A DNA stretch of 64,000 nucleotides, taken from a virus. The translations under genes and the position numbers were made by a program. Positions within the stretch are counted from its first letter, which is position 1. Each line of letters begins with the position of its first letter. Positions 1-64,000 of the stretch are shown one piece after another. The stretch covers positions 69,290 through 133,289 of IMG/VR virus record IMGVR_UViG_3300025674_000019. One strand, 5' to 3'. The notes below the pieces were generated by a model that did not search any database, had not been told where the DNA came from, and saw only the letters and a list, made by a program, of their open reading frames with translations.

Positions 1-80
1 CGGCTGACTGTTACTCTTCTATGAGCACGCCACCAGCCTGTACGATTTGAGCTGCTTCTTCACACCGTAGGCAACTATAC

Positions 81-152
81 TGGGCCGCCCGGGACTCGAA
101 CCCGGAACCAATGGATTAAAAGTCCACTGCTCTACCATTGAGCTAGCAGCCC
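81..152 (-). tRNA. tRNA-Lys(UUU)
   Basis: Reverse complement GGGCTGCTAGCTCAATGGTAGAGC...GTGGA-CTTTTAA-TCCAT...GGTTCGAGTCCC...GCGGCCCA forms a full cloverleaf; CCA not encoded. Confidence 0.95.
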
Positions 153-175
153 ATGCGCCCCTAGCGGGGCGCTGA

Positions 176-1600
176 CTAAAAGTCGTCTGTCAGCAAGACG
201 TAGGAACTATACGCTGTTAGGGCCGACAATGCTAGGGTCGTTATACCAAGAATCTTATGGCCAGTAGGATATCTCTCCCCCCAGGTGGACAAGCCTCCAT
301 GCACAGAAAGATCCCCTGTGTTTAGGCAGAGGTTACCTTCTTGCTTATAGTCACGACCACAATCTCTGTAGTACTCACCCGCCAACCAGTTGCCCGCAGC
401 TACCAAAGAGAGCAGGCCCCCTAGAACTACAACAGGGTAGTTCCACTCCCCGGGCGCTTCACTGTAGTCCACCAGGCCCCTCGTTACGGCTATTCGGCCC
501 GGCTCTACTTCGGAGTACCTATCGTATGAGCTAAGAGTGTGGATACCCAAGCCATCCTTAAGCACGTGAGTGTAGCCCCAGCCTGGAAGAGAGTCCTGTA
601 GATATTCTCTTAGAGAATGCAGCTCAGCTTCTCTACTAGCCACCTCTCGAGTTTTCTCCGCTATGGCGGGAGACTCTACGTCTATACCGTAGGCCTCTAT
701 CTCTTCATCAAGGTACTCTTGATATCCGAATAGCTGTAGGTGCTCTAGGACTGCAGCCTTCAGAGTAGCCCCGGACACGCTATCGAAGCCCTGTACCTCT
801 CGCAGCGCGGCTAGGTGTGATTCTCTGCCGATAGGCTCAACCCTGGGAGAGTTAAGTATCTCAAGAAATCTACTATACTTCCTAGAGTAGTCCCTCAGGT
901 ACAGCTTGTAGTGCTGTACTTTACGCAGGGCGAGATCAGAGTAGTCTGGGTACTGAATTAAATTGTCCCATAACCTGAGGCGCTCGCTAGCGCTTATACT
1001 CGGGTCAGAGTCAGATTGGGTAGCGTTCTCCAGAGCTCTCATAGCCTCCAGGTCCATAGACCGAGAAGCCCTTAGCTCTGCTACTCTAGTTGCATCAAGT
1101 AATAACCCTTCTCTTCCCTGGCGAGAGAAGCTAACAGGCGCCTCCCCTTCCCTGGTAGTAGCGTTTAGCTTCAGAAAGAAAGCGAGCCTTCTAGACAGCT
1201 CACCAGTGTTACCTATAGAAGAAGACTCGCTGAAGACACTTGTGCCTTCTAGTGATCTAAAAACCTCTAAAGATAACCTTCCAGCTAAAAGCCTGCCTGC
1301 CACTACCCAGTCTGCCCCGACAGTTCTGCCTATATTTACAGAGCACATGTCGGAGCAGTCTTCTAGCTCAGTGCCTTCAGGCAGCAAAGCCTCTACGTTC
1401 TCACTACTGAGAGTCCTATAGGCGGCAGGGTCCGAGATAGTCCTGCGCACTTGCCCAGTGAGATCTATCGCAGCAGTATCTCCCTGTATATTTAGAACTA
1501 GTACACGTGGAAGGCTAGAGGACCTCTCTACTGGCTTGGGCCCTGCGCCACAGCCAAGCAGAAAAGATAAACTAGTAATGCCTACGAATAAGTATCGCAA
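176..1600 (-). CDS. Putative lipoprotein with CsgG/TolB-N-like domain and C-terminal hydrophobic segments
   Basis: TTG at 1600 gives MRYLFVGITSLSFLLG-C (lipobox); CSDMCSVNIGRTVGADWVVAGRL resembles the C-x-D-x-C...G...GAD-x-V-x-G motif common in myxobacterial proteins; ORF track extends to 1642. Confidence 0.6.
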   Translation of the reverse strand: MRYLFVGITSLSFLLGCGAGPKPVERSSSLPRVLVLNIQGDTAAIDLTGQVRRTISDPAAYRTLSSENVEALLPEGTELEDCSDMCSVNIGRTVGADWVVAGRLLAGRLSLEVFRSLEGTSVFSESSSIGNTGELSRRLAFFLKLNATTREGEAPVSFSRQGREGLLLDATRVAELRASRSMDLEAMRALENATQSDSDPSISASERLRLWDNLIQYPDYSDLALRKVQHYKLYLRDYSRKYSRFLEILNSPRVEPIGRESHLAALREVQGFDSVSGATLKAAVLEHLQLFGYQEYLDEEIEAYGIDVESPAIAEKTREVASREAELHSLREYLQDSLPGWGYTHVLKDGLGIHTLSSYDRYSEVEPGRIAVTRGLVDYSEAPGEWNYPVVVLGGLLSLVAAGNWLAGEYYRDCGRDYKQEGNLCLNTGDLSVHGGLSTWGERYPTGHKILGITTLALSALTAYSSYVLLTDDF

Positions 1601-1760
1601 AGCCAAGCAACAAGAACCAGCCAATGCCCGTCCACCCTGCAAAGATATTAAGCAGGAAGATACCGGGGGTACGGCGCAGCTTACGGGAGCTAGCGATTAT
1701 ACTCGGTAGGAAGTAGGCTACAGTTATACCAAAGCCGATTACTAGAGCTTCAACGCTCAT
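1572..1760 (-). CDS. imm: Superinfection immunity protein (T4 Imm-like)
   Basis: YFLPSIIA...IFLLNIFAGWTGIGW matches the Imm family signature; small, hydrophobic. Confidence 0.8.
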   Translation of the reverse strand: MSVEALVIGFGITVAYFLPSIIASSRKLRRTPGIFLLNIFAGWTGIGWFLLLGFAILIRRHY

Positions 1761-1911
1761 CGCGCTTATTCCTCAATTGCTTGAGTGCCCACTTCGGAGG
1801 GTTCTTCATAAGATAAACCTTTTGAAGAAACTCCAAAGGATCTTTATATTCTGACTGGTTACTCCAGTTGCTTAGTACTTCAGGGTGCAACCCTTTGTGC
1901 GTCTCTTTCAT
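1750..1911 (-). CDS. Hypothetical 53-aa protein
   Basis: Strong RBS AAGGAGGAACT before ATG; MKETHKGLHPEV...; overlaps the imm start; below the ORF-track cutoff. Confidence 0.6.
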   Translation of the reverse strand: MKETHKGLHPEVLSNWSNQSEYKDPLEFLQKVYLMKNPPKWALKQLRNKRDER

Positions 1912-1934
1912 AGTTCCTCCTTTGAAGAGACAAG

Positions 1935-2008
1935 CGTACCAGGCAGGGCTCGAACCTGCGACCCTCGGCTTAGGAGGCCGATGCTCTATCCATCTGAGCT
2001 ACTGGTAC
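1935..2008 (-). tRNA. tRNA-Arg(CCU)
   Basis: GTACCAGTAGCTCAG...TCGGC-CTCCTAA-GCCGA...GGTTCGAGCCC...CTGGTACG cloverleaf. Confidence 0.95.
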
Positions 2009-2067
2009 CTATGTCCGGGTTTACCGGACTGAGGGCACTTAGTCCAGAACTTCTACTAGCTCAAGAC

Positions 2068-2262
2068 TTACTCCTCCGTATACCCATCGAACCAAGGCCC
2101 AAACCTCTTAGTTCTACGCACAGCCTCAGGACTGGTAGCTGTGCGGCTACTTGTCTCTGGGTCCCTGCAGTGAGCCTGAGCTTCTTCCTCAGTGAGCCCT
2201 GTCTGCCCGTAGTCTCTACGAGAAGAGTCCCTGTAGAAGCGAACTATTTTATAAGTCGCCAC
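2068..2262 (-). CDS. Conserved small phage hypothetical protein
   Basis: YKIVRF...GLTEEEAQAHCRDPETSS...WFDGY resembles a recurrent small phage protein; likely GTG start at 2262. Confidence 0.7.
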   Translation of the reverse strand: MATYKIVRFYRDSSRRDYGQTGLTEEEAQAHCRDPETSSRTATSPEAVRRTKRFGPWFDGYTEE

Positions 2263-2506
2263 TACCATACCCGCTCTTAGGCCCACGCACATGATCGAGC
2301 ATAGCTTCCCAGTCCTCAGCAAATGTCACTAAGTCTGATAGATAGTTCTCTTGAACCATCTTATACGAATTCCTAGGGGACACCCTAGGCTCCTTACCCT
2401 GAGACTGCTCCATAAGCTTGGAGAACTCTTCGTAGCTAAGTCCAGCTTTAGCGCAGATCAACTGAAGCGCTCTTTCTGCCGGAGTATAGTTTCGACCTCT
2501 AGCCAT
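2249..2506 (-). CDS. Hypothetical protein
   Basis: 85-aa ATG ORF co-oriented with and overlapping its neighbour. Confidence 0.6.
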   Translation of the reverse strand: MARGRNYTPAERALQLICAKAGLSYEEFSKLMEQSQGKEPRVSPRNSYKMVQENYLSDLVTFAEDWEAMLDHVRGPKSGYGSGDL

Positions 2507-2580
2507 AACACACGATACCCGTGCTTTTGTAGCATCTACTGCTTTCGTTGTTCATGCTTTACCTCCATGAACAGAGTGAG

Positions 2581-2654
2581 TACTCGGAGTGGGACTTGAA
2601 CCCACGACCCCCGGTATGTAAGACCGGTGCTCTAACCAACTGAGCTACCCGAGT
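2581..2654 (-). tRNA. tRNA-Val(UAC)
   Basis: ACTCGGGTAGCTCAGTTGG...CCGGT-CTTACAT-ACCGG...GGTTCAAGTCCC...CCGAGTA. Confidence 0.95.
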
Positions 2655-2714
2655 ATAGATTCCCCACCTCAATGGAGCTTAGTGCAGTAATATTAATAAA
2701 CGAGGCGGGGAAAG

Positions 2715-2787
2715 TGCTGGAAGAGGGACTTGAACCCCCGGCCGGCTGATTACAAATCAGCAGCTCTACCAACTGAGCTATTCCAGC
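2715..2787 (-). tRNA. tRNA-Thr(UGU)
   Basis: GCTGGAATAGCTCAGTTGG...GCTGA-TTTGTAA-TCAGC...GGTTCAAGTCCC...TTCCAGCA. Confidence 0.95.
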
Positions 2788-2905
2788 TTAGGTCCCGCAG
2801 TACTAGGCTACCCTGCGGAGCGGTAATGGGCAAAAGGAGGAAAATCCCAAGACCCTTTGGCTTAAACTGCTCACCACAAACAATATGCACCTCCGAATCG
2901 CCTAC

Positions 2906-2987
2906 TGCCCCGGGCCGGACTCGAACCGGCACGCCTCTCGGCGGGAGATTTTAAGTCTCCTGTGTCTACCGGTTCCACCACCAGGGC
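2906..2987 (-). tRNA. tRNA-Leu(UAA)
   Basis: GCCCTGGTGGTGGAA...GGAGA-CTTAAAA-TCTCC, long variable arm, GGTTCGAGTCC. Confidence 0.95.
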
Positions 2988-3026
2988 ATATCCTTCCTTT
3001 CCTAGTATCAATGGCGTATATGCGCG

Positions 3027-3218
3027 TCAACACATTTCTGCAAGCCAAGACTCTCCTGAGGGAGTAACTCGCCAAGTGGCATCGCCCATAGTAACAATGG
3101 CGTAGGTTTCTGAAGGCTTCGATACTACTTTGAAGCCCCACTTGTTATCTTTAGAGTCTTTCGTAAGAAACTCGACGCCCTTAAGGACGATATCTACATT
3201 CTTTCTTCTATTTTTCAT
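3027..3218 (-). CDS. Hypothetical protein
   Basis: 63-aa ATG ORF overlapping the upstream gene end, same operon. Confidence 0.55.
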   Translation of the reverse strand: MKNRRKNVDIVLKGVEFLTKDSKDNKWGFKVVSKPSETYAIVTMGDATWRVTPSGESWLAEMC

Positions 3219-3768
3219 CTATATCCTTTGGCCACCAATAAGGAGGCTCCGCGTTAGTCCAAGTGGCAAACTTAGCTTTGTCTGCTACGTAGAACTTCCT
3301 ATAAGACCCCACAGGGTCACTAGGATCTTTAAGATGCTCAAGCTCAGGCCCGAATGCTAGATAAGGGGGCGTAACCTTATCCTGCCTAGGGAACAAGCAC
3401 CTTCCCTCTAACCTAAGCCCTAGAGCAAACCTAAAGGCCAACTTAGCTACGCGGTAACTCTTATGCTGAGTACCGAATCTAAGCCTCTGCTGGCTACTCA
3501 TGCCTATAGAATGCCTGTAAGCCCATTTAAAATTAGGCCAGCTCTCTCCTACCCAGATCGTGCACCCATGCTTATGGTGTGCCGTCTTATAGAGGAACTT
3601 AAGCCCCTCTGGGAGCTGCTCTCTAGGGACGTTTATTAGCCCCATGCGCATCCTTACAGCTGTACACAGCATTTGAGCTGTCTCTAGCTGCATTAAAGTG
3701 ACGTGTTGATCGCACAACCACCCTGCTGCTTTGAGAGGATTATGGTCCAGATAAAATACGTTCAACAT
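3208..3768 (-). CDS. Pyrimidine-dimer DNA glycosylase / DenV-like family protein, paralog 2
   Basis: NVFYLDHNP..AA..LCDQHV..M.LE.AQML; YKTAH..H.CT.W; YR.FY..DK..FATW...EPP.WW. Confidence 0.8.
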   Translation of the reverse strand: MLNVFYLDHNPLKAAGWLCDQHVTLMQLETAQMLCTAVRMRMGLINVPREQLPEGLKFLYKTAHHKHGCTIWVGESWPNFKWAYRHSIGMSSQQRLRFGTQHKSYRVAKLAFRFALGLRLEGRCLFPRQDKVTPPYLAFGPELEHLKDPSDPVGSYRKFYVADKAKFATWTNAEPPYWWPKDIDEK

Positions 3769-4313
3769 TTTTCTTTAGGCCACCAGGGTGGCGGCTCAGA
3801 GTTAGTCCAGGTGGCAAACTTAGCTTTGTCTGCTATGTAGAACCTCCTGTATGACCCCGCCGGGTCCATCGGGTTCTTTAGGTGCTCTAGTGCTGGACCG
3901 AATGCCATATAGGGAGGAGTAGTAGTCATAGACTCAGGGAGAATAAAGTTATGCTCCTTTCTCTCTTTATGCAGGAACAACCAAGCATCCTTAGCGACCC
4001 GAAAGCTTTTATGCCTCGTACCAAATCGCTGCTTGTGTTGCGCGTGCATTTGAATAACGTGCATAAACAGCCATTGAAAGTTACTAAAGCACTCTCCCAC
4101 CCATTTAGTACTGCCGTGCTTAGGATGAGCCGTCTTGTAGAGAAACTTAAGCTCGTCGGGAAGCTCTTCTCTTGGAGTATCCTCCAGGCTCATGTGAACT
4201 CTAATAGCCGTACACATCATCTGTGCAGACTCTAGAATCATCTTAGAGACATGTTGATCACACAGCCAAGTAGCGGCTATAACTGGGTCGTCATCAAGGT
4301 AGAATACGTTCAC
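3762..4313 (-). CDS. Pyrimidine-dimer DNA glycosylase / DenV-like family protein, paralog 1
   Basis: MNVFYLDDDP..AA..LCDQHVSKMILESAQM signature; same C-terminal motif as the neighbour. Confidence 0.85.
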   Translation of the reverse strand: MNVFYLDDDPVIAATWLCDQHVSKMILESAQMMCTAIRVHMSLEDTPREELPDELKFLYKTAHPKHGSTKWVGECFSNFQWLFMHVIQMHAQHKQRFGTRHKSFRVAKDAWLFLHKERKEHNFILPESMTTTPPYMAFGPALEHLKNPMDPAGSYRRFYIADKAKFATWTNSEPPPWWPKEKC

Positions 4314-4678
4314 TAGAACTTCTTGAGAACTCGGTGCACTTCGTAGTAGCTAAGGGCTCCGCGCTCTTCTATATCTGTGATTTCGTCTCCCAGACGTATA
4401 AACTGGTAAGACGTGTCCAGGCCTTGAGAGTCTAGCCATCTAAGGTAGTAGACTACTCTGTCTATCTTAGGATTGTCACAGAACTCGTACCACCTGGTAT
4501 TCACAGAGGAGAACTCAACCAACTCTTCTTCCTCTTGCATGGTACAAAAGACGAACTTAAGCGTGTCAAGGATAGAGTCTTTACCCTCTCCTGTAACCCA
4601 AAGCTCATACTCTTCAGTCTTTCTAGAAAGCTCTTCGCTAGTAGAGAAGACCAGGGTAACATCGCTTCTATAGCTCAT
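4313..4678 (-). CDS. Conserved phage hypothetical protein
   Basis: MSYRSDV...RWY...YQFIRLGDE..DIEERG, a recurrent phage protein pattern. Confidence 0.7.
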   Translation of the reverse strand: MSYRSDVTLVFSTSEELSRKTEEYELWVTGEGKDSILDTLKFVFCTMQEEEELVEFSSVNTRWYEFCDNPKIDRVVYYLRWLDSQGLDTSYQFIRLGDEITDIEERGALSYYEVHRVLKKF

Positions 4679-4683
4679 CTAAA

Positions 4684-4765
4684 TGCCCAGGGAGGGAATC
4701 GAACCCTCACGCCCGAAGGCACAGGAACCTAAATCCTGCGCGTCTACCAATTCCGCCACCTGGGC
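4684..4765 (-). tRNA. tRNA-Leu(UAG)
   Basis: GCCCAGGTGGCGGAATTGGTAGACGCG-CAGGA-TTTAGGT-TCCTG, long variable arm, GGTTCGATTCCC. Confidence 0.95.
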
Positions 4766-4878
4766 AGGCCCAAGCACATTGGCAGCTTTGACTCTAAAGG
4801 TCAATAGGCTCGTATAGAGCTTCTTATAATAGAGTTCAGCATAGCACATGCTCATCTCCTAAAAGACATTAGCAAAAG

Positions 4879-4909
4879 CTTATGACAGCAAACTAATAGC
4901 TTTTGCTAT
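4879..4909 (-). promoter_or_regulatory. Putative phage early promoter for the tRNA/DenV operon
   Basis: TAGCAAAA...TGTCATAAG on the minus strand, directly after the repeated terminator. Confidence 0.55.
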
Positions 4910-4915
4910 TGATTA

Positions 4916-4952
4916 GTCATAGCTAAAAGAAAAGTTCCTTAGGCTTTTCTTT
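4916..4952 (-). terminator. Repeated terminator-like hairpin, copy 1
   Basis: AAAGAAAAG-CCTAAGGAA-CTTTTCTTT-TAGCTATGAC; identical to 9666-9702 in the opposite orientation. Confidence 0.7.
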
Positions 4953-4961
4953 AAACTAGAT

Positions 4962-5171
4962 TTATTCCTTACTGTACCACCCTACCCAGACAAAGCCGAA
5001 CAGGGGTGATATGAACATTGGGATTGCGATCACATCAGGGATCCATGGAGAACCCTTAATCGCAATACAGCTCGCTGCCAAGCAGCCCAGGAGTACCTGG
5101 ATTTCCCGGTTGAAGAGCTGCTTGAGTATCTCTCCCCAGCTCATCTCGGGCTCGTGCTCGGGCTCGCTCAA
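4962..5171 (-). CDS. Small membrane protein
   Basis: 69 aa with two hydrophobic segments; 4-bp overlap with the upstream gene. Confidence 0.6.
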   Translation of the reverse strand: MSEPEHEPEMSWGEILKQLFNREIQVLLGCLAASCIAIKGSPWIPDVIAIPMFISPLFGFVWVGWYSKE

Positions 5172-6286
5172 CTCTCGCCACCTTCCTTAGCTGCGAGCTT
5201 AGCGTGGATCCGGGCGTGGATCCGGGCGATCTTGAGGACACTCTCGGTATCCTCCATCGCCTCGAATGGATCCCCAGGTAGATCCAAGGTGAAGGCCCAC
5301 GCCTTCTCCGAGCACCTGCTCCCTCGGCCCTTGTAGAAGCGAGCCTTCTCAGCAAGCTCAGGAAACTCCTTCTCAAGGATGAGCATCGTCTCGCGGTGAC
5401 GAATGCTCTGCCGAGCGGCTGGGTCCGCGCTCACGTAGAGGTTGACCTCTCGGTCGTACCCTGGGATAGAGAAGAGCCTGCGTGCACACCCATCTTTATT
5501 TTCCCAGGACCCCTTAGGGAGGTACTTAACCTCACCCTCAGAGATCTCCCTTGGCAGGAGAATGTCAACATCCGATAGGCCATTAGCGTCAGCTAGGCCA
5601 CCAGATACGTGGACACACCCGAAGGGTAGTTCTCCGACAACATCGTCAAAGATGTCGTCCTGGGTCTGAAAGCTCGCACCCCACTTCAGGAGCCTCTTGC
5701 GATACTCACGGATCCAGCCGTAGCTGGCTCCGCGCCTCTCCAAGTGGCCGGGAGCCAAAAGCACCATCCAGGAGCGGACATTATGAAGGCGGTCCCGCCT
5801 CCAGTCTACTTCCCGGTGGATCCTCCGGTACTCCTCGAAGGCTTCAAGCACCTTCCCAGAGGTACCCATAGCTCTCAGGACATTGAGAGCTGTGTCCACC
5901 TCCTGGACCTCCATCGAACGCCACCAGAAGTCAGCGTTGAAGCAGGGCCCAACCGCCTCACCGAGGCTGCGGATCGCCTGACGAAGATCCACCTGAAACC
6001 CAGCAAGCTTGGTCTCCAGAGAGTACTCTTCGTCTTGGCAATTGATGAGCGCTCGGACCATCTCGTCACAGAGGCTCTCACTCTCGTCGCCGCCTTCAGA
6101 GAGCAGCTGATCTACGAGCACCTCAACCCAGGAGCGCTCTTCGACCTCGCAGGCACCTTCGCCTGCTTTGAGGACAGTACCGTCCTCTAAGTCTTGCTGG
6201 TAGATCTTGTCGAGATCCCAGCCCTGACCTGCAACGCCAATACGGGCGTTCTTTTTAGTATCTGAGGTTCCCCCAGTTGCAGACAT
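5168..6286 (-). CDS. Hypothetical protein with C-terminal nucleotidyltransferase-like domain
   Basis: ATG with AGGAGG RBS; VHVSGGLADANGLSDVDILL resembles the pol-beta NTase hG[GS]...hDhDh motif; GC-rich. Confidence 0.55.
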   Translation of the reverse strand: MSATGGTSDTKKNARIGVAGQGWDLDKIYQQDLEDGTVLKAGEGACEVEERSWVEVLVDQLLSEGGDESESLCDEMVRALINCQDEEYSLETKLAGFQVDLRQAIRSLGEAVGPCFNADFWWRSMEVQEVDTALNVLRAMGTSGKVLEAFEEYRRIHREVDWRRDRLHNVRSWMVLLAPGHLERRGASYGWIREYRKRLLKWGASFQTQDDIFDDVVGELPFGCVHVSGGLADANGLSDVDILLPREISEGEVKYLPKGSWENKDGCARRLFSIPGYDREVNLYVSADPAARQSIRHRETMLILEKEFPELAEKARFYKGRGSRCSEKAWAFTLDLPGDPFEAMEDTESVLKIARIHARIHAKLAAKEGGES

Positions 6287-6314
6287 AATGACCTCCTAAA
6301 GCCATGTCCAATTT

Positions 6315-6345
6315 CTTATACCAGATCCAACCCTAAGATTTGTGT
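6315..6345 (-). promoter_or_regulatory. Putative phage early promoter
   Basis: ACACAAAT-N14-TGGTATAAG upstream of the 5168-6286 gene; same spacing as other copies. Confidence 0.55.
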
Positions 6346-6365
6346 GTACGGTAATGGAGGGTAGC

Positions 6366-7226
6366 ATGCTTACTTTTAGTGAGTTGGAAGTTTCGCCTAG
6401 TGAGATCGACGACCTTTACGACAGGGGATTTGCTAAGAATACCAAACACTTAGAATCAGGCTTCTATGCTTTCAAGTCTGGCAATCAGTCAGCTCTTGTT
6501 CATTGCAGAGGAGACTACATCGACCTCATAGAGTCAAAGGGGCTCACCTTCCAAGGAGTAAAGCCAAGGGACTCTAAGCAAACTTGCATGATGTTCTCTA
6601 TGGCTAACTACCCGCTCACTGTAGCTATGGGCGCAGCTGGAACAGGTAAGACAACGCTAGCGTGCGCCTTTGCCCTTCACTCCCACTTTAAGAAAGACAA
6701 TAACATAGTACTACTGAAGCCTACTTCTTTTACTACAAAGATGAGCAACGCCATAGCACCTATACCCGGAGACCATCGTGAGAAGATGGCTGGGTACATA
6801 GATTCATACTTATTTGCTATGAACAATATACTAGGTGAAAACTTTGAGCATTACCTCTTTCAGCTGGAAGAAGAGAAGAAGCTAGTCTACCAACCCCTTG
6901 AACTTGTTAGGGGAATGAACTTTGATAAGAGTACTATCATCATCGATGAAGCCCAGAATACTACACCCCATGAGTTACTTACTGTTATATCCCGTGTAGC
7001 AGAATCAAGTAAGATCATAGTGATGGGTGACCTACAGCAAATAGACATAGGTCTAGAGCCAGAAGAGACAGGGCTAGGCTGCCTTCTAGACTCAGACCTA
7101 TTTTGGGACAGCCCTCACTGCGGAGCCATAGAGCTAGACTCTCAGTACCGAGGCCCACTGGCAGAACTAGCGGGAGAAATACTAAAGGATCTCTACGCGC
7201 AAAAAGAACCCATCAAAATGGCATAA
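6366..7226 (+). CDS. phoH: PhoH-family ATPase
   Basis: GAAGTGKT Walker A, PIPGD..EKM, PLELVRGMNF, IIIDEAQN, MGDLQQID; GGAGG RBS before ATG 6366. Confidence 0.93.
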   Translation: MLTFSELEVSPSEIDDLYDRGFAKNTKHLESGFYAFKSGNQSALVHCRGDYIDLIESKGLTFQGVKPRDSKQTCMMFSMANYPLTVAMGAAGTGKTTLACAFALHSHFKKDNNIVLLKPTSFTTKMSNAIAPIPGDHREKMAGYIDSYLFAMNNILGENFEHYLFQLEEEKKLVYQPLELVRGMNFDKSTIIIDEAQNTTPHELLTVISRVAESSKIIVMGDLQQIDIGLEPEETGLGCLLDSDLFWDSPHCGAIELDSQYRGPLAELAGEILKDLYAQKEPIKMA

Positions 7227-7234
7227 GTATATGA
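7197..7234 (+). promoter_or_regulatory. Putative phage early promoter overlapping the phoH end, directly upstream of the large RNA
   Basis: GCGCAAAA-N14-TGGCATAAGTATATGA; 21 nt identical to 9732-9752. Confidence 0.65.
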
Positions 7235-7250
7235 GTGAAGCATTTATGTA

Positions 7251-7870
7251 GTGTAGCGGCCTACCGGTTGCGCATGGACTTCACTTTTGCTGTGCTGCGA
7301 AGCATAGCGCGACGGCCACACCTGCAGCAGATTCGTCTGTGGCGTTCAGCAGGGAAAAGCTCAGAGGTCTGCCGAAGACTATCTACCTGGGCTGGGGCTT
7401 GGTATCCCTATTTAACAAAATTACCAGGCGGTGCGCTGAGGAGTGCACTGGAGCTTGACGTAGTCACGTAAAGCTATAGCCTGGCAGCTTCGGCTGTCAG
7501 CAGTTCGAGAGGACTGAGCGGGGGAGAGGGTCTCGCTGCAAAACAAAAGACACTCTACGATCAGCTTAAGTGACATTTGCTGAGCGTTTTCCAGTGTAGT
7601 GGTGCGGCACTCACAATGGATAAGTAATGGGAAAACTTCGGGCTCGTCCCGGAGTTCCGTGCAATAGGCGAAAGCCTACCCACGTCGGGGACAATAACAA
7701 GCAAAACCGGCGGCTAGAAGAGAAAGGTGCGCACCTTATATAGGGCAATCCGAATATCTTAGCAGAGCCTCGGCAGGCCATTGGTAACTGTCGGGTAGAT
7801 GCCTCTCGGTGGAGGCTGCTCTAAAGGAAGGTTGAAGCGCTAAGAACTGGCTCACTTTGGTGGGTCTTTC
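7251..7870 (+). ncRNA. Large ornate structured non-coding RNA (size and context like GOLLD/ROOL; family unassigned)
   Basis: Hairpins with GCGA, UUCG, GAGA and GAAA tetraloops; long-range helices 7366-75/7770-79, 7381-90/7791-7800, 7406-11/7740-45, 7430-36/7729-35, 7444-53/7589-98; no credible ORF. Confidence 0.75.
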
Positions 7871-7886
7871 TCTGACGCGTGGAGGC

Positions 7887-7954
7887 CTTTTCTTTAGCTC
7901 TTACACCTGATGATAGACGTAAATTGGTACCTCCAAATTGGCATAAGCATCTGA
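7887..7954 (+). repeat. Terminator-tail + promoter element, copy A
   Basis: CTTTTCTTTAGCT..TGATGATAGACGTAAA...AAATTGGCATAAG. Confidence 0.8.
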
Positions 7955-8013
7955 ACCAAAAAAAGGGCTTACACAGCCCACTTCTACGCAGGCCTAAGGC
8001 CGAGGAGAGAGAT

Positions 8014-8598
8014 ATGTCTGACTATCTTTTTAGTGGGTACTTTAATAATCAGAATCTACTAAGCGGGTCCGCTACGGGACTCTTCGACAACCGACACCTC
8101 CAGGACCTCCTGGAGGAGGGCCTAGAGCCCACGGAGGTTGACTGGGGAGGGGACTCCCGTCGCTGCTGGGCCTGGTGCCCAGAGGAGGTAGCCACTAGAA
8201 ATCCAGGCTTCGGAAGACCAGTAAGATGGCGCAGGGGCCGCGGAGCCCCAGAAGCAATCACTTTCGGAGGGGCGGTGTTTACCTCCCGCGAGTGGAAGAA
8301 AAGCACAGTCGCGAGGAGGAGAGCCGGTGCGCGCTCAAGAAAGTGGGAGGAGCCTCAGCAGAGGCCCTCGTTCACTTTTCTGCTGCGCAGGCGCGCAGAG
8401 GAAAAGAGCTGTAGTGTAGCCAAGCTACTACTCCAGCAACTGCGCATAGAAAGGCTGACCCACCTGCCGCGGTGGGACGGGGGGCTAGAGCCTCTCCGGA
8501 AGGCTATTATGGCCGCCGAGTGGCAAGGGCTGCCATACGGCCACAGCTTCCAGAGTTTCTGGGAGTGGTGGGCAGTCCACATCCACCCCAGGCTCTAG
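8014..8598 (+). CDS. Hypothetical early protein
   Basis: GAGGAG RBS before ATG 8014 (MSDYLF...); GC-rich; between repeat copies A and B. Confidence 0.65.
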   Translation: MSDYLFSGYFNNQNLLSGSATGLFDNRHLQDLLEEGLEPTEVDWGGDSRRCWAWCPEEVATRNPGFGRPVRWRRGRGAPEAITFGGAVFTSREWKKSTVARRRAGARSRKWEEPQQRPSFTFLLRRRAEEKSCSVAKLLLQQLRIERLTHLPRWDGGLEPLRKAIMAAEWQGLPYGHSFQSFWEWWAVHIHPRL

Positions 8599-8637
8599 GC
8601 CCGGGGCGGGGCCTGAACCCGCTCTCGGAGCCCTGCC

Positions 8638-8703
8638 CTTTTTTAGCTCTTACATCCGATGATAGACGCAAAACAGGGGTAGCAAATTGGCATAAGTATA
8701 TGA
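8638..8703 (+). repeat. Terminator-tail + promoter element, copy B
   Basis: CTTTTTTAGCT..GATGATAGACGCAAAACAGGGGTAGCAAATTGGCATAAGTATATGA after a GC hairpin. Confidence 0.85.
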
Positions 8704-8738
8704 AGCGATTGTTTAACAGCACACAAAGGAGTTTCAAA

Positions 8739-9272
8739 GTGCTGAATTTCTTCAAGAACCTCTTTCGCCCTGCCCTCCCTCCCGTCACCTCCGGGAACAT
8801 TCTCTACGGGGATTTCCCCGGGTACAAGACCTGGTTCTGTTCTAACGAGATTCCGGTCGAGATCGGGGAGCGCGTTCACGCGATCACCAACCACCGCTGC
8901 GACGAGCTCTCGCTGGAGAGCGAGGCGCTGGCGGCGAGGGACGCAGGGCAGCCCCTGGTTCCAGTAACCCTCAAGACCCCTCGCGGGGACCTACGAGGAT
9001 TCTGCTGGCACCACTCAGGCTGTAACGGCCGCGACAGCATCGCGGCCCTACTGACCTTCGGGTCAGTCGAGGACCTTCTCGTTCAGATCGCGGAGCGAAA
9101 GCTCCTCAATCATTTCGAGTGGGAGGGCAAGCTGTATTCAATCACTTCAAGCGATTGGACCCAAGAGCACGTCGTGCGGGCCGCGAGGCCTCTCACCGAC
9201 CGAGAGCGGCGGAAGCCCACTGAGGCGGAAGCGGAGCTGGTGTGGGACGTGAGCTACACGAGGAGCATGTAA
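8739..9272 (+). CDS. Hypothetical early protein
   Basis: AAGGAG RBS before GTG 8739 (MLNFFKNLF...). Confidence 0.65.
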   Translation: MLNFFKNLFRPALPPVTSGNILYGDFPGYKTWFCSNEIPVEIGERVHAITNHRCDELSLESEALAARDAGQPLVPVTLKTPRGDLRGFCWHHSGCNGRDSIAALLTFGSVEDLLVQIAERKLLNHFEWEGKLYSITSSDWTQEHVVRAARPLTDRERRKPTEAEAELVWDVSYTRSM

Positions 9273-9274
9273 TA

Positions 9275-9394
9275 ATGTTAGGGACGTGGATCTTTTTGGG
9301 GTGGAGCTTCGCCGTCTACTGGCGTCTCTACGAAATGTTCAACCAGCTCCGTAAGGGGGAGCGCGAGTGGAAGGAGAGAGAAAATGAGATTTAA
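9275..9394 (+). CDS. 39-aa membrane-anchored peptide
   Basis: GAGGAG upstream; MLGTWIFLGWSFAVYWRLYEMFNQLRKGEREWKERENEI; fills the gap between neighbours. Confidence 0.5.
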   Translation: MLGTWIFLGWSFAVYWRLYEMFNQLRKGEREWKERENEI

Positions 9395-9566
9395 AGAGTG
9401 GCTCCGTAAAACGGGATTAAAGGCAGGCATCGTTTGCCTGCTGTGCGTAATCTTATGCCGACTCCTAGGGAGCACAGCGATGGGGAGCCTGCTATCTGGC
9501 GGGTGGCTATTCGGAAGCATCTATTTTATCGATGATTACTTCTATAGAATTAAGGAGAATGGGTAA
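9384..9566 (+). CDS. Small membrane protein
   Basis: 60 aa, two hydrophobic stretches, AAGGAG RBS. Confidence 0.6.
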   Translation: MRFKEWLRKTGLKAGIVCLLCVILCRLLGSTAMGSLLSGGWLFGSIYFIDDYFYRIKENG

Positions 9567-9646
9567 TGATTGCGTATGTACTGATTAAGATTATTGTCGG
9601 CGTTAGCCTCCTCGTCGGAGGACTCATTATTGCCGACAAGCTCTAA
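9566..9646 (+). CDS. 26-aa hydrophobic peptide
   Basis: TAATG coupling, AAGGAG RBS; MIAYVLIKIIVGVSLLVGGLIIADKL. Confidence 0.55.
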   Translation: MIAYVLIKIIVGVSLLVGGLIIADKL

Positions 9647-9665
9647 AAACCCACAACCACCCAAC

Positions 9666-9752
9666 AAAGAAAAGCCTAAGGAACTTTTCTTTTAGCTATG
9701 ACGCCTGACGATAGACGCAAAACAGGGGTAGCAAAATGGCATAAGTATATGA
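9666..9752 (+). repeat. Terminator hairpin + promoter element, copy C
   Basis: AAAGAAAAGCCTAAGGAACTTTTCTTTTAGCTATGAC then GATAGACGCAAAACAGGGGTAGCAAAATGGCATAAGTATATGA. Confidence 0.85.
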
Positions 9753-9804
9753 TCCGGGGAATTTCTCCCCGAAAAGACCCGGGGATAACCCCGGAGAAAG
9801 GGTA

Positions 9805-10239
9805 ATGCGTATGAACGCTGCCCAACTCGCTGAGATTTTCTTTTATTGTTCCTGTGGCGCATTTGTCGCCACCATGGCGCTCACCCACACGATCTCATTC
9901 TTCTCCCGCAGATCGCTACGGCTGAAGTCACTCCACCGACAGGTGGCAGAATACAAGGGTCTAGCAAATGACTATGAAGCACGAGTCAGGGAGCTCACTA
10001 AAGAGCTACAAGGCACCGCTAGAGAGCTGTACCATGTGAAGCGTGAATACTCCGAGAGCGTGCGCTCCCACGAGGCAAGGTTCGTCCTTCTGGGGGAGGT
10101 AGAAGAGAAGAATGCCAATCTCAACGGGACTGTAAAGACTCTGTCCGAGCGTCTCAAGGTGCTCTCCTCTCAATACCAAAAGCTACTTAAAAATCATATG
10201 GCAAACGGGGGAACCCGAATAATGGGAGAGGCAAAATGA
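9805..10239 (+). CDS. Membrane-anchored coiled-coil protein
   Basis: N-terminal hydrophobic helix followed by a heptad-rich region. Confidence 0.65.
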   Translation: MRMNAAQLAEIFFYCSCGAFVATMALTHTISFFSRRSLRLKSLHRQVAEYKGLANDYEARVRELTKELQGTARELYHVKREYSESVRSHEARFVLLGEVEEKNANLNGTVKTLSERLKVLSSQYQKLLKNHMANGGTRIMGEAK

Positions 10240-10328
10240 TTATTACCATAGCATGGGTTTTCTCTAAGTTGATAGCGGGATGCCTGATCTTAATCCTAAT
10301 GTTGGCAGTCCATGACCGCCTAACCTAA
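10236..10328 (+). CDS. 30-aa hydrophobic peptide
   Basis: ATGA coupling; MIITIAWVFSKLIAGCLILILMLAVHDRLT. Confidence 0.5.
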   Translation: MIITIAWVFSKLIAGCLILILMLAVHDRLT

Positions 10329-10366
10329 CCCCCCAACCCCCAAAGCCCTGACAAGGCTGCGGGGTT

Positions 10367-10399
10367 AAAGAGAAGCCTAAGGAACTTTTCTTTAGCTAT
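10367..10399 (+). terminator. Repeated terminator-like hairpin, copy 3
   Basis: AAAGAGAAGCCTAAGGAACTTTTCTTTAGCTAT, between convergent genes. Confidence 0.7.
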
Positions 10400-10408
10400 C
10401 AAAGCTAC

Positions 10409-10633
10409 TTAGACTTTCTCTAAGCACCCCATGCACATATACCCAAAGGCTGTCTCTACGCCTTCATCTAAGCCAGTCGCAGCTTCTTTAAGTCCACCTG
10501 CAACGGCTTCTTCTTCAGTAGTCTCTACCAGAGTCTCAGGCGCAGCGGTGTCGTCCCCGCATACTTCGCACTCATAAATCTCACAAGAGAATACTAGACC
10601 TGTAGCTTCTTCTTTAAAGAAGTGCGAGTTCAT
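10409..10633 (-). CDS. Small putative zinc-binding protein
   Basis: CEVC and CMGC motifs. Confidence 0.55.
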   Translation of the reverse strand: MNSHFFKEEATGLVFSCEIYECEVCGDDTAAPETLVETTEEEAVAGGLKEAATGLDEGVETAFGYMCMGCLEKV

Positions 10634-10869
10634 AGCTCAACGACGGTATTGGGATTAGGGAAGTTCTTATTGCAGTGAGGGCACTCAAGCTTATGCTCTT
10701 CCGGTACCTCTTCCAGGGCCTCCATACTCCAGCTAGACACTCCGCCCTTTTCCATAGGAGTCTCGATGAAGGCTCTCTCCGCAGCCTTCTCGTCTTCTGT
10801 AATATAGATGCGCTCAACCGACATGCCTAAACCTGTGGTGCCAGTTGCCTTTACGCACTTAGTAGTCAT
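10630..10869 (-). CDS. Small protein with CxxC motif
   Basis: GAGG RBS; CPHC; ATGA coupling to the next gene. Confidence 0.55.
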   Translation of the reverse strand: MTTKCVKATGTTGLGMSVERIYITEDEKAAERAFIETPMEKGGVSSWSMEALEEVPEEHKLECPHCNKNFPNPNTVVEL

Positions 10870-10877
10870 CGTTACCT

Positions 10878-11225
10878 CTAGTCGTTAAAGGGCTCTCTAA
10901 AAGCCACTGTCCAGTTACGGAACCCTACGCTTTCTTTTAGCTTAGAGTTCAGCTCCTCTAGCTTCAAGTACAAGTGCTTCTTGCGTATGTACTCACCAGA
11001 GAAGTATATACCTCTTTTGTTTATATACAGGATAGCCCTGCTAGATGGCAAGGGAAACCAGTTACTTCCAAAGCCCTTGTTTCGAGCATTGAAGTAGTTC
11101 TTAAGCATGTCAAGGATCAAGTGGTTATCCCTGTCAGGCTCCAAGACTTCTAAGCATTCCAGCAGCCCAGCCTTAAACTCGCTATCTTTAACTATCTTAA
11201 GTATATTGTGATGCCAGCACCGCAT
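10878..11225 (-). CDS. Hypothetical protein
   Basis: AAGGAGG RBS, 115 aa. Confidence 0.7.
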   Translation of the reverse strand: MRCWHHNILKIVKDSEFKAGLLECLEVLEPDRDNHLILDMLKNYFNARNKGFGSNWFPLPSSRAILYINKRGIYFSGEYIRKKHLYLKLEELNSKLKESVGFRNWTVAFREPFND

Positions 11226-11299
11226 TGTACCTCCTTAGATTTTTTGCAGTGTAGCAAATGCACTTATAATTTAGTACCCTCCTAGAAAGGCCAAGCCAA

Positions 11300-11662
11300 A
11301 TGAATATTAGTATAAGGTTGGAGACTGTGTTTAAGTCTCTAGCAGGCGCAGTACTGCCGCTAGCTCTTTGGCTTATAAATCTCAACCTAGAGGTGTCGGA
11401 ACTTACAAGCACCGTATCTAGGCTAGAAAAAACACAGGTGCCAGCAGTAACGCAGGTAACCAAGCAAGTAGCCACGCTAGAGTCTGACGTGTCTAGACTT
11501 AAAGAGAAAGTATCCGGGTTAAAGGTAGACTACGAAAAAGTGAGCGCCCGGGCTGCAGAGAATACTACAACAATCACTGAAATGCGTGTAAGCCTCAAGT
11601 ATATTGAAGAGGGCATAAGGATCATCAAATCAAGGGTCCTTGGACCCTCTTCTTCTGACTAG
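11300..11662 (+). CDS. Membrane-anchored coiled-coil protein
   Basis: N-terminal TM (LAGAVLPLALWLI) then coiled coil; TATAAT upstream. Confidence 0.65.
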   Translation: MNISIRLETVFKSLAGAVLPLALWLINLNLEVSELTSTVSRLEKTQVPAVTQVTKQVATLESDVSRLKEKVSGLKVDYEKVSARAAENTTTITEMRVSLKYIEEGIRIIKSRVLGPSSSD

Positions 11663-11673
11663 ACGAGGACCGC

Positions 11674-11976
11674 ATGGAAAAGAGAACCTACGACTCAGCA
11701 ATCATAGTTATCTTGGCCTTTGTGCTTACTACTCTAGTAGCTAGCTTTGGGGCCAGTAACCCTCACGCAGAAAGCTCTCTTTACAGAGTGTACCCGCCAA
11801 TCGTCCAAGACTACGGGTCCCCCTCGATAGAGCCAAAGCCTGCTACTCCCTCTAACGAAGAGCTTATAGACGCGCTTAAAGAGCGCAATCTAGAGATGGC
11901 TAGAGCGAGGGAAGCAGCTCTTCTGCTGGAAGCAGAAGTACGAGAGATGGTGGAGACCATGGAGATGGCCCCCTAG
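11674..11976 (+). CDS. Signal/TM-containing hypothetical protein
   Basis: GAGG RBS; N-terminal hydrophobic helix. Confidence 0.6.
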   Translation: MEKRTYDSAIIVILAFVLTTLVASFGASNPHAESSLYRVYPPIVQDYGSPSIEPKPATPSNEELIDALKERNLEMARAREAALLLEAEVREMVETMEMAP

Positions 11977-11977
11977 A

Positions 11978-13360
11978 TCACCTGTACTGAGGCGGCCCGT
12001 AAGCAGGCATCTGCTGATACGCGCCTTGAGCGCCTCCACCTAAGTATCCCATTTGCTGAGCGGCACCTACGGCTTGGTTGACGTAAGGCATAGCCTGATT
12101 TACGTAGTTACCCGCTTGAGCGATGTAATTACTGTAGCTGTCCTGAGGCTCTTCTGAGCTGCCTAGGAACTTGTTTAATAAGTACCCGCCACCGAGAAGA
12201 CCTAGACCTGCAATACCACCCTTTAGGTACCTACCAGACCTAAGGGCCCTGGCCTCCGCCTGAGTAGCTCTGGTTTCTGCCGCTGTTAGCTTACCCGCAG
12301 CGGCAGCTTCTCTCTCTGCTGCCTTTCTTTCCGCCAGCGCCATGCGCCTCTTGTAGGCGGCCTCCTGCTTAGCTAGTGCCTCCTGTTGTTGGGCCGTATA
12401 CTGATCTTTAAGCCTGGCTCTAGTCTCAGCAGTAGCATCCCGTACCGCTGTATTCTGCCTCTGCGTTCTTCTAGAAGGACCTCTTGATTGTTGCCTGGCC
12501 GGAGCTTGCTGCTGCGGCTGCACTGGCTGCTGCACTGGAGCAGCTGGCTGCGCTGGAGCTGCTGGTCTTGTACTTGTAGCCGTAGGCGCGTTATTTTGGC
12601 GGCCCATAAAGTCTTTATAAATCCTATTACCAGAGCGCGACCCGACCATCCGCGCCCTTTCTCTTCCGCTCATGTTATTTATATTAGTATACTCTGCAGG
12701 ACCTAACCCAAAGAAGCCCCTGCGGGCTACTCTTCCTGTGCCGCTATCCGCCATACTGTACTGATTAAAGCTCATAGCCGCAGTCTTAGCGCCTTCTAGA
12801 GTATCAAAGGTGCCGTAGGTATACGCGCCGGTTTTATCATAGGTAGTATACCTACCCTGATCCTCTACGACTACGCATCCGTTATCTAGGGTAAGCCTAC
12901 CTAAAGTATGCCCCGAGACCTTCTCCATGATGGCAAGGTCATTGAGGGACATAGAAGCCTTTTTCTTTTGGCTGCTAGGTGGAGCCTCGCTGGCATACTT
13001 ATTCTGAAGATATTCAGGGCTTTGTGAGTAATAGTCTTGCCACATCTCGTCACCATAATCCATCATCTGTTGAGGTAAGTAGACTTCGTCCCCTCGTCCT
13101 TGACCTAGAGTTTCCCGCACGTCGGCCTGAGCGCTGGATATTCCACCAGCTCCTCCCAGTATAGCCGCCGTCCTGTTGCCTCCTCGCAGTAGGGCTGAAG
13201 ATCCTCCGCCTATAAGAGCACCAGTAATAGCTGCTCTACCTATGTCACGAGAGTCAAGGCCGCTAGAAAGAATTTCAGATGCGGCCCCAGAGGCTGCGCC
13301 TACGCCTGAACCTATGGCTCCGCTAAGCAGAGCCCTTCTTAAGTCTGACTGTTTACGCAT
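11978..13360 (-). CDS. Putative head-packaged glycine-zipper protein with K-x-A motifs
   Basis: GxxxG zippers at N- and C-termini; KYAS, KKAS and KTAA linkers; Q/P-rich and coiled-coil segments. Confidence 0.65.
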   Translation of the reverse strand: MRKQSDLRRALLSGAIGSGVGAASGAASEILSSGLDSRDIGRAAITGALIGGGSSALLRGGNRTAAILGGAGGISSAQADVRETLGQGRGDEVYLPQQMMDYGDEMWQDYYSQSPEYLQNKYASEAPPSSQKKKASMSLNDLAIMEKVSGHTLGRLTLDNGCVVVEDQGRYTTYDKTGAYTYGTFDTLEGAKTAAMSFNQYSMADSGTGRVARRGFFGLGPAEYTNINNMSGRERARMVGSRSGNRIYKDFMGRQNNAPTATSTRPAAPAQPAAPVQQPVQPQQQAPARQQSRGPSRRTQRQNTAVRDATAETRARLKDQYTAQQQEALAKQEAAYKRRMALAERKAAEREAAAAGKLTAAETRATQAEARALRSGRYLKGGIAGLGLLGGGYLLNKFLGSSEEPQDSYSNYIAQAGNYVNQAMPYVNQAVGAAQQMGYLGGGAQGAYQQMPAYGPPQYR

Positions 13361-13366
13361 ATTTCC

Positions 13367-14089
13367 TCACAGCTGCCTAATGCTAGACTGCATCATCTTG
13401 GTAAAGTTTAGGTTTGTTTTACCAGTAAGCTCAATGGCTCTGATGCCTGACTCTAGAGATACTACCTCATCACTGGGAGTATCTGTGCCGCATAGCGCAT
13501 ATTGGTAAGTACCTTGGTTAGTTAGCTTAAATACATTACCAAAAATGTTCTTGTGATACTTAGTAATATTCCCGGCCTTTATAGCGTGCTCTCCTCCATC
13601 CCATATGTTTGAGCAAGAGATACCGCCTACAGCAAGGCAGCCCTTAACATCGTTCCAGAAGTATTGATTATTCTGGATATCTGCGGGGCCCTCCATATAG
13701 ATATCTACATAGATTATATCGTATTTTTCTCCTGCCTTGTTCGCCTTCTGCAGGAACTTATTAGCGTCTTCCCCGACTAAACGAGTGTTAGCGTCAGGCA
13801 TGAACTCAAAGTGCTCCTGGGCTACCTGGAACATGAGCGGGCGAAGGTCTACTATAGTCTTCTGCACTTCTGGAAAGTTATCTATCCAGAACTTAGGAAG
13901 GCTGCCTCCGCCCATTCCCAAGAATAATACTTTCTTAGGACTAGGGTGAAGCGCCGACATAAAGCACATCTTTTGGATGTACTCTAGCTCAGGTATATTA
14001 GGGCTAGATAAATTAAGCCGGGATTGTACCCCGGTAGCGTTCTTCTTAGTGAACTGTATATCTTTGAAGATCCCGTCCCTAAGAAGCAC
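13367..14089 (-). CDS. Spermidine-synthase-like SAM-dependent methyltransferase domain (probably reached by -1 frameshift from 14182-15144)
   Basis: VQS...EY.Q.M, VLFLGMGGGSLP, IVDLRP, EDA..FL, YDIIYVDIY; frame stays open upstream to the A9 run with no earlier start codon. Confidence 0.8.
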   Translation of the reverse strand: MLLRDGIFKDIQFTKKNATGVQSRLNLSSPNIPELEYIQKMCFMSALHPSPKKVLFLGMGGGSLPKFWIDNFPEVQKTIVDLRPLMFQVAQEHFEFMPDANTRLVGEDANKFLQKANKAGEKYDIIYVDIYMEGPADIQNNQYFWNDVKGCLAVGGISCSNIWDGGEHAIKAGNITKYHKNIFGNVFKLTNQGTYQYALCGTDTPSDEVVSLESGIRAIELTGKTNLNFTKMMQSSIRQL

Positions 14090-14181
14090 AAAGACTTTGC
14101 CGTGAGAGTCTTCGTACTCATCTAGGTACTCTTCTTCTGCGTAGTACGCTACCTTAGTCTGGTAGTTAGGTTCTGCTCTAA

Positions 14182-15144
14182 CTAGTTTTTTTTTAAGTTG
14201 GATTTCTTAGTAAAGTTATTTACTAGAGCAGCGGCTAGTGCGGCTACCCCCGCTGGAAGAGCCACGTTCTTGCCGATTGAAGACATCAAGTCCTGCGCGG
14301 GATCTCCAGTAGGGGCGGGGAACACAATATTGTTAGACACTGCTGCCCCGCTAGAAGCACCTGGGGACATAGAGACTGGAAGTTGGTTAACCGAGTGAGC
14401 TGCTTGCTGCCTAGCCTGCTCCTGCTGAGCAAGTAAAGTGTCAAGCTTAGTTCCTAGCCTGTCTACTTTGGCCATCGCAGACTCGGCGTTAAACCCGCTC
14501 TGCCTTCTAATCTGAGCGCGCTGCATGTGCCTGGGAATAGAAGGCTTATCCCTCATAGTAGCTACAGCAAGATCATTAATTTGATCCTGAAGGTACTGCA
14601 AGTTTAAGCCACCGTCCATTTGAGCTGTTTTCTTCCTAGCGCTGCCGTCAGCTTTCTGGTTCTTAGGCCAAAGCTCTCGGCGCGACCAGTAGTTAGCACT
14701 GAACTTATCGTCCTTGCCTTTGATCCCCGCACTACGAGCAAGGTAGCTCTTCTTCGCCTTTGCAGAGTAGTTATGCTTATATCCGCGAGCACCAAAGTTA
14801 ACTACTTTGACCTTGTCGCCCTTTTTAGCCAGCACTCGCTTTTTGTACTTGCTACCCTTAGGTGCTGCCTTTGGCTTGTTGTACCCGGGAAAGATCTCGT
14901 CCCTGTATTTTAGCTTACCAGAGGGAAGCCGCTCTACTCCTTCTGGGGCTGCGGTTTTCTCTACTATTGAGCTTTCAGGAATACCTCTTTGCTCTGCTAA
15001 AACGCTCTTCCACTTACTTCCATACCTCTTTTTAAGGCTAAGTATATTCTTGTTATTTGGGTCATAACTCATGCCGCGGAGGGAAGCCTCCGCGGTCTTC
15101 TCAAGCAGATTCTGTAGTAGCCTAACACTAGGGTCGGTGCTCAT
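14182..15144 (-). CDS. K-x-A-linked multidomain protein containing a DUF5754-like module
   Basis: EKTA, EKTA and KKTA linkers; module KVVNFGARGY...KKSYLAR...FSANYWSRRELW. Confidence 0.7.
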   Translation of the reverse strand: MSTDPSVRLLQNLLEKTAEASLRGMSYDPNNKNILSLKKRYGSKWKSVLAEQRGIPESSIVEKTAAPEGVERLPSGKLKYRDEIFPGYNKPKAAPKGSKYKKRVLAKKGDKVKVVNFGARGYKHNYSAKAKKSYLARSAGIKGKDDKFSANYWSRRELWPKNQKADGSARKKTAQMDGGLNLQYLQDQINDLAVATMRDKPSIPRHMQRAQIRRQSGFNAESAMAKVDRLGTKLDTLLAQQEQARQQAAHSVNQLPVSMSPGASSGAAVSNNIVFPAPTGDPAQDLMSSIGKNVALPAGVAALAAALVNNFTKKSNLKKN

Positions 15145-15183
15145 AAGTACTCCTGTCTCTTTACTAATACTAATTATATAGAC

Positions 15184-18100
15184 TCAGTCGCCCAACTTGC
15201 TGCGCTTTTTACCTTTGTGCAAGCCGTGATCTGCGTGCTGCTCGCCTTCACGAGTAGCTTTGTTCTTCTTACGAATCGCCGCCTTTAGCTTATTGCGACC
15301 CTTCTTAGAAGACTTTAGCGCGTCTATAGACTTAGCTGGTAGGTAGACCCCTTTGCTCTTGGCTTCTTTAGTGGTTAGATCTTGCTTGCTGCGCATAGCT
15401 CTAGCTACCTGTAGTAGCTTAGCTGCGTTTTCGTTAGCTCTAGACACTATACCAGGATCCATCTCTCCTGTTTCTACGTTAAATTCATCCCCAGCAACCT
15501 GGACCCCGCCCCCTATACCGATGCCTTTAATCTCAGTATCCAGCTGGTTAGCCAGACCACCAAGTGCTAAAGCAGACCTGGGTGTGCCCGCACCAGATAG
15601 GAGAGCGTAAGGCTTGTACTGCTGGTTCTCTTTATCTAGTGTCCTGTGAAGGAACTGCATTACTCTACCACTGGGACCATAGTTAAATACGGGGGTAGAC
15701 AGAACCATAGCGTCTGCGTCGGTTAATCTTTTCTTATAATCATCGTACCAGTCTGTATCCCAGTCGTAGGTATCAGGCATGTCCCCCATATCACGCATGT
15801 CCATCCAGTCAACTTCGGCACCTTGGCTCTCCAGATAGTCCCTGTAAGTTTCTGCAAGTGCGCGAGACCTAGACAGCTCCTCAGGGTCGTTACCTGTGGA
15901 GCCGCTTAGGATAGCCACCCTAAGCCTGTTTTTTGCTGCCTCTGAGGCTAAAGATTTTGCAGCAGCAAGCTTTTTCAAATCAGATGCATATGTCATAGAA
16001 CCCTCCTTTTTACGCTCACCGCTCCACTGCCAGTCTTGCTTAGTCCATTTCTTAAGCTTGTTATTCTTAGCAGTGGGCTTTTTGCCTTTGTACCTTCCGC
16101 CTGAGTCTTTATAGTACTTTACAGCTAGCTGAGCTGCACGAGCAGACCACTTGCCGCCCATCTTAGCCTTTGCCCGTGCCTTAGCTGCAGCCCACTTCTT
16201 AGGGTCTCGCTTAGTAGCGGTGCCTTTGGGCTTTTTGGCTTTGGAGGTCTTCTCGGAGCCGCCCATAGCGTATAACCCAGCAGCCCCTAATCCTGCGACG
16301 GGGATACCTAGCATTAAGGCTCTTCTTAGTTCCGGGTTGTTAGCAGCTGCAGCCGCGACTTCCTCTGCTGCAGAAGCCATTGTAGGCTGGCTAGCAACAG
16401 CTTCTCTTAGGGACTCTGTAGCCTGAGTACTTGGAGGAGGAGATACCTTAGAAAGAGCTGTGTCCACAGGCTGCATTCGCTGCTGTCTTTGCACTACCCT
16501 CTCAAGGGGGGTAGGCGTAACTACTGGAGTAGGGGCAACTACTGGGGTAGGAGCGACTGGAGCCCTGGAAACTGGAGTAGGAGCAACTACTGGGGTAGGC
16601 GTAACTACTGGAGTAGGGGAGACTGGAGCCCTGGAAACTGGAGTAGGAGCAACTACTGGGGTAGGCGTAACTACTGGAGTAGGGGCAACTACTGGAGTAG
16701 GCTTAGGCCTAACCACCGGAGCACTAAAGTCTAGCGCTAGTTGCTCACTTCTAGGGGCGACAGCCGCGGACTCCGCAGACGCAGAGACCCTCCGCACAGG
16801 GCCAGCTGCAGGCTCAAATAAGAATCTTTGCCCCCTCTCAGTTGTCTGAGTAGGCAGTACCACAGGAGCTGGGGCGGGGGCGGCAAGCTGTGCTTGGACC
16901 TGAGCTTTAGCTCTTTCTTGAGCTCTAGCCTTATCTCTCCGTAGCCTGCGTATACGGTTGTCTTCCTTTACTCTGCGCATAGCCTCAGCTCTGGCACCCT
17001 CCGCAGCCTGGTACTCTCTCCTTAGTTGACCTAAGCTATCAGGAGATAAAGGCTTGAGGTTATGTTCCCACATATGGTTTATACCTAGTGGATCTTTGCT
17101 ACTAAAGGTGAGCTCATTCCACCTCTGGTATAGAGGGTCCTGCTTTTGGACGTACATCTCTATTTCTCTCTGAAGAGGATGCGCTGCCCCTATTTGAGAG
17201 CTATGAATTCTTTCAGAACCTACGCGGCCCATATTCAGCTCATTCTCTAGAATCTTAAGCCCTCCACCACCACTTCTACCCTTATTAAGAGAGTTGACTA
17301 CGCTAGAGGTTATCTGCTCTGCTGATGCCTGAGGGTTAGCTGCCTTTGCGCCCTCAACGAGGCGCTGAACAGTCTCTAGCGCATTACCTTTGAGCTTAGC
17401 TTGCTTAGTTACACTGGCGTTCTTCTGCATAGAAGACGCTATAGCACTAGATAGTTTATAGTTATTTTTCATAGCAGTACCGTCTCCTCCCGCAAACACG
17501 GAGGCCGCTACCCCGCCCCCAGCCATACCTGTACCAACGAGGGCATTCATCCAGTTAGCCCCAGTAGAACCTAGATCTTTGTACCGACTGTTTATGTACT
17601 TACGGCCTCCAGCCCCAAGAGCCAAGCCGCCGATAGCTCCTGCGAGTGCTCCCTGAGCACCCTTGTTTTCTCCAGAGGCTGCGTACCCGGCGAGGGCCCC
17701 CGTAGCAGCGTCGAAAGCTCTGAACTTCATAGAAGCAGACTTGCGCATAACAGACTCCATCGGTGCTTGGCTATACAGCCTTTTAGGGGCTCCTCCAGTG
17801 CTTTTAGGGCCAAACCTCATAGTAGCCCCAAGTAGAGCACCTCGTGCCTTTTGCTTAGCTCCTTGAACTCGCTTCTCTATAGAGGCAGCTAGCCGGCCGC
17901 TAATAGTATTCTCCCGGTTCCATTGCCTACGCTGCTCCGGAGTCATACTCCTAAGCCTGTTTCTCTCGGCTATAGCTAGACTAGACCTAGTCCTAAGTTC
18001 TCTACCTAGACCAGCCTCTACTGCGCCAACAGACGGAATTAAGGTCTGAGCTTTTTGGGCTACTTGATCAGTAAGGGTGGTCCCCCTCCGTATAGCCCCA

Positions 18101-26833: not shown

Positions 26834-26898
26834 GTAGTCACCTCGAACCTATTTGAGATACCGCTAAAGTATATAGGCCGAGGCGCTACAATGTCTAT

Positions 26899-27588
26899 CT
26901 AATCTAGAGTAAGCTTGTCCGGATCGAAGAAGCTACTCACTGCCTTGCGAAGCTCGCCCATAGGGCAGGCTGGGCCAGGGTCAGACTTAGTGCTTTTAAT
27001 ATCTGAGTGACCGACTATACACTCAGGCGTCTCTACCAGCTCAGGCACGTGAGTGCTGATGTGGTATATGAGCCTTTGCATAGCTGTGATGCTCTCAGGA
27101 GAGTATGGCTCCCAGTAAGTCTCTTTACCCTTTTCGTCTACATGCACGAAAGGTTCTGGACCCTGGTAAAGACTAAACTTCTTACCCTTCTTGTAAGCAG
27201 AGTACCCGTAGGTATCTACCCAACCTTCAGGGATCTTGTAGAGCATACCTACATTGTCGAAGTCGAGCCCAATGGACCTAAAGTTAATACCCTTTAGCTC
27301 CGAGCCATCCTGACGCACAAGCCTACTTCCGCCAGCGTGCCAAGTACGCTCATCTAGGCCAGCGGCCTGAATGACTGTGCCGTCCCGCAGGACAGTAAAG
27401 TGAGTACTGGACTCTCGGCCGAGGCCTTTCATCCAGCTAGTTATCCGCCTACGGTTACTCCCCCCGTGCTTAACACTATAAGGGGAAGCAGTATAGTGTA
27501 TAACTAGAAGCTCCACAGGCTTTACGCGCCTGTCGGAGGCTTTATACCTATACGGGGTCGAGACCCTCGTAACTTCAAGGTCCTTCAT
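26899..27588 (-). CDS. N-acetylmuramoyl-L-alanine amidase (Amidase_2), candidate endolysin
   Basis: LVIHYTA, SSTHF, TWHAG, SIGLD, IVGHSDI, KSDPGP. Confidence 0.88.
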   Translation of the reverse strand: MKDLEVTRVSTPYRYKASDRRVKPVELLVIHYTASPYSVKHGGSNRRRITSWMKGLGRESSTHFTVLRDGTVIQAAGLDERTWHAGGSRLVRQDGSELKGINFRSIGLDFDNVGMLYKIPEGWVDTYGYSAYKKGKKFSLYQGPEPFVHVDEKGKETYWEPYSPESITAMQRLIYHISTHVPELVETPECIVGHSDIKSTKSDPGPACPMGELRKAVSSFFDPDKLTLD

Positions 27589-28313
27589 TAGGACTGAATC
27601 CCATCGTTAGGTACGCCAAATACTGCCTGAGTAAGGTCAGTACTAGAGAGGCTACCTTGAACCTGGGATGCACCTGTGGGGAACCCGCCTTGAGTCTCAG
27701 TACGGTTAGCCCTTACAGAGAAGAGCCTATCTGCTAGACCAGCAACGTTTTCCATCATGACGTTCTGCCCGGCGGCAAGACCCATGTTGTAGCTGTTGAT
27801 CATGCAGTTCTCTAGGTATACCGCACCAAGGCTATTATTAGCCTTGTCCCTGAACATAACCTGAAGCCCGAAGGGGATCAGGAAGAGCTCAGAGTCAAGG
27901 TTAATAGCGAAGTCGGAGGTGCCCTCAGAGACAGGCCTCTCTCCAAACTTAGCTAGGTCAACCCCAGCTGTCTCGGCGTTCTTATAGAGGGCCTTTAACA
28001 GGTTAGGGCCTTTAGCGAAGAGACGGCCAATATTGAACTGAACCATGCTCTTACCCGTGGTGAAGTACGCACGGCCCGACCCAATGGTTTGCATAGGCGC
28101 AACCTGGCGGCTCTGGCTGAAAGTAAATTGCTGCAGGAGGCCTACTGGATACAGGTTAGAGTCGTTCTGGCTCTGCGAGTACCGTGGGGGCCCAACCATG
28201 ACGAGAGCGTCGTCCGGGTTTGCACTGGTATAGGGAATGTTATCAGTAAGACGCTCTACGCAGTTCTCCTGAACATTCCAGTTTCCTATTGCGGTAGTAG
28301 TTCCTAGAGACAT
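27588..28313 (-). CDS. Tail tube protein
   Basis: Immediately after the sheath; PVGLLQQF..SQSR..IGS...LENC.I.SY pattern. Confidence 0.65.
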   Translation of the reverse strand: MSLGTTTAIGNWNVQENCVERLTDNIPYTSANPDDALVMVGPPRYSQSQNDSNLYPVGLLQQFTFSQSRQVAPMQTIGSGRAYFTTGKSMVQFNIGRLFAKGPNLLKALYKNAETAGVDLAKFGERPVSEGTSDFAINLDSELFLIPFGLQVMFRDKANNSLGAVYLENCMINSYNMGLAAGQNVMMENVAGLADRLFSVRANRTETQGGFPTGASQVQGSLSSTDLTQAVFGVPNDGIQS

Positions 28314-28323
28314 TTAGAACTCC

Positions 28324-30726
28324 TTACTGGGACTCAAGGGTGATCTGGATCTTATTAAGAACCTTTGGTAGCGATACATTTAAAAGTATAACCACCGTAC
28401 CCGCATCACTGGGAGACTCTTCGACAGAAATAATGTCAGCGTCTCGCAGGGGCGCACCGATGCGATCAACGACCCTAGCCCTTAGGCTGAGGATAGCTGA
28501 GTCGAGGGAGCTTGCGATAGAGGCGAGGGCCTGCGGAATAACATTCCAGGTTCCGACGTAGGGAGTAAGGGTATTCTTAAAGACCTTGCTCACATAGTCA
28601 AAGTTATTAACAACGCTAAGCTCCGAGAACTCTTGGGTCCCAGCGAAGTCACGGTAAGCGCATGTTACCTGGTGCACGCAGAATGGGAGTCCACCGGTTG
28701 TCTCCTGAACGAAAACAAAGTATCCGTTGTCCGAGAGAGAATCGATCTGATCATCATTAAAGTAGCCGAGGTTAGACGCAGCTAAGTTATCAATGCCAGA
28801 GATAGCAATGTTATTCTTCGGACGATGAGGCTCGAATGCGGCAAGCATCCCGCCTAGCGCGGCACCCAGGTAGTAGCCCGGCTGTCCAGACTCTCCAAGA
28901 ACAGTACATGACCCAGGGTAGACCATTACTAGGCGCTTCTGCGAGCTGAAGGTAGAGATCCTGTCGTTAAGGACAGCGACCTGCTCAGCCTTGTTAGAGC
29001 TAATATCAGCGTAGCCGATGAACTTGATAGCTCCAACTGCAGCAATGTTGCCCTCAGTGAGTGTAAGCTGAAGGGTAGAGTTACTGCTTACGGATGTAAC
29101 CGTGGCTTTAAGTAGAACATCAGCGTCCGAATCGAAGTAGAACTCTACAAGATCGCCGTCGCTCACGCTTGCTAGGAAGCTGGCATCTGCGTCAAGCAAC
29201 TCAGCGGTAGTAGTTTGGCCCTGCTGCTCAAAGGAAGAGATCCTCCCCGAGAGGTATTCAGAGTCAGACCCTGCCCAGTACTTGCGGAGGGGTGCACCCT
29301 CGCTTGCACCGATTACGATCCGGAAGTTATACTTCTGCTCAGAGCTAACAACAGCGTCTGTTACGAGGCTATTAATCACGCTAAGATCTGTAGTTAGAGG
29401 AATAATAGCGTAAGCGTCAGGGTCAGCGTTGATATACGAGCGAGCGTCGAGGTACCCCTGAGAAGAATCTTCCGCTAAGCGAAGAACCTTAACAGTGCTT
29501 GAGCCCGAGTTTTGCAGCGCAATGCTCGCTGCGAGACTTAGAGGGTTGTAAACCGAGGGCTCTCCAAGTACGTCTTGGAAGTCATTGCTGCTGACCGTAA
29601 GCGCCAGTGCACTGCTTTGCGTATTAAGAGTCCTTGTACGCAGGTACAGGTCTCCCCGAGTGATGGTAGACTCAGATAGGTTGGCCGCCCCAGGAATGTT
29701 AGTATCCTCTAGGAGGATGATTCCCTGCATGTTAAGGTCACCGCCGTCGATTGCCCACTCAGAGCTAGCGATCTCCAGGCCTGCAAGAGGAATGTCGTAC
29801 TCAGCGGATACTAGCCGCTCGATACGAACCGAAAGACCACGAACTGCGTCATCGGCAGCATCTCCGCCACCTAGGCAAAGCTGCCTAGGAATGTCAGCCA
29901 GCTGTAGAGTGGACCCCTGCGCAGACGCCTCAACCACCGTAGTGATCTGGTCTTCTGGGATAGCTAGAGTTCCCTGTACATAGCTGTGGTTCCCTTCGGC
30001 ATCAGTAAGCCTAAGAGTGACCTCGGTGCCCGCAGGATAGGATAAGGTTGCGGGGTCAGCACCATCAGTCTTACTAAAGAATGAGTCTTTAGTTTTGTCC
30101 GAGAGCAGGAGCTCAGAAGCACTGCCTAGTCCGTGCTGCGCCTCAGAGTAAAAGAGATCTACCTGAGACCCGTCAAACGCGGCTGCCTCTACGTGATTTG
30201 GCAAGATAGAGACACTAGCAGGAGACCGGTATGCCTCTCCGATTTCTACCCCCGCGCTAGCCACGAAGCGCGATGCCTGCTTAAAGCTAATAACCACTTT
30301 GTCATTAGGCAGAACTGAGTACCCACCGACGGAGTTTAGGTTCTCAGGGAACGATAGCTGGGTGCGAAGAGCGCCCACGTTAGCGTCGCTGTTAGCAGCA
30401 GGAGCAACTACGCTTGTCCCGCCGCCTACCTGAAAGTATGCGTTTGTTAGATATACTTTAGCAGCATACTCTGAGCCTGCGGCAGTATCTACGCTACCCC
30501 TGTCGCTGATATCTATATCAAAATTATAGGGATTTCCTGTATTAAAGTCCATTACACTGGTTCCAGTGTACGGGTTATACTCAGCGAGAGCGCTCCCTGG
30601 GTTATCCCGGTCAAAAGCAGTAAGGTCGTACTGCGGACCAACAAGAAGGACGCTCTGCTCGGGATCGTTTACCGTAGTCGTAATATTGGCTACGGTCTGT
30701 AAGACTTCAACTATTGGTCTAGGCAT
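28324..30726 (-). CDS. Contractile tail sheath protein
   Basis: 800 aa; C-terminal sheath signature (LVMVYP, PGYY..AALGG, ELSVVNNFDYV, L.VSLPKVLNKIQI). Confidence 0.8.
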   Translation of the reverse strand: MPRPIVEVLQTVANITTTVNDPEQSVLLVGPQYDLTAFDRDNPGSALAEYNPYTGTSVMDFNTGNPYNFDIDISDRGSVDTAAGSEYAAKVYLTNAYFQVGGGTSVVAPAANSDANVGALRTQLSFPENLNSVGGYSVLPNDKVVISFKQASRFVASAGVEIGEAYRSPASVSILPNHVEAAAFDGSQVDLFYSEAQHGLGSASELLLSDKTKDSFFSKTDGADPATLSYPAGTEVTLRLTDAEGNHSYVQGTLAIPEDQITTVVEASAQGSTLQLADIPRQLCLGGGDAADDAVRGLSVRIERLVSAEYDIPLAGLEIASSEWAIDGGDLNMQGIILLEDTNIPGAANLSESTITRGDLYLRTRTLNTQSSALALTVSSNDFQDVLGEPSVYNPLSLAASIALQNSGSSTVKVLRLAEDSSQGYLDARSYINADPDAYAIIPLTTDLSVINSLVTDAVVSSEQKYNFRIVIGASEGAPLRKYWAGSDSEYLSGRISSFEQQGQTTTAELLDADASFLASVSDGDLVEFYFDSDADVLLKATVTSVSSNSTLQLTLTEGNIAAVGAIKFIGYADISSNKAEQVAVLNDRISTFSSQKRLVMVYPGSCTVLGESGQPGYYLGAALGGMLAAFEPHRPKNNIAISGIDNLAASNLGYFNDDQIDSLSDNGYFVFVQETTGGLPFCVHQVTCAYRDFAGTQEFSELSVVNNFDYVSKVFKNTLTPYVGTWNVIPQALASIASSLDSAILSLRARVVDRIGAPLRDADIISVEESPSDAGTVVILLNVSLPKVLNKIQITLESQ

Positions 30727-30762
30727 AACCAGCTCCTTAGTAACTTCCCACTAAGTATGGGT

Positions 30763-31416
30763 TTAGCTTTGGGTATCAGCAATATTCATGCTGATGAGGG
30801 CCGAATCACCAAAAGTATAGGTTCTTGCCTGTTCTTTATCAGTCTGAAAGGTAACGTATCGCGCAACCTTCTTTTGATCCGGTATATTAGCCCACGCTAT
30901 ATCGTAGGTAAATTCTGTCTGAACCCTGGTTAAAAAGCACCTATCGTCTTTCTCCCAGGGCTGGGTTGGCATAAGAGTAACGGGCGTAACAGCCTTAAAG
31001 TCGAATTGCCGCATGAGTATATTAGCGCTCATCACCATGTGCTGAGCGACTGTGTCTCCTAGTAAGGCGCTTTCCCCCTTAGACTGAGAGACGCAATCCA
31101 TGGTCATACCGCCGGTAGCATGCGTGTAGAACAGCTCTCCGCCTGTAGTAAGGTGGGAAGCAGCCCTATCTCCTATGACTACCTTAGGAAATACGATGGC
31201 CCCTCGGTCTACAAAGACTCCCGGCCTAGAGTCCTTGGCCTGTAAATACGGGTTAGAAGCAGCTTCTATAACTATGCGAGATTTCTTATCATCTGCGTTC
31301 CACTGCCAGGGGAACTTAGGATTATCAGGCTGAACGAACCTGCTTCTTACCATCTCTAAGAACATGCCGATTACGTCTAGAGATGACTTATTGTAAACAT
31401 ACCCGTGCTTCTGCAT
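30763..31416 (-). CDS. Tail completion/terminator protein
   Basis: Between neck genes and sheath; RPGVFVDRG motif. Confidence 0.55.
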   Translation of the reverse strand: MQKHGYVYNKSSLDVIGMFLEMVRSRFVQPDNPKFPWQWNADDKKSRIVIEAASNPYLQAKDSRPGVFVDRGAIVFPKVVIGDRAASHLTTGGELFYTHATGGMTMDCVSQSKGESALLGDTVAQHMVMSANILMRQFDFKAVTPVTLMPTQPWEKDDRCFLTRVQTEFTYDIAWANIPDQKKVARYVTFQTDKEQARTYTFGDSALISMNIADTQS

Positions 31417-32195
31417 CAGTTAAACTCCAGAGGTATATTATACTCTACGGCGCTTCTAGAAAGCTCTGACACCTGGAGATCCTGATGCACTAGAACACGA
31501 GAGCTCTCCGTAACCATTCTACGAAGAACTTTAAACCTGCGATTAGTCCGCAACTCTACGATTACGTCTTCGTTATCCACCTCAGGATAGTCTACTATTG
31601 TTAGCCCAGTCACGGCACTCTCAGATATGCCAGAGGTACCTAGAGTGGGCTGAATAACTACAGGGTCTAGCTTGCCGTATACCTTGATGGGCTCATGGTA
31701 GCCGCCCTCGTAAGTGGTCCCGAAGCAAGTATTGCAGTTGGAGAATACAGACTCGCCAGTAGCGAGGTTGTAGCACTCGGGACACCTTGGCCCGAACCGC
31801 TTCTTCTTAATCACAAGCAGAGGAACTCCATTGAGCTTCTCCAGCTGAACTCTTAGATCACGCCTAGCTTTTCTCGCTATCTTAGCGCGGTGCCCTTCAA
31901 GGGCGTACTCCACTGTTTTAGGCTCGCTAATAACCTTCTCAGAAGGGTTGATAGAGCTAGTAGCTCTTACCGCATACCAGTACCGAGTAGTAAACCCGTG
32001 AAGAGCCGCTTCTGTGTCGTGGTAGGTAAATATCCTAGAGGTTAGCCCGGAGGCTATCTCTTGAAAAGTACCATCAGGAGTGGTGGCCCTGAGTATATCT
32101 ACGGAACCTAGGTGCCCTTCGCGATCATCCACAGTCCACTGAATATGCATGTACTGAGGGTAGACAGGAAGAACCTGAGTAATAACCGGGGTCAT
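31416..32195 (-). CDS. Neck/head-closure protein with zinc-finger insert
   Basis: FN3-like N-terminus; GPRCPEC...CNTCFGT.YEGGY; position in the neck cluster. Confidence 0.6.
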   Translation of the reverse strand: MTPVITQVLPVYPQYMHIQWTVDDREGHLGSVDILRATTPDGTFQEIASGLTSRIFTYHDTEAALHGFTTRYWYAVRATSSINPSEKVISEPKTVEYALEGHRAKIARKARRDLRVQLEKLNGVPLLVIKKKRFGPRCPECYNLATGESVFSNCNTCFGTTYEGGYHEPIKVYGKLDPVVIQPTLGTSGISESAVTGLTIVDYPEVDNEDVIVELRTNRRFKVLRRMVTESSRVLVHQDLQVSELSRSAVEYNIPLEFN

Positions 32196-32653
32196 GGCCT
32201 AAAGAACCTCCTGCCAAGGGGTGATCTTGAGCCACGTATGGGTAGGTTACTTGTAACTTTTATATTATTCACATGCTGCGTGAACTCTTGCTGCATCATC
32301 TGAGAGAGCTGTATGTAATTACCGCTCTTCTCATCCATGCCAACACCCTGGATATTACCGTCTTGAAACTGGGCCTGGTTGCGCAGCTGGCGCATAGCTT
32401 CAGACTTAAATAGGTGAGACACCGCGCCAAGCTTAAGCACGTAGTCGTTTGGAAAGTTACTAGAAGTATAATTAGTAGGCCGCCCAATCACATTAGCGTG
32501 CTTTACTGCCTGGTCTATAGCCACGTTAAGTTCTTCATCTGAGAACTCAACATCGTCGTGGAGGGGGTTCATATCAAAGTAGTCTCGCATGAAGAACCTT
32601 AGGTCTCCTGCTAGAGAGCTAGTGGCGTTTACTGGTGTAGCGACTACAGCCAT
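32192..32653 (-). CDS. Head-tail adaptor protein
   Basis: LRFFMRD...EFSDEEL..AI...QLRNQ..F.DG; helical, neck position. Confidence 0.6.
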   Translation of the reverse strand: MAVVATPVNATSSLAGDLRFFMRDYFDMNPLHDDVEFSDEELNVAIDQAVKHANVIGRPTNYTSSNFPNDYVLKLGAVSHLFKSEAMRQLRNQAQFQDGNIQGVGMDEKSGNYIQLSQMMQQEFTQHVNNIKVTSNLPIRGSRSPLGRRFFRP

Positions 32654-33582
32654 TAGACTACTACCTCCTGTACATCAGGGCCATAATGGCCTTCTTTCTG
32701 GAAAGTAACCTTATAAGTACGACCAGCTGGAACGCGTATAGGGTCTGTCCAACGGCCATCAGGCCTAGTAAGAGTACTGCCGAAAGGGCTATCGAAGTTT
32801 CCCTGATCGTAGTCAGCAGCTAGGTACACAACTACTTTAGCCCCACTAACACCCTGGTTAGCTGATGTAATATAACGAAGGTTATCCTCACCTCCGGTAC
32901 TCTCAGATATCGCTACCGTATCAAAGATAACGCCTACTTGCTCTCGGTTATCTTGGATCTGTATTACGGCGGGAAGCCCTGCCTGCAGCTCTACATTATT
33001 CGAGAGCTGATAGGTAAAGACCTCATAGTTCCCGTTATCAAAGAGGTTAGCATCAAGAGTAAGAGAGTACTCCCCAGGGGTATTCTCTCTGTAAGCTATT
33101 CTGTACGGTTCTCGTACGGCTACTGCGGCTCCACTAAGGTCTAGGTAGCTAAAAGAGCTATCGGCCTCCTTAAAGAACAGGCCAGTAGATAGCTGCTTGA
33201 GGTAGATAAATAGAGTAAGACCAGGGAGAGTCTCTATCCTAAGATCTACGTCAGAGCTTTGAACTGCACCTTCTATAACTTTAAAGGTCTCTACCTTAAC
33301 GTTATCATACTCTACTTCGTTAGATAGCTCCCTAGACTGGTAGCTATAATCTCCGCTCTGTAGAGTATCTGTGGTTAGCTGCCAAGAGTAGCTACCGGGA
33401 GCTCGCTCCTCATAAGGAATCCTATACGGCTCACGAGCAGCGCCCTGTAAGTCACTGAGGAAAACGCCCTCATCAAAAGAGCCAGTACTATAGTTATAGA
33501 GAGCCCTATCAGCGTCTCTAACTAAGTAGGAAATAAAAACCCTTCCAGCTGGGTATGCAAGGGTAGATACAAACTCTGCCAT
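32653..33582 (-). CDS. Virion protein with two internal repeats and a carboxypeptidase-regulatory-like C-terminal domain
   Basis: REPYRI.Y.E..PG.YS repeated twice; GVSGAKV..T..DGRW..Y.V.F.KEG.Y. Confidence 0.55.
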   Translation of the reverse strand: MAEFVSTLAYPAGRVFISYLVRDADRALYNYSTGSFDEGVFLSDLQGAAREPYRIPYEERAPGSYSWQLTTDTLQSGDYSYQSRELSNEVEYDNVKVETFKVIEGAVQSSDVDLRIETLPGLTLFIYLKQLSTGLFFKEADSSFSYLDLSGAAVAVREPYRIAYRENTPGEYSLTLDANLFDNGNYEVFTYQLSNNVELQAGLPAVIQIQDNREQVGVIFDTVAISESTGGEDNLRYITSANQGVSGAKVVVYLAADYDQGNFDSPFGSTLTRPDGRWTDPIRVPAGRTYKVTFQKEGHYGPDVQEVVV

Positions 33583-33661
33583 GGCGCCCTCCCATTGAAA
33601 TTATATGAATATCCTGACATAAGCATAAGCCTCTACCGGTTTACCAAGGAAAGGAGGAACT

Positions 33662-34180
33662 ATGTTTCCCTTGGTGATTACGAACTTGCTACTGGGCGCA
33701 ATTAACTGCGCGCTCACAATAGATGAGCTACATGAAAACAACCGAACTCCGAGAGGCTATAAGTCTCGGCTACAGATTTGCTCTCGCATATACACAGAGA
33801 GCAGTGAGCAAGGGCTTAGGCCCGAGCTCGCAATGGCTGTAGGCTGGCTAGAAAGCCGCTACAGCAATGCTAAGGGCCGCTGGCTCACTACTAGAGGCGG
33901 GCGTAAGGTGCGCGCCGAGGGCCCTATGCAGATCCTTAAGATCTACCACTGCAAGCGAAACCCCCGGTGTGATACCCTCTCAACCGGTGTTCGCCTTCTT
34001 GCAAGGCTCGTGCACGAGCACGGTGAGCTGCATGGGTTGGCTATGTACGGGGGCGGCTCTATTAACAGAAAGAGCCTAAGGTACGCCAGAATTGCTATCA
34101 GGACCAGCCGGGAGATTAAAGAGCTGCTCCTGGAGAACAATGTTAGTCTTCCAGACTTTCTAGATCTAAGTCTAGACTAG
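33662..34180 (+). CDS. Lytic transglycosylase (SLT-like)
   Basis: LAMAVGWLES (catalytic Glu), AEGPMQI, LAMYGGG; AAGGAGG RBS; TGACATAAG motif at 33615. Confidence 0.78.
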   Translation: MFPLVITNLLLGAINCALTIDELHENNRTPRGYKSRLQICSRIYTESSEQGLRPELAMAVGWLESRYSNAKGRWLTTRGGRKVRAEGPMQILKIYHCKRNPRCDTLSTGVRLLARLVHEHGELHGLAMYGGGSINRKSLRYARIAIRTSREIKELLLENNVSLPDFLDLSLD

Positions 34181-34379
34181 CGTCTAACCCAAGGTCAGAC
34201 TGATCTGCACCGCTATCCAGACTAAAATCAAAGACCTGGACGGGGGTACCAGCTTCTGTCTCAGTATAGTACATATCTACTGACAGGGGCTTTGCATCCC
34301 CGGTGCCTCGGTGGACAACCTCTGCAGACTCGCAAGAGATTGTAAACAAAGGTAGAATGAGGTAAAAAAAGAGCTTCAT
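34143..34379 (-). CDS. Small putative lipoprotein
   Basis: MKLFFYLILPLFTIS-C lipobox-like; GGAGG RBS. Confidence 0.55.
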   Translation of the reverse strand: MKLFFYLILPLFTISCESAEVVHRGTGDAKPLSVDMYYTETEAGTPVQVFDFSLDSGADQSDLGLDASLDLDLESLED

Positions 34380-34440
34380 ATTATCCTCCTGTTCGGTAAC
34401 TCGGCCAGAAGTATAGAGCTCTTTTTTTTAGATTCAACAG

Positions 34441-34800
34441 CTAGAGCCTGTACCGAAGCCAGTTATACCTTTTCCTATTTTTTAGGTAGGAAGGGTCGTT
34501 CTGATGCTCGTAGGCTTCCTGCTCGAACTTAATCCTCTTGTAGGCTTCTCTGCTGTAGCCGTAGGTGTAGCAAGCGCATAGAAAGTACCAGAGGTAAAGC
34601 ACTAAGAAGCCTATAAACCCAGTTTCTAAATACTGTTGGTAGTGTATAGTCTCGTGCCTTCTAGTTCTTTCTGAGATCTTGCCTCGGCTGATAACTACAG
34701 GCCCAAGAGTGATCGCGCTTATGTTTATAGGCGCGAACTTAGAGAGGATCACTGGAATCCTAGAGTTCTCTATAAACTTAGGCTCCCAGTGCCTCATCAC
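34441..34800 (-). CDS. Zincin-like membrane protein (HExxH, DUF4157-like)
   Basis: AITLGP...RHETIHYQQ...TM...Y..I.FEQEAY. Confidence 0.7.
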   Translation of the reverse strand: MMRHWEPKFIENSRIPVILSKFAPINISAITLGPVVISRGKISERTRRHETIHYQQYLETGFIGFLVLYLWYFLCACYTYGYSREAYKRIKFEQEAYEHQNDPSYLKNRKRYNWLRYRL

Positions 34801-35096
34801 ATTCCCTCATCCATGCTGCCGAGCATGTAGCCAAGAACGCTCTGGAAGTCTTTAGACGAGTTGTAGATCTTAGCTTCTGCCCAGCTAGGCACAGGCTCGC
34901 ACCCGCAGATAAGGCGCTCAAGGATCTGAGTAGTACGTCGAATGCTCCTTAGACTAGTAAGAACCATTTCTACGTCGTGATCGCCTTTTGGCTGAGACAT
35001 CATCATAGGCATAGAGCTCATAGAACTCTTTAGATCTGCGACTAGCCCCGGGTCTACGGCACCCTTCATACCAGGCTTTTTTACTACTGCAATCAT
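34797..35096 (-). CDS. Conserved phage hypothetical protein
   Basis: DHDVEM...L...VPSWAEAKI pattern. Confidence 0.6.
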   Translation of the reverse strand: MIAVVKKPGMKGAVDPGLVADLKSSMSSMPMMMSQPKGDHDVEMVLTSLRSIRRTTQILERLICGCEPVPSWAEAKIYNSSKDFQSVLGYMLGSMDEGM

Positions 35097-35104
35097 TCTA
35101 GTAC

Positions 35105-35536
35105 CTACTTTGTTATGGCAAGATAGCCCACAGCCGAAACCAGGACTCCTGCAGTAATATAAGACATAAGTCGAAAGGTCTTACCTCTGTGGACCTCAGC
35201 CTTAAGCTGAGTATCTAGGTAATCCCTTTCTAGCTGTAGCTCATCAATTCTGACTACATAGTCAGCTACTCGCCTCTCCTGGCGTTGCTGAGTTTCTAAA
35301 AGAAATCCATCAGCTGCCTCTTGGATAGCTGTGAGCCTTTTATCACAGGAGGCATTCGCTGTACTAAGCTCAGCCCTAATGTGAGCGAGATCTCCCTTGC
35401 GAAGAAGGAAGCCCCGGTGGGGTGCAGCTTGCTGTGCTTTCAGCAAGGGGACATTCAGAGTAAGAGTCGGGCTGAGTGGAATCTCTCTGTAGTCAAGACC
35501 AGAAGACGCCAGTGTAAGTAGAAGAGAGCAGAACAT
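35105..35536 (-). CDS. Putative spanin-like lysis protein
   Basis: N-terminal signal, L.A...AP..GFLL motif, coiled coil, C-terminal TM; third gene after the holin candidate. Confidence 0.45.
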   Translation of the reverse strand: MFCSLLLTLASSGLDYREIPLSPTLTLNVPLLKAQQAAPHRGFLLRKGDLAHIRAELSTANASCDKRLTAIQEAADGFLLETQQRQERRVADYVVRIDELQLERDYLDTQLKAEVHRGKTFRLMSYITAGVLVSAVGYLAITK

Positions 35537-35537
35537 A

Positions 35538-35846
35538 CTAGCGGCCTCCGCAAATAGAGCAATGCAGCTCTTCGCAGGCTACCTTGAACTCTTCAAGCTT
35601 ATGAGTGCAGATCTCTTGCTCCGTCTCTTTACAAGACTGAACCGCCGCTAGGATCTTACCCTGAACGCTACTCTCTAAGTCCGCAATCTGTTGCTCCAGT
35701 ACCTTTACGTGCTGGATCTCAGGCGCACACTCTACAGAGTGGGGAGTCGTGCCTACGCTGGCCCTCCCTCCTAGAAATGAAAGCAACGCTGCCAGCGCTG
35801 GAATCAGATACTGCTGGTTGCTCAGAAGAAGGGCCTTGTAGTCCAT
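35538..35846 (-). CDS. Putative inner-membrane spanin (Rz-like)
   Basis: N-terminal TM, coiled coil, C-terminal cysteines. Confidence 0.45.
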   Translation of the reverse strand: MDYKALLLSNQQYLIPALAALLSFLGGRASVGTTPHSVECAPEIQHVKVLEQQIADLESSVQGKILAAVQSCKETEQEICTHKLEEFKVACEELHCSICGGR

Positions 35847-35847
35847 T

Positions 35848-36105
35848 TTACTCTCCGTCTTTGTTGTTATCCCTATCTAGCAGCTGGCCGCTGACCTGAA
35901 CGTACTTATCCAGGCTGGCCTGCCCAAGGATATAACCTACCTGTAAGAACCCACTAATAATGATAATAGTCATAAGCAGGGTCAACACATAGAAGTCAAT
36001 CTCTCCAGCATTACGCCAGAGGACTGCTCCAATGGTAAACTTCCACCCAAGCTCTCCGAGCAGGTAGGCCACGAACTTCTTAGACTTGAGTGGTAGTTTA
36101 TCCAT
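35848..36105 (-). CDS. Putative holin
   Basis: LKSKKF..., two TM segments, YILGQA..D, charged C-tail. Confidence 0.6.
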   Translation of the reverse strand: MDKLPLKSKKFVAYLLGELGWKFTIGAVLWRNAGEIDFYVLTLLMTIIIISGFLQVGYILGQASLDKYVQVSGQLLDRDNNKDGE

Positions 36106-38015
36106 TATACGGCGTACCAATCAGTTCCATTAAAAATTACTCTCAGGCTAGAGCGAGACCCTAGATTATTACCAGAGATATTCGACCCCCCGCTGTAAAT
36201 AGCCCCGCCATTTGCGGTCACGGTAATAGAGTTAGTCTCGTTGGTATTTACCACTACTATCTCTCGACCAGCAGTCTGAAACGCTGAGTTAGGGAGGGTA
36301 ACGTTACCTGTACAGAAAACTACGTGATCTGTAGAAGCAACCGAGGTATTGCTACTTTCTTTGTAGACCAAAGCTCCGTCGAAGTCGATACCTTGGTCAC
36401 CGCCTATAATCTTTCCAGCTACATTTATGTCACCAGAAACCTGAACCACTTCGCTCCCGCCAGTGGGGTTTAAAGTTAAGTTGCCGGTGCTAGTAATGCT
36501 AGTGCTGTTGATCGTTAGATCGTCAACTACTAGAGATGTAAAGCCTGTAGCGGCACCTCCAGTAATAGACGCAGTACCATCTGTTACCGTAGTAGCAGTA
36601 AGAGTCCCAGTAACATCAGCTCCTGAGCTTGTAACACTCAGTATCTCAGTATTATTTACGAACGTGTTAACCTCATTAGCGGTTCCAAAAGTAATATACT
36701 CTTGGTCTCCTGCGGTACCGAGCTTTGTAAAGCCCGAATTTATAATAGAGGTAAGCCCAGTGGCTTCTGGGGTTGTAGAAAGAACTCCGTTAGTTGCGGT
36801 AAGACCAGTACCAGCCGTAGCTGAGACAACGTCAGCAATAGCCTCTAGCTTAGTAGAGCTATCGGTAGCGTCAACAATAGCAATGCTGTCTGCAGAAACG
36901 TCTACAGCTGCACCTGCAAGACCATTTAGGTCGAGAGCCAGGGCTGACCCTCCGCCGCCAGTGAGACCATCGCCTGCTGCTGCAGTTGAGATCCTAACAG
37001 CGTCAGAGTCAATCTCCAGCCCTGCCCCAGTAGTAACCGCCAGAACACCGGCATTAGCAGCTAAGCCATCTCCAGCCGTAGCCGAGATAACGTCAGCAAC
37101 AGCCTCTAGCTTAGTGGAGCTATCGGTAGCGTCAACAATAGCAATGCTGTCTGCAGAAACATCTACAGCTGCACCTGCAAGACCATTTAGGTCGAGAGCC
37201 AGAACACCGGCATTAGCAGCTAAGCCATCTCCAGCCGTAGCTGAGATAACGTCCGCTAGGGCGTCTTTCTTCATTACTCCGTCAGAGTCTTCGAAGTAGA
37301 TTGAATCTTCTCCGACGGTCAGTGCGGTGTCTGCAGTAGCAGAAGCTGTGATTGGCCCTGCGATTGTTACGCCGCCAGTACCATCAGGGTCCAGAGTAAT
37401 GTTACCATTCTCCCCTGCAGCCAGGGTAATAGACCCGCTATTAGTGCCAGAGTTTGTCTGTAGAACAAGATTCTGAGCTCCACTGCTAGTTACAGTACCT
37501 GCAGCATCTCCCTCTCCGACTACTACAAGGTCAGAGGACAGGATTAGGCTCCCAGTACCGTCGGGAGTAAGAGTAAGGTCATTATCTGTACCAGAAGCAC
37601 TGACTAGGGCGTCGGCCTCCAAGTTAGTCACCACAAAGGTGGTATCCTCTAGGCCAGCTAGAGGTATGTCTGAACCCGGAGTTGGTTCATTAGTAAGCCC
37701 AGTAGCAAGCTTCCACTTTCCGTCTGAAGCATCTCGATACAGTACACTGTACTTAGGGGTCTCGCCTTCCTGATACTGAGCAAAGATACCTATGTCCAGC
37801 AAATCATCGGAGTTACCGTTAGCCAGCTTAATAAGAGGCTCATCCACCGTGAGATTATCTACATTAATCTCTGAAGCGTTCCCTATAATATTGAGGTTAC
37901 CAGTGATGGTGACATTCCCGAGAGCATTCATGTCCCCGGCGTAAACAGTCCCCCAGCGAAGGGCTGCAGTCCCTAGGTCATGACTACCTGTTGTTTTTGG
38001 AGCTACTGCTGCCAT
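36105..38015 (-). CDS. Tail fibre/spike protein with internal repeats
   Basis: DLGTAALRW..VY, GNL.I.G....I...NL.V.EPLI.L; repeated ADVISATAGDGLAANAGVLA. Confidence 0.75.
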   Translation of the reverse strand: MAAVAPKTTGSHDLGTAALRWGTVYAGDMNALGNVTITGNLNIIGNASEINVDNLTVDEPLIKLANGNSDDLLDIGIFAQYQEGETPKYSVLYRDASDGKWKLATGLTNEPTPGSDIPLAGLEDTTFVVTNLEADALVSASGTDNDLTLTPDGTGSLILSSDLVVVGEGDAAGTVTSSGAQNLVLQTNSGTNSGSITLAAGENGNITLDPDGTGGVTIAGPITASATADTALTVGEDSIYFEDSDGVMKKDALADVISATAGDGLAANAGVLALDLNGLAGAAVDVSADSIAIVDATDSSTKLEAVADVISATAGDGLAANAGVLAVTTGAGLEIDSDAVRISTAAAGDGLTGGGGSALALDLNGLAGAAVDVSADSIAIVDATDSSTKLEAIADVVSATAGTGLTATNGVLSTTPEATGLTSIINSGFTKLGTAGDQEYITFGTANEVNTFVNNTEILSVTSSGADVTGTLTATTVTDGTASITGGAATGFTSLVVDDLTINSTSITSTGNLTLNPTGGSEVVQVSGDINVAGKIIGGDQGIDFDGALVYKESSNTSVASTDHVVFCTGNVTLPNSAFQTAGREIVVVNTNETNSITVTANGGAIYSGGSNISGNNLGSRSSLRVIFNGTDWYAV

Positions 38016-38017
38016 TT

Positions 38018-40897
38018 TTATACTCCTTTAAAGAGGGCGTTGCCGTCAGAGTCTGTCTCCCAGTATGTATCTGGAAGAGCAAATGTTGTTCCTGCGTCGA
38101 AGATCCAGACGGCACCCGAGGACTCCCCGTCACCGCTCTCACTAATTGTATGAGCGTAGTCCTGGCCGCCAATACTATGAGCTGCCACAGCTAAGAAGCT
38201 CTTCGCCGCCTCCAGCATATCAAAGGACCATGCTCCGTAGTGCCTATTTACTATTGTGGAGGGGTAGACCACACTAGAGTTGCCCGACCTTTGCCAAATA
38301 CTACCATCCATTCCTTTTAGGTGCTCAGGCTGTATAGCATCATCTGCAACCTTAGCCTCTGTGATGGCGTCATCTGCAACCTTGGCAGTGGTTACCTGGG
38401 CATCAGCCAGATGCTCCGTGTCGATAGCTCCGGCAGCGATATGCTCACTATCTACAGCGTCATCAGCTATCTTAGACCCGGTAATAGCGTCATCTGCTAT
38501 ATAGTCGGAAGCCAGGGCGGTGCCTTGCCAAGTACCAGTAGCTATGGTGCCAAGAGTGGTAATGCTAGCGCTTCCAGCCCAAGTACTGAGAGCAGTGTTC
38601 TCTACGTTATCGAGGCTTAGGTCTGATTTAACCTCGTCGAAGCTTTGGCTCTCTAGGCCGTTAGCTGTGAACCTAGCGTACTCGCCCGCAGCCACATCCG
38701 CAGAGTCTACCTCTACAGTGTTATTGTCAGCTATCCCGAAGGTCAGGATGTCTTGCTTAGCGGAAAGCTCACTAGAGATCTTGTTAGAAGACCATAGCTC
38801 ATCCTCAGCTGTACGATCATCAAATATATAAGTATCGGCGTCAGCGCCGTCGGCACCCGCAGGTCCTTGCTCACCTTGAATACCTTGAGGCCCCTGGGCG
38901 CCATCAGCACCGTCAGCACCAGCGGGACCCTGAATACCCTGAGGCCCTTGGGCACCATCAGCACCATCAGCACCTCGAAGATCAGGTGTGCTGAAGTCAG
39001 TGCCATCATCAAAGGTGAAGGTAACTACGCCAGCGTTGAAGGTAGTAGCGGTAATCCCGTTACCATCAGCACCATCAGCCCCGGCTGGGCCTTGAATACC
39101 CTGAGGCCCTTGGGCGCCATCAGCACCATCAGCCCCTGCGGGACCCTGAATACCCTGAGGCCCTTGGGCACCATCAGCACCATCAGCACCTCGAAGATCA
39201 GGTGTGCTGAAGTCAGTGAAGTCAGTGCCATCATCAAAGGTGAAGGTAACTACGCCAGCGTTAAAGGTAGTAGCGGTAATCCCGTTACCATCAGCACCAT
39301 CAGCCCCAGCTGCTCCTGCTGGTCCTGCTGGCCCTTGAGCACCGTCAGCACCATCAGCCCCGGCTGGGCCTTGAATACCCTGAGCACCGTCAGCCCCCCG
39401 AAGATCAGGTGTACTGAAGTCAGTGCCATCATCAAAGGTGAAGGTAACTACGCCAGCGTTGAAGGTAGTAGCGGTAATCCCGTTACCATCAGCCCCAACA
39501 GCACCATCAGCACCGGCTGCTCCTGCTGGCCCTTGTGGGCCTATGGGGCCTTGTATACCTTGATCACCTTGGGCTCCCTGAACCCCTTGTATGCCTTGCT
39601 CTCCTTGAGGGCCCTGCGCGCCTTGAGGGCCCTGTGCGCCTTGAGGCCCTTGGATAGATCCGCCGCTAACAAAGTTAGTACCATCATGGATGTGTAGGCT
39701 GTCGTCTGCCTGTACTATGTACGCATCTCCAGCAGAGGCGTTTACAGGCAGGTCATTAGTAGTTGCTACTGAGCCCTTAAATGTAATGCCTGAGCCTGCA
39801 GCTCCTTGGGGCCCCGCAGGACCCTGCTCTCCCTGGATACCTTGAATACCCTGAAGACCTTGTGGGCCTTGAGCCCCCTCAGCACCTGCTGGACCTTGGT
39901 CTCCTTGAGGGCCTTGAGGGCCTACTGCACCTTGCGGACCCGCGTCTCCTTGGAGGCCTTGAATACCTTGCGGGCCTGCGTCTCCTTGAGGGCCTTGTGG
40001 GCCGACTGCCCCGTCGGCACCGTCAGCTCCCGCTGGGCCTTGAGCACCCTGTAAGCCCTGCTCTCCTTGAGGCCCTTGAGGCCCGACTGCACCGTCAGCT
40101 CCCGCTGGGCCTTGAGCACCCTGTAAGCCCTGCTCTCCTTGAGGCCCTTGAGGCCCGACTGCACCGTCAGCTCCCGCTGGTCCTTGGATACCTTGTGGCC
40201 CCTGGTCTCCTTGAGGGCCTTGAGGCCCGACTGCACCATCAGCGCCTCTAAGGTCTGGAGTACTGAAGCTAGAGCCGTCAGTAAAGCTAAACTTAACTAC
40301 ACCGTCAGTAATAGTGGCAGCCGTGATTCCAGTACCAAGTACTGTTTTCTGCTGATTATTATCTGTTACAGCTAGAGTGCCAGTATCAGTGTCAAAACTA
40401 ACGGTAGCGTCACCTAGAAATAATGAGTTCTCACTAAGGTATAAGTGCCTAAACTTATTCTCAGCGCTACCTAGGTCCTGTGCCTTGTTACCTGCAGGTA
40501 TAATATGAGTGTGAGGAGTAATAGTGTTAGCTGTTACACTGAGTGTAGTAGTGCTATCTACAGTTACACGAACTTCCCCAGCCCCACCTGCACCGTCTAG
40601 GACCTCTACAGTAGAGTCACCTTCAGTGATCTTATCAGTGAAGCCACCGCCCCCACCGCCATTAGCCTGTACGTAATTTACTACGGCTTGCTGAGTAGGA
40701 GCTACAGTAGCAGAGGGGTTGGCCCCGTCTATCGCGTCGTTAGAAGGAGCCGCTAGGGCAGCACCTGCAACAGTTAGGGTACTAGCTAGTACTACAGGCC
40801 CATCCGCGTTGATGCCTCCGACATATAGCGTATTGAACCTGCGGTTACTAGAACCTAAGTCATGACTTTTATTTTGTTCTGTTCTAATCGCAGTCAT
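38018..40897 (-). CDS. Collagen-like fibre protein
   Basis: Long Gly-X-Y runs; repeated DGNGITATTFNAGVVTFTFDDGTDFSTPDLRG; IADDA(V/I)T repeats; DLGS...F..LY motifs. Confidence 0.85.
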   Translation of the reverse strand: MTAIRTEQNKSHDLGSSNRRFNTLYVGGINADGPVVLASTLTVAGAALAAPSNDAIDGANPSATVAPTQQAVVNYVQANGGGGGGFTDKITEGDSTVEVLDGAGGAGEVRVTVDSTTTLSVTANTITPHTHIIPAGNKAQDLGSAENKFRHLYLSENSLFLGDATVSFDTDTGTLAVTDNNQQKTVLGTGITAATITDGVVKFSFTDGSSFSTPDLRGADGAVGPQGPQGDQGPQGIQGPAGADGAVGPQGPQGEQGLQGAQGPAGADGAVGPQGPQGEQGLQGAQGPAGADGADGAVGPQGPQGDAGPQGIQGLQGDAGPQGAVGPQGPQGDQGPAGAEGAQGPQGLQGIQGIQGEQGPAGPQGAAGSGITFKGSVATTNDLPVNASAGDAYIVQADDSLHIHDGTNFVSGGSIQGPQGAQGPQGAQGPQGEQGIQGVQGAQGDQGIQGPIGPQGPAGAAGADGAVGADGNGITATTFNAGVVTFTFDDGTDFSTPDLRGADGAQGIQGPAGADGADGAQGPAGPAGAAGADGADGNGITATTFNAGVVTFTFDDGTDFTDFSTPDLRGADGADGAQGPQGIQGPAGADGADGAQGPQGIQGPAGADGADGNGITATTFNAGVVTFTFDDGTDFSTPDLRGADGADGAQGPQGIQGPAGADGADGAQGPQGIQGEQGPAGADGADADTYIFDDRTAEDELWSSNKISSELSAKQDILTFGIADNNTVEVDSADVAAGEYARFTANGLESQSFDEVKSDLSLDNVENTALSTWAGSASITTLGTIATGTWQGTALASDYIADDAITGSKIADDAVDSEHIAAGAIDTEHLADAQVTTAKVADDAITEAKVADDAIQPEHLKGMDGSIWQRSGNSSVVYPSTIVNRHYGAWSFDMLEAAKSFLAVAAHSIGGQDYAHTISESGDGESSGAVWIFDAGTTFALPDTYWETDSDGNALFKGV

Positions 40898-41199
40898 TAT
40901 GCAGCTCCAAACACTATGTCCGCGCCATCCCGAGTAAAGACACTCTCAGGGTAGCCTGTATCCTCTTCTGGGAAAATTATATCCCCAGTAAGAACATCCA
41001 ACAAGGAGCCACCTGTGTGCCCCGTAAGTATGAATGTGGTAGCTATGATGTCATCCCCCGAAGCCTTAAATAGGCTTGCGGGGGGAAGGTCTATGTTCTC
41101 TATGGCGGAGCGGAGCTTAGCATCTTCCGCAGCTCTTATAAGAGCTTCTTGCGCTAAGCTTATTTGATTAATAACTGGTGTTACATTAGTTACCGCCAT
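40897..41199 (-). CDS. Small fibre-associated protein
   Basis: AAGGAG RBS; coupled to the collagen gene. Confidence 0.55.
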   Translation of the reverse strand: MAVTNVTPVINQISLAQEALIRAAEDAKLRSAIENIDLPPASLFKASGDDIIATTFILTGHTGGSLLDVLTGDIIFPEEDTGYPESVFTRDGADIVFGAA

Positions 41200-41210
41200 A
41201 GAAGGTCTCC

Positions 41211-41642
<432 letters not shown>

Positions 41643-41666
41643 TTAAAGATCTCCTTAAGTTTGTGA

Positions 41667-41708
41667 TCTAAAGAAAAAGCCCTGAGGTCCGAGGACACAC
41701 AGGGCTTT
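41667..41708 (-). terminator. Intrinsic terminator after the major capsid gene
   Basis: AAAGCCCTG...CAGGGCTTT stem followed by TTCTTTAGA on the minus strand. Confidence 0.7.
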
Positions 41709-41764
41709 ATTCTAAGCATGTATTATAGATGTGTCTAGTAAGTCTATAGTTACCTCACCCTATC

Positions 41765-42745
41765 TTAGACGATTGGGTTGAAGTTATGAAGTTTAATAAT
41801 GCTGTTAGCGTTACCGATACCGATACCGGGCGCGCTGTAGGACCAGAACTCGATCATGTCAGCTTCTTGCTTAATGAAGAGAGTTGCATCCTGAAGAAGG
41901 AAGAAGTTCCCGAGGTAGTTCTGCGGAGCAAAGAGATAGATCTCGTTGTCCTCTACGATGTCGTTCTTGATGGTGGTGATAACAGGAACCCCAAAGAGCT
42001 TATCCTCACCGTCCATGCCGTTGTCGTAGTGGCGGCTCACAACGTCATTACCAACGTCAGTGTGGTCGAACTTAAGAGCTTCCATGAAGGTGCTCTTAGT
42101 CATAAGAAGCTTGCCGATAGGAAGCCTCTTGCTCGTCATGCTCTGGAAGAGCTGCGCGATGAGCGACTTAGAGAGCGGCTTCTCATTGCAGTTTAAGCGG
42201 TTATTCTCTCGAATCTGCTGCTGCGTAAAGAAAGTATCCGCAGCATTATTACCTAGAGTAGCGATACCACCAACCTGGCCCATAGCCGCGCCAACGGTCT
42301 CCATGAACTTCTTATCTTCCTCGTTCGCCATGTCCTTGACCGAGTTATCGGTGAGGATCTTGCGAATGTCGTTCTGATAAGTGAGGAGCTCGAACTTGCT
42401 CTTCGTGAAGTGCTCAGTCTCGATCTTACCGAAGCTAACACTATAGCGTGGGCCACGGAAGAACGTACGCTGACCGGAACCCTTGAAGGTCACGAAGGTA
42501 GCGACCGAATCGGGCTCCTTCTCGATGATCTTCTTGGGCTGGTCAGTGTGCTCATCGCGGTCGATCTCATCTGCACCAATCTCGACTGGCTCTAGGATCT
42601 CACGCGCAAAGCTCTCCTCGCGAAGCTTGCTGCGGATAAAGCGGCTGCCCTCGTCCTGGGCCTCCTTGACTCGGCCCTCATCCAGCTTACGAACGAAGCT
42701 CTGATTGATGAACTGGGCACTAATTCCTGAAGTCTCAACATTCAT
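41765..42745 (-). CDS. Major capsid protein (HK97 fold)
   Basis: FIRSKLREESFAREIL, EED..F, LFGVPVITTIK, IYLFAPQNYLG.F, GIGIGN; strongly C/G-ending codons; followed by a terminator. Confidence 0.85.
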   Translation of the reverse strand: MNVETSGISAQFINQSFVRKLDEGRVKEAQDEGSRFIRSKLREESFAREILEPVEIGADEIDRDEHTDQPKKIIEKEPDSVATFVTFKGSGQRTFFRGPRYSVSFGKIETEHFTKSKFELLTYQNDIRKILTDNSVKDMANEEDKKFMETVGAAMGQVGGIATLGNNAADTFFTQQQIRENNRLNCNEKPLSKSLIAQLFQSMTSKRLPIGKLLMTKSTFMEALKFDHTDVGNDVVSRHYDNGMDGEDKLFGVPVITTIKNDIVEDNEIYLFAPQNYLGNFFLLQDATLFIKQEADMIEFWSYSAPGIGIGNANSIIKLHNFNPIV

Positions 42746-42765
42746 CGTGTTACTCCGTGTCGATA

Positions 42766-43299
42766 TTAGTGGAAGAGAACGTCTAGCGTCTCGTTATCAG
42801 AATCATAACCAAGTACGACACCGACAGGCGCGTTAGTCTGCCCTTGAGCCGGGTTATACGCAACAACGATGCCGTCAGTAATAGTGACTAGTGCGCCACC
42901 AGCCATACCCGCCTCGTTGAACTGGTCTACACCATTCGGGATGCTAGCTGACCCGAAAGCATTCTGGGACATGCTGGCCTCTTTATGGAAGCGAGCCACA
43001 AAGCCGCCCCCAACAAGAACAGTGATGGTCTTGCTCATAGCAGCGGAGGTCTCTTCTAGGCCTTCGATGATAAGACCGAATCCCCCGAGGCCCTGATGCT
43101 GTCCGTTAGCATCAATAACCGCGTCTACGTCTTCCATAGTGCTACCAGCGATAGCCCTACCGTTGTCGTTGATAAGCTTAACGAAGGTGCCCGCGCGGAA
43201 CTTGTGGTTGTCCGCAGCCTCCATGCCTACATCGATAGCTACAGCCGATCCGTTAGGCCAGCCGCGCAGAATATCGAACTTGGAATTTAAAACAGCCAT
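42766..43299 (-). CDS. Capsid decoration/cement protein
   Basis: Directly upstream of the capsid gene; G.FV.L...S.TITVL.GG...G..V....G......VGVV beta-tulip-like pattern. Confidence 0.65.
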   Translation of the reverse strand: MAVLNSKFDILRGWPNGSAVAIDVGMEAADNHKFRAGTFVKLINDNGRAIAGSTMEDVDAVIDANGQHQGLGGFGLIIEGLEETSAAMSKTITVLVGGGFVARFHKEASMSQNAFGSASIPNGVDQFNEAGMAGGALVTITDGIVVAYNPAQGQTNAPVGVVLGYDSDNETLDVLFH

Positions 43300-43314
43300 T
43301 TTCTACTCCTTCTA

Positions 43315-43632
43315 TTAGGAAAGGATCCAAGATGCAAATGCGTCATCAGCGCGGCCTTGGCCTCTGCCAGCGCTTGCAAGTTTAGTAGCCCCTCCTAATT
43401 GGGGAGCATCAGTACCAGCAACCTTAGTAATAAGGTCGAGAGTGTCGTCATCAAGTTGGCTAAGCTTCTCTACAGCGTCATCACCTAAATGGGAGAACTG
43501 CTGAGCGAGGGGCTCAACCCTTTTCTGCCTTTCAGCTTGCTTAATAGTATTAAGCTCATCCTGAAGAGTAGACTTCTCTTCAGCAACAGCCTCAAGGACA
43601 TCAGCTACCTTTAGTAGGAAATCTGAGTTCAT
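43315..43632 (-). CDS. Scaffold-like protein (K-x-A motifs)
   Basis: KVAD, KQAE, KVAG, KLAS; helical; C-terminal F..WIL; scaffold position. Confidence 0.55.
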   Translation of the reverse strand: MNSDFLLKVADVLEAVAEEKSTLQDELNTIKQAERQKRVEPLAQQFSHLGDDAVEKLSQLDDDTLDLITKVAGTDAPQLGGATKLASAGRGQGRADDAFASWILS

Positions 43633-43769
43633 TGTAGTTTTCTCCTAAGAAGTTCCAAACCGGTAGCTGCAATCGTAATAGAGGCAAGCTTTTTCTGCTT
43701 GTTAGCCTCGACTTGGTGAGCATACTCCCTAATTAACTTAGCGAGTTTTTCTAGCTTAGCCGCGTCCAT
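43629..43769 (-). CDS. 46-aa head-module protein
   Basis: AGGAGG RBS; MDAAKLEKLAKLIREYAHQVEANKQKKLAS...; ATGA coupling. Confidence 0.55.
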   Translation of the reverse strand: MDAAKLEKLAKLIREYAHQVEANKQKKLASITIAATGLELLRRKLQ

Positions 43770-43986
43770 TGAGACCTCCTACGAAAGTGTATAGATCCTG
43801 GTATGTAGGTTCAATATTTACAGAACGTACTACGCCAGCAAGCTTTACTAACCCCTTTACTTCGTCGTTAGAGAGGTTTAAAGAAGCAAGCTTTTCACTA
43901 GCTTCTTCTTTTACAGGAGCTTGTAGGCTAGCACGAGCTTCTTTAACCAAGGAGTCCATAGCCGCTGATAGCTTTACCTTTGCCAT
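43756..43986 (-). CDS. Head-module protein (K-x-A motifs)
   Basis: KEA, KLAS, KLAG. Confidence 0.6.
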   Translation of the reverse strand: MAKVKLSAAMDSLVKEARASLQAPVKEEASEKLASLNLSNDEVKGLVKLAGVVRSVNIEPTYQDLYTFVGGLNGRG

Positions 43987-44351
43987 TAGTAACTCCTCCT
44001 AGAAGGCTTAGCTGCAGACATAATCATATTTAGATCGTCTGGTGTAAAATCAAACTGCCCATACCCGGGAGTGCTAGGGCTGCCCAAGGATTCGGGAAGT
44101 TTAGAACCAGCGTAACCCGCTGCCACACCTAAGGCCGCCGCCACAGCGGGGGAGACATAAGCGGGCTCAGGGTCATCAGCAGTAGCCCTACCTAGAGCAA
44201 CCCCACCTAAGCCTAACCCTAGCGCGCTTCCTCCTATGGCTAAGTTTTTTAAGGAACTAGCAATTTTTTGCTGTACCTCTAAAACCTCTTCTACGCCATA
44301 AGAAGATGCAAGCTTTTCTATAGCTGCCTTAACCTCAGGTGATCTAGGCAT
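43986..44351 (-). CDS. Head-module membrane-type protein (K-x-A motifs)
   Basis: KLAS and KIAS followed by two Gly/Ala-rich hydrophobic helices. Confidence 0.6.
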   Translation of the reverse strand: MPRSPEVKAAIEKLASSYGVEEVLEVQQKIASSLKNLAIGGSALGLGLGGVALGRATADDPEPAYVSPAVAAALGVAAGYAGSKLPESLGSPSTPGYGQFDFTPDDLNMIMSAAKPSRRSY

Positions 44352-44353
44352 GA

Positions 44354-44974
44354 TTATCCCGCTAGCTTTGCTAGGATGTTGTTGCCAACTTTGAAGCCTA
44401 GGCCTTCATAGTGGCTAGCAAGCTTAACGAGGTCAGACGCAATTTTCTCTGCGTCCTGCTGCCCCTTGATGTAAGAAGCAACCTTAACGGCGTCTTCTTG
44501 GCCCTTGTTAAAAGCAGCTACTTTATGCATCTCTGCAACCTTATCAAAAGATGCAGTTTTAACTTGGGGCTGGGCCCCCTGTAAGGACCGCATGGTATTC
44601 CTGTACCCAAGCTCCATGGCCTGCTTGATGAGCTCAGGAGAAGCCTGCTCCCCGTGAGAAGCAGTCTTAACACGAGGGCTAGCAGCCTCATAAGCGTTCA
44701 TCCGGTGGATAAAGCCGTCAGCTACAGCAGCTCCGTAGATATGCGCCTCTTTGACGAGGGCCTCTTGCTCTGCGTTAGCAAGGTCGCTAGCGATCTTCAT
44801 TAGATCGCCTGCGGGCTGAGACTGATTGTCAGAAGCTACTTTCTCTGTAGTAGAGCCAAGTGCTCTGTCGATAGCGCTGCTTAGGGAAGAGCTTCCCTGG
44901 CTAGTGCTGGCATCAGCCGAAGCGGTCTTCTCGGTATCGCCAGAAAGTGAATTTAGAATCTCTGAAAGTTCCAT
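44354..44974 (-). CDS. Scaffold/inner-core protein, very K-x-A rich
   Basis: EKTAS, EKVAS, KIAS, KEA, KTAS, KQA, KTAS, KVA, KVAA, KVAS, KIAS, KLAS, KLAG in 206 aa. Confidence 0.65.
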   Translation of the reverse strand: MELSEILNSLSGDTEKTASADASTSQGSSSLSSAIDRALGSTTEKVASDNQSQPAGDLMKIASDLANAEQEALVKEAHIYGAAVADGFIHRMNAYEAASPRVKTASHGEQASPELIKQAMELGYRNTMRSLQGAQPQVKTASFDKVAEMHKVAAFNKGQEDAVKVASYIKGQQDAEKIASDLVKLASHYEGLGFKVGNNILAKLAG

Positions 44975-44983
44975 TGTAGCTCC

Positions 44984-46468
44984 TTAGGAATGTATGAGCG
45001 CTTGACCTAGGTGAGTAAAGTACTTATCAGGGTCCGTCTTAAATAAGTTTATGTTCCCTAGCTCTTGCACGCTAGAACTCTTTATGAACCCAGAATGATT
45101 ATTTAAGACATCTGCAGCCCTAGACTGTAGGTATGCCAGCTTATTGCTAGAGTTTAAAGCTTTTCCTACATAAACTAAGGATGCTAAGCAAGTAATGCCG
45201 GCAACCTTATACATCTCTGAAGACAAACCCTCGGCAGAAGCGTGCTTAAGGCTATACCCATGCGATGCTAGAACCACCCTGACTTCAGGGGCATTCGAGC
45301 TCTCTACAGCCACATCCGGTAGCCCCGACATGTCAGAAACTGCCTCTGCAATCTCTGGGTGCTTAGACAAGACTCTAAGCATGTCTGACTGCAAAGATAC
45401 GAGCTTACCTGCTAATCCAGAAGGAGCCTTAGACCCTGTAAGCTTCATAAACATAAGGTCTAGGAACTCGGGGGTCATTAGGAGGATACCATTATCTCCA
45501 AGCATGCTAAGAGACTCTGACAGGTTCAGGGAACCTAAATCTCTTATAGCGGAGTCCGGGAGCCTCTTGTAGCTAGATACAATCTTAGGAGCTAAGGTCT
45601 TAAGCCACTTTACTGCTAGGTGCTTTTCCCCTTCTCCCATATCTTCAGTAGGTATGTGGTCTAAGCCTACTGCTACACCCTCTATAGTCTTATCTATATC
45701 GGCGGCTTTATTAAGGTACTTAGCTATAACAGTCAGACCTGCAGCCTTCTCAGCAAGGTAAGCACTAGATTCTCCCCGCTCGCGAGCTCCGCCATCAAAA
45801 GCGACTTTCTTCAGCATGTACCCCGTCTTATCCGCAGGTCGGTAGACTACAGATATATCAAAGAAGTTAGGGGCAGGGTTATCTGCGCATACCACCCTGC
45901 CGTCAGGGTAAATATCGTTCATTTGGTACTTAAGGTGCGTACAGTACTGCGCCCTAGTTGGGGCCTTATTGCCGCAGATGCTGCAAACATCGTATTTAAT
46001 ACGACAGCCCATGCTTACAGCTACGTCTTTTTGCTCCCTTACCTTCTGAACTATGTCGGGACACAGAGCATCATCTAGTTGCATGATGATCTCTACTCTA
46101 TGCATATCGTGGTTGTAAAAGCTCTTTATAACCTTACCGATAGCTTTTGCGGGGTCTTTGTTGACGTGTGACTTAAACACATGGGCGTTAGACTCAAAAG
46201 TATGGTGATGCTTTATAAGCTCAGACTCTCTGAACGCATCGCCATTTCGGTTAGGGCCGTAGTATTCACTAGCGCCCATTGCTAGGACTAGTATACTAGT
46301 CTTGCCCGGTTCTTTCTTTACATGCTTAGAGTACTCAAGGGCCTCTGAAGCTACCTTCTCCATGGAGAGGGTGTCGTAGTCTAATAGCCTAACAGTAGGC
46401 TCGATGCCTCCCGATTTAGATACTAAATAAGGGTCTGTTTCTACTATTTTCTCTAAGTAACCGGGCAT
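44984..46468 (-). CDS. Prohead maturation protease
   Basis: GPNRNGDAF, HVF..H.NKDP..AIG, VAVSMGC (catalytic Ser) with CSICGN..YCTH zinc insert, FFDISVV..PAD. Confidence 0.8.
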   Translation of the reverse strand: MPGYLEKIVETDPYLVSKSGGIEPTVRLLDYDTLSMEKVASEALEYSKHVKKEPGKTSILVLAMGASEYYGPNRNGDAFRESELIKHHHTFESNAHVFKSHVNKDPAKAIGKVIKSFYNHDMHRVEIIMQLDDALCPDIVQKVREQKDVAVSMGCRIKYDVCSICGNKAPTRAQYCTHLKYQMNDIYPDGRVVCADNPAPNFFDISVVYRPADKTGYMLKKVAFDGGARERGESSAYLAEKAAGLTVIAKYLNKAADIDKTIEGVAVGLDHIPTEDMGEGEKHLAVKWLKTLAPKIVSSYKRLPDSAIRDLGSLNLSESLSMLGDNGILLMTPEFLDLMFMKLTGSKAPSGLAGKLVSLQSDMLRVLSKHPEIAEAVSDMSGLPDVAVESSNAPEVRVVLASHGYSLKHASAEGLSSEMYKVAGITCLASLVYVGKALNSSNKLAYLQSRAADVLNNHSGFIKSSSVQELGNINLFKTDPDKYFTHLGQALIHS

Positions 46469-46474
46469 AAAGCT

Positions 46475-47158
46475 TTACTCCCTATCAAGAAGGCAATCTA
46501 CAAGAAGAAGCGCTGCCTCTTTCTGCAAAGGAGTTCCTTCTGACCTTTCGTATACGTCTAGGCAAGCCATGAGCGAAGCCATTTTAGGCATAGAAAAAGT
46601 AGTTCTGGGGGCGGATTGGCCGGATGTGCTACCGCCCTTACCCCCTAAGTAAGAGCCTAGACCACTGGCAGCCGCTAGCGCAGCTATAGCTGGGAGAGCA
46701 TAGTCTTTAAGGGTCCCGCTAGCCGTCTCTTTAGCCTTTCGAACGGAATCGTCTACTAGCTTGTCAGCTGCATAGTACCCCGCGGTAGCTAGGCCAGCCC
46801 CTGTTCCTAGACCATACCCTACGGATTTAGCTACACCTGTTACCTCAGGATTACTTTTTAAATAGTTAGAGACATTTCCAAGGTACTTCCTAAAAGCCTT
46901 CTTCTCTCGCCCGTACCCTGTATACTTCTCCATCTCCGAGTGCTTAACTTCTCTAGTAGAGGGGGATTCCGAAGCGTACTTCTTTTTTTTAGCTGCAAGA
47001 GCTATTTTTTCTACAAACTGCAGAGCTAGGGCATCCGCAGAGGAAGCCACTTTACTGCTAAGGAAGGGATTAGTCTCCCCTAAGCTATCCGCTAGCCCGT
47101 AGGCGGAAGCGCACTTGGTAAGGAGGCTAGAAGCCTCTGACAAAGAAGACCCTAGCAT
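46475..47158 (-). CDS. Head-module protein with hydrophobic segments (K-x-A motifs)
   Basis: KCAS, KVAS, KIA, KYAS, KMAS, KEAA; two Gly-rich TM-like helices. Confidence 0.6.
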   Translation of the reverse strand: MLGSSLSEASSLLTKCASAYGLADSLGETNPFLSSKVASSADALALQFVEKIALAAKKKKYASESPSTREVKHSEMEKYTGYGREKKAFRKYLGNVSNYLKSNPEVTGVAKSVGYGLGTGAGLATAGYYAADKLVDDSVRKAKETASGTLKDYALPAIAALAAASGLGSYLGGKGGSTSGQSAPRTTFSMPKMASLMACLDVYERSEGTPLQKEAALLLVDCLLDRE

Positions 47159-47379
47159 TAGAGCCTCCCAAGTTCTTGAATAGATGCGGAGATTAGCCCT
47201 GCTTCTTTCCTGCGAAGGTAGGACTTAGAAGCTATAAACCCTACAGCTCTGTGCAGCTCAAGATCTTCCCCTAGATCAGTGGATACTTTTGTTGCCCCAC
47301 TGCTCACCTGTGGAAAAAGCTCAGCTACTTTAGCCATACCTTCGTCAGACTGTAAGTAGTTCTCAATGAGACTGGACAT
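47158..47379 (-). CDS. Small head-module protein
   Basis: KVAE, KEAG; coupled. Confidence 0.55.
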   Translation of the reverse strand: MSSLIENYLQSDEGMAKVAELFPQVSSGATKVSTDLGEDLELHRAVGFIASKSYLRRKEAGLISASIQELGRL

Positions 47380-47380
47380 A

Positions 47381-48808
47381 TTAACCTCCGTAGGGGTTGA
47401 GCTTAGAGTTGTTCAAAGAGGTAAGCGCCTTCTCTGCTTTCGCCATAGCTTGAATACTGGTAGCATCCAGGGTGGGGATGCCTCCATCGCTGTTATAGAG
47501 CATCTGCCTAGTGTGAGAAGTCAAGAAAGGCACGTTAGTAGATAGCTCGGGAGCTATCTTACCTATAGTATTTACAGCCATAAGAAGATTATTCTTGCCG
47601 GATGCGAGCAAGTCAGGGTTTGACTTGAGCATCTGCGCCGTAGCTACTCCGCGCTGCTGCTTTAGAGAGTTCAGACGATCCTCCTTCTCTCTTGCAGCCA
47701 TTGAGTCTTCTATAGAGTCACCAATGAAGTCCATAATTCCGTCAACGGTTTTCTTACGAACCTCTTTAGCAGTCTCGTCTACCGCCTGAATACGGTCTCC
47801 AAGAGGAATAAACTTTCTTCCAAGCTGGTAGCTTAGGCCCCTAGCTGTATCTCCCATTAAGGAGTTTGCACCAAGTGCAAGTCCTAGGCTAGGAAGACCG
47901 ATAGCTGCAGTCTTTACAGAGCCAGTCTTTAGGTACTCTAGTACGGAGGAAGCCTCTACGTACTGAGAGAGTTTCTCTAGGTACTCCTGGACTTCTGCCA
48001 TCCCCTCAGAGTTCTTATTAGAAACATACCTATCTGAGGCAGTTTTAATCGTCTCGGAGCTTACATTAGAAGATAAACTAGGCATCCCAAGCTTAGATCT
48101 TACTGCTTGAAGAGCTACAATAGCAGGCTTTCCGAAGTTAGCTAGAGCCTCTTTCTCAAAGAGAGGATGCCGCTCCCTTGAGTACATTCCCTTAAAGGTA
48201 GAGGCCAGCTTTTGAGCTAAGTCATCGCATCGGTAGTTGGCAGCAGCCATTTTATCCAGTAAGAGCTCTTCAGTTTTCTGCCGGTCAAAAGGCGAAAGAG
48301 TCTCTGCGGTACTAAGAGTTGCTGAGGCTACTTTCTCCTCTGAGCTTCCATTTAGATCGCTAGAGCTTAGGATATCCCCAAGGTCTAGCTTATCCAGCTT
48401 GGTAGGGGTTATGTCCTCGTAGAATCGGCTATCTTCAGAGTCAAGACCAGGGTCTCTTTTAATAGATTTAGTAACCTGGGTACCTTCAGGGCCACTACTA
48501 ACAGTTACTGTTAGGCTCTTTGAAGAGCTAAAAGCGGGCTTGGGGTCCTCTCCTAGGTTTTTCTTGATGATCTCTTCTGGATCAGCAACTTCGAAGTCTA
48601 CGAACCTATCGTCACCAGATGTTCCTTTGAACTTCTGAAGGAACATATCGGTGTTGGCCATCTCAGTCAGGCGGCGTATCTGCTCTGGATTCATAGGATT
48701 ACCTTTAAGTACTCCTAGAACAGAGTCAACTAGCCTGTCACCTGTCTGCATAGACAGCATGACACTATGGTTAGCCAACTTTTCTAAATCATGCCTAGAG
48801 TACTTCAT
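47381..48808 (-). CDS. Head/inner-core protein (K-x-A motifs)
   Basis: MNPEQIRRLTEMAN...F.VAD; EKLA, EKVAS, KMAA, KLAS, KEA, KTAS, KTAA. Confidence 0.6.
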   Translation of the reverse strand: MKYSRHDLEKLANHSVMLSMQTGDRLVDSVLGVLKGNPMNPEQIRRLTEMANTDMFLQKFKGTSGDDRFVDFEVADPEEIIKKNLGEDPKPAFSSSKSLTVTVSSGPEGTQVTKSIKRDPGLDSEDSRFYEDITPTKLDKLDLGDILSSSDLNGSSEEKVASATLSTAETLSPFDRQKTEELLLDKMAAANYRCDDLAQKLASTFKGMYSRERHPLFEKEALANFGKPAIVALQAVRSKLGMPSLSSNVSSETIKTASDRYVSNKNSEGMAEVQEYLEKLSQYVEASSVLEYLKTGSVKTAAIGLPSLGLALGANSLMGDTARGLSYQLGRKFIPLGDRIQAVDETAKEVRKKTVDGIMDFIGDSIEDSMAAREKEDRLNSLKQQRGVATAQMLKSNPDLLASGKNNLLMAVNTIGKIAPELSTNVPFLTSHTRQMLYNSDGGIPTLDATSIQAMAKAEKALTSLNNSKLNPYGG

Positions 48809-49560
48809 CCTTTAACCTCGCCATCTAGTTCGTCAGCAGTTAGAGTCTCGTCGCTACCCTCAAGCTTAATTTTAAGCTCTGCAAGGGCGTTTTCCATGCC
48901 AGAAGAGTTTTCTATACTTCTAACCATTTCTACACTCTTTAACACTGCGGGAGCCCATGCTCGCGCTTCCTTAGCCTCTTGGCTAGACAGAGGGCTTAGC
49001 CGGTGCTCTCTACTTCTCCACATAGAATCTTGCAAAACTCCTTGTACGGCGTCTGTAGGGCTACCGGGCCCCCTATCCACTCCTATCTTCCACGCTATGT
49101 AGTCAGCTCCTAGGTAGTGCCCCCAAGAGAGCATTTGCTTCTCAAACTTGTCGGACTCTGTATCCTGGGGGAGGGACCTAATATACGCTATCTTAAGCAG
49201 AGTATTTCTAAAGACTTCTGTGTCGAAGAATAGCTCCTTATATGCGTATATAGCTTCCGTGCTCTCACCCGCTATGTCTGATATAGTAGAGATAGGGGCA
49301 TTGCTGAATAGGAGGCCTCTAAGTATAGCTCTACTAGCGGGAACCCTATCCATAAGTAGGGCGACCCTGTACTCCGAGTGCTTGGAGTCTTCAGGCTCCC
49401 TAAATACCTCTACTAGCGCTTCCTGCCCTAGGCTATACGCCTTAGGCAGGGCTTTTCTCTTGGAGTAGTTCTCAGCCGATAGAAAGTCTACTACCTCCAA
49501 GTACCTCCAAGAAGGAGACCTTACTTCAAAAGAAGGTATTGTCTTACGCTGAGAACCCAT
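48805..49560 (-). CDS. Conserved head-module hypothetical protein
   Basis: Likely ATG 49560 (MGSQRK..); RSPSWRY, I.AYKELFFD. Confidence 0.6.
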   Translation of the reverse strand: MGSQRKTIPSFEVRSPSWRYLEVVDFLSAENYSKRKALPKAYSLGQEALVEVFREPEDSKHSEYRVALLMDRVPASRAILRGLLFSNAPISTISDIAGESTEAIYAYKELFFDTEVFRNTLLKIAYIRSLPQDTESDKFEKQMLSWGHYLGADYIAWKIGVDRGPGSPTDAVQGVLQDSMWRSREHRLSPLSSQEAKEARAWAPAVLKSVEMVRSIENSSGMENALAELKIKLEGSDETLTADELDGEVKG

Positions 49561-51607
49561 ATAAGTCTGCCCCTTCCTCAGGGACATTCTTCGTCTGGTG
49601 TAGCCGAAGGATAATGTCCCCCAGGCCATGGAATACTTTCTTGAGAGAGTTCTCAAGCTTTGCGTACTCTTCCGGCCCTATCTGCTCAGATAAAGTATAG
49701 TCATTCATCTGCACAGTAAGCAGGATCCTCCCTAAGGAGTCAAGAGCCTCGCTGAGCTTAGGGATGTACTCAGAGGTTAGTTCTTTGAGCCCAGCTTGCT
49801 CTAGAAGAACTGAAGCTACTGTAGCATCTAGGACTTTTTGGTCATTAACCCGAGCGGCCTCCTCCATCATAACTTGCTGCTCCATTGGTATTCCCGGAGG
49901 AGTCATAGGAGGAGCCCCAGGAGGAGCCATAGGAGGAGCCATAGGAGGAGCCATAGGAGGAGCCATAGGAGCCATGCCGGGCGGCATTGGAGCCTCCATC
50001 CCTGCCTGGAAGTCTGGAGCAGGAGCACTGGGCTCTCCGCTGAAGATAGATCCCAGCTTTAAAAGATTGGTTCTAGGCACTAAATACGCGGTTGTGGTTG
50101 CGCTAGAAGTAAGGCCCCGTAAGAACTCCTGGGAGGACTTGACGCTAGCACCCATAGAGGCAAGCTTCTCCACAGCTTGGAACTCTTCTCCCACATTACG
50201 GCCATCAATAACATACTCTCCGGCAGATCCCCTACGGGCCCGCACAGAGGCTGAAGCGTTCTTATTTAGACCTTCAGTAACGAGCTTACGGATAGCGTCT
50301 GGGTCAGACATAAAGTCTGATTCACTAAGCTGGTTCCTTAGGTACAAGGGCTTGTAAGTGCTAGGAATGAATACAGTAGACTCTCCCTTAGGCCTATATG
50401 GCTTGAAAGAGGCTCCGTCTTTTGTAACCACTGCAGTTAAGCCGTGGTCCGCTAGCCTAGCAGTAATCCGCCCGGAGCTGCTGCTGCTAAGATTGTCCAG
50501 TTTTTCGGGAAGGGTACATCCTTGTACTTGACCATCAAGAACTTTAATAAAGGTAGCGGTGCCCGCCCTGTATACAGGATCAGCCTTCATTCTCTTAAAT
50601 AGGGCTGAGGACTCAGAAATGCCTTCAGCGGTGTCTAGCGCACTAACTTTGTCAGTAAGAAGGTAGTCCCCGTTCTCTAGTATACATAGGAACTTCCGGG
50701 TGGCCCTCTCTCCGCTTAGGTCTGCAGGCGCCCTAACTACGTAAGCCTTAAGAGTTTTACCGTCAGACTTTAGCAGTTTGTACACACCAGATGTTGTAGG
50801 CTCACTAGCCTTTATTGGCGTCTCCTGCGCAGTCACTACCTCAGCAGCATTCTTACGGAAGTCTGCTGCTACGTAGCCAGACTTAAGCGCCTCTTGGTAA
50901 GCAAGCTTATACCTATCCCCGAAAACCGATTTAAACTCTTCAGGAGAAGAGAAGCTGCTAAGAATTGAGTAGCTAGCGGATGCCGTCTTTTCGGATTCTT
51001 TAGCCTCGGAGAGGGAGTCGATAAAATCCCTGCCGTGGTATTTGACCCCGGACCTGAGAACTTCTTCGCTAGTCTTGAGGATCCCCTTAAAGTGAGACTT
51101 AACCTCATTAGGAAGCTTGGACATAAGTAAGGGCAAGTCATAGCTAGCAAACTTACCGGAGGTAGTAGGAGGGGAAGTTATACTGCCAACGTCAGGAGTT
51201 CCTAGGTCTTGCAGGCTAACTTCTTTCTGCGATTTTCCTAGGTCGCTACTAGAAGGAGAGCTAACAGTCTTCAAGTACTTCTGCGTCAGCGGGTAGAAAG
51301 AGCCGCCTGTGGGGTCAAAGAAAACCTCTGGGGACTTAATCTTACCGCCGGCAAGCATAATAGGAATATGAATCTCCACTTCACCTATTAGGCAAATAAA
51401 TATCCCTGAAGCTGTATTTTTCTCAAGGGAGCTCTCTAGAGTCTTAAAGTGAACTATAGAGTTAGCTAACTCCGGGCTCTTAGCCCCCAAAGTAGCGTGG
51501 GCTTTCTCACTAAAAAGCTGCTCAAACTGCTGCTTCTCTGGAGAGCTGTCTCCTTGGTTTACCATAAGGCTTCCAGTACGGGGAGAGATAGCTGCTAGTT
51601 TAATCAT
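49544..51607 (-). CDS. Large head/inner-core protein with PPMA repeats
   Basis: Likely start MIKLAA at 51607; KFAS, EKTAS, KNAA, KNAS, KLAS. Confidence 0.6.
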   Translation of the reverse strand: MIKLAAISPRTGSLMVNQGDSSPEKQQFEQLFSEKAHATLGAKSPELANSIVHFKTLESSLEKNTASGIFICLIGEVEIHIPIMLAGGKIKSPEVFFDPTGGSFYPLTQKYLKTVSSPSSSDLGKSQKEVSLQDLGTPDVGSITSPPTTSGKFASYDLPLLMSKLPNEVKSHFKGILKTSEEVLRSGVKYHGRDFIDSLSEAKESEKTASASYSILSSFSSPEEFKSVFGDRYKLAYQEALKSGYVAADFRKNAAEVVTAQETPIKASEPTTSGVYKLLKSDGKTLKAYVVRAPADLSGERATRKFLCILENGDYLLTDKVSALDTAEGISESSALFKRMKADPVYRAGTATFIKVLDGQVQGCTLPEKLDNLSSSSSGRITARLADHGLTAVVTKDGASFKPYRPKGESTVFIPSTYKPLYLRNQLSESDFMSDPDAIRKLVTEGLNKNASASVRARRGSAGEYVIDGRNVGEEFQAVEKLASMGASVKSSQEFLRGLTSSATTTAYLVPRTNLLKLGSIFSGEPSAPAPDFQAGMEAPMPPGMAPMAPPMAPPMAPPMAPPGAPPMTPPGIPMEQQVMMEEAARVNDQKVLDATVASVLLEQAGLKELTSEYIPKLSEALDSLGRILLTVQMNDYTLSEQIGPEEYAKLENSLKKVFHGLGDIILRLHQTKNVPEEGADLYGFSA

Positions 51608-52247
51608 TGGAACTACCTTTTTGTAAATGTGAGAATAAGCTAAATGTGCCCGCGCCACTAAGATCATGCAGTGAGTGGCTAGCTAGTCCTGGAGCAAGGT
51701 TCTTTAGAGTCCTCAGCTTTGACGTGCTATTAGCCAAAGCATTGCTAGTAGCAGCAACTTCTTCTACTAAGTTAGGCAGCGCTGCCAGGGCAGACGCTGC
51801 GGCTAGACCCCTTAATAGGCTTCTTTTGTTTGAGTCTTCTACTGCAGGAGAGTATGTGAGAGCCGCTGCGCCTGGGAGTGCGGCTGTACCTAGCAGCCTA
51901 GTGAGGGCTTTGGAGCCTTTAAGGATACTCTTATAGGTGTCTCCAGCGTCGTGGAGCCTTTGGGCGTGCCCCACCTCGTGAGCAAACACATCAGGATCTG
52001 AAGTACCCAGAGCTAAGCGCTTTTTATCTATATCGTAAAAGCTGCCACCGGAAGACTTGCCTACCTGCATATCTGCTAAAGAAGGCTCGTCTTCTATGAA
52101 CTTCTTAGAGTAAGAATATATTCTTACCATGTCTTCTGGAGAAGCATTTAGGGCCTTAGCCGCCCTTGTGAGTCCAGAAGCAGTAGTAAGGGCCCCTATA
52201 GTTAGCGGGGCTGCCTTACCTGCAGGCTTTTGAGATAATCCCCGCAT
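51600..52247 (-). CDS. Putative membrane-associated zinc metallopeptidase
   Basis: FAHEVGHA (HExxH), two TM-like helices, downstream EEVAAT third-ligand motif. Confidence 0.7.
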   Translation of the reverse strand: MRGLSQKPAGKAAPLTIGALTTASGLTRAAKALNASPEDMVRIYSYSKKFIEDEPSLADMQVGKSSGGSFYDIDKKRLALGTSDPDVFAHEVGHAQRLHDAGDTYKSILKGSKALTRLLGTAALPGAAALTYSPAVEDSNKRSLLRGLAAASALAALPNLVEEVAATSNALANSTSKLRTLKNLAPGLASHSLHDLSGAGTFSLFSHLQKGSSND

Positions 52248-52270
52248 AATGTAGGCCCTTACTTTCTATT

Positions 52271-52984
52271 TTACATAGGAGGAGGCATAGCCCCCGGTGG
52301 AGGGCCCATTGGAGGCCCCATCGGAGGGCCCATTGGAGGGCCCATCGGAGGAGGACCCATTGGAGGGCCCATCATAGCTGGGTCCATAGGAGGGGGGCCC
52401 ATTGGAGGTGCGCCCGCCCCTCCTTCTAGGAACTTCTGCTGAAGCTCAGTGAGTACCCCTAGGATCTTAGCTAGGCTAGAGATATCCTGGGAAGTGATCT
52501 GAGAGCCAACGAGCTGCACTTCCTCGGGAGTTGCAGCGTCCGCAATCTGAGCAGCCTGAGCCATCTTCTCAAAAGGCATCTGAACTAGCCTTCCCGAGTC
52601 GATAAAAGCTTGGTGCATGCCCATGATGTAGGCTTGCTTAACAGAACTTTGCTTCTCTAGAGCTTCTATAGCTTCTTCTGCTCGATCTATCTCATCTTGG
52701 TAGCTTCTGTACCCCCCATAACCACCACCCGCAAGGATTCCCAGTAGTGCCGGGGTCTTAGAAAACCTGCCTAGCGCAGCCGCGCCTAACGCAGCCCCGC
52801 CTATCCCCCCAACGGCACCATACCCTAATGGCTTAAGTACCCCTCTAAGAGTGCCTTCAGGTAGAGTCGTAACTTCATCGATCTCTTCCTCAGACATTCC
52901 TGCAGCTCTGAGTTTAGACTCTGCGTCCATAGCACCCATAGTGCCATAGTTTAGCCCTCCTCGGGCTTGCTTAATGAAGGACAT
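52271..52984 (-). CDS. Head-module glycine-zipper protein with PPMG tail
   Basis: MSFIKQA start; GAVGGIGGAALG; KQA, KMA; (PPMG)n. Confidence 0.6.
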   Translation of the reverse strand: MSFIKQARGGLNYGTMGAMDAESKLRAAGMSEEEIDEVTTLPEGTLRGVLKPLGYGAVGGIGGAALGAAALGRFSKTPALLGILAGGGYGGYRSYQDEIDRAEEAIEALEKQSSVKQAYIMGMHQAFIDSGRLVQMPFEKMAQAAQIADAATPEEVQLVGSQITSQDISSLAKILGVLTELQQKFLEGGAGAPPMGPPPMDPAMMGPPMGPPPMGPPMGPPMGPPMGPPPGAMPPPM

Positions 52985-52985
52985 A

Positions 52986-54128
52986 TTATGCCCCAATCCC
53001 TAGGCGGCGAAGAATGAGAGCTGCTTTCTTCTCCTCGTCCTCTGCTGCCTCCACCTTAGAGTGAGGGGCGTTCTTCTGAAGAGAGTTAACCTCTTGCTTT
53101 AGCTCTTTGAGCTGCTCATTCTGCTTCTTCTCGTGGACCTCAGTCTGAAGGAAGCTGTCAGACTTCCCCTCAGCAGCCTCTTTGATTCGGCCAATGTAAG
53201 CTGCTCGCTCTGGGCCGTTCATCCCGACCATAGTGCGGAGAGCTGCTAGCTTATCGCTAGGTGCAAGATAATCAGGAAGGAAGTGGCCTACCTCTGATGC
53301 AGTCTTTTGGACTAGGTAAGCAAGAACTTCCATGTCCGCACCCGAAGAGCTCTCTGCAACGGCGCTAAGAGGCATAACAGCAGTCATGCCTGCATCCCCG
53401 GTGCCGTCAACTTTCTTGACTGGGTTCTCTCGGACAGCGCCCATGTTTTCTTTCTCTTTATCTCCGGGATTAGCTGGCGCCGGGTTAGCGTCGTTCTCAG
53501 CAAGCTTACGAAGAAGATCGATAGCGCTCTGAACCTGGCTTACTTTCTCTCCTTTAGCTTTCTCAGCTTTTTGCCCGTGGTGCATAGACACCTCTGTGGT
53601 GTCAGCAGCTACAGCATCTAGCTTTTTGCTAGGGAGAGCAGCAGTGGCTGCGTAGCCTTCGCTCTGCCTAGGCCCAGCCTCAGTCTCTAGGTCTCCTGGG
53701 TTGCTAGGAGGAACATTTGCTACAGCAGAAGCACGCTTCAGCCACTCAACAGCCATAATAGCCTGAGCAACCTTCTCATCGTCGGAGCCTTCGTTGTTCT
53801 TAACAACAACCTGGGCTAGAGCGTCAGAAAGCTCTTCTGCTGCCTCGCCTGCCTCTTCGCTCTTAGATGCGTACTCCTGAAGCTCCTCAATAGCCTCCAT
53901 CGTAGAGTCGCTAGCGCGGTCATCCTCTACAATGTCAGTCATGATCTCAGAGACTTCATCCTCGGACATCTCCTCCACATCCTTGTCATCCGCCTTAAGC
54001 GCGTGCTTACGGAAGGCCAAGTTCGCTGCGATCTTCATCTGAAGCTCGGAGCTGTAGGGAGGCATGGCGCCACTGGATACCAGGCTTCGCTGTAGCCCGT
54101 GAATAAATGCAGTTTTTAGTAAGCTCAT
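52986..54128 (-). CDS. Acidic scaffold-like head protein
   Basis: KTA, KIAA, KHA, KVA, KRAS, KLA, KTAS, KEAA; internal repeat NPGD.E.E; G/C-ending codons. Confidence 0.6.
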   Translation of the reverse strand: MSLLKTAFIHGLQRSLVSSGAMPPYSSELQMKIAANLAFRKHALKADDKDVEEMSEDEVSEIMTDIVEDDRASDSTMEAIEELQEYASKSEEAGEAAEELSDALAQVVVKNNEGSDDEKVAQAIMAVEWLKRASAVANVPPSNPGDLETEAGPRQSEGYAATAALPSKKLDAVAADTTEVSMHHGQKAEKAKGEKVSQVQSAIDLLRKLAENDANPAPANPGDKEKENMGAVRENPVKKVDGTGDAGMTAVMPLSAVAESSSGADMEVLAYLVQKTASEVGHFLPDYLAPSDKLAALRTMVGMNGPERAAYIGRIKEAAEGKSDSFLQTEVHEKKQNEQLKELKQEVNSLQKNAPHSKVEAAEDEEKKAALILRRLGIGA

Positions 54129-54208
54129 ATTAAGTTCTCCGAGCTATGAAGGGAGGGTAAAGACTACTTACAATGTTGTGTAGTAGCACATTACTCTTCA
54201 AGATTAAA

Positions 54209-55477
54209 CTATCTTCGTGTGTACCGCTGGTACGGCCTTACGTACCTGCCATACTCATCGACGTACCTTCTCTGATTAGGGTACTGCTCATAGTAGTCGT
54301 AAGTGGAAGGAAGAGGCGGGCCCACAGGGGTCTCAGCCTTGGTTCCAACTAAATTACCTAAAGACTCACCCGCAGAAGCTAGGTAGTGCGAGGGATTTAT
54401 AGCTTCTGTTCCAGGAACTATGCCCCAGGAAAGCATTCCCATAGGCCAAGTAGCAAGAGTACCAATTCCTTCGCCAACAGCGTGACCTACGTTACCTAGG
54501 TAGGTTCTACCTGAGCCTGCTTCAGGGCCATAGGCCAGTGCGGACCCTACTGCCGCTATAGGCATACCGCCTATGAGGCCTACCTTACCGACTTGCTGTA
54601 AGCTCCTTCCAGCTAGGCCTAAGCCTTCACGGGCGGCATCAAGTTTTCGCCCATCTTGTAATGCCGACCGTAGTCCTTGGTATCTCATACTCACACGAGG
54701 GTCCACCGCTAAGGCTCCCCGTACAATGCCCCCCTTACCAAATACTCCTCCTTGTAGAGCTCTGGCCCCGAGGACAGGGGCGTGGCCCATGTACAAGCCC
54801 GCCCCAAGGCGACCGTAAAGAAGTCTCTCAGGTATTGATTGAAACTGCCCTTTTTGAGTCAGTACATCTGCTGCTCTTCTAGCGTAGTAGCCACTCTGCT
54901 GCCCTAACCTTTGGCCTAATGTGGTATTACCTCTAATAACTTCTTTTACTCTAGACTTGCCTATTTCTTTAGCAGACTTTGCAGCAGCTTCTGCTCTCTT
55001 AAGATCTGCTGCTAAAGCAGTAGTATCTTGGCCCGCCGCCTGAGCAGCTCTCAGTTCTGTTCTTAGCCGGCTAACATTAGCTTGCGCCTGCTCCAAAGCT
55101 TGAGTGCTAGCTTGCTCAGCTCTTTGAACTTGGCCAGCCACATCCTGCCCGTAACTTTTAATCCTAGACTGCTCTAAAGACCTGGCTTTTGCTTCTGCAG
55201 CTGCAGCCCCTCTTCTTTCAGATTCTAGAGCCTGTCTTGATTTTATGAATCCCTGCTCGCCCTCTCTTAGGCCAGCCGCCCTATTATACGCGCCTCTTTC
55301 TATTCCCGAGCCCCTATGGATGTTCTTTTCCATCCACTTCTCAAGCCTGGGACTAGCTTTTATAACGTCGTCACTGAGGCCTACAAAAGGAGCTTTTGCG
55401 TAGCTAAGAGCAGTTCTAATCGCAGAGGCGTCTTTCTCCATTCCTAAGGGAAGGGGAACTAAGTCCATGCTGTCCAT
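54209..55477 (-). CDS. Putative ejection/internal protein
   Basis: MEKDAS near the N-terminus; coiled coil then Gly-rich hydrophobic C-half. Confidence 0.55.
   Translation of the reverse strand: MDSMDLVPLPLGMEKDASAIRTALSYAKAPFVGLSDDVIKASPRLEKWMEKNIHRGSGIERGAYNRAAGLREGEQGFIKSRQALESERRGAAAAEAKARSLEQSRIKSYGQDVAGQVQRAEQASTQALEQAQANVSRLRTELRAAQAAGQDTTALAADLKRAEAAAKSAKEIGKSRVKEVIRGNTTLGQRLGQQSGYYARRAADVLTQKGQFQSIPERLLYGRLGAGLYMGHAPVLGARALQGGVFGKGGIVRGALAVDPRVSMRYQGLRSALQDGRKLDAAREGLGLAGRSLQQVGKVGLIGGMPIAAVGSALAYGPEAGSGRTYLGNVGHAVGEGIGTLATWPMGMLSWGIVPGTEAINPSHYLASAGESLGNLVGTKAETPVGPPLPSTYDYYEQYPNQRRYVDEYGRYVRPYQRYTRR

Positions 55478-64000: not shown

Follow-up and report, generated by a model that had tools for sequence, protein, structure and literature searches.

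A Candidate Large Structured RNA Behind a phoH-Like Gene in an Uncultured Aquatic Phage

Genomic Context

The stretch of DNA analyzed here (the window; 64,000 nt of IMG/VR record IMGVR_UViG_3300025674_000019) comes from an uncultured aquatic phage with genes for RNA-polymerase-beta-like proteins. A gene-free gap at 7227-8013 separates a PhoH-like gene (6342-7226, + strand) from the next gene, which begins with an ATG at 8014. A non-coding RNA of about 620 nt had been predicted within this gap at 7251-7870. It begins approximately 10-30 nt past the phoH stop codon, on the same strand, and a tRNA cluster is located 2.5 kb upstream. A further candidate RNA, "A", located upstream of the window, has no sequence in common with the gap RNA.

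The upstream gene encodes a PhoH-like ATPase without a PIN domain (PF02562, E 4.9e-32; PHROG phrog_170; PDB 3b85, E 9.7e-15). Its residues 7-283 align to the helicase part (149-425 of 427) of NCBIfam NF053827, "RNA 5'-3' helicase PhoH2," with a score of 58.9 bits against a cut-off of 680; PRK10536 scores 75 bits against a cut-off of 380. The 372-aa neighbor on the other side of phoH (5168-6286, - strand) drew weakly nucleotidyltransferase-like Atlas leads (score 0.90, TM ≤0.44), which we did not use.

The predicted RNA stretch is non-coding. Its 13 ORFs of at least 20 aa, of which the longest have 78, 56, and 51 aa, are all junk-like. The 78-aa and 56-aa ORFs had no relatives among 5.8 billion protein clusters when used as protein queries, nor did the 78-aa chance ORF retrieve any relative as a multi-pattern probe.

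Promoter-Like Motif and Terminator-Like Hairpin

A promoter-like motif overlaps the end of phoH on the + strand (7198-7234). It consists of CGCAAAA (7198-7204), nine bases, and CAAAATGGCATAAGTATATGA (7214-7234). Module copies matching the CAAAATGGCATAAGTATATGA block are found at 7939, 8688, and 9737, at neighboring gene starts, and both blocks, equally spaced, precede units starting near 7955, 8704, and 9753. The motif was checked against the sigma-70 consensus and does not fit it. On the far side of the stretch is a terminator-like hairpin (7849-7873, + strand; pair probability 0.97) with a 7 bp stem followed by UUUCUCU. The hairpin itself spans 7849-7866, and two G-U pairs restrict it to the + strand. 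The predicted RNA is bracketed as originally described, with the early motif in front and the terminator tail behind. The claim that it has its own promoter stands in part: a copy of the motif does precede the RNA, but it is a partial copy of the repeated module, and its role as a promoter is suggested by sequence and position. Transcription would start at this phage-type motif and stop at the hairpin at 7849-7873, giving a predicted transcription unit that runs from the end of the motif to the U-rich tail (7235-7873, + strand). A search with the promoter-module pattern returned one match (L067); at 29% GC and without any similarity to the phage genome, it was rejected as a chance match. A further pattern search returned no matches.

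Local Hairpins

The stretch contains five hairpins of at least 5 bp capped by a GNRA or UUCG tetraloop on the + strand and none on the - strand. Dinucleotide shuffles contain 0.26 ± 0.51 (maximum 3), with 0/2000 reaching five, and the genome averages 0.23 per 620 nt. In a comparison of 36 ORF-free gaps of at least 350 nt from eight phage genomes, the gap studied here is the outlier with five such hairpins, and each of the other 35 has at most two. All five local hairpins of the original prediction are present in the sequence as described, and they exceed chance. Hairpins of at least 8 bp with a loop of at most 8 nt are also in excess (four, compared with 1.26 ± 1.0 in shuffles, of which 8/200 had as many), and the ten best hairpins contain 12 G-U pairs by reading of the predicted fold. 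The tetraloop count alone is not specific, because a GC-rich protein gene (8739-9272) has four tetraloop-like hairpins in 140 nt. Other tetraloop clusters, in two more distant phages (G008 and G009) and at 36811-37244 of the window, all lie inside ORFs.

From 5' to 3', all on the + strand, the first hairpin (7288-7309; 9 bp) has a GCGA tetraloop and a pair probability of 0.99, and the second (7327-7340; 5 bp), found in the tetraloop-hairpin count, has a UUCG loop closed by an A-U pair. Two adjacent hairpins occupy 7397-7450: 7397-7404/7422-7429 (8 bp; 0.86) and 7429-7437/7442-7450 (9 bp, GAGG loop; 0.89), the latter a competitor of the long-range helices H4 and H5 described below. In the predicted fold they are followed by a hairpin at 7452-7475, composed of 7452-7456/7471-7475 and 7458-7461/7466-7469. 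A pair of twin hairpins without a spacer comes next (7481-7516), an 8 bp C(UUCG)G hairpin at 7481-7500 and a 6 bp hairpin with a GAGA loop at 7501-7516, each with a pair probability of 0.98. The predicted hairpin at 7557-7587 has 3 + 5 bp and a 13-nt loop. The 16-nt sequence at 7570-7585, which covers the 3' half of this loop and the 3' arm of the stem, is also found in a spacer of the tRNA cluster, at about 2314-2339 of the window on the - strand. A 9 bp hairpin with the loop CUCGU (7634-7656) is suggested by changes in relatives and is followed by a 5 bp hairpin with a GAAA tetraloop (7665-7678; 0.96). A perfect 10-nt palindrome, GGUGCGCACC, is located at 7726-7735; its partner might be 7430-7436 (H4) or another copy of the RNA. 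The last hairpin before the terminator (7801-7816; 0.84) has 6 bp and the loop CGGU.

Folding Energy and Long-Range Helices

The minimum free energy of 7256-7819 is -215.3 kcal/mol on the + strand vs. -186.7 kcal/mol on the - strand, which agrees with the asymmetry of G-U pairs originally noted in favor of the + strand. The corresponding z-scores are -2.47 (1/150 shuffles as stable) and -1.74 (8/150), and that of the whole stretch is -1.70 (1/20). Comparison with dinucleotide shuffles had been proposed as a check of the RNA; the stretch does fold better than its shuffles, but the margin is modest (z -1.7 to -2.5), and for the whole stretch the improvement is only moderate.

All six long-range pairings listed in the original prediction exist as complementarities in the sequence: H1 (7366-7375/7770-7779), H2 (7381-7390/7791-7800), H3 (7406-7411/7740-7745), H4 (7430-7436/7729-7735), H5 (7444-7453/7589-7598), and H6 (7757-7763/7839-7845). 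Their number, however, is no higher than in shuffles. Long helices of at least 9 bp with at most two G-U pairs and a span above 100 nt number five, compared with 4.8 ± 2.2 in shuffled sequences (110/200 have as many). H1 and H2 do cross each other as claimed, but with the long-range helices at chance level in this one sequence, the proposed pseudoknot is unproven. In constrained folds, H1, H2, or H6 alone comes to 1.0-3.1 kcal/mol over the hairpin-enforced fold, whereas H3-H5 cost 6-9 kcal/mol and nested sets about 17. Enforcing the hairpin at 7634-7656 costs 1.5 kcal/mol.

Sequence Changes in Close Relatives

A lagoon relative (~91% identical; run X12) carries phoH and the RNA together on one contig of 3428 nt (aligned over 6304-7979, with 145 differences and 12 gaps). 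The 11 indel places listed for it all fall within 7319-7934 and none within phoH. Those listed include six 1-nt indels inside 7251-7870, none of which is in a helix with a pair probability of at least 0.8; the 78-aa frame is broken. One is an insertion at the bulge of the hairpin at 7452-7475, behind 7457. In both the lagoon relative and a seawater relative, the hairpin at 7557-7587 has a 1-nt loop insertion behind 7575 and a G>A change at the 1x1 mismatch at 7584. Among the differences listed, all seven RNA substitutions common to the two relatives are transitions, compared with three of six in phoH.

The hairpin at 7634-7656 is the only helix altered on both sides among the differences listed. 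The pair 7635:7655 changes from A-U to G-C through a double change, 7639:7651 from C-G to U-G, and 7640:7650 from G-C to G-U, and a fifth change falls in the loop (7643 C>U). All are common to the seawater and lagoon relatives, and the three altered pairs all stay paired. As read from these sequences, the compensating changes suggest that the predicted hairpin is kept; several alternative helices also fit the seven substitutions. H5 gains a G-C pair from a G-U pair at 7445:7597, and other candidate partners of 7597 gain as well.

Pieces of the RNA from run X6 have 10/150 and 0/151 (7764-7914) differences, and pieces of phoH have 21/149 and 16/116. We rejected this higher identity of the RNA as evidence of conservation because the run was picked by RNA words, which biases the identity, and the pieces may stem from different strains.

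The gap might be a long spacer rather than the gene of a trans-acting RNA. It would then be the trailer at the 3' end of phoH, a group of hairpins for protection, termination, or processing between early-gene cassettes, or both, and the fold as a whole would have no function. The region does consist of repeated terminator-promoter joints, and the chance-level long-range helices, the modest z-score of the whole stretch, and searches that found no distant homolog all fit. Against this, the other joints nearby measure ~60-85 bp and this one ~640 bp, a separate copy of the promoter-like motif precedes this unit, and termination does not need five tetraloop-capped hairpins. One hairpin has a compensating change, and the 35 other ORF-free gaps do not resemble the RNA gap. 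We regard a spacer as an unlikely explanation.

Presence in RNA Libraries

Two overlapping contigs (7256-7477 and 7466-7819) from an environmental metatranscriptome, run X2, match 7256-7819 of the + strand at 100% identity with no differences, and the library may contain DNA. With that qualification, the expectation that the stretch would be found in RNA was borne out; the contigs show neither the strand, the ends, nor the level of an RNA. Runs X2 and X3 each contain 0.71 of the sampled words of 7227-8013, and runs X5, X7-X11, and X13-X18 contain small shares. The parts without X2 contigs (6300-7255 and 7820-8700) were rejected as a sign of high expression or of transcript ends. These gaps were not used as support because an uncovered part is no evidence and one RNA run was compared.

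Presence in an RNA library also bears on whether the gap is a DNA-level element, such as an origin or packaging site, or a set of small protein genes. The stretch is ORF-poor and flanked by repeats, as a DNA element might be, and ORFs of 78, 56, and 51 aa are present. The hairpins are, however, strand-specific (12 G-U pairs; five tetraloops on the + strand vs. none on the - strand), 1-nt indels in the relative disrupt the frames, which have no protein relatives, and the stretch was found in the RNA library. We consider an explanation of this kind highly improbable. The stretch is non-coding, its RNA-type hairpins are strand-specific and greatly exceed chance, and it is found in an RNA library. 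The central claim of the original prediction, a large structured non-coding RNA, is upheld in that the stretch is non-coding, strand-specific, and rich in hairpins.

Homolog Searches and Comparison with Known Large RNAs

At the gathering threshold, a cmscan of the whole window against Rfam 15 gave seven matches, all of them tRNAs. With lax filters and E ≤10, a search of 7100-8100 gave no match in 7251-7870 and one chance snoRNA match at 7902-8022. We found no match in the stretch to the models of GOLLD (RF01998) or ROOL (RF03087), even at E ≤10, nor to those of group I and II introns, RNase P RNA, tmRNA, OLE, HEARO, or raiA in Rfam 15. The RNA had been left without a family, and this check against the classes that had been named for it (GOLLD, ROOL, OLE, HEARO, RNase P, tmRNA, and introns) supports that decision.

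The stretch could still belong to a catalogued class and have diverged so far that Rfam misses it, e.g., as an ORF-less group II or group I intron, RNase P RNA, tmRNA, OLE, or HEARO. The size suits ORF-less introns, and the string GAAAGGUGCGCACC bears what we take to be a faint likeness to RNase P. We give this very little credence: no model matched at E ≤10 in the 1-kb lax-filter search, and ARAGORN found no tRNA-like or tmRNA element in the stretch. Furthermore, phoH is complete, with an end that resembles that of its 88% identical relative, and the next gene has its own start at 8014 and its own promoter-like module. Thus, no gene is interrupted.

Searches for homologs of the RNA outside the close relatives were negative. 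BLASTN with the gap as query matched none of 50,697 phage records, and exact 18-20-mers of the RNA were absent from viral contigs and from metagenome contigs. BLAST of the RNA against the whole records of nine more distant phages (G001-G009) gave chance matches only. One BLAST match (L028) was rejected as chance; it lies inside a 322-aa ORF. An nhmmer search against G001, G004-G009, and G000 gave only the self-match at E <0.2. In G009 and G006, the ORF-free gaps that follow phoH are AT-rich with small genes and contain no similar RNA.

Searches by way of PhoH yielded more loci. As a single query, PhoH found no relatives in viral contigs; an alignment (A2) found 12 loci there, the best 49% identical, and a degenerate PhoH pattern found seven. 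An alignment of PhoH with its 88% relative (A3) found three loci in metagenome contigs and none in genome contigs. The sole close one (L064; 89%) holds no RNA because its contig breaks off within the first third of phoH. In all seven IMG/VR phage contigs with a 49-51% identical PhoH, there is no comparable RNA beside phoH or elsewhere.

GOLLD, ROOL, and OLE have been reported to form RNA-only complexes (10.1101/2024.12.08.627333). ROOL and GOLLD are, like the gap RNA, large (~0.6-0.8 kb), ornate phage or prophage RNAs, and they are transcribed separately, as we propose for the gap RNA from its sequence. RNAs of the GOLLD/ROOL type often lie near tRNAs in phages, and their hosts and habitats include Lactobacillales, the rumen, and lakes; a phage with RNA-polymerase-beta-like genes differs from these. 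A self-assembling RNA-only particle of this type, a cage or ring unrelated to PhoH, would fit the size of ~0.6 kb, the phage origin, and the tRNA cluster 2.5 kb upstream. Its numerous GNRA loops might dock into receptors, and two copies might pair through the 10-nt palindrome (7726-7735). However, palindromes of this size are common, and the GOLLD and ROOL models do not match even at E ≤10. A particle of this kind seems to us rather improbable.

Interpretation and a Possible PhoH Link

We conclude that the gap probably contains a genuine structured RNA whose family is uncatalogued. The reading that we favor, and hold to be reasonably likely, is that the gap encodes a non-coding RNA (~565-640 nt, + strand) that is transcribed on its own, folds stably, and belongs to a family absent from Rfam 15, with bounds at roughly 7235/7256 to 7819/7873. 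The RNA would act in trans as a folded molecule.

Distinct structured RNAs have been described 5' or 3' of phoH2 across bacterial lineages, with COMPASS cluster #1,412,455 and 26 further clusters flanking phoH2 (10.64898/2026.10.21.760802). Phages are not mentioned in this preprint. As described there, these multistem RNAs are long, lack an Rfam family, and adjoin a PhoH2-type helicase gene, as the gap RNA does. Their architectures vary by PhoH2 lineage, and some, in 13 clusters, lie on the 3' side, as here. At those loci RNA-seq coverage centers on the RNA; run X2 may be likened to this, although its gaps are no evidence. There are also differences. Those RNAs are bacterial and accompany a protein with both PIN and PhoH domains, whereas here the genome is that of a phage and PhoH has no PIN domain. 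At ~0.6 kb, the gap RNA is larger than the described motif of 357 nt. The pairing here is kept in the lagoon relative and absent in seven of seven more distant phage relatives. This absence, the missing PIN domain, and a score far below the PhoH2 cut-off speak against a link to PhoH.

By analogy with the lineage-specific structured RNAs reported beside bacterial phoH2, the gap RNA, if it is the stably folded RNA proposed above, might be a partner, substrate, or decoy of the upstream PIN-less PhoH2-like helicase. This is the mechanism that we think likeliest, but we suggest it tentatively and with low confidence. That it is a dedicated partner of this helicase, in an RNA-protein machine made early in infection, we think doubtful.

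The candidate family so far comprises one genome and a few close relatives. Large, intricately folded RNAs of no known job are rare and have repeatedly turned out to have unexpected roles, and even without a link to PhoH, the gap RNA would be a candidate new family for the short list of large phage RNAs. phoH is among the commonest "auxiliary" genes of aquatic phages, and to our knowledge its role in phages is still not understood. An RNA behind a phoH2-like gene offers a testable pairing, in which the helicase may bind, unwind, or protect the RNA. If the RNA is indeed a dedicated partner of the helicase, the newly reported bacterial pairing of PhoH2 and RNA would extend to viruses, and the pairing would give a first concrete handle on the role of the widespread phage phoH genes.

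Genomic Context and Coding Potential

The source record is a 133 kb IMG/VR virus (83% complete by CheckV), and the window is its second half. The candidate RNA (~7251-7870, +) lies in a 787-nt gap (7227-8013) between a PhoH-like gene (6342-7226, +; Pfam PF02562, E 4.9e-32; PHROG phrog_170) and a gene starting at ATG 8014, which is preceded by the ribosome site GGAGAG. We consider it likely that the stretch encodes a genuine structured non-coding RNA, made separately and belonging to a family not yet catalogued. Six tRNA genes (80-4766) are clustered on the opposite strand. The phage is of an uncultured type and probably has its own multisubunit RNA polymerase, because its PhoH is at most 34% identical to those of cultured phages among the matches listed and because it encodes an RNA polymerase beta-subunit-like protein (55477-57240, -; phrog_3015, E 7.5e-13; phrog_25354, E 2.7e-30). 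Divergently oriented to phoH is a gene for a 372-aa protein (5168-6286, -) with no Pfam or PHROG family; leads from the ESM Atlas were weak and pointed to nucleotidyltransferase (NTP_transf_2) clusters (score 0.90, TM at most 0.44).

The stretch had been predicted to be non-coding, and this is borne out. The longest ORF is 78 aa (7235-7471), and all 13 ORFs of at least 20 aa resemble chance frames. The 78-aa and 56-aa ORFs have no relatives among 5.8 billion protein clusters; the adjoining PhoH has 106 at E<=1e-20, including one with 88% identity. The 78-aa frame is broken in the lagoon relative by 1-nt indels at 7319, 7347, and 7457.

The original prediction could not assign a family, and Rfam 15 likewise gave no match within the RNA at E<=10; in the window and the rest of the genome it found only tRNAs. 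ARAGORN detected no tRNA-like or tmRNA element within the RNA. PhoH is complete, so no gene is interrupted here. No second copy was found in three contig collections, phage BLAST, or protein-based searches. Seven IMG/VR contigs encode a PhoH 49-51% identical, and none carries an RNA comparable to 7251-7870, beside phoH or elsewhere. As far as seen, the RNA appears limited to a narrow clade of this genome, a lagoon relative, and a seawater relative. A separate ORF-poor candidate RNA, "A" (~970 nt), lies ~3.1 kb before the window (~65212-66177 of the whole phage record); its sequence does not resemble this one, and it has no Rfam match at gathering.

Promoter-Like Modules and Terminator-Like Hairpin

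On its + strand, the window has exactly five copies of TGGCATAAG, among them those at 7219, 7939, 8688, and 9737. The latter three copies belong to full modules of 60-85 bp, each ahead of a gene and composed of a T-rich tail, GATAGACGCAAAA and CAAAWTGGCATAAGTATATGA. These terminator-plus-promoter-like modules (7885-7955, 8635-8704, 9683-9752) precede successive small genes. A fifth module lies at ~29245-29300 of the whole record, 40 kb upstream of the window. The copy at 7219 combines CGCAAAA (7198-7204) with a 21-nt block (7214-7234) and overlaps the last phoH codons. The RNA had been credited with its own promoter; a motif copy is indeed present at 7198-7234 with the spacing of the full modules, while its role as a promoter is one that we infer. 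The module does not match the sigma-70 consensus, which fits a phage polymerase in a phage with a beta-subunit-like protein. At the predicted terminator tail there is a terminator-like hairpin of 7 bp, two of them G-U, and then TTTCTCT (7849-7873).

The contig of the lagoon relative omits 7979-8557 and carries 616 different letters instead. The gene at 8014-8598 is therefore replaced between two modules, a pattern that fits exchangeable cassettes.

Local Hairpins and Fold Stability

All five tetraloop hairpins proposed for the RNA are present exactly as described. Counting GNRA- or UNCG-capped hairpins with stems of at least 5 bp, 7251-7870 has five on the + strand and none on the - strand. 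Dinucleotide shuffles gave 0.26 +/- 0.51 (maximum 3; five reached in 0/2000), and across the genome the + strand averages 0.23 per 620 nt. This genome and those of seven related phages contain 36 ORF-free gaps of at least 350 nt, and no gap but this one holds more than two such hairpins. The count by itself is not fully specific and is no proof of an RNA gene, because a GC-rich stretch (9050-9191, +) has four such hairpins within 140 nt, inside an apparently genuine 178-aa protein gene (GTG 8739 to 9272, +; ribosome site AAAGGAG). Tetraloop-like repeats at 36811-37244 (-), with units GGCTG-GAGA-TGGCT and TCAGC-TACG-GCTGG, were rejected as RNA, being a tandem repeat within a 636-aa ORF (36105-38015).

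The + strand folds moderately more stably than shuffled controls (z -1.70 to -2.47). Over 7256-7819 its MFE is -215.3 kcal/mol, vs. -198.9 +/- 6.6 for shuffles (z -2.47; 1/150 as stable); the - strand reaches -186.7 kcal/mol (z -1.74; 8/150). A separate test on 7240-7880 gave z -1.70 for the + strand (1/20 as stable) and -1.22 for the - strand (3/20).

Long-Range Helices

Six long-range helices had been proposed: H1 (7366-7375/7770-7779), H2 (7381-7390/7791-7800), H3 (7406-7411/7740-7745), H4 (7430-7436/7729-7735), H5 (7444-7453/7589-7598), and H6 (7757-7763/7839-7845). All are present in the sequence, but such helices are no more numerous than in shuffles: those of at least 9 bp that span more than 100 nt with at most two G-U pairs number five, vs. 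4.8 +/- 2.2 (equaled in 110/200). H1 crosses H2, and H6 crosses both. In constrained folding, H1, H2, and H6 each fit the nested fold at a cost of 1.0-3.1 kcal/mol; for H3, H4, and H5 the penalty rises to 6-9 kcal/mol, owing to competition from strong local hairpins. The local hairpins of the original prediction stand, while its crossing helices do not exceed chance and the H1/H2 pseudoknot, though possible, does not yet stand.

RNA Libraries and Close Relatives

At least part of 7227-8013 is contained in 17 of the 18 public runs listed, two of them metatranscriptomes that each have 0.71 of its words. Four runs were compared over 6300-8700. In environmental metatranscriptome X2, two contigs match the stretch without a single difference, one at 7256-7477 and one at 7466-7819; as contigs, they record presence in an RNA library, with strand, ends, and level not readable from them. 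From lagoon metagenome X12, a single contig of 3428 nt spans 6304-7979 (145 differences, 12 gaps, ~91% identical); the 11 indel places listed for it all fall in 7319-7934, none of them in phoH. Seawater metagenome X6 has 151-nt pieces at 7545-7694 (10 differences, one gap) and 7764-7914 (none).

Substitutions were taken from 40 of 201 difference rows and, inside the RNA, are those common to X6 and X12. Among the differences listed these are 7584 G>A, 7597 T>C, 7635 A>G, 7639 C>T, 7643 C>T, 7650 C>T, and 7655 T>C. Every one of the seven is a transition, vs. 3/6 of the shared substitutions in phoH. Checked against every helix of at least 6 bp (n=409), they change only hairpin 7634-7642/7648-7656 on both sides, where 7635:7655 goes from A-U to G-C. 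Two further changes there keep their pairs as wobbles, and 7643 is in the loop; enforcing this hairpin costs 1.5 kcal/mol. The change at 7597 turns a G-U of H5 into G-C, the same improvement as for several other candidate partners. Position 7584 is at a 1x1 mismatch, and the loop of hairpin 7557-7587 contains the insertion behind 7575. Helices of pair probability at least 0.8 are free of all six indels inside the RNA. The substitution and indel pattern lends real but thin support to RNA-level selection.

A 25-nt stretch at ~2314-2339 (-) is 88% identical to the loop and 3' stem arm of hairpin 7557-7587, including 16 identical bases (BLAST E 0.02; nhmmer E 0.21). It lies on the tRNA strand between tRNA-Val and tRNA-Arg, in a 570-nt spacer of the tRNA cluster; the match could mark a common site of binding or processing, or be due to chance.

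A Possible Link to PhoH

Long structured RNA candidates are reported to adjoin bacterial phoH2 genes, which encode a PIN domain and a PhoH helicase (10.64898/2026.10.21.760802). For cluster #1,412,455, phoH2 is adjacent in 148/326 loci, and other PhoH2 lineages are described as having distinct, structurally conserved RNA architectures, 14 clusters being 5' and 13 clusters 3' (10.64898/2026.10.21.760802). The main text of that source makes no mention of phages. Residues 7-283 of the PhoH-like neighbor, nearly its full length, align to the helicase part of NCBIfam PhoH2 (positions 149-425 of 427), vs. residues 72-237 only for classical PhoH, with scores far under the cut-off for both. The neighbor is thus related to the PhoH2 helicase module but lacks a PIN domain, unlike the bacterial proteins described there, which join PIN and PhoH. 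The large RNA here is directly 3' of phoH on the same strand. The pair is missing in seven more distant phage relatives, which speaks against a general PhoH-RNA rule. Given the PIN-less PhoH2-like neighbor and the RNA directly behind it, a PhoH-RNA partnership is, by position and analogy, the most concrete mechanism that we can name: the RNA may partner the helicase encoded directly upstream.

Follow-up and report, generated by a model that had tools for sequence, protein, structure and literature searches.

The window, a 64,000-nucleotide stretch of a metagenomic viral contig, carries on its minus strand a giant open reading frame, P0001, of 2,344 amino acids (Table 1). The frame claimed for this interval in the preliminary description is real and starts at an ATG; the plus-strand frame over the same interval is riddled with stop codons. 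Counted by homology boundaries, P0001 consists of approximately 12 modules, separated by junctions that bear a short lysine-containing motif. Its neighbors are an endolysin-like gene and a minor head/pilot-like gene; the latter lies directly downstream and encodes the sequences LLEKTAE (from residue 15) and IVEKTAA (from residue 63). The head module, with the prohead protease and the capsid protein, lies 23-27 kb from P0001 on the same strand.

Table 1. Features of the window discussed in the text (window positions; junctions are numbered by the position of their K).
Feature	Residues	Position	Strand	Basis or remark
P0001, multi-module ORF, 2,344 aa		15184..22218	minus	ATG start, stop codon included
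Module 1, HNH-like nuclease	1-78	21985..22218	minus	Pfam, PHROG
Junction KTSA	79-82	21973..21984	minus	AIAE directly before
Module 2, predicted ADP-ribosyltransferase-fold domain	83-252	21463..21972	minus	AlphaFold, VIA-align
Junction KSAS	253-256	21451..21462	minus	AILE directly before
Module 3, 'DPKGWLQWY' domain	257-361	21136..21450	minus	AlphaFold pLDDT 91-96
Junction KTAS	362-365	21124..21135	minus	
Module 4, Gly/Ala-rich hydrophobic hairpin (366-454) and soluble part	366-632	20323..21123	minus	Sequence
Double junction KTAG-LASAIIE-KTAS	633-647 (K at 633, 644)	20278..20322	minus	
Module 5, second hairpin copy, Pro-rich stretch, different soluble part	648-957	19348..20277	minus	
Junction KTAG	958-961	19336..19347	minus	
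Module 6, PAP2 phosphatase	962-1184	18667..19335	minus	Pfam PF01569
Junction KTAG	1185-1188	18655..18666	minus	
Module 7, no family assigned	1189-1492	17743..18654	minus	
Junction KSAS	1493-1496	17731..17742	minus	
Module 8, glycine-zipper-like hydrophobic segment	1497-1598	17425..17730	minus	Sequence
Junction KNAS	1599-1602	17413..17424	minus	
Module 9, Pro/Thr/Val repeats and hydrophobic end	1603-1989	16252..17412	minus	Sequence
Junction KTSK	1990-1993	16240..16251	minus	
Module 10, basic DUF5872-like domain	1994-2082	15973..16239	minus	Atlas lead
Junction KLAA	2083-2086	15961..15972	minus	
Module 11, NADPH-dependent FMN reductase / flavodoxin-like	2087-2283	15370..15960	minus	Pfam PF03358
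Junction KEAK	2284-2287	15358..15369	minus	
Module 12, basic C-terminal tail (KGVYLP...HGLHKGKKRSKLG)	2288-2344	15187..15357	minus	
Downstream basic gene, 320 aa		14182..15144	minus	phrog_220 'minor head protein and DNA pilot', E 1.9e-20
Scaffold-like protein, 206 aa		44354..44974	minus	8 K-x-A-S sites vs 0.1 expected
Prohead protease, 494 aa		44984..46468	minus	phrog_18299 head maturation protease, E 2.6e-12

The functional assignments proposed earlier for individual modules fared differently. The FMN reductase (residues 2100-2217, 52.8 bits against a cut-off of 24) and the PAP2 phosphatase (residues 1071-1156, a marginal pass at 28.0 bits against 27.2) both lie above the Pfam gathering cut-offs. 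The HNH assignment of module 1, which also heads the homologue P0003, is backed by PHROG HNH and endonuclease VII families (E 3.6e-6 to 4e-3, HNH at 3.6e-6), but the Pfam score (PF01844, residues 36-70) stays below the cut-off, at 19.6 against 21.4 bits; the AlphaFold model of this module is poor (pLDDT 48-68 over residues 21-80). Module 10 was proposed to be DUF5872-like, and this remains an Atlas lead (score 0.92, 28 of 30 matches; in the three nearest clusters, 20-51% of members carry DUF5872), as an hmmscan of the module and of one free-standing homologue with PF19197 returned nothing at E<=1.

For module 2, previously called ART-like, the Pfam search gave no match and Foldseek gave none at E<=0.001 (top match Arr at E 0.14), but the predicted structure does point to an ADP-ribosyltransferase (ART) fold. 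Residues 111-250 are modelled at pLDDT >90, and VIA-align matched the module with KptA (9ld3_A; Z 8.3, rmsd 2.4, 76 residues aligned), the Rhs ART toxin TreX (8s2m_B; Z 7.8), pertussis toxin S1 (Z 7.5) and Arr (Z 6.8); ART-fold proteins formed the majority of the 50 VIA-align rows, with middling Z values. The model thus supports placing module 2 in the ART superfamily at the level of fold only. Separately, candidate catalytic residues (IYHGS..., HLYELD) can be read by eye in the module 2 sequence.

The remaining modules are less well defined. Module 3 had no match in the Pfam search, module 4 had no Pfam family at E<0.1, and module 7 had no Pfam match and a top Atlas score of 0.77, which is a lead only. 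Module 8 has a weak HSP to P0002 921-1061, and phrog_15511 (unknown function) matches residues 1839-2040 of P0001 (E 4.5e-7). The hairpins at 362-454 and 644-736 have one and the same amino acid sequence, the 13 differences among their 279 bases all being synonymous. The module 12 tail is common to P0003, P0005, P0006 and a 193-aa ORF of the 147-kb relative G001. Pfam and PHROG scans of the whole of P0001 detected no embedded peptidase family; modules 7 and 9 lack an assignment.

All of the junction strings named in the preliminary description were found in P0001, at 12 sites from K79 to K2284. The bare K-x-A that it took as the linker motif occurs at background frequency (23 observed, 24.5 expected from composition), with 10 of the 23 falling at the 12 junctions. 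The pattern K.A[SAG] is marginal (12 vs 7.0 expected, reached by 88 of 2,000 shuffles), and three of its matches fall within modules (KPAG-451, KPAG-733 and KWAA-2008); KT[AS][SAGK], on the other hand, is enriched (7 vs 0.68 expected, reached in none of 2,000 shuffles). Because the loose K-x-A count stands at background, the real signal is the position of the sites rather than their number. The working motif is K-x-A-[S/A/G], mostly K-T-A-S following an A-I-x-E helix end, with junctions 79 (KTSA), 1990 (KTSK) and 2284 (KEAK) deviating from K-x-A-S.

The earlier claim that the motif sits at domain boundaries was borne out by the homologues. Among six shuffled homologues (P0001-P0006), 77 of 149 internal HSP ends fall at most 12 aa from a candidate site, compared with 24.7 +/- 6.2 (maximum 49) under random site placement, and none of 5,000 trials reached 77. 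A search of 1.84 billion representatives returned 2,084 proteins matching the first 1,190 residues of P0001 at E<=0.001; among the 150 matches listed, the best stretches run from 1-83, 79-256, 250-366 and 958-1178. At individual junctions, the HSP with P0002 begins exactly at residue 79, the ends of HSPs and of listed representative matches cluster at 250-259 around KSAS-253, and the listed representative matches end at 357-366 near junction 362. Junction 958 is approached from its C-terminal side by HSPs to P0002, P0003 and P0004 (beginning at 949-964) and by listed representative matches (beginning at 958-976), and at junction 1185 HSPs and listed representative matches end at 1161-1178. Further along, HSPs to P0003, P0005 and P0006 begin at 1989-1998 (junction 1990), HSP ends lie at 2072-2109 (junction 2083, KLAA), and HSPs to P0003 and P0006 begin at 2278-2284 (junction 2284). 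Combined, these results support the junction motif as a marker of module boundaries.

The AlphaFold model, which covers residues 1-372 only (mean pLDDT 84.5), agrees with this in part. It contains two confident domains, at 111-250 and 261-360, and the sole sharp dip in confidence between them coincides with KSAS-253 (block 251-260 at a mean of 61, against 88-98 before and 96 after). The site at 79-82, in contrast, is modelled within helix 62-85, near its end, in a block with pLDDT 60-80.

Homologues display the same architecture with different contents. P0002-P0006 share modules with P0001 at 51-83% identity in differing orders and sets, and the comparison called for in the preliminary description showed modules exchanged at the junction sites in these proteins; the HNH junction of P0003 contains no lysine (...AIVDRAPAE...). 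The design recurs in five independent proteins from other sources, 1,316-2,234 aa long, and in many of the 150 listed representatives; among 39 long representatives chosen from those 150 the Pfam tally included NUDIX (12), SNF2 (12), PAP2 (11) and AAA_18 (8). Module 3 is present in 111 of 153 stored proteins, at N-terminal, internal or C-terminal positions, and elsewhere stands alone as a protein of ~135-230 aa, in many other viral contigs, MAG contigs of giant viruses among them. For the 84 representative proteins with >30 residues ahead of module 3, K.A[SAG] is found within 16 aa upstream of the module in 46 (3.6 expected) and is missing in 38. Relatives of module 10 are encoded in 546 viral stretches; in all 80 of the loci kept from these, the module 10 frame is 76-206 aa long, most begin with M-(S/A)-TATKRDP, and the free-standing frames start within a few residues of the post-junction module start. 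In G001, P0001-type modules are distributed over several ORFs, one of which ends where P0001 has junction 362; its 193-aa ORF has a 13-aa leader ending in ...ALLQKHAGS ahead of module 10, and the genome encodes junction-bearing ORFs together with a protease that is 67% identical. Among cultured phages, Arash included, homology to the polyprotein is confined to module 3 (7 records with 2-4% query coverage each).

The motif extends beyond P0001 to the head module. Across its 16 ORFs, K.AS occurs 28 times against 2.1 expected (13-fold enriched); P0001 has 5 against 1.1 expected, and the remaining 135 ORFs are at background (17 vs 17.0 expected). The whole-proteome count is 50, whereas permuted patterns give 12-25, and KTAS occurs 12 times (1.12 expected) spread over 9 proteins. 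The sheath, fiber and tail-size ORFs listed have 0-1 K.AS each. The 206-aa scaffold-like protein, in which the sites are densely repeated, is largely helical, and several head-module proteins have short N-terminal leaders terminating in K-x-A-S. The invariant core of the head-module motif is K-x-A-[S/A]; the residue before K is E in 10 of 38 sites and is elsewhere also V, Q, I, T or M. Enrichment near the protease is also seen elsewhere: in 30 non-redundant viral loci chosen solely for holding a protease homologue, pooled counts were 418 against 98.9 expected for K.AA and 287 against 56.8 for K.AS, and both occurred in 30 of 30 loci. In Salmonella phage Arash, a cultured relative whose protease is 48.6% identical, K.AS occurs 17 times around the protease (4.1 expected) and twice in 45 kb elsewhere (3.9 expected), and Bxz1 (protease ~30% identical) has a weak enrichment (6 vs 1.3). 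The text of the Arash virion proteome paper contains zero occurrences of both protease and cleavage.

The ORF named earlier as the protease is supported in that role by its predicted fold as well as by its PHROG family. VIA-align matched it with varicella-zoster virus (VZV) protease (Z 9.9, rmsd 3.1, 117 residues aligned, 9% identity), T4 gp21 (5jbl_A; Z 9.6, rmsd 3.3, 129/165 aligned) and HCMV protease (Z 7.2), and the first unrelated row followed at Z 5.5. Foldseek alone was weak (gp21 at E 0.029), and sequence searches gave no Pfam or PDB match; the modelled structure nevertheless supports an assemblin/T4-gp21 fold. The folded core (approximately residues 40-213, pLDDT ~70-89, against <50 for residues 1-39 and 214-271) is flanked by K38-V-A-S41 and K221-V-A223, with KKVA 220-223 located at the end of the core. 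In an alignment of 24 sequences (A1), K38 and A40 are kept in at least 90%, and S152, H101, D105 and K220 are invariant. Such near-invariant placement of the motif on either side of the protease core is what self-processing sites would be expected to show.

These observations suggest, with moderate confidence, that P0001 is a precursor of approximately 12 modules that fold independently, polyvalent cargo which the phage's own prohead protease cuts into pieces, its cleavage, packaging and injection being inferred. In the proposed mechanism, K-x-A-[S/A/G], typically as A-I-x-E-K-T-A-S, would be the recognition motif of this protease, and the P0001 precursor would enter the prohead core together with the scaffold. 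The protease would then trim itself at the K-x-A sites flanking its core, shred the 206-aa scaffold-like protein at its eight K-x-A-S sites and cut the precursor at ~11 internal junctions into ~12 products. The released modules would remain in the head and exit with the DNA upon infection, the hydrophobic modules going to the envelope and the enzymes to host targets. Because such a code would be short and portable, modules could be gained, lost, duplicated, fused and split at the junctions, as seen in relatives. Hydrophobic hairpins within a capsid fit awkwardly with packaging, and no capsid-targeting signal was identified in P0001.

Alternatively, P0001 may stay uncleaved or be trimmed only at its ends, with K-x-A-S and the A-I-x-E helix serving as a linker or docking element, perhaps a repeated peptide that targets the protein to the head by attaching to the scaffold, the inside of the capsid or the portal. 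Junction 79-82 being modelled within a helix agrees with this, eight K-x-A-S in a mostly helical 206-aa protein could be a structural or binding repeat, and some polyvalent or virion proteins, such as the N4 virion RNA polymerase, are packaged whole according to the available text of PMC5512222. An uncleaved protein is nonetheless considered unlikely, since the motif brackets, almost invariantly, the folded core of the protease itself, terminates short N-terminal leaders of otherwise unrelated proteins and coincides with natural gene fission exactly at junctions in G001, and since modules exist as free-standing proteins elsewhere. The docking and cleavage roles are compatible with each other.

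Cutting of the junctions by a different protease, whether one from the host acting after injection or a further peptidase of the phage, would require another cause for the head-module enrichment; it is very unlikely, as the enrichment is restricted to genes near the prohead protease here, in Arash and in 30 other loci, and the motif brackets the core of that very enzyme. It is still less probable that the junctions are recombination scars, in which conserved DNA drives cassette exchange and the encoded peptide has no role. Module order and content do vary in every homologue, and one cassette is duplicated inside P0001, but the codons vary among the 12 junctions (AAG ACC TCT GCT, AAG AGT GCT AGT, AAA ACA GCT AGC, AAA ACG GCG GGA and others), so the peptide is conserved and not the DNA, and the same peptide motif is found in unrelated head proteins. 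That the long frame arose as an artefact of assembly or gene calling, such as a chimeric contig or frames run together, has a negligible probability despite the metagenomic source of the contig, given a frame open over 2,344 codons and the recurrence of the design in the five independent long proteins and many of the listed representatives.

The proposed cleavage of P0001 by the prohead protease can be compared with several known systems. Proteases of the gp21 and gp175 types cut after Glu, at L/I-x-E in T4 and at A/S/G-x-E in phiKZ and SPN3US, unlike the K-x-A-S motif described here. Herpesvirus assemblin cleaves (V/L/I)-x-A|S sequences at the Ala-Ser bond, and Lys at P3 is not known to be part of its consensus. 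Its fold is held in common with the present protease, without sequence similarity (9% identity), and its x-A|S resembles the x-A-S here; by this analogy, the scissile bond probably lies between the small residues (A|S). The T4 gp21 system (internal proteins, Alt) and the gp175/gp245 systems of phiKZ, 201phi2-1 and SPN3US share with the present phage a prohead protease of the gp21/assemblin fold, a short consensus repeated in scaffold or propeptide regions, and N-terminal leaders that end at the motif. In those systems the protease cleaves itself and cargo is ejected with the DNA, as is predicted for the present phage. According to the available text on SPN3US, 14 prohead-protease sites were found in 9 proteins, with propeptide fragmentation and C-terminal self-cleavage, and 13 of the 14 sites remove N-terminal propeptides to leave one mature protein (PMC10052503); the ~11 internal junctions of P0001 would instead release ~12 different products.

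P0001 also resembles the polyvalent proteins in its many disparate domains, virion-gene setting and strongly mosaic orthologues, and the domain types overlap (ART and nuclease in P0001; NUDIX, P-loop kinases and SNF2 helicases in its relatives). As presented in the available text of Iyer et al. 2017 (Iyer, Burroughs, Anand, de Souza, Aravind; J Bacteriol, PMC5512222), polyvalent proteins have 2-15 disparate effector domains per polypeptide, with domain release by peptidases and delivery with DNA both predicted and the analogy to viral polyproteins made explicit. Release is attributed there to embedded peptidases (a zincin-like MPTase and a C-terminal assemblin-like domain), which are frequent among polyvalent proteins and not universal; the word 'linker' has zero occurrences in that text. 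In P0001, by contrast, Pfam and PHROG scans detect no embedded peptidase, and a short motif shared with the scaffold marks its junctions. What sets P0001 apart is that release is predicted to act in trans and to be coded in the linkers, with no peptidase found within the protein. The preliminary description had called the strategy rarely described, which understates the polyvalent proteins with predicted release (PMC5512222) and the multi-site cutting of head proteins in SPN3US (PMC10052503).

Phage P1 DarB/DdrB and the N4 virion RNA polymerase are likewise phage proteins of very large size that travel in the capsid and reach the host. They differ in that cuts are single or few, a recurring junction code is missing and the domains are others; in the available text, P1 DdrB and DarA are proteolytically processed (PMC5512222) and the N4 polymerase is packaged uncut. 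Polyproteins in RNA viruses of eukaryotes also combine many functions in one chain that a viral protease splits at a short consensus, but P0001, in a tailed dsDNA phage, would serve as cargo of the virion rather than as a replication or structural proteome, and its protease would be a capsid maturation enzyme.

More broadly, and tentatively, a large, hitherto undescribed clade of 130-190-kb myoviruses (Arash and many uncultured marine and soil phages) may use a K-x-A-S 'address and scissor' code read by an assemblin-fold prohead protease whose Ala|Ser specificity resembles that of herpesviruses. This code would dismantle the scaffold and turn ORFs into injectable cargo, either through 10-40-aa leaders or as polyproteins of up to ~2,300 aa diced into a dozen effectors, with cassettes swapped, duplicated, fused and split at the sites. 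If the junctions are cut, P0001 would be a clear case of a true polyprotein in a tailed phage that loads many effectors in fixed proportion, the enzyme that matures the capsid would also serve as a polyprotein protease, and K-x-A-S would be a new specificity within the gp21/assemblin family. A simple sequence rule would then predict virion cargo and mature protein ends across a poorly annotated clade of large phages, and the motif would offer a portable tag for putting foreign proteins into phage heads. Overall, such cutting would give a concrete mechanism behind the 'release of domains' proposed for polyvalent proteins.

The window, which contains the giant ORF, forms the right-hand end (64 kb) of a viral metagenome contig of 133,289 bp with an estimated completeness of 83%; a plus-strand reading of the same interval was ruled out, its frame being full of stops. 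The preliminary description had named a series of lysine-led strings joining the roughly 12 modules, and every one of these strings is present (see table). Within this ORF, the PAP2 (28.0 vs. a cut-off of 27.2 bits) and FMN_red (52.8 vs. 24 bits) domains were matched in Pfam, whereas HNH fell below its cut-off (19.6 vs. 21.4 bits) and was matched by PHROG HNH families with E-values down to 3.6e-6. No Pfam family was found for the remaining modules when nine separate modules and homologues were scanned; the basic module 10 (residues 1994-2082) was tied to DUF5872 by Atlas as a lead, and the top Atlas score for module 7 (0.77) was uninformative. Additionally, a Gly/Ala-rich hydrophobic hairpin of 93 residues is present twice with identical amino acids, and the 13 differences among its 279 bases are all synonymous (third codon position in 11 cases, first in 2), indicating strong purifying selection on both copies.

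Features of the window, junctions of the giant ORF (numbered by the residue position of K) and K.AS counts by gene group
Feature	Window coordinates	Strand	Details
240-aa ORF	13367-14089	minus	two genes downstream of the giant ORF
320-aa basic protein	14182-15144	minus	directly downstream of the giant ORF
Giant ORF	15184-22218	minus	single open frame, 2,344 codons; K.AS 5 seen vs. 1.1 expected
Junctions, N-terminal half			KTSA-79, KSAS-253, KTAS-362, KTAG-633, KTAS-644, KTAG-958, KTAG-1185
Junctions, C-terminal half			KSAS-1493, KNAS-1599, KTSK-1990, KLAA-2083, KEAK-2284
Hairpin, first copy	20857-21135	minus	residues 362-454
Hairpin, second copy	20011-20289	minus	residues 644-736
Collagen-like repeat protein	38018-40897	minus	959 aa
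Capsid protein	41765-42745	minus	326 aa
16 head-module ORFs	43.3-55.5 kb		K.AS 28 seen vs. 2.1 expected
Prohead protease	44984-46468		494 aa; matches head-maturation-protease PHROG
RNA polymerase beta-like protein	58284-62651	minus	1,455 aa; head operon
Remaining 135 ORFs			K.AS 17 seen vs. 17.0 expected

The bare K-x-A motif that had been proposed as the linker is not enriched in the giant ORF (23 seen vs. 24.5 expected), and the 12 occurrences of K.A[SAG] (7.0 expected) were reached by 88 of 2,000 shuffles. The sole form standing out was K-T-[AS]-[SAGK], with 7 occurrences vs. 0.68 expected and 0 of 2,000 shuffles reaching that number. The junction signal is positional rather than one of count alone. 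A word-indexed search returned six proteins at E<=0.001, five of which have modules in common with the giant ORF; these homologues (1,316-2,234 aa, 51-83% identity) differ in module sets and orders, with NUDIX, P-loop kinase and other modules added, in agreement with the anticipated module shuffling. According to stringent BLASTP among these six proteins, 77 of 149 internal alignment ends lay no more than 12 residues from a candidate site, whereas random site placement gave 24.7 +/- 6.2 (maximum 49) and reached 77 in none of 5,000 trials; alignment ends lying 12 aa or less from either terminus of a protein were excluded, and those counted are not phylogenetically independent. With residues 1-1190 as the query, exhaustive HMMER searching retrieved 2,084 proteins at E<=0.001 (551 at E<=1e-10), and among the 150 representatives listed the best-matching stretches were bounded by junctions (1-83, 79-256, 250-366 and 958-1178). 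Codon usage varies freely across the 12 junctions, indicating that conservation lies in the peptide and not in the DNA; a DNA-level recombination signal was rejected on this ground. Against 50,697 phage records, a nucleotide search with the giant ORF gave no match, and a protein search gave seven records, each covering 2-4% of the query and matching module 3 exclusively.

Several modules were found as separate units in other viruses. Relatives of module 10 occur in 546 viral stretches, and each of the 80 loci kept encodes it in a frame of 76-206 aa; most of these frames begin with M-(S/A)-TATKRDP, which is the start of the module in the giant ORF, a few residues past the junction. The DPKGWLQWY module (module 3, residues 257-361) is a free-standing protein of about 135-230 aa in many viral contigs, giant-virus MAG contigs among them, and was seen in proteins of about 135-354 aa in phages and in giant-virus MAG contigs (L087-L120, several labelled GVMAG). 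The domain is widespread among viruses and has neither an assigned function nor a Pfam family. Its core is N-terminal in 27 of 111 collected proteins that contain it; where more than 30 residues precede the core (84 proteins), K.A[SAG] lies in the 16 residues directly upstream in 46, vs. 3.6 expected from the same proteins, and is absent there in 38. In the 147-kb relative contig G001 (L002 1-6559), modules and junctions are divided among several adjacent ORFs, one of which terminates at the equivalent of junction 362. A 193-aa ORF of this contig starts with a 13-residue leader that ends in ...ALLQKHAGS and continues with modules 10 and 12 (the basic tail), and a 490-aa ORF comprises two NUDIX modules linked by QQKTAS, then NKTSS; gene fusion and fission thus occur at the junctions. 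SNF2-helicase and NUDIX domains were each seen in 12 of 39 long representatives (among P0008-P0155) sharing modules with the giant ORF. Some proteins, such as P0107-P0121, carry the DPKGWLQWY module at the very start without K-x-A-S; multi-module proteins with this domain thus form at least two lineages.

Residues 1-372 were modelled with AlphaFold from an alignment of 42 rows, some of them noisily aligned; the model had a mean pLDDT of 84.5 and contained two confident domains (111-250 and 261-360, block means 88-98), with poor confidence for the HNH part. The expectation that junctions separate folded domains held for KSAS-253, which falls in a dip to 61 (block 251-260) between the two domains, and the pLDDT drops again over 361-372, the site of KTAS-362. 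The junction at 79-82 is placed towards the end of a modelled helix (62-85), with a pLDDT of 60-80, and is not clearly a loop. Foldseek gave no match at E<=0.001 for this model or for that of the protease, and fold assignments were taken from VIA-align. By that comparison, the modelled domain 112-249 has an ADP-ribosyltransferase (ART) fold, with KptA (Z 8.3), an Rhs ART toxin (Z 7.8) and pertussis toxin S1 (Z 7.5) among the matches and ART-fold proteins making up most other rows. One of the ART-fold matches, a cyanophage A4 pre-ejectosome chain (9k3a_B, residues 1419-1645; Z 5.4, rmsd 5.5, 92 aligned), aligned to residues 113-248 of the model, which hints at ART-fold domains in the ejection proteins of other phages.

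The distribution of the motif outside the giant ORF was assessed on a greedy selection of 152 ORFs from the entire contig, in which K.AS occurred 50 times vs. 20.2 expected (12-25 for permuted patterns). KTAS was the top over-represented non-repeat tetrapeptide by number of proteins (12 vs. 1.12, in 9 proteins). The 206-aa scaffold-like ORF directly after the protease gene carries 8 K-x-A-S sites vs. 0.1 expected, and short leaders that terminate in K-x-A-S are present on several head-module proteins. The 38 head-module sites share the core K-[L/T/V/I]-A-[S/A], in which K, A and S/A are fixed and a preceding E is preferred and not required. A T4-like reading in which I/L-x-E is followed by the cut (AIAE/K, AILE/K, AIIE/K) was rejected, as E precedes K in 10 of the 38 sites. 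No K.A[SA] was found in the capsid protein; this protein and the 21 homologues found (L121-L153) have a conserved K-E-A-x near residue 27 (G-R-V/I/T-K-E-A), replaced by K-T-A-A in one homologue, which could be a short propeptide site or a conserved N-arm and is not counted as evidence. Downstream of the giant ORF, the 320-aa protein matches phrog_220 ('minor head protein and DNA pilot', E 1.9e-20) and contains LLEKTAE at residue 15 and IVEKTAA at residue 63, on which basis it may be another processed cargo protein. The 240-aa ORF had the sole Pfam match among ten neighbouring genes, a marginal one to spermidine synthase/methyltransferase (23.5 vs. a cut-off of 22.9 bits). The collagen-like G-x-x protein matches many tail-fibre PHROGs (best E 3.6e-97) and has no K-x-A-S.

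Relatives of the protease were found in 33 viral loci at 39-64% identity. In a 24-sequence alignment, from which one offered row was left out for a stop codon, at least 90% of sequences retain K38 and A40, and all of them share K220, S152, H101 and D105. The core of the AlphaFold model (~40-213) is confident and its ends (1-39 and 214-271) are disordered, such that K38-V-A-S41 and K221-V-A223 bracket the predicted fold. Varicella-zoster protease (Z 9.9) and T4 gp21 (Z 9.6) were the sole VIA-align chains at Z>=8, followed by HCMV protease (7.2) and by unrelated folds from 5.5; by its modelled fold the protease belongs to the assemblin/gp21 class. Among the ten neighbouring genes scanned with Pfam, neither the protease nor the capsid protein had a match, and PDB sequence searches with the protease alone and with the 24-sequence profile gave no real match, returning designed coiled coils against the C-terminal helix. 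The protease also best matches a 1,263-position PHROG (phrog_2774). In cluster C mycobacteriophages the homologous domain forms the N-terminal ~220 aa of a 1,370-aa protein, represented in Bxz1 by gp95 (L156 12016-16128), which adjoins the 1,277-aa gp94.

Counts pooled over the 20-kb surroundings of 30 non-redundant homologues of the protease were 418 vs. 98.9 expected for K.AA and 287 vs. 56.8 for K.AS, each present in 30 of 30 loci, and the remaining top patterns were motifs conserved within the protease itself. Contig G001, with its junction-bearing ORFs, encodes a protease 67% identical. Among cultured phages, the closest relative is Salmonella phage Arash, whose protease gp222 is 48.6% identical and in which K.AS occurs 17 times vs. 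4.1 expected in the 40-kb head region, mostly in gp220, gp223 and gp225, and 2 times vs. 3.9 in 45 kb elsewhere. The Arash paper presents a virion proteome and makes no mention of proteolysis (PMC10585845). The more distant Mycobacterium phage Bxz1 showed weak enrichment (6 vs. 1.3). The RNA polymerase beta-like protein of the window matches PHROG RNAP beta families (E 6.6e-23), and its Arash counterpart, gp206, is the most-detected protein of the Arash virion proteome (PMC10585845), so this clade probably packages a multisubunit RNAP.

The simplest account is that proteases of this clade recognise K-x-A-[S/A] as their site. By analogy with herpesvirus assemblin, which cuts at an Ala-Ser consensus, the scissile bond may lie between A and S in the junctions. 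The main rival is that the giant protein is uncut or little cut and that the motif serves for docking or as a linker. Combined, the results partly support a protease-diced cargo polyprotein, through evidence that is strong but indirect: the arrangement of junctions in the preliminary description was confirmed, and packaging of the protein, its cleavage and injection of the products are what we infer. Neither a K-x-A-S prohead-protease motif nor a junction-coded phage polyprotein was found in the literature, which is weak evidence of absence given that motif strings are poorly searchable and subscription journals were outside the scope.

The giant ORF can likewise be placed in the 'polyvalent protein' class described by Iyer et al. 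2017, who predicted delivery with the DNA and domain release by embedded peptidases (PMC5512222); no embedded peptidase was detectable in the giant ORF by Pfam and PHROG scans. The T4 internal proteins and Alt, together with the phiKZ and SPN3US head proteins, follow the same logic as that proposed here, and for SPN3US the published work describes 14 sites in nine proteins, multiply-cut propeptides and protease self-cleavage (PMC10052503). The giant ORF would encode virion cargo as a polyprotein precursor, diced as the head matures, and would differ from these systems in its motif and in giving many different mature products where they give one.
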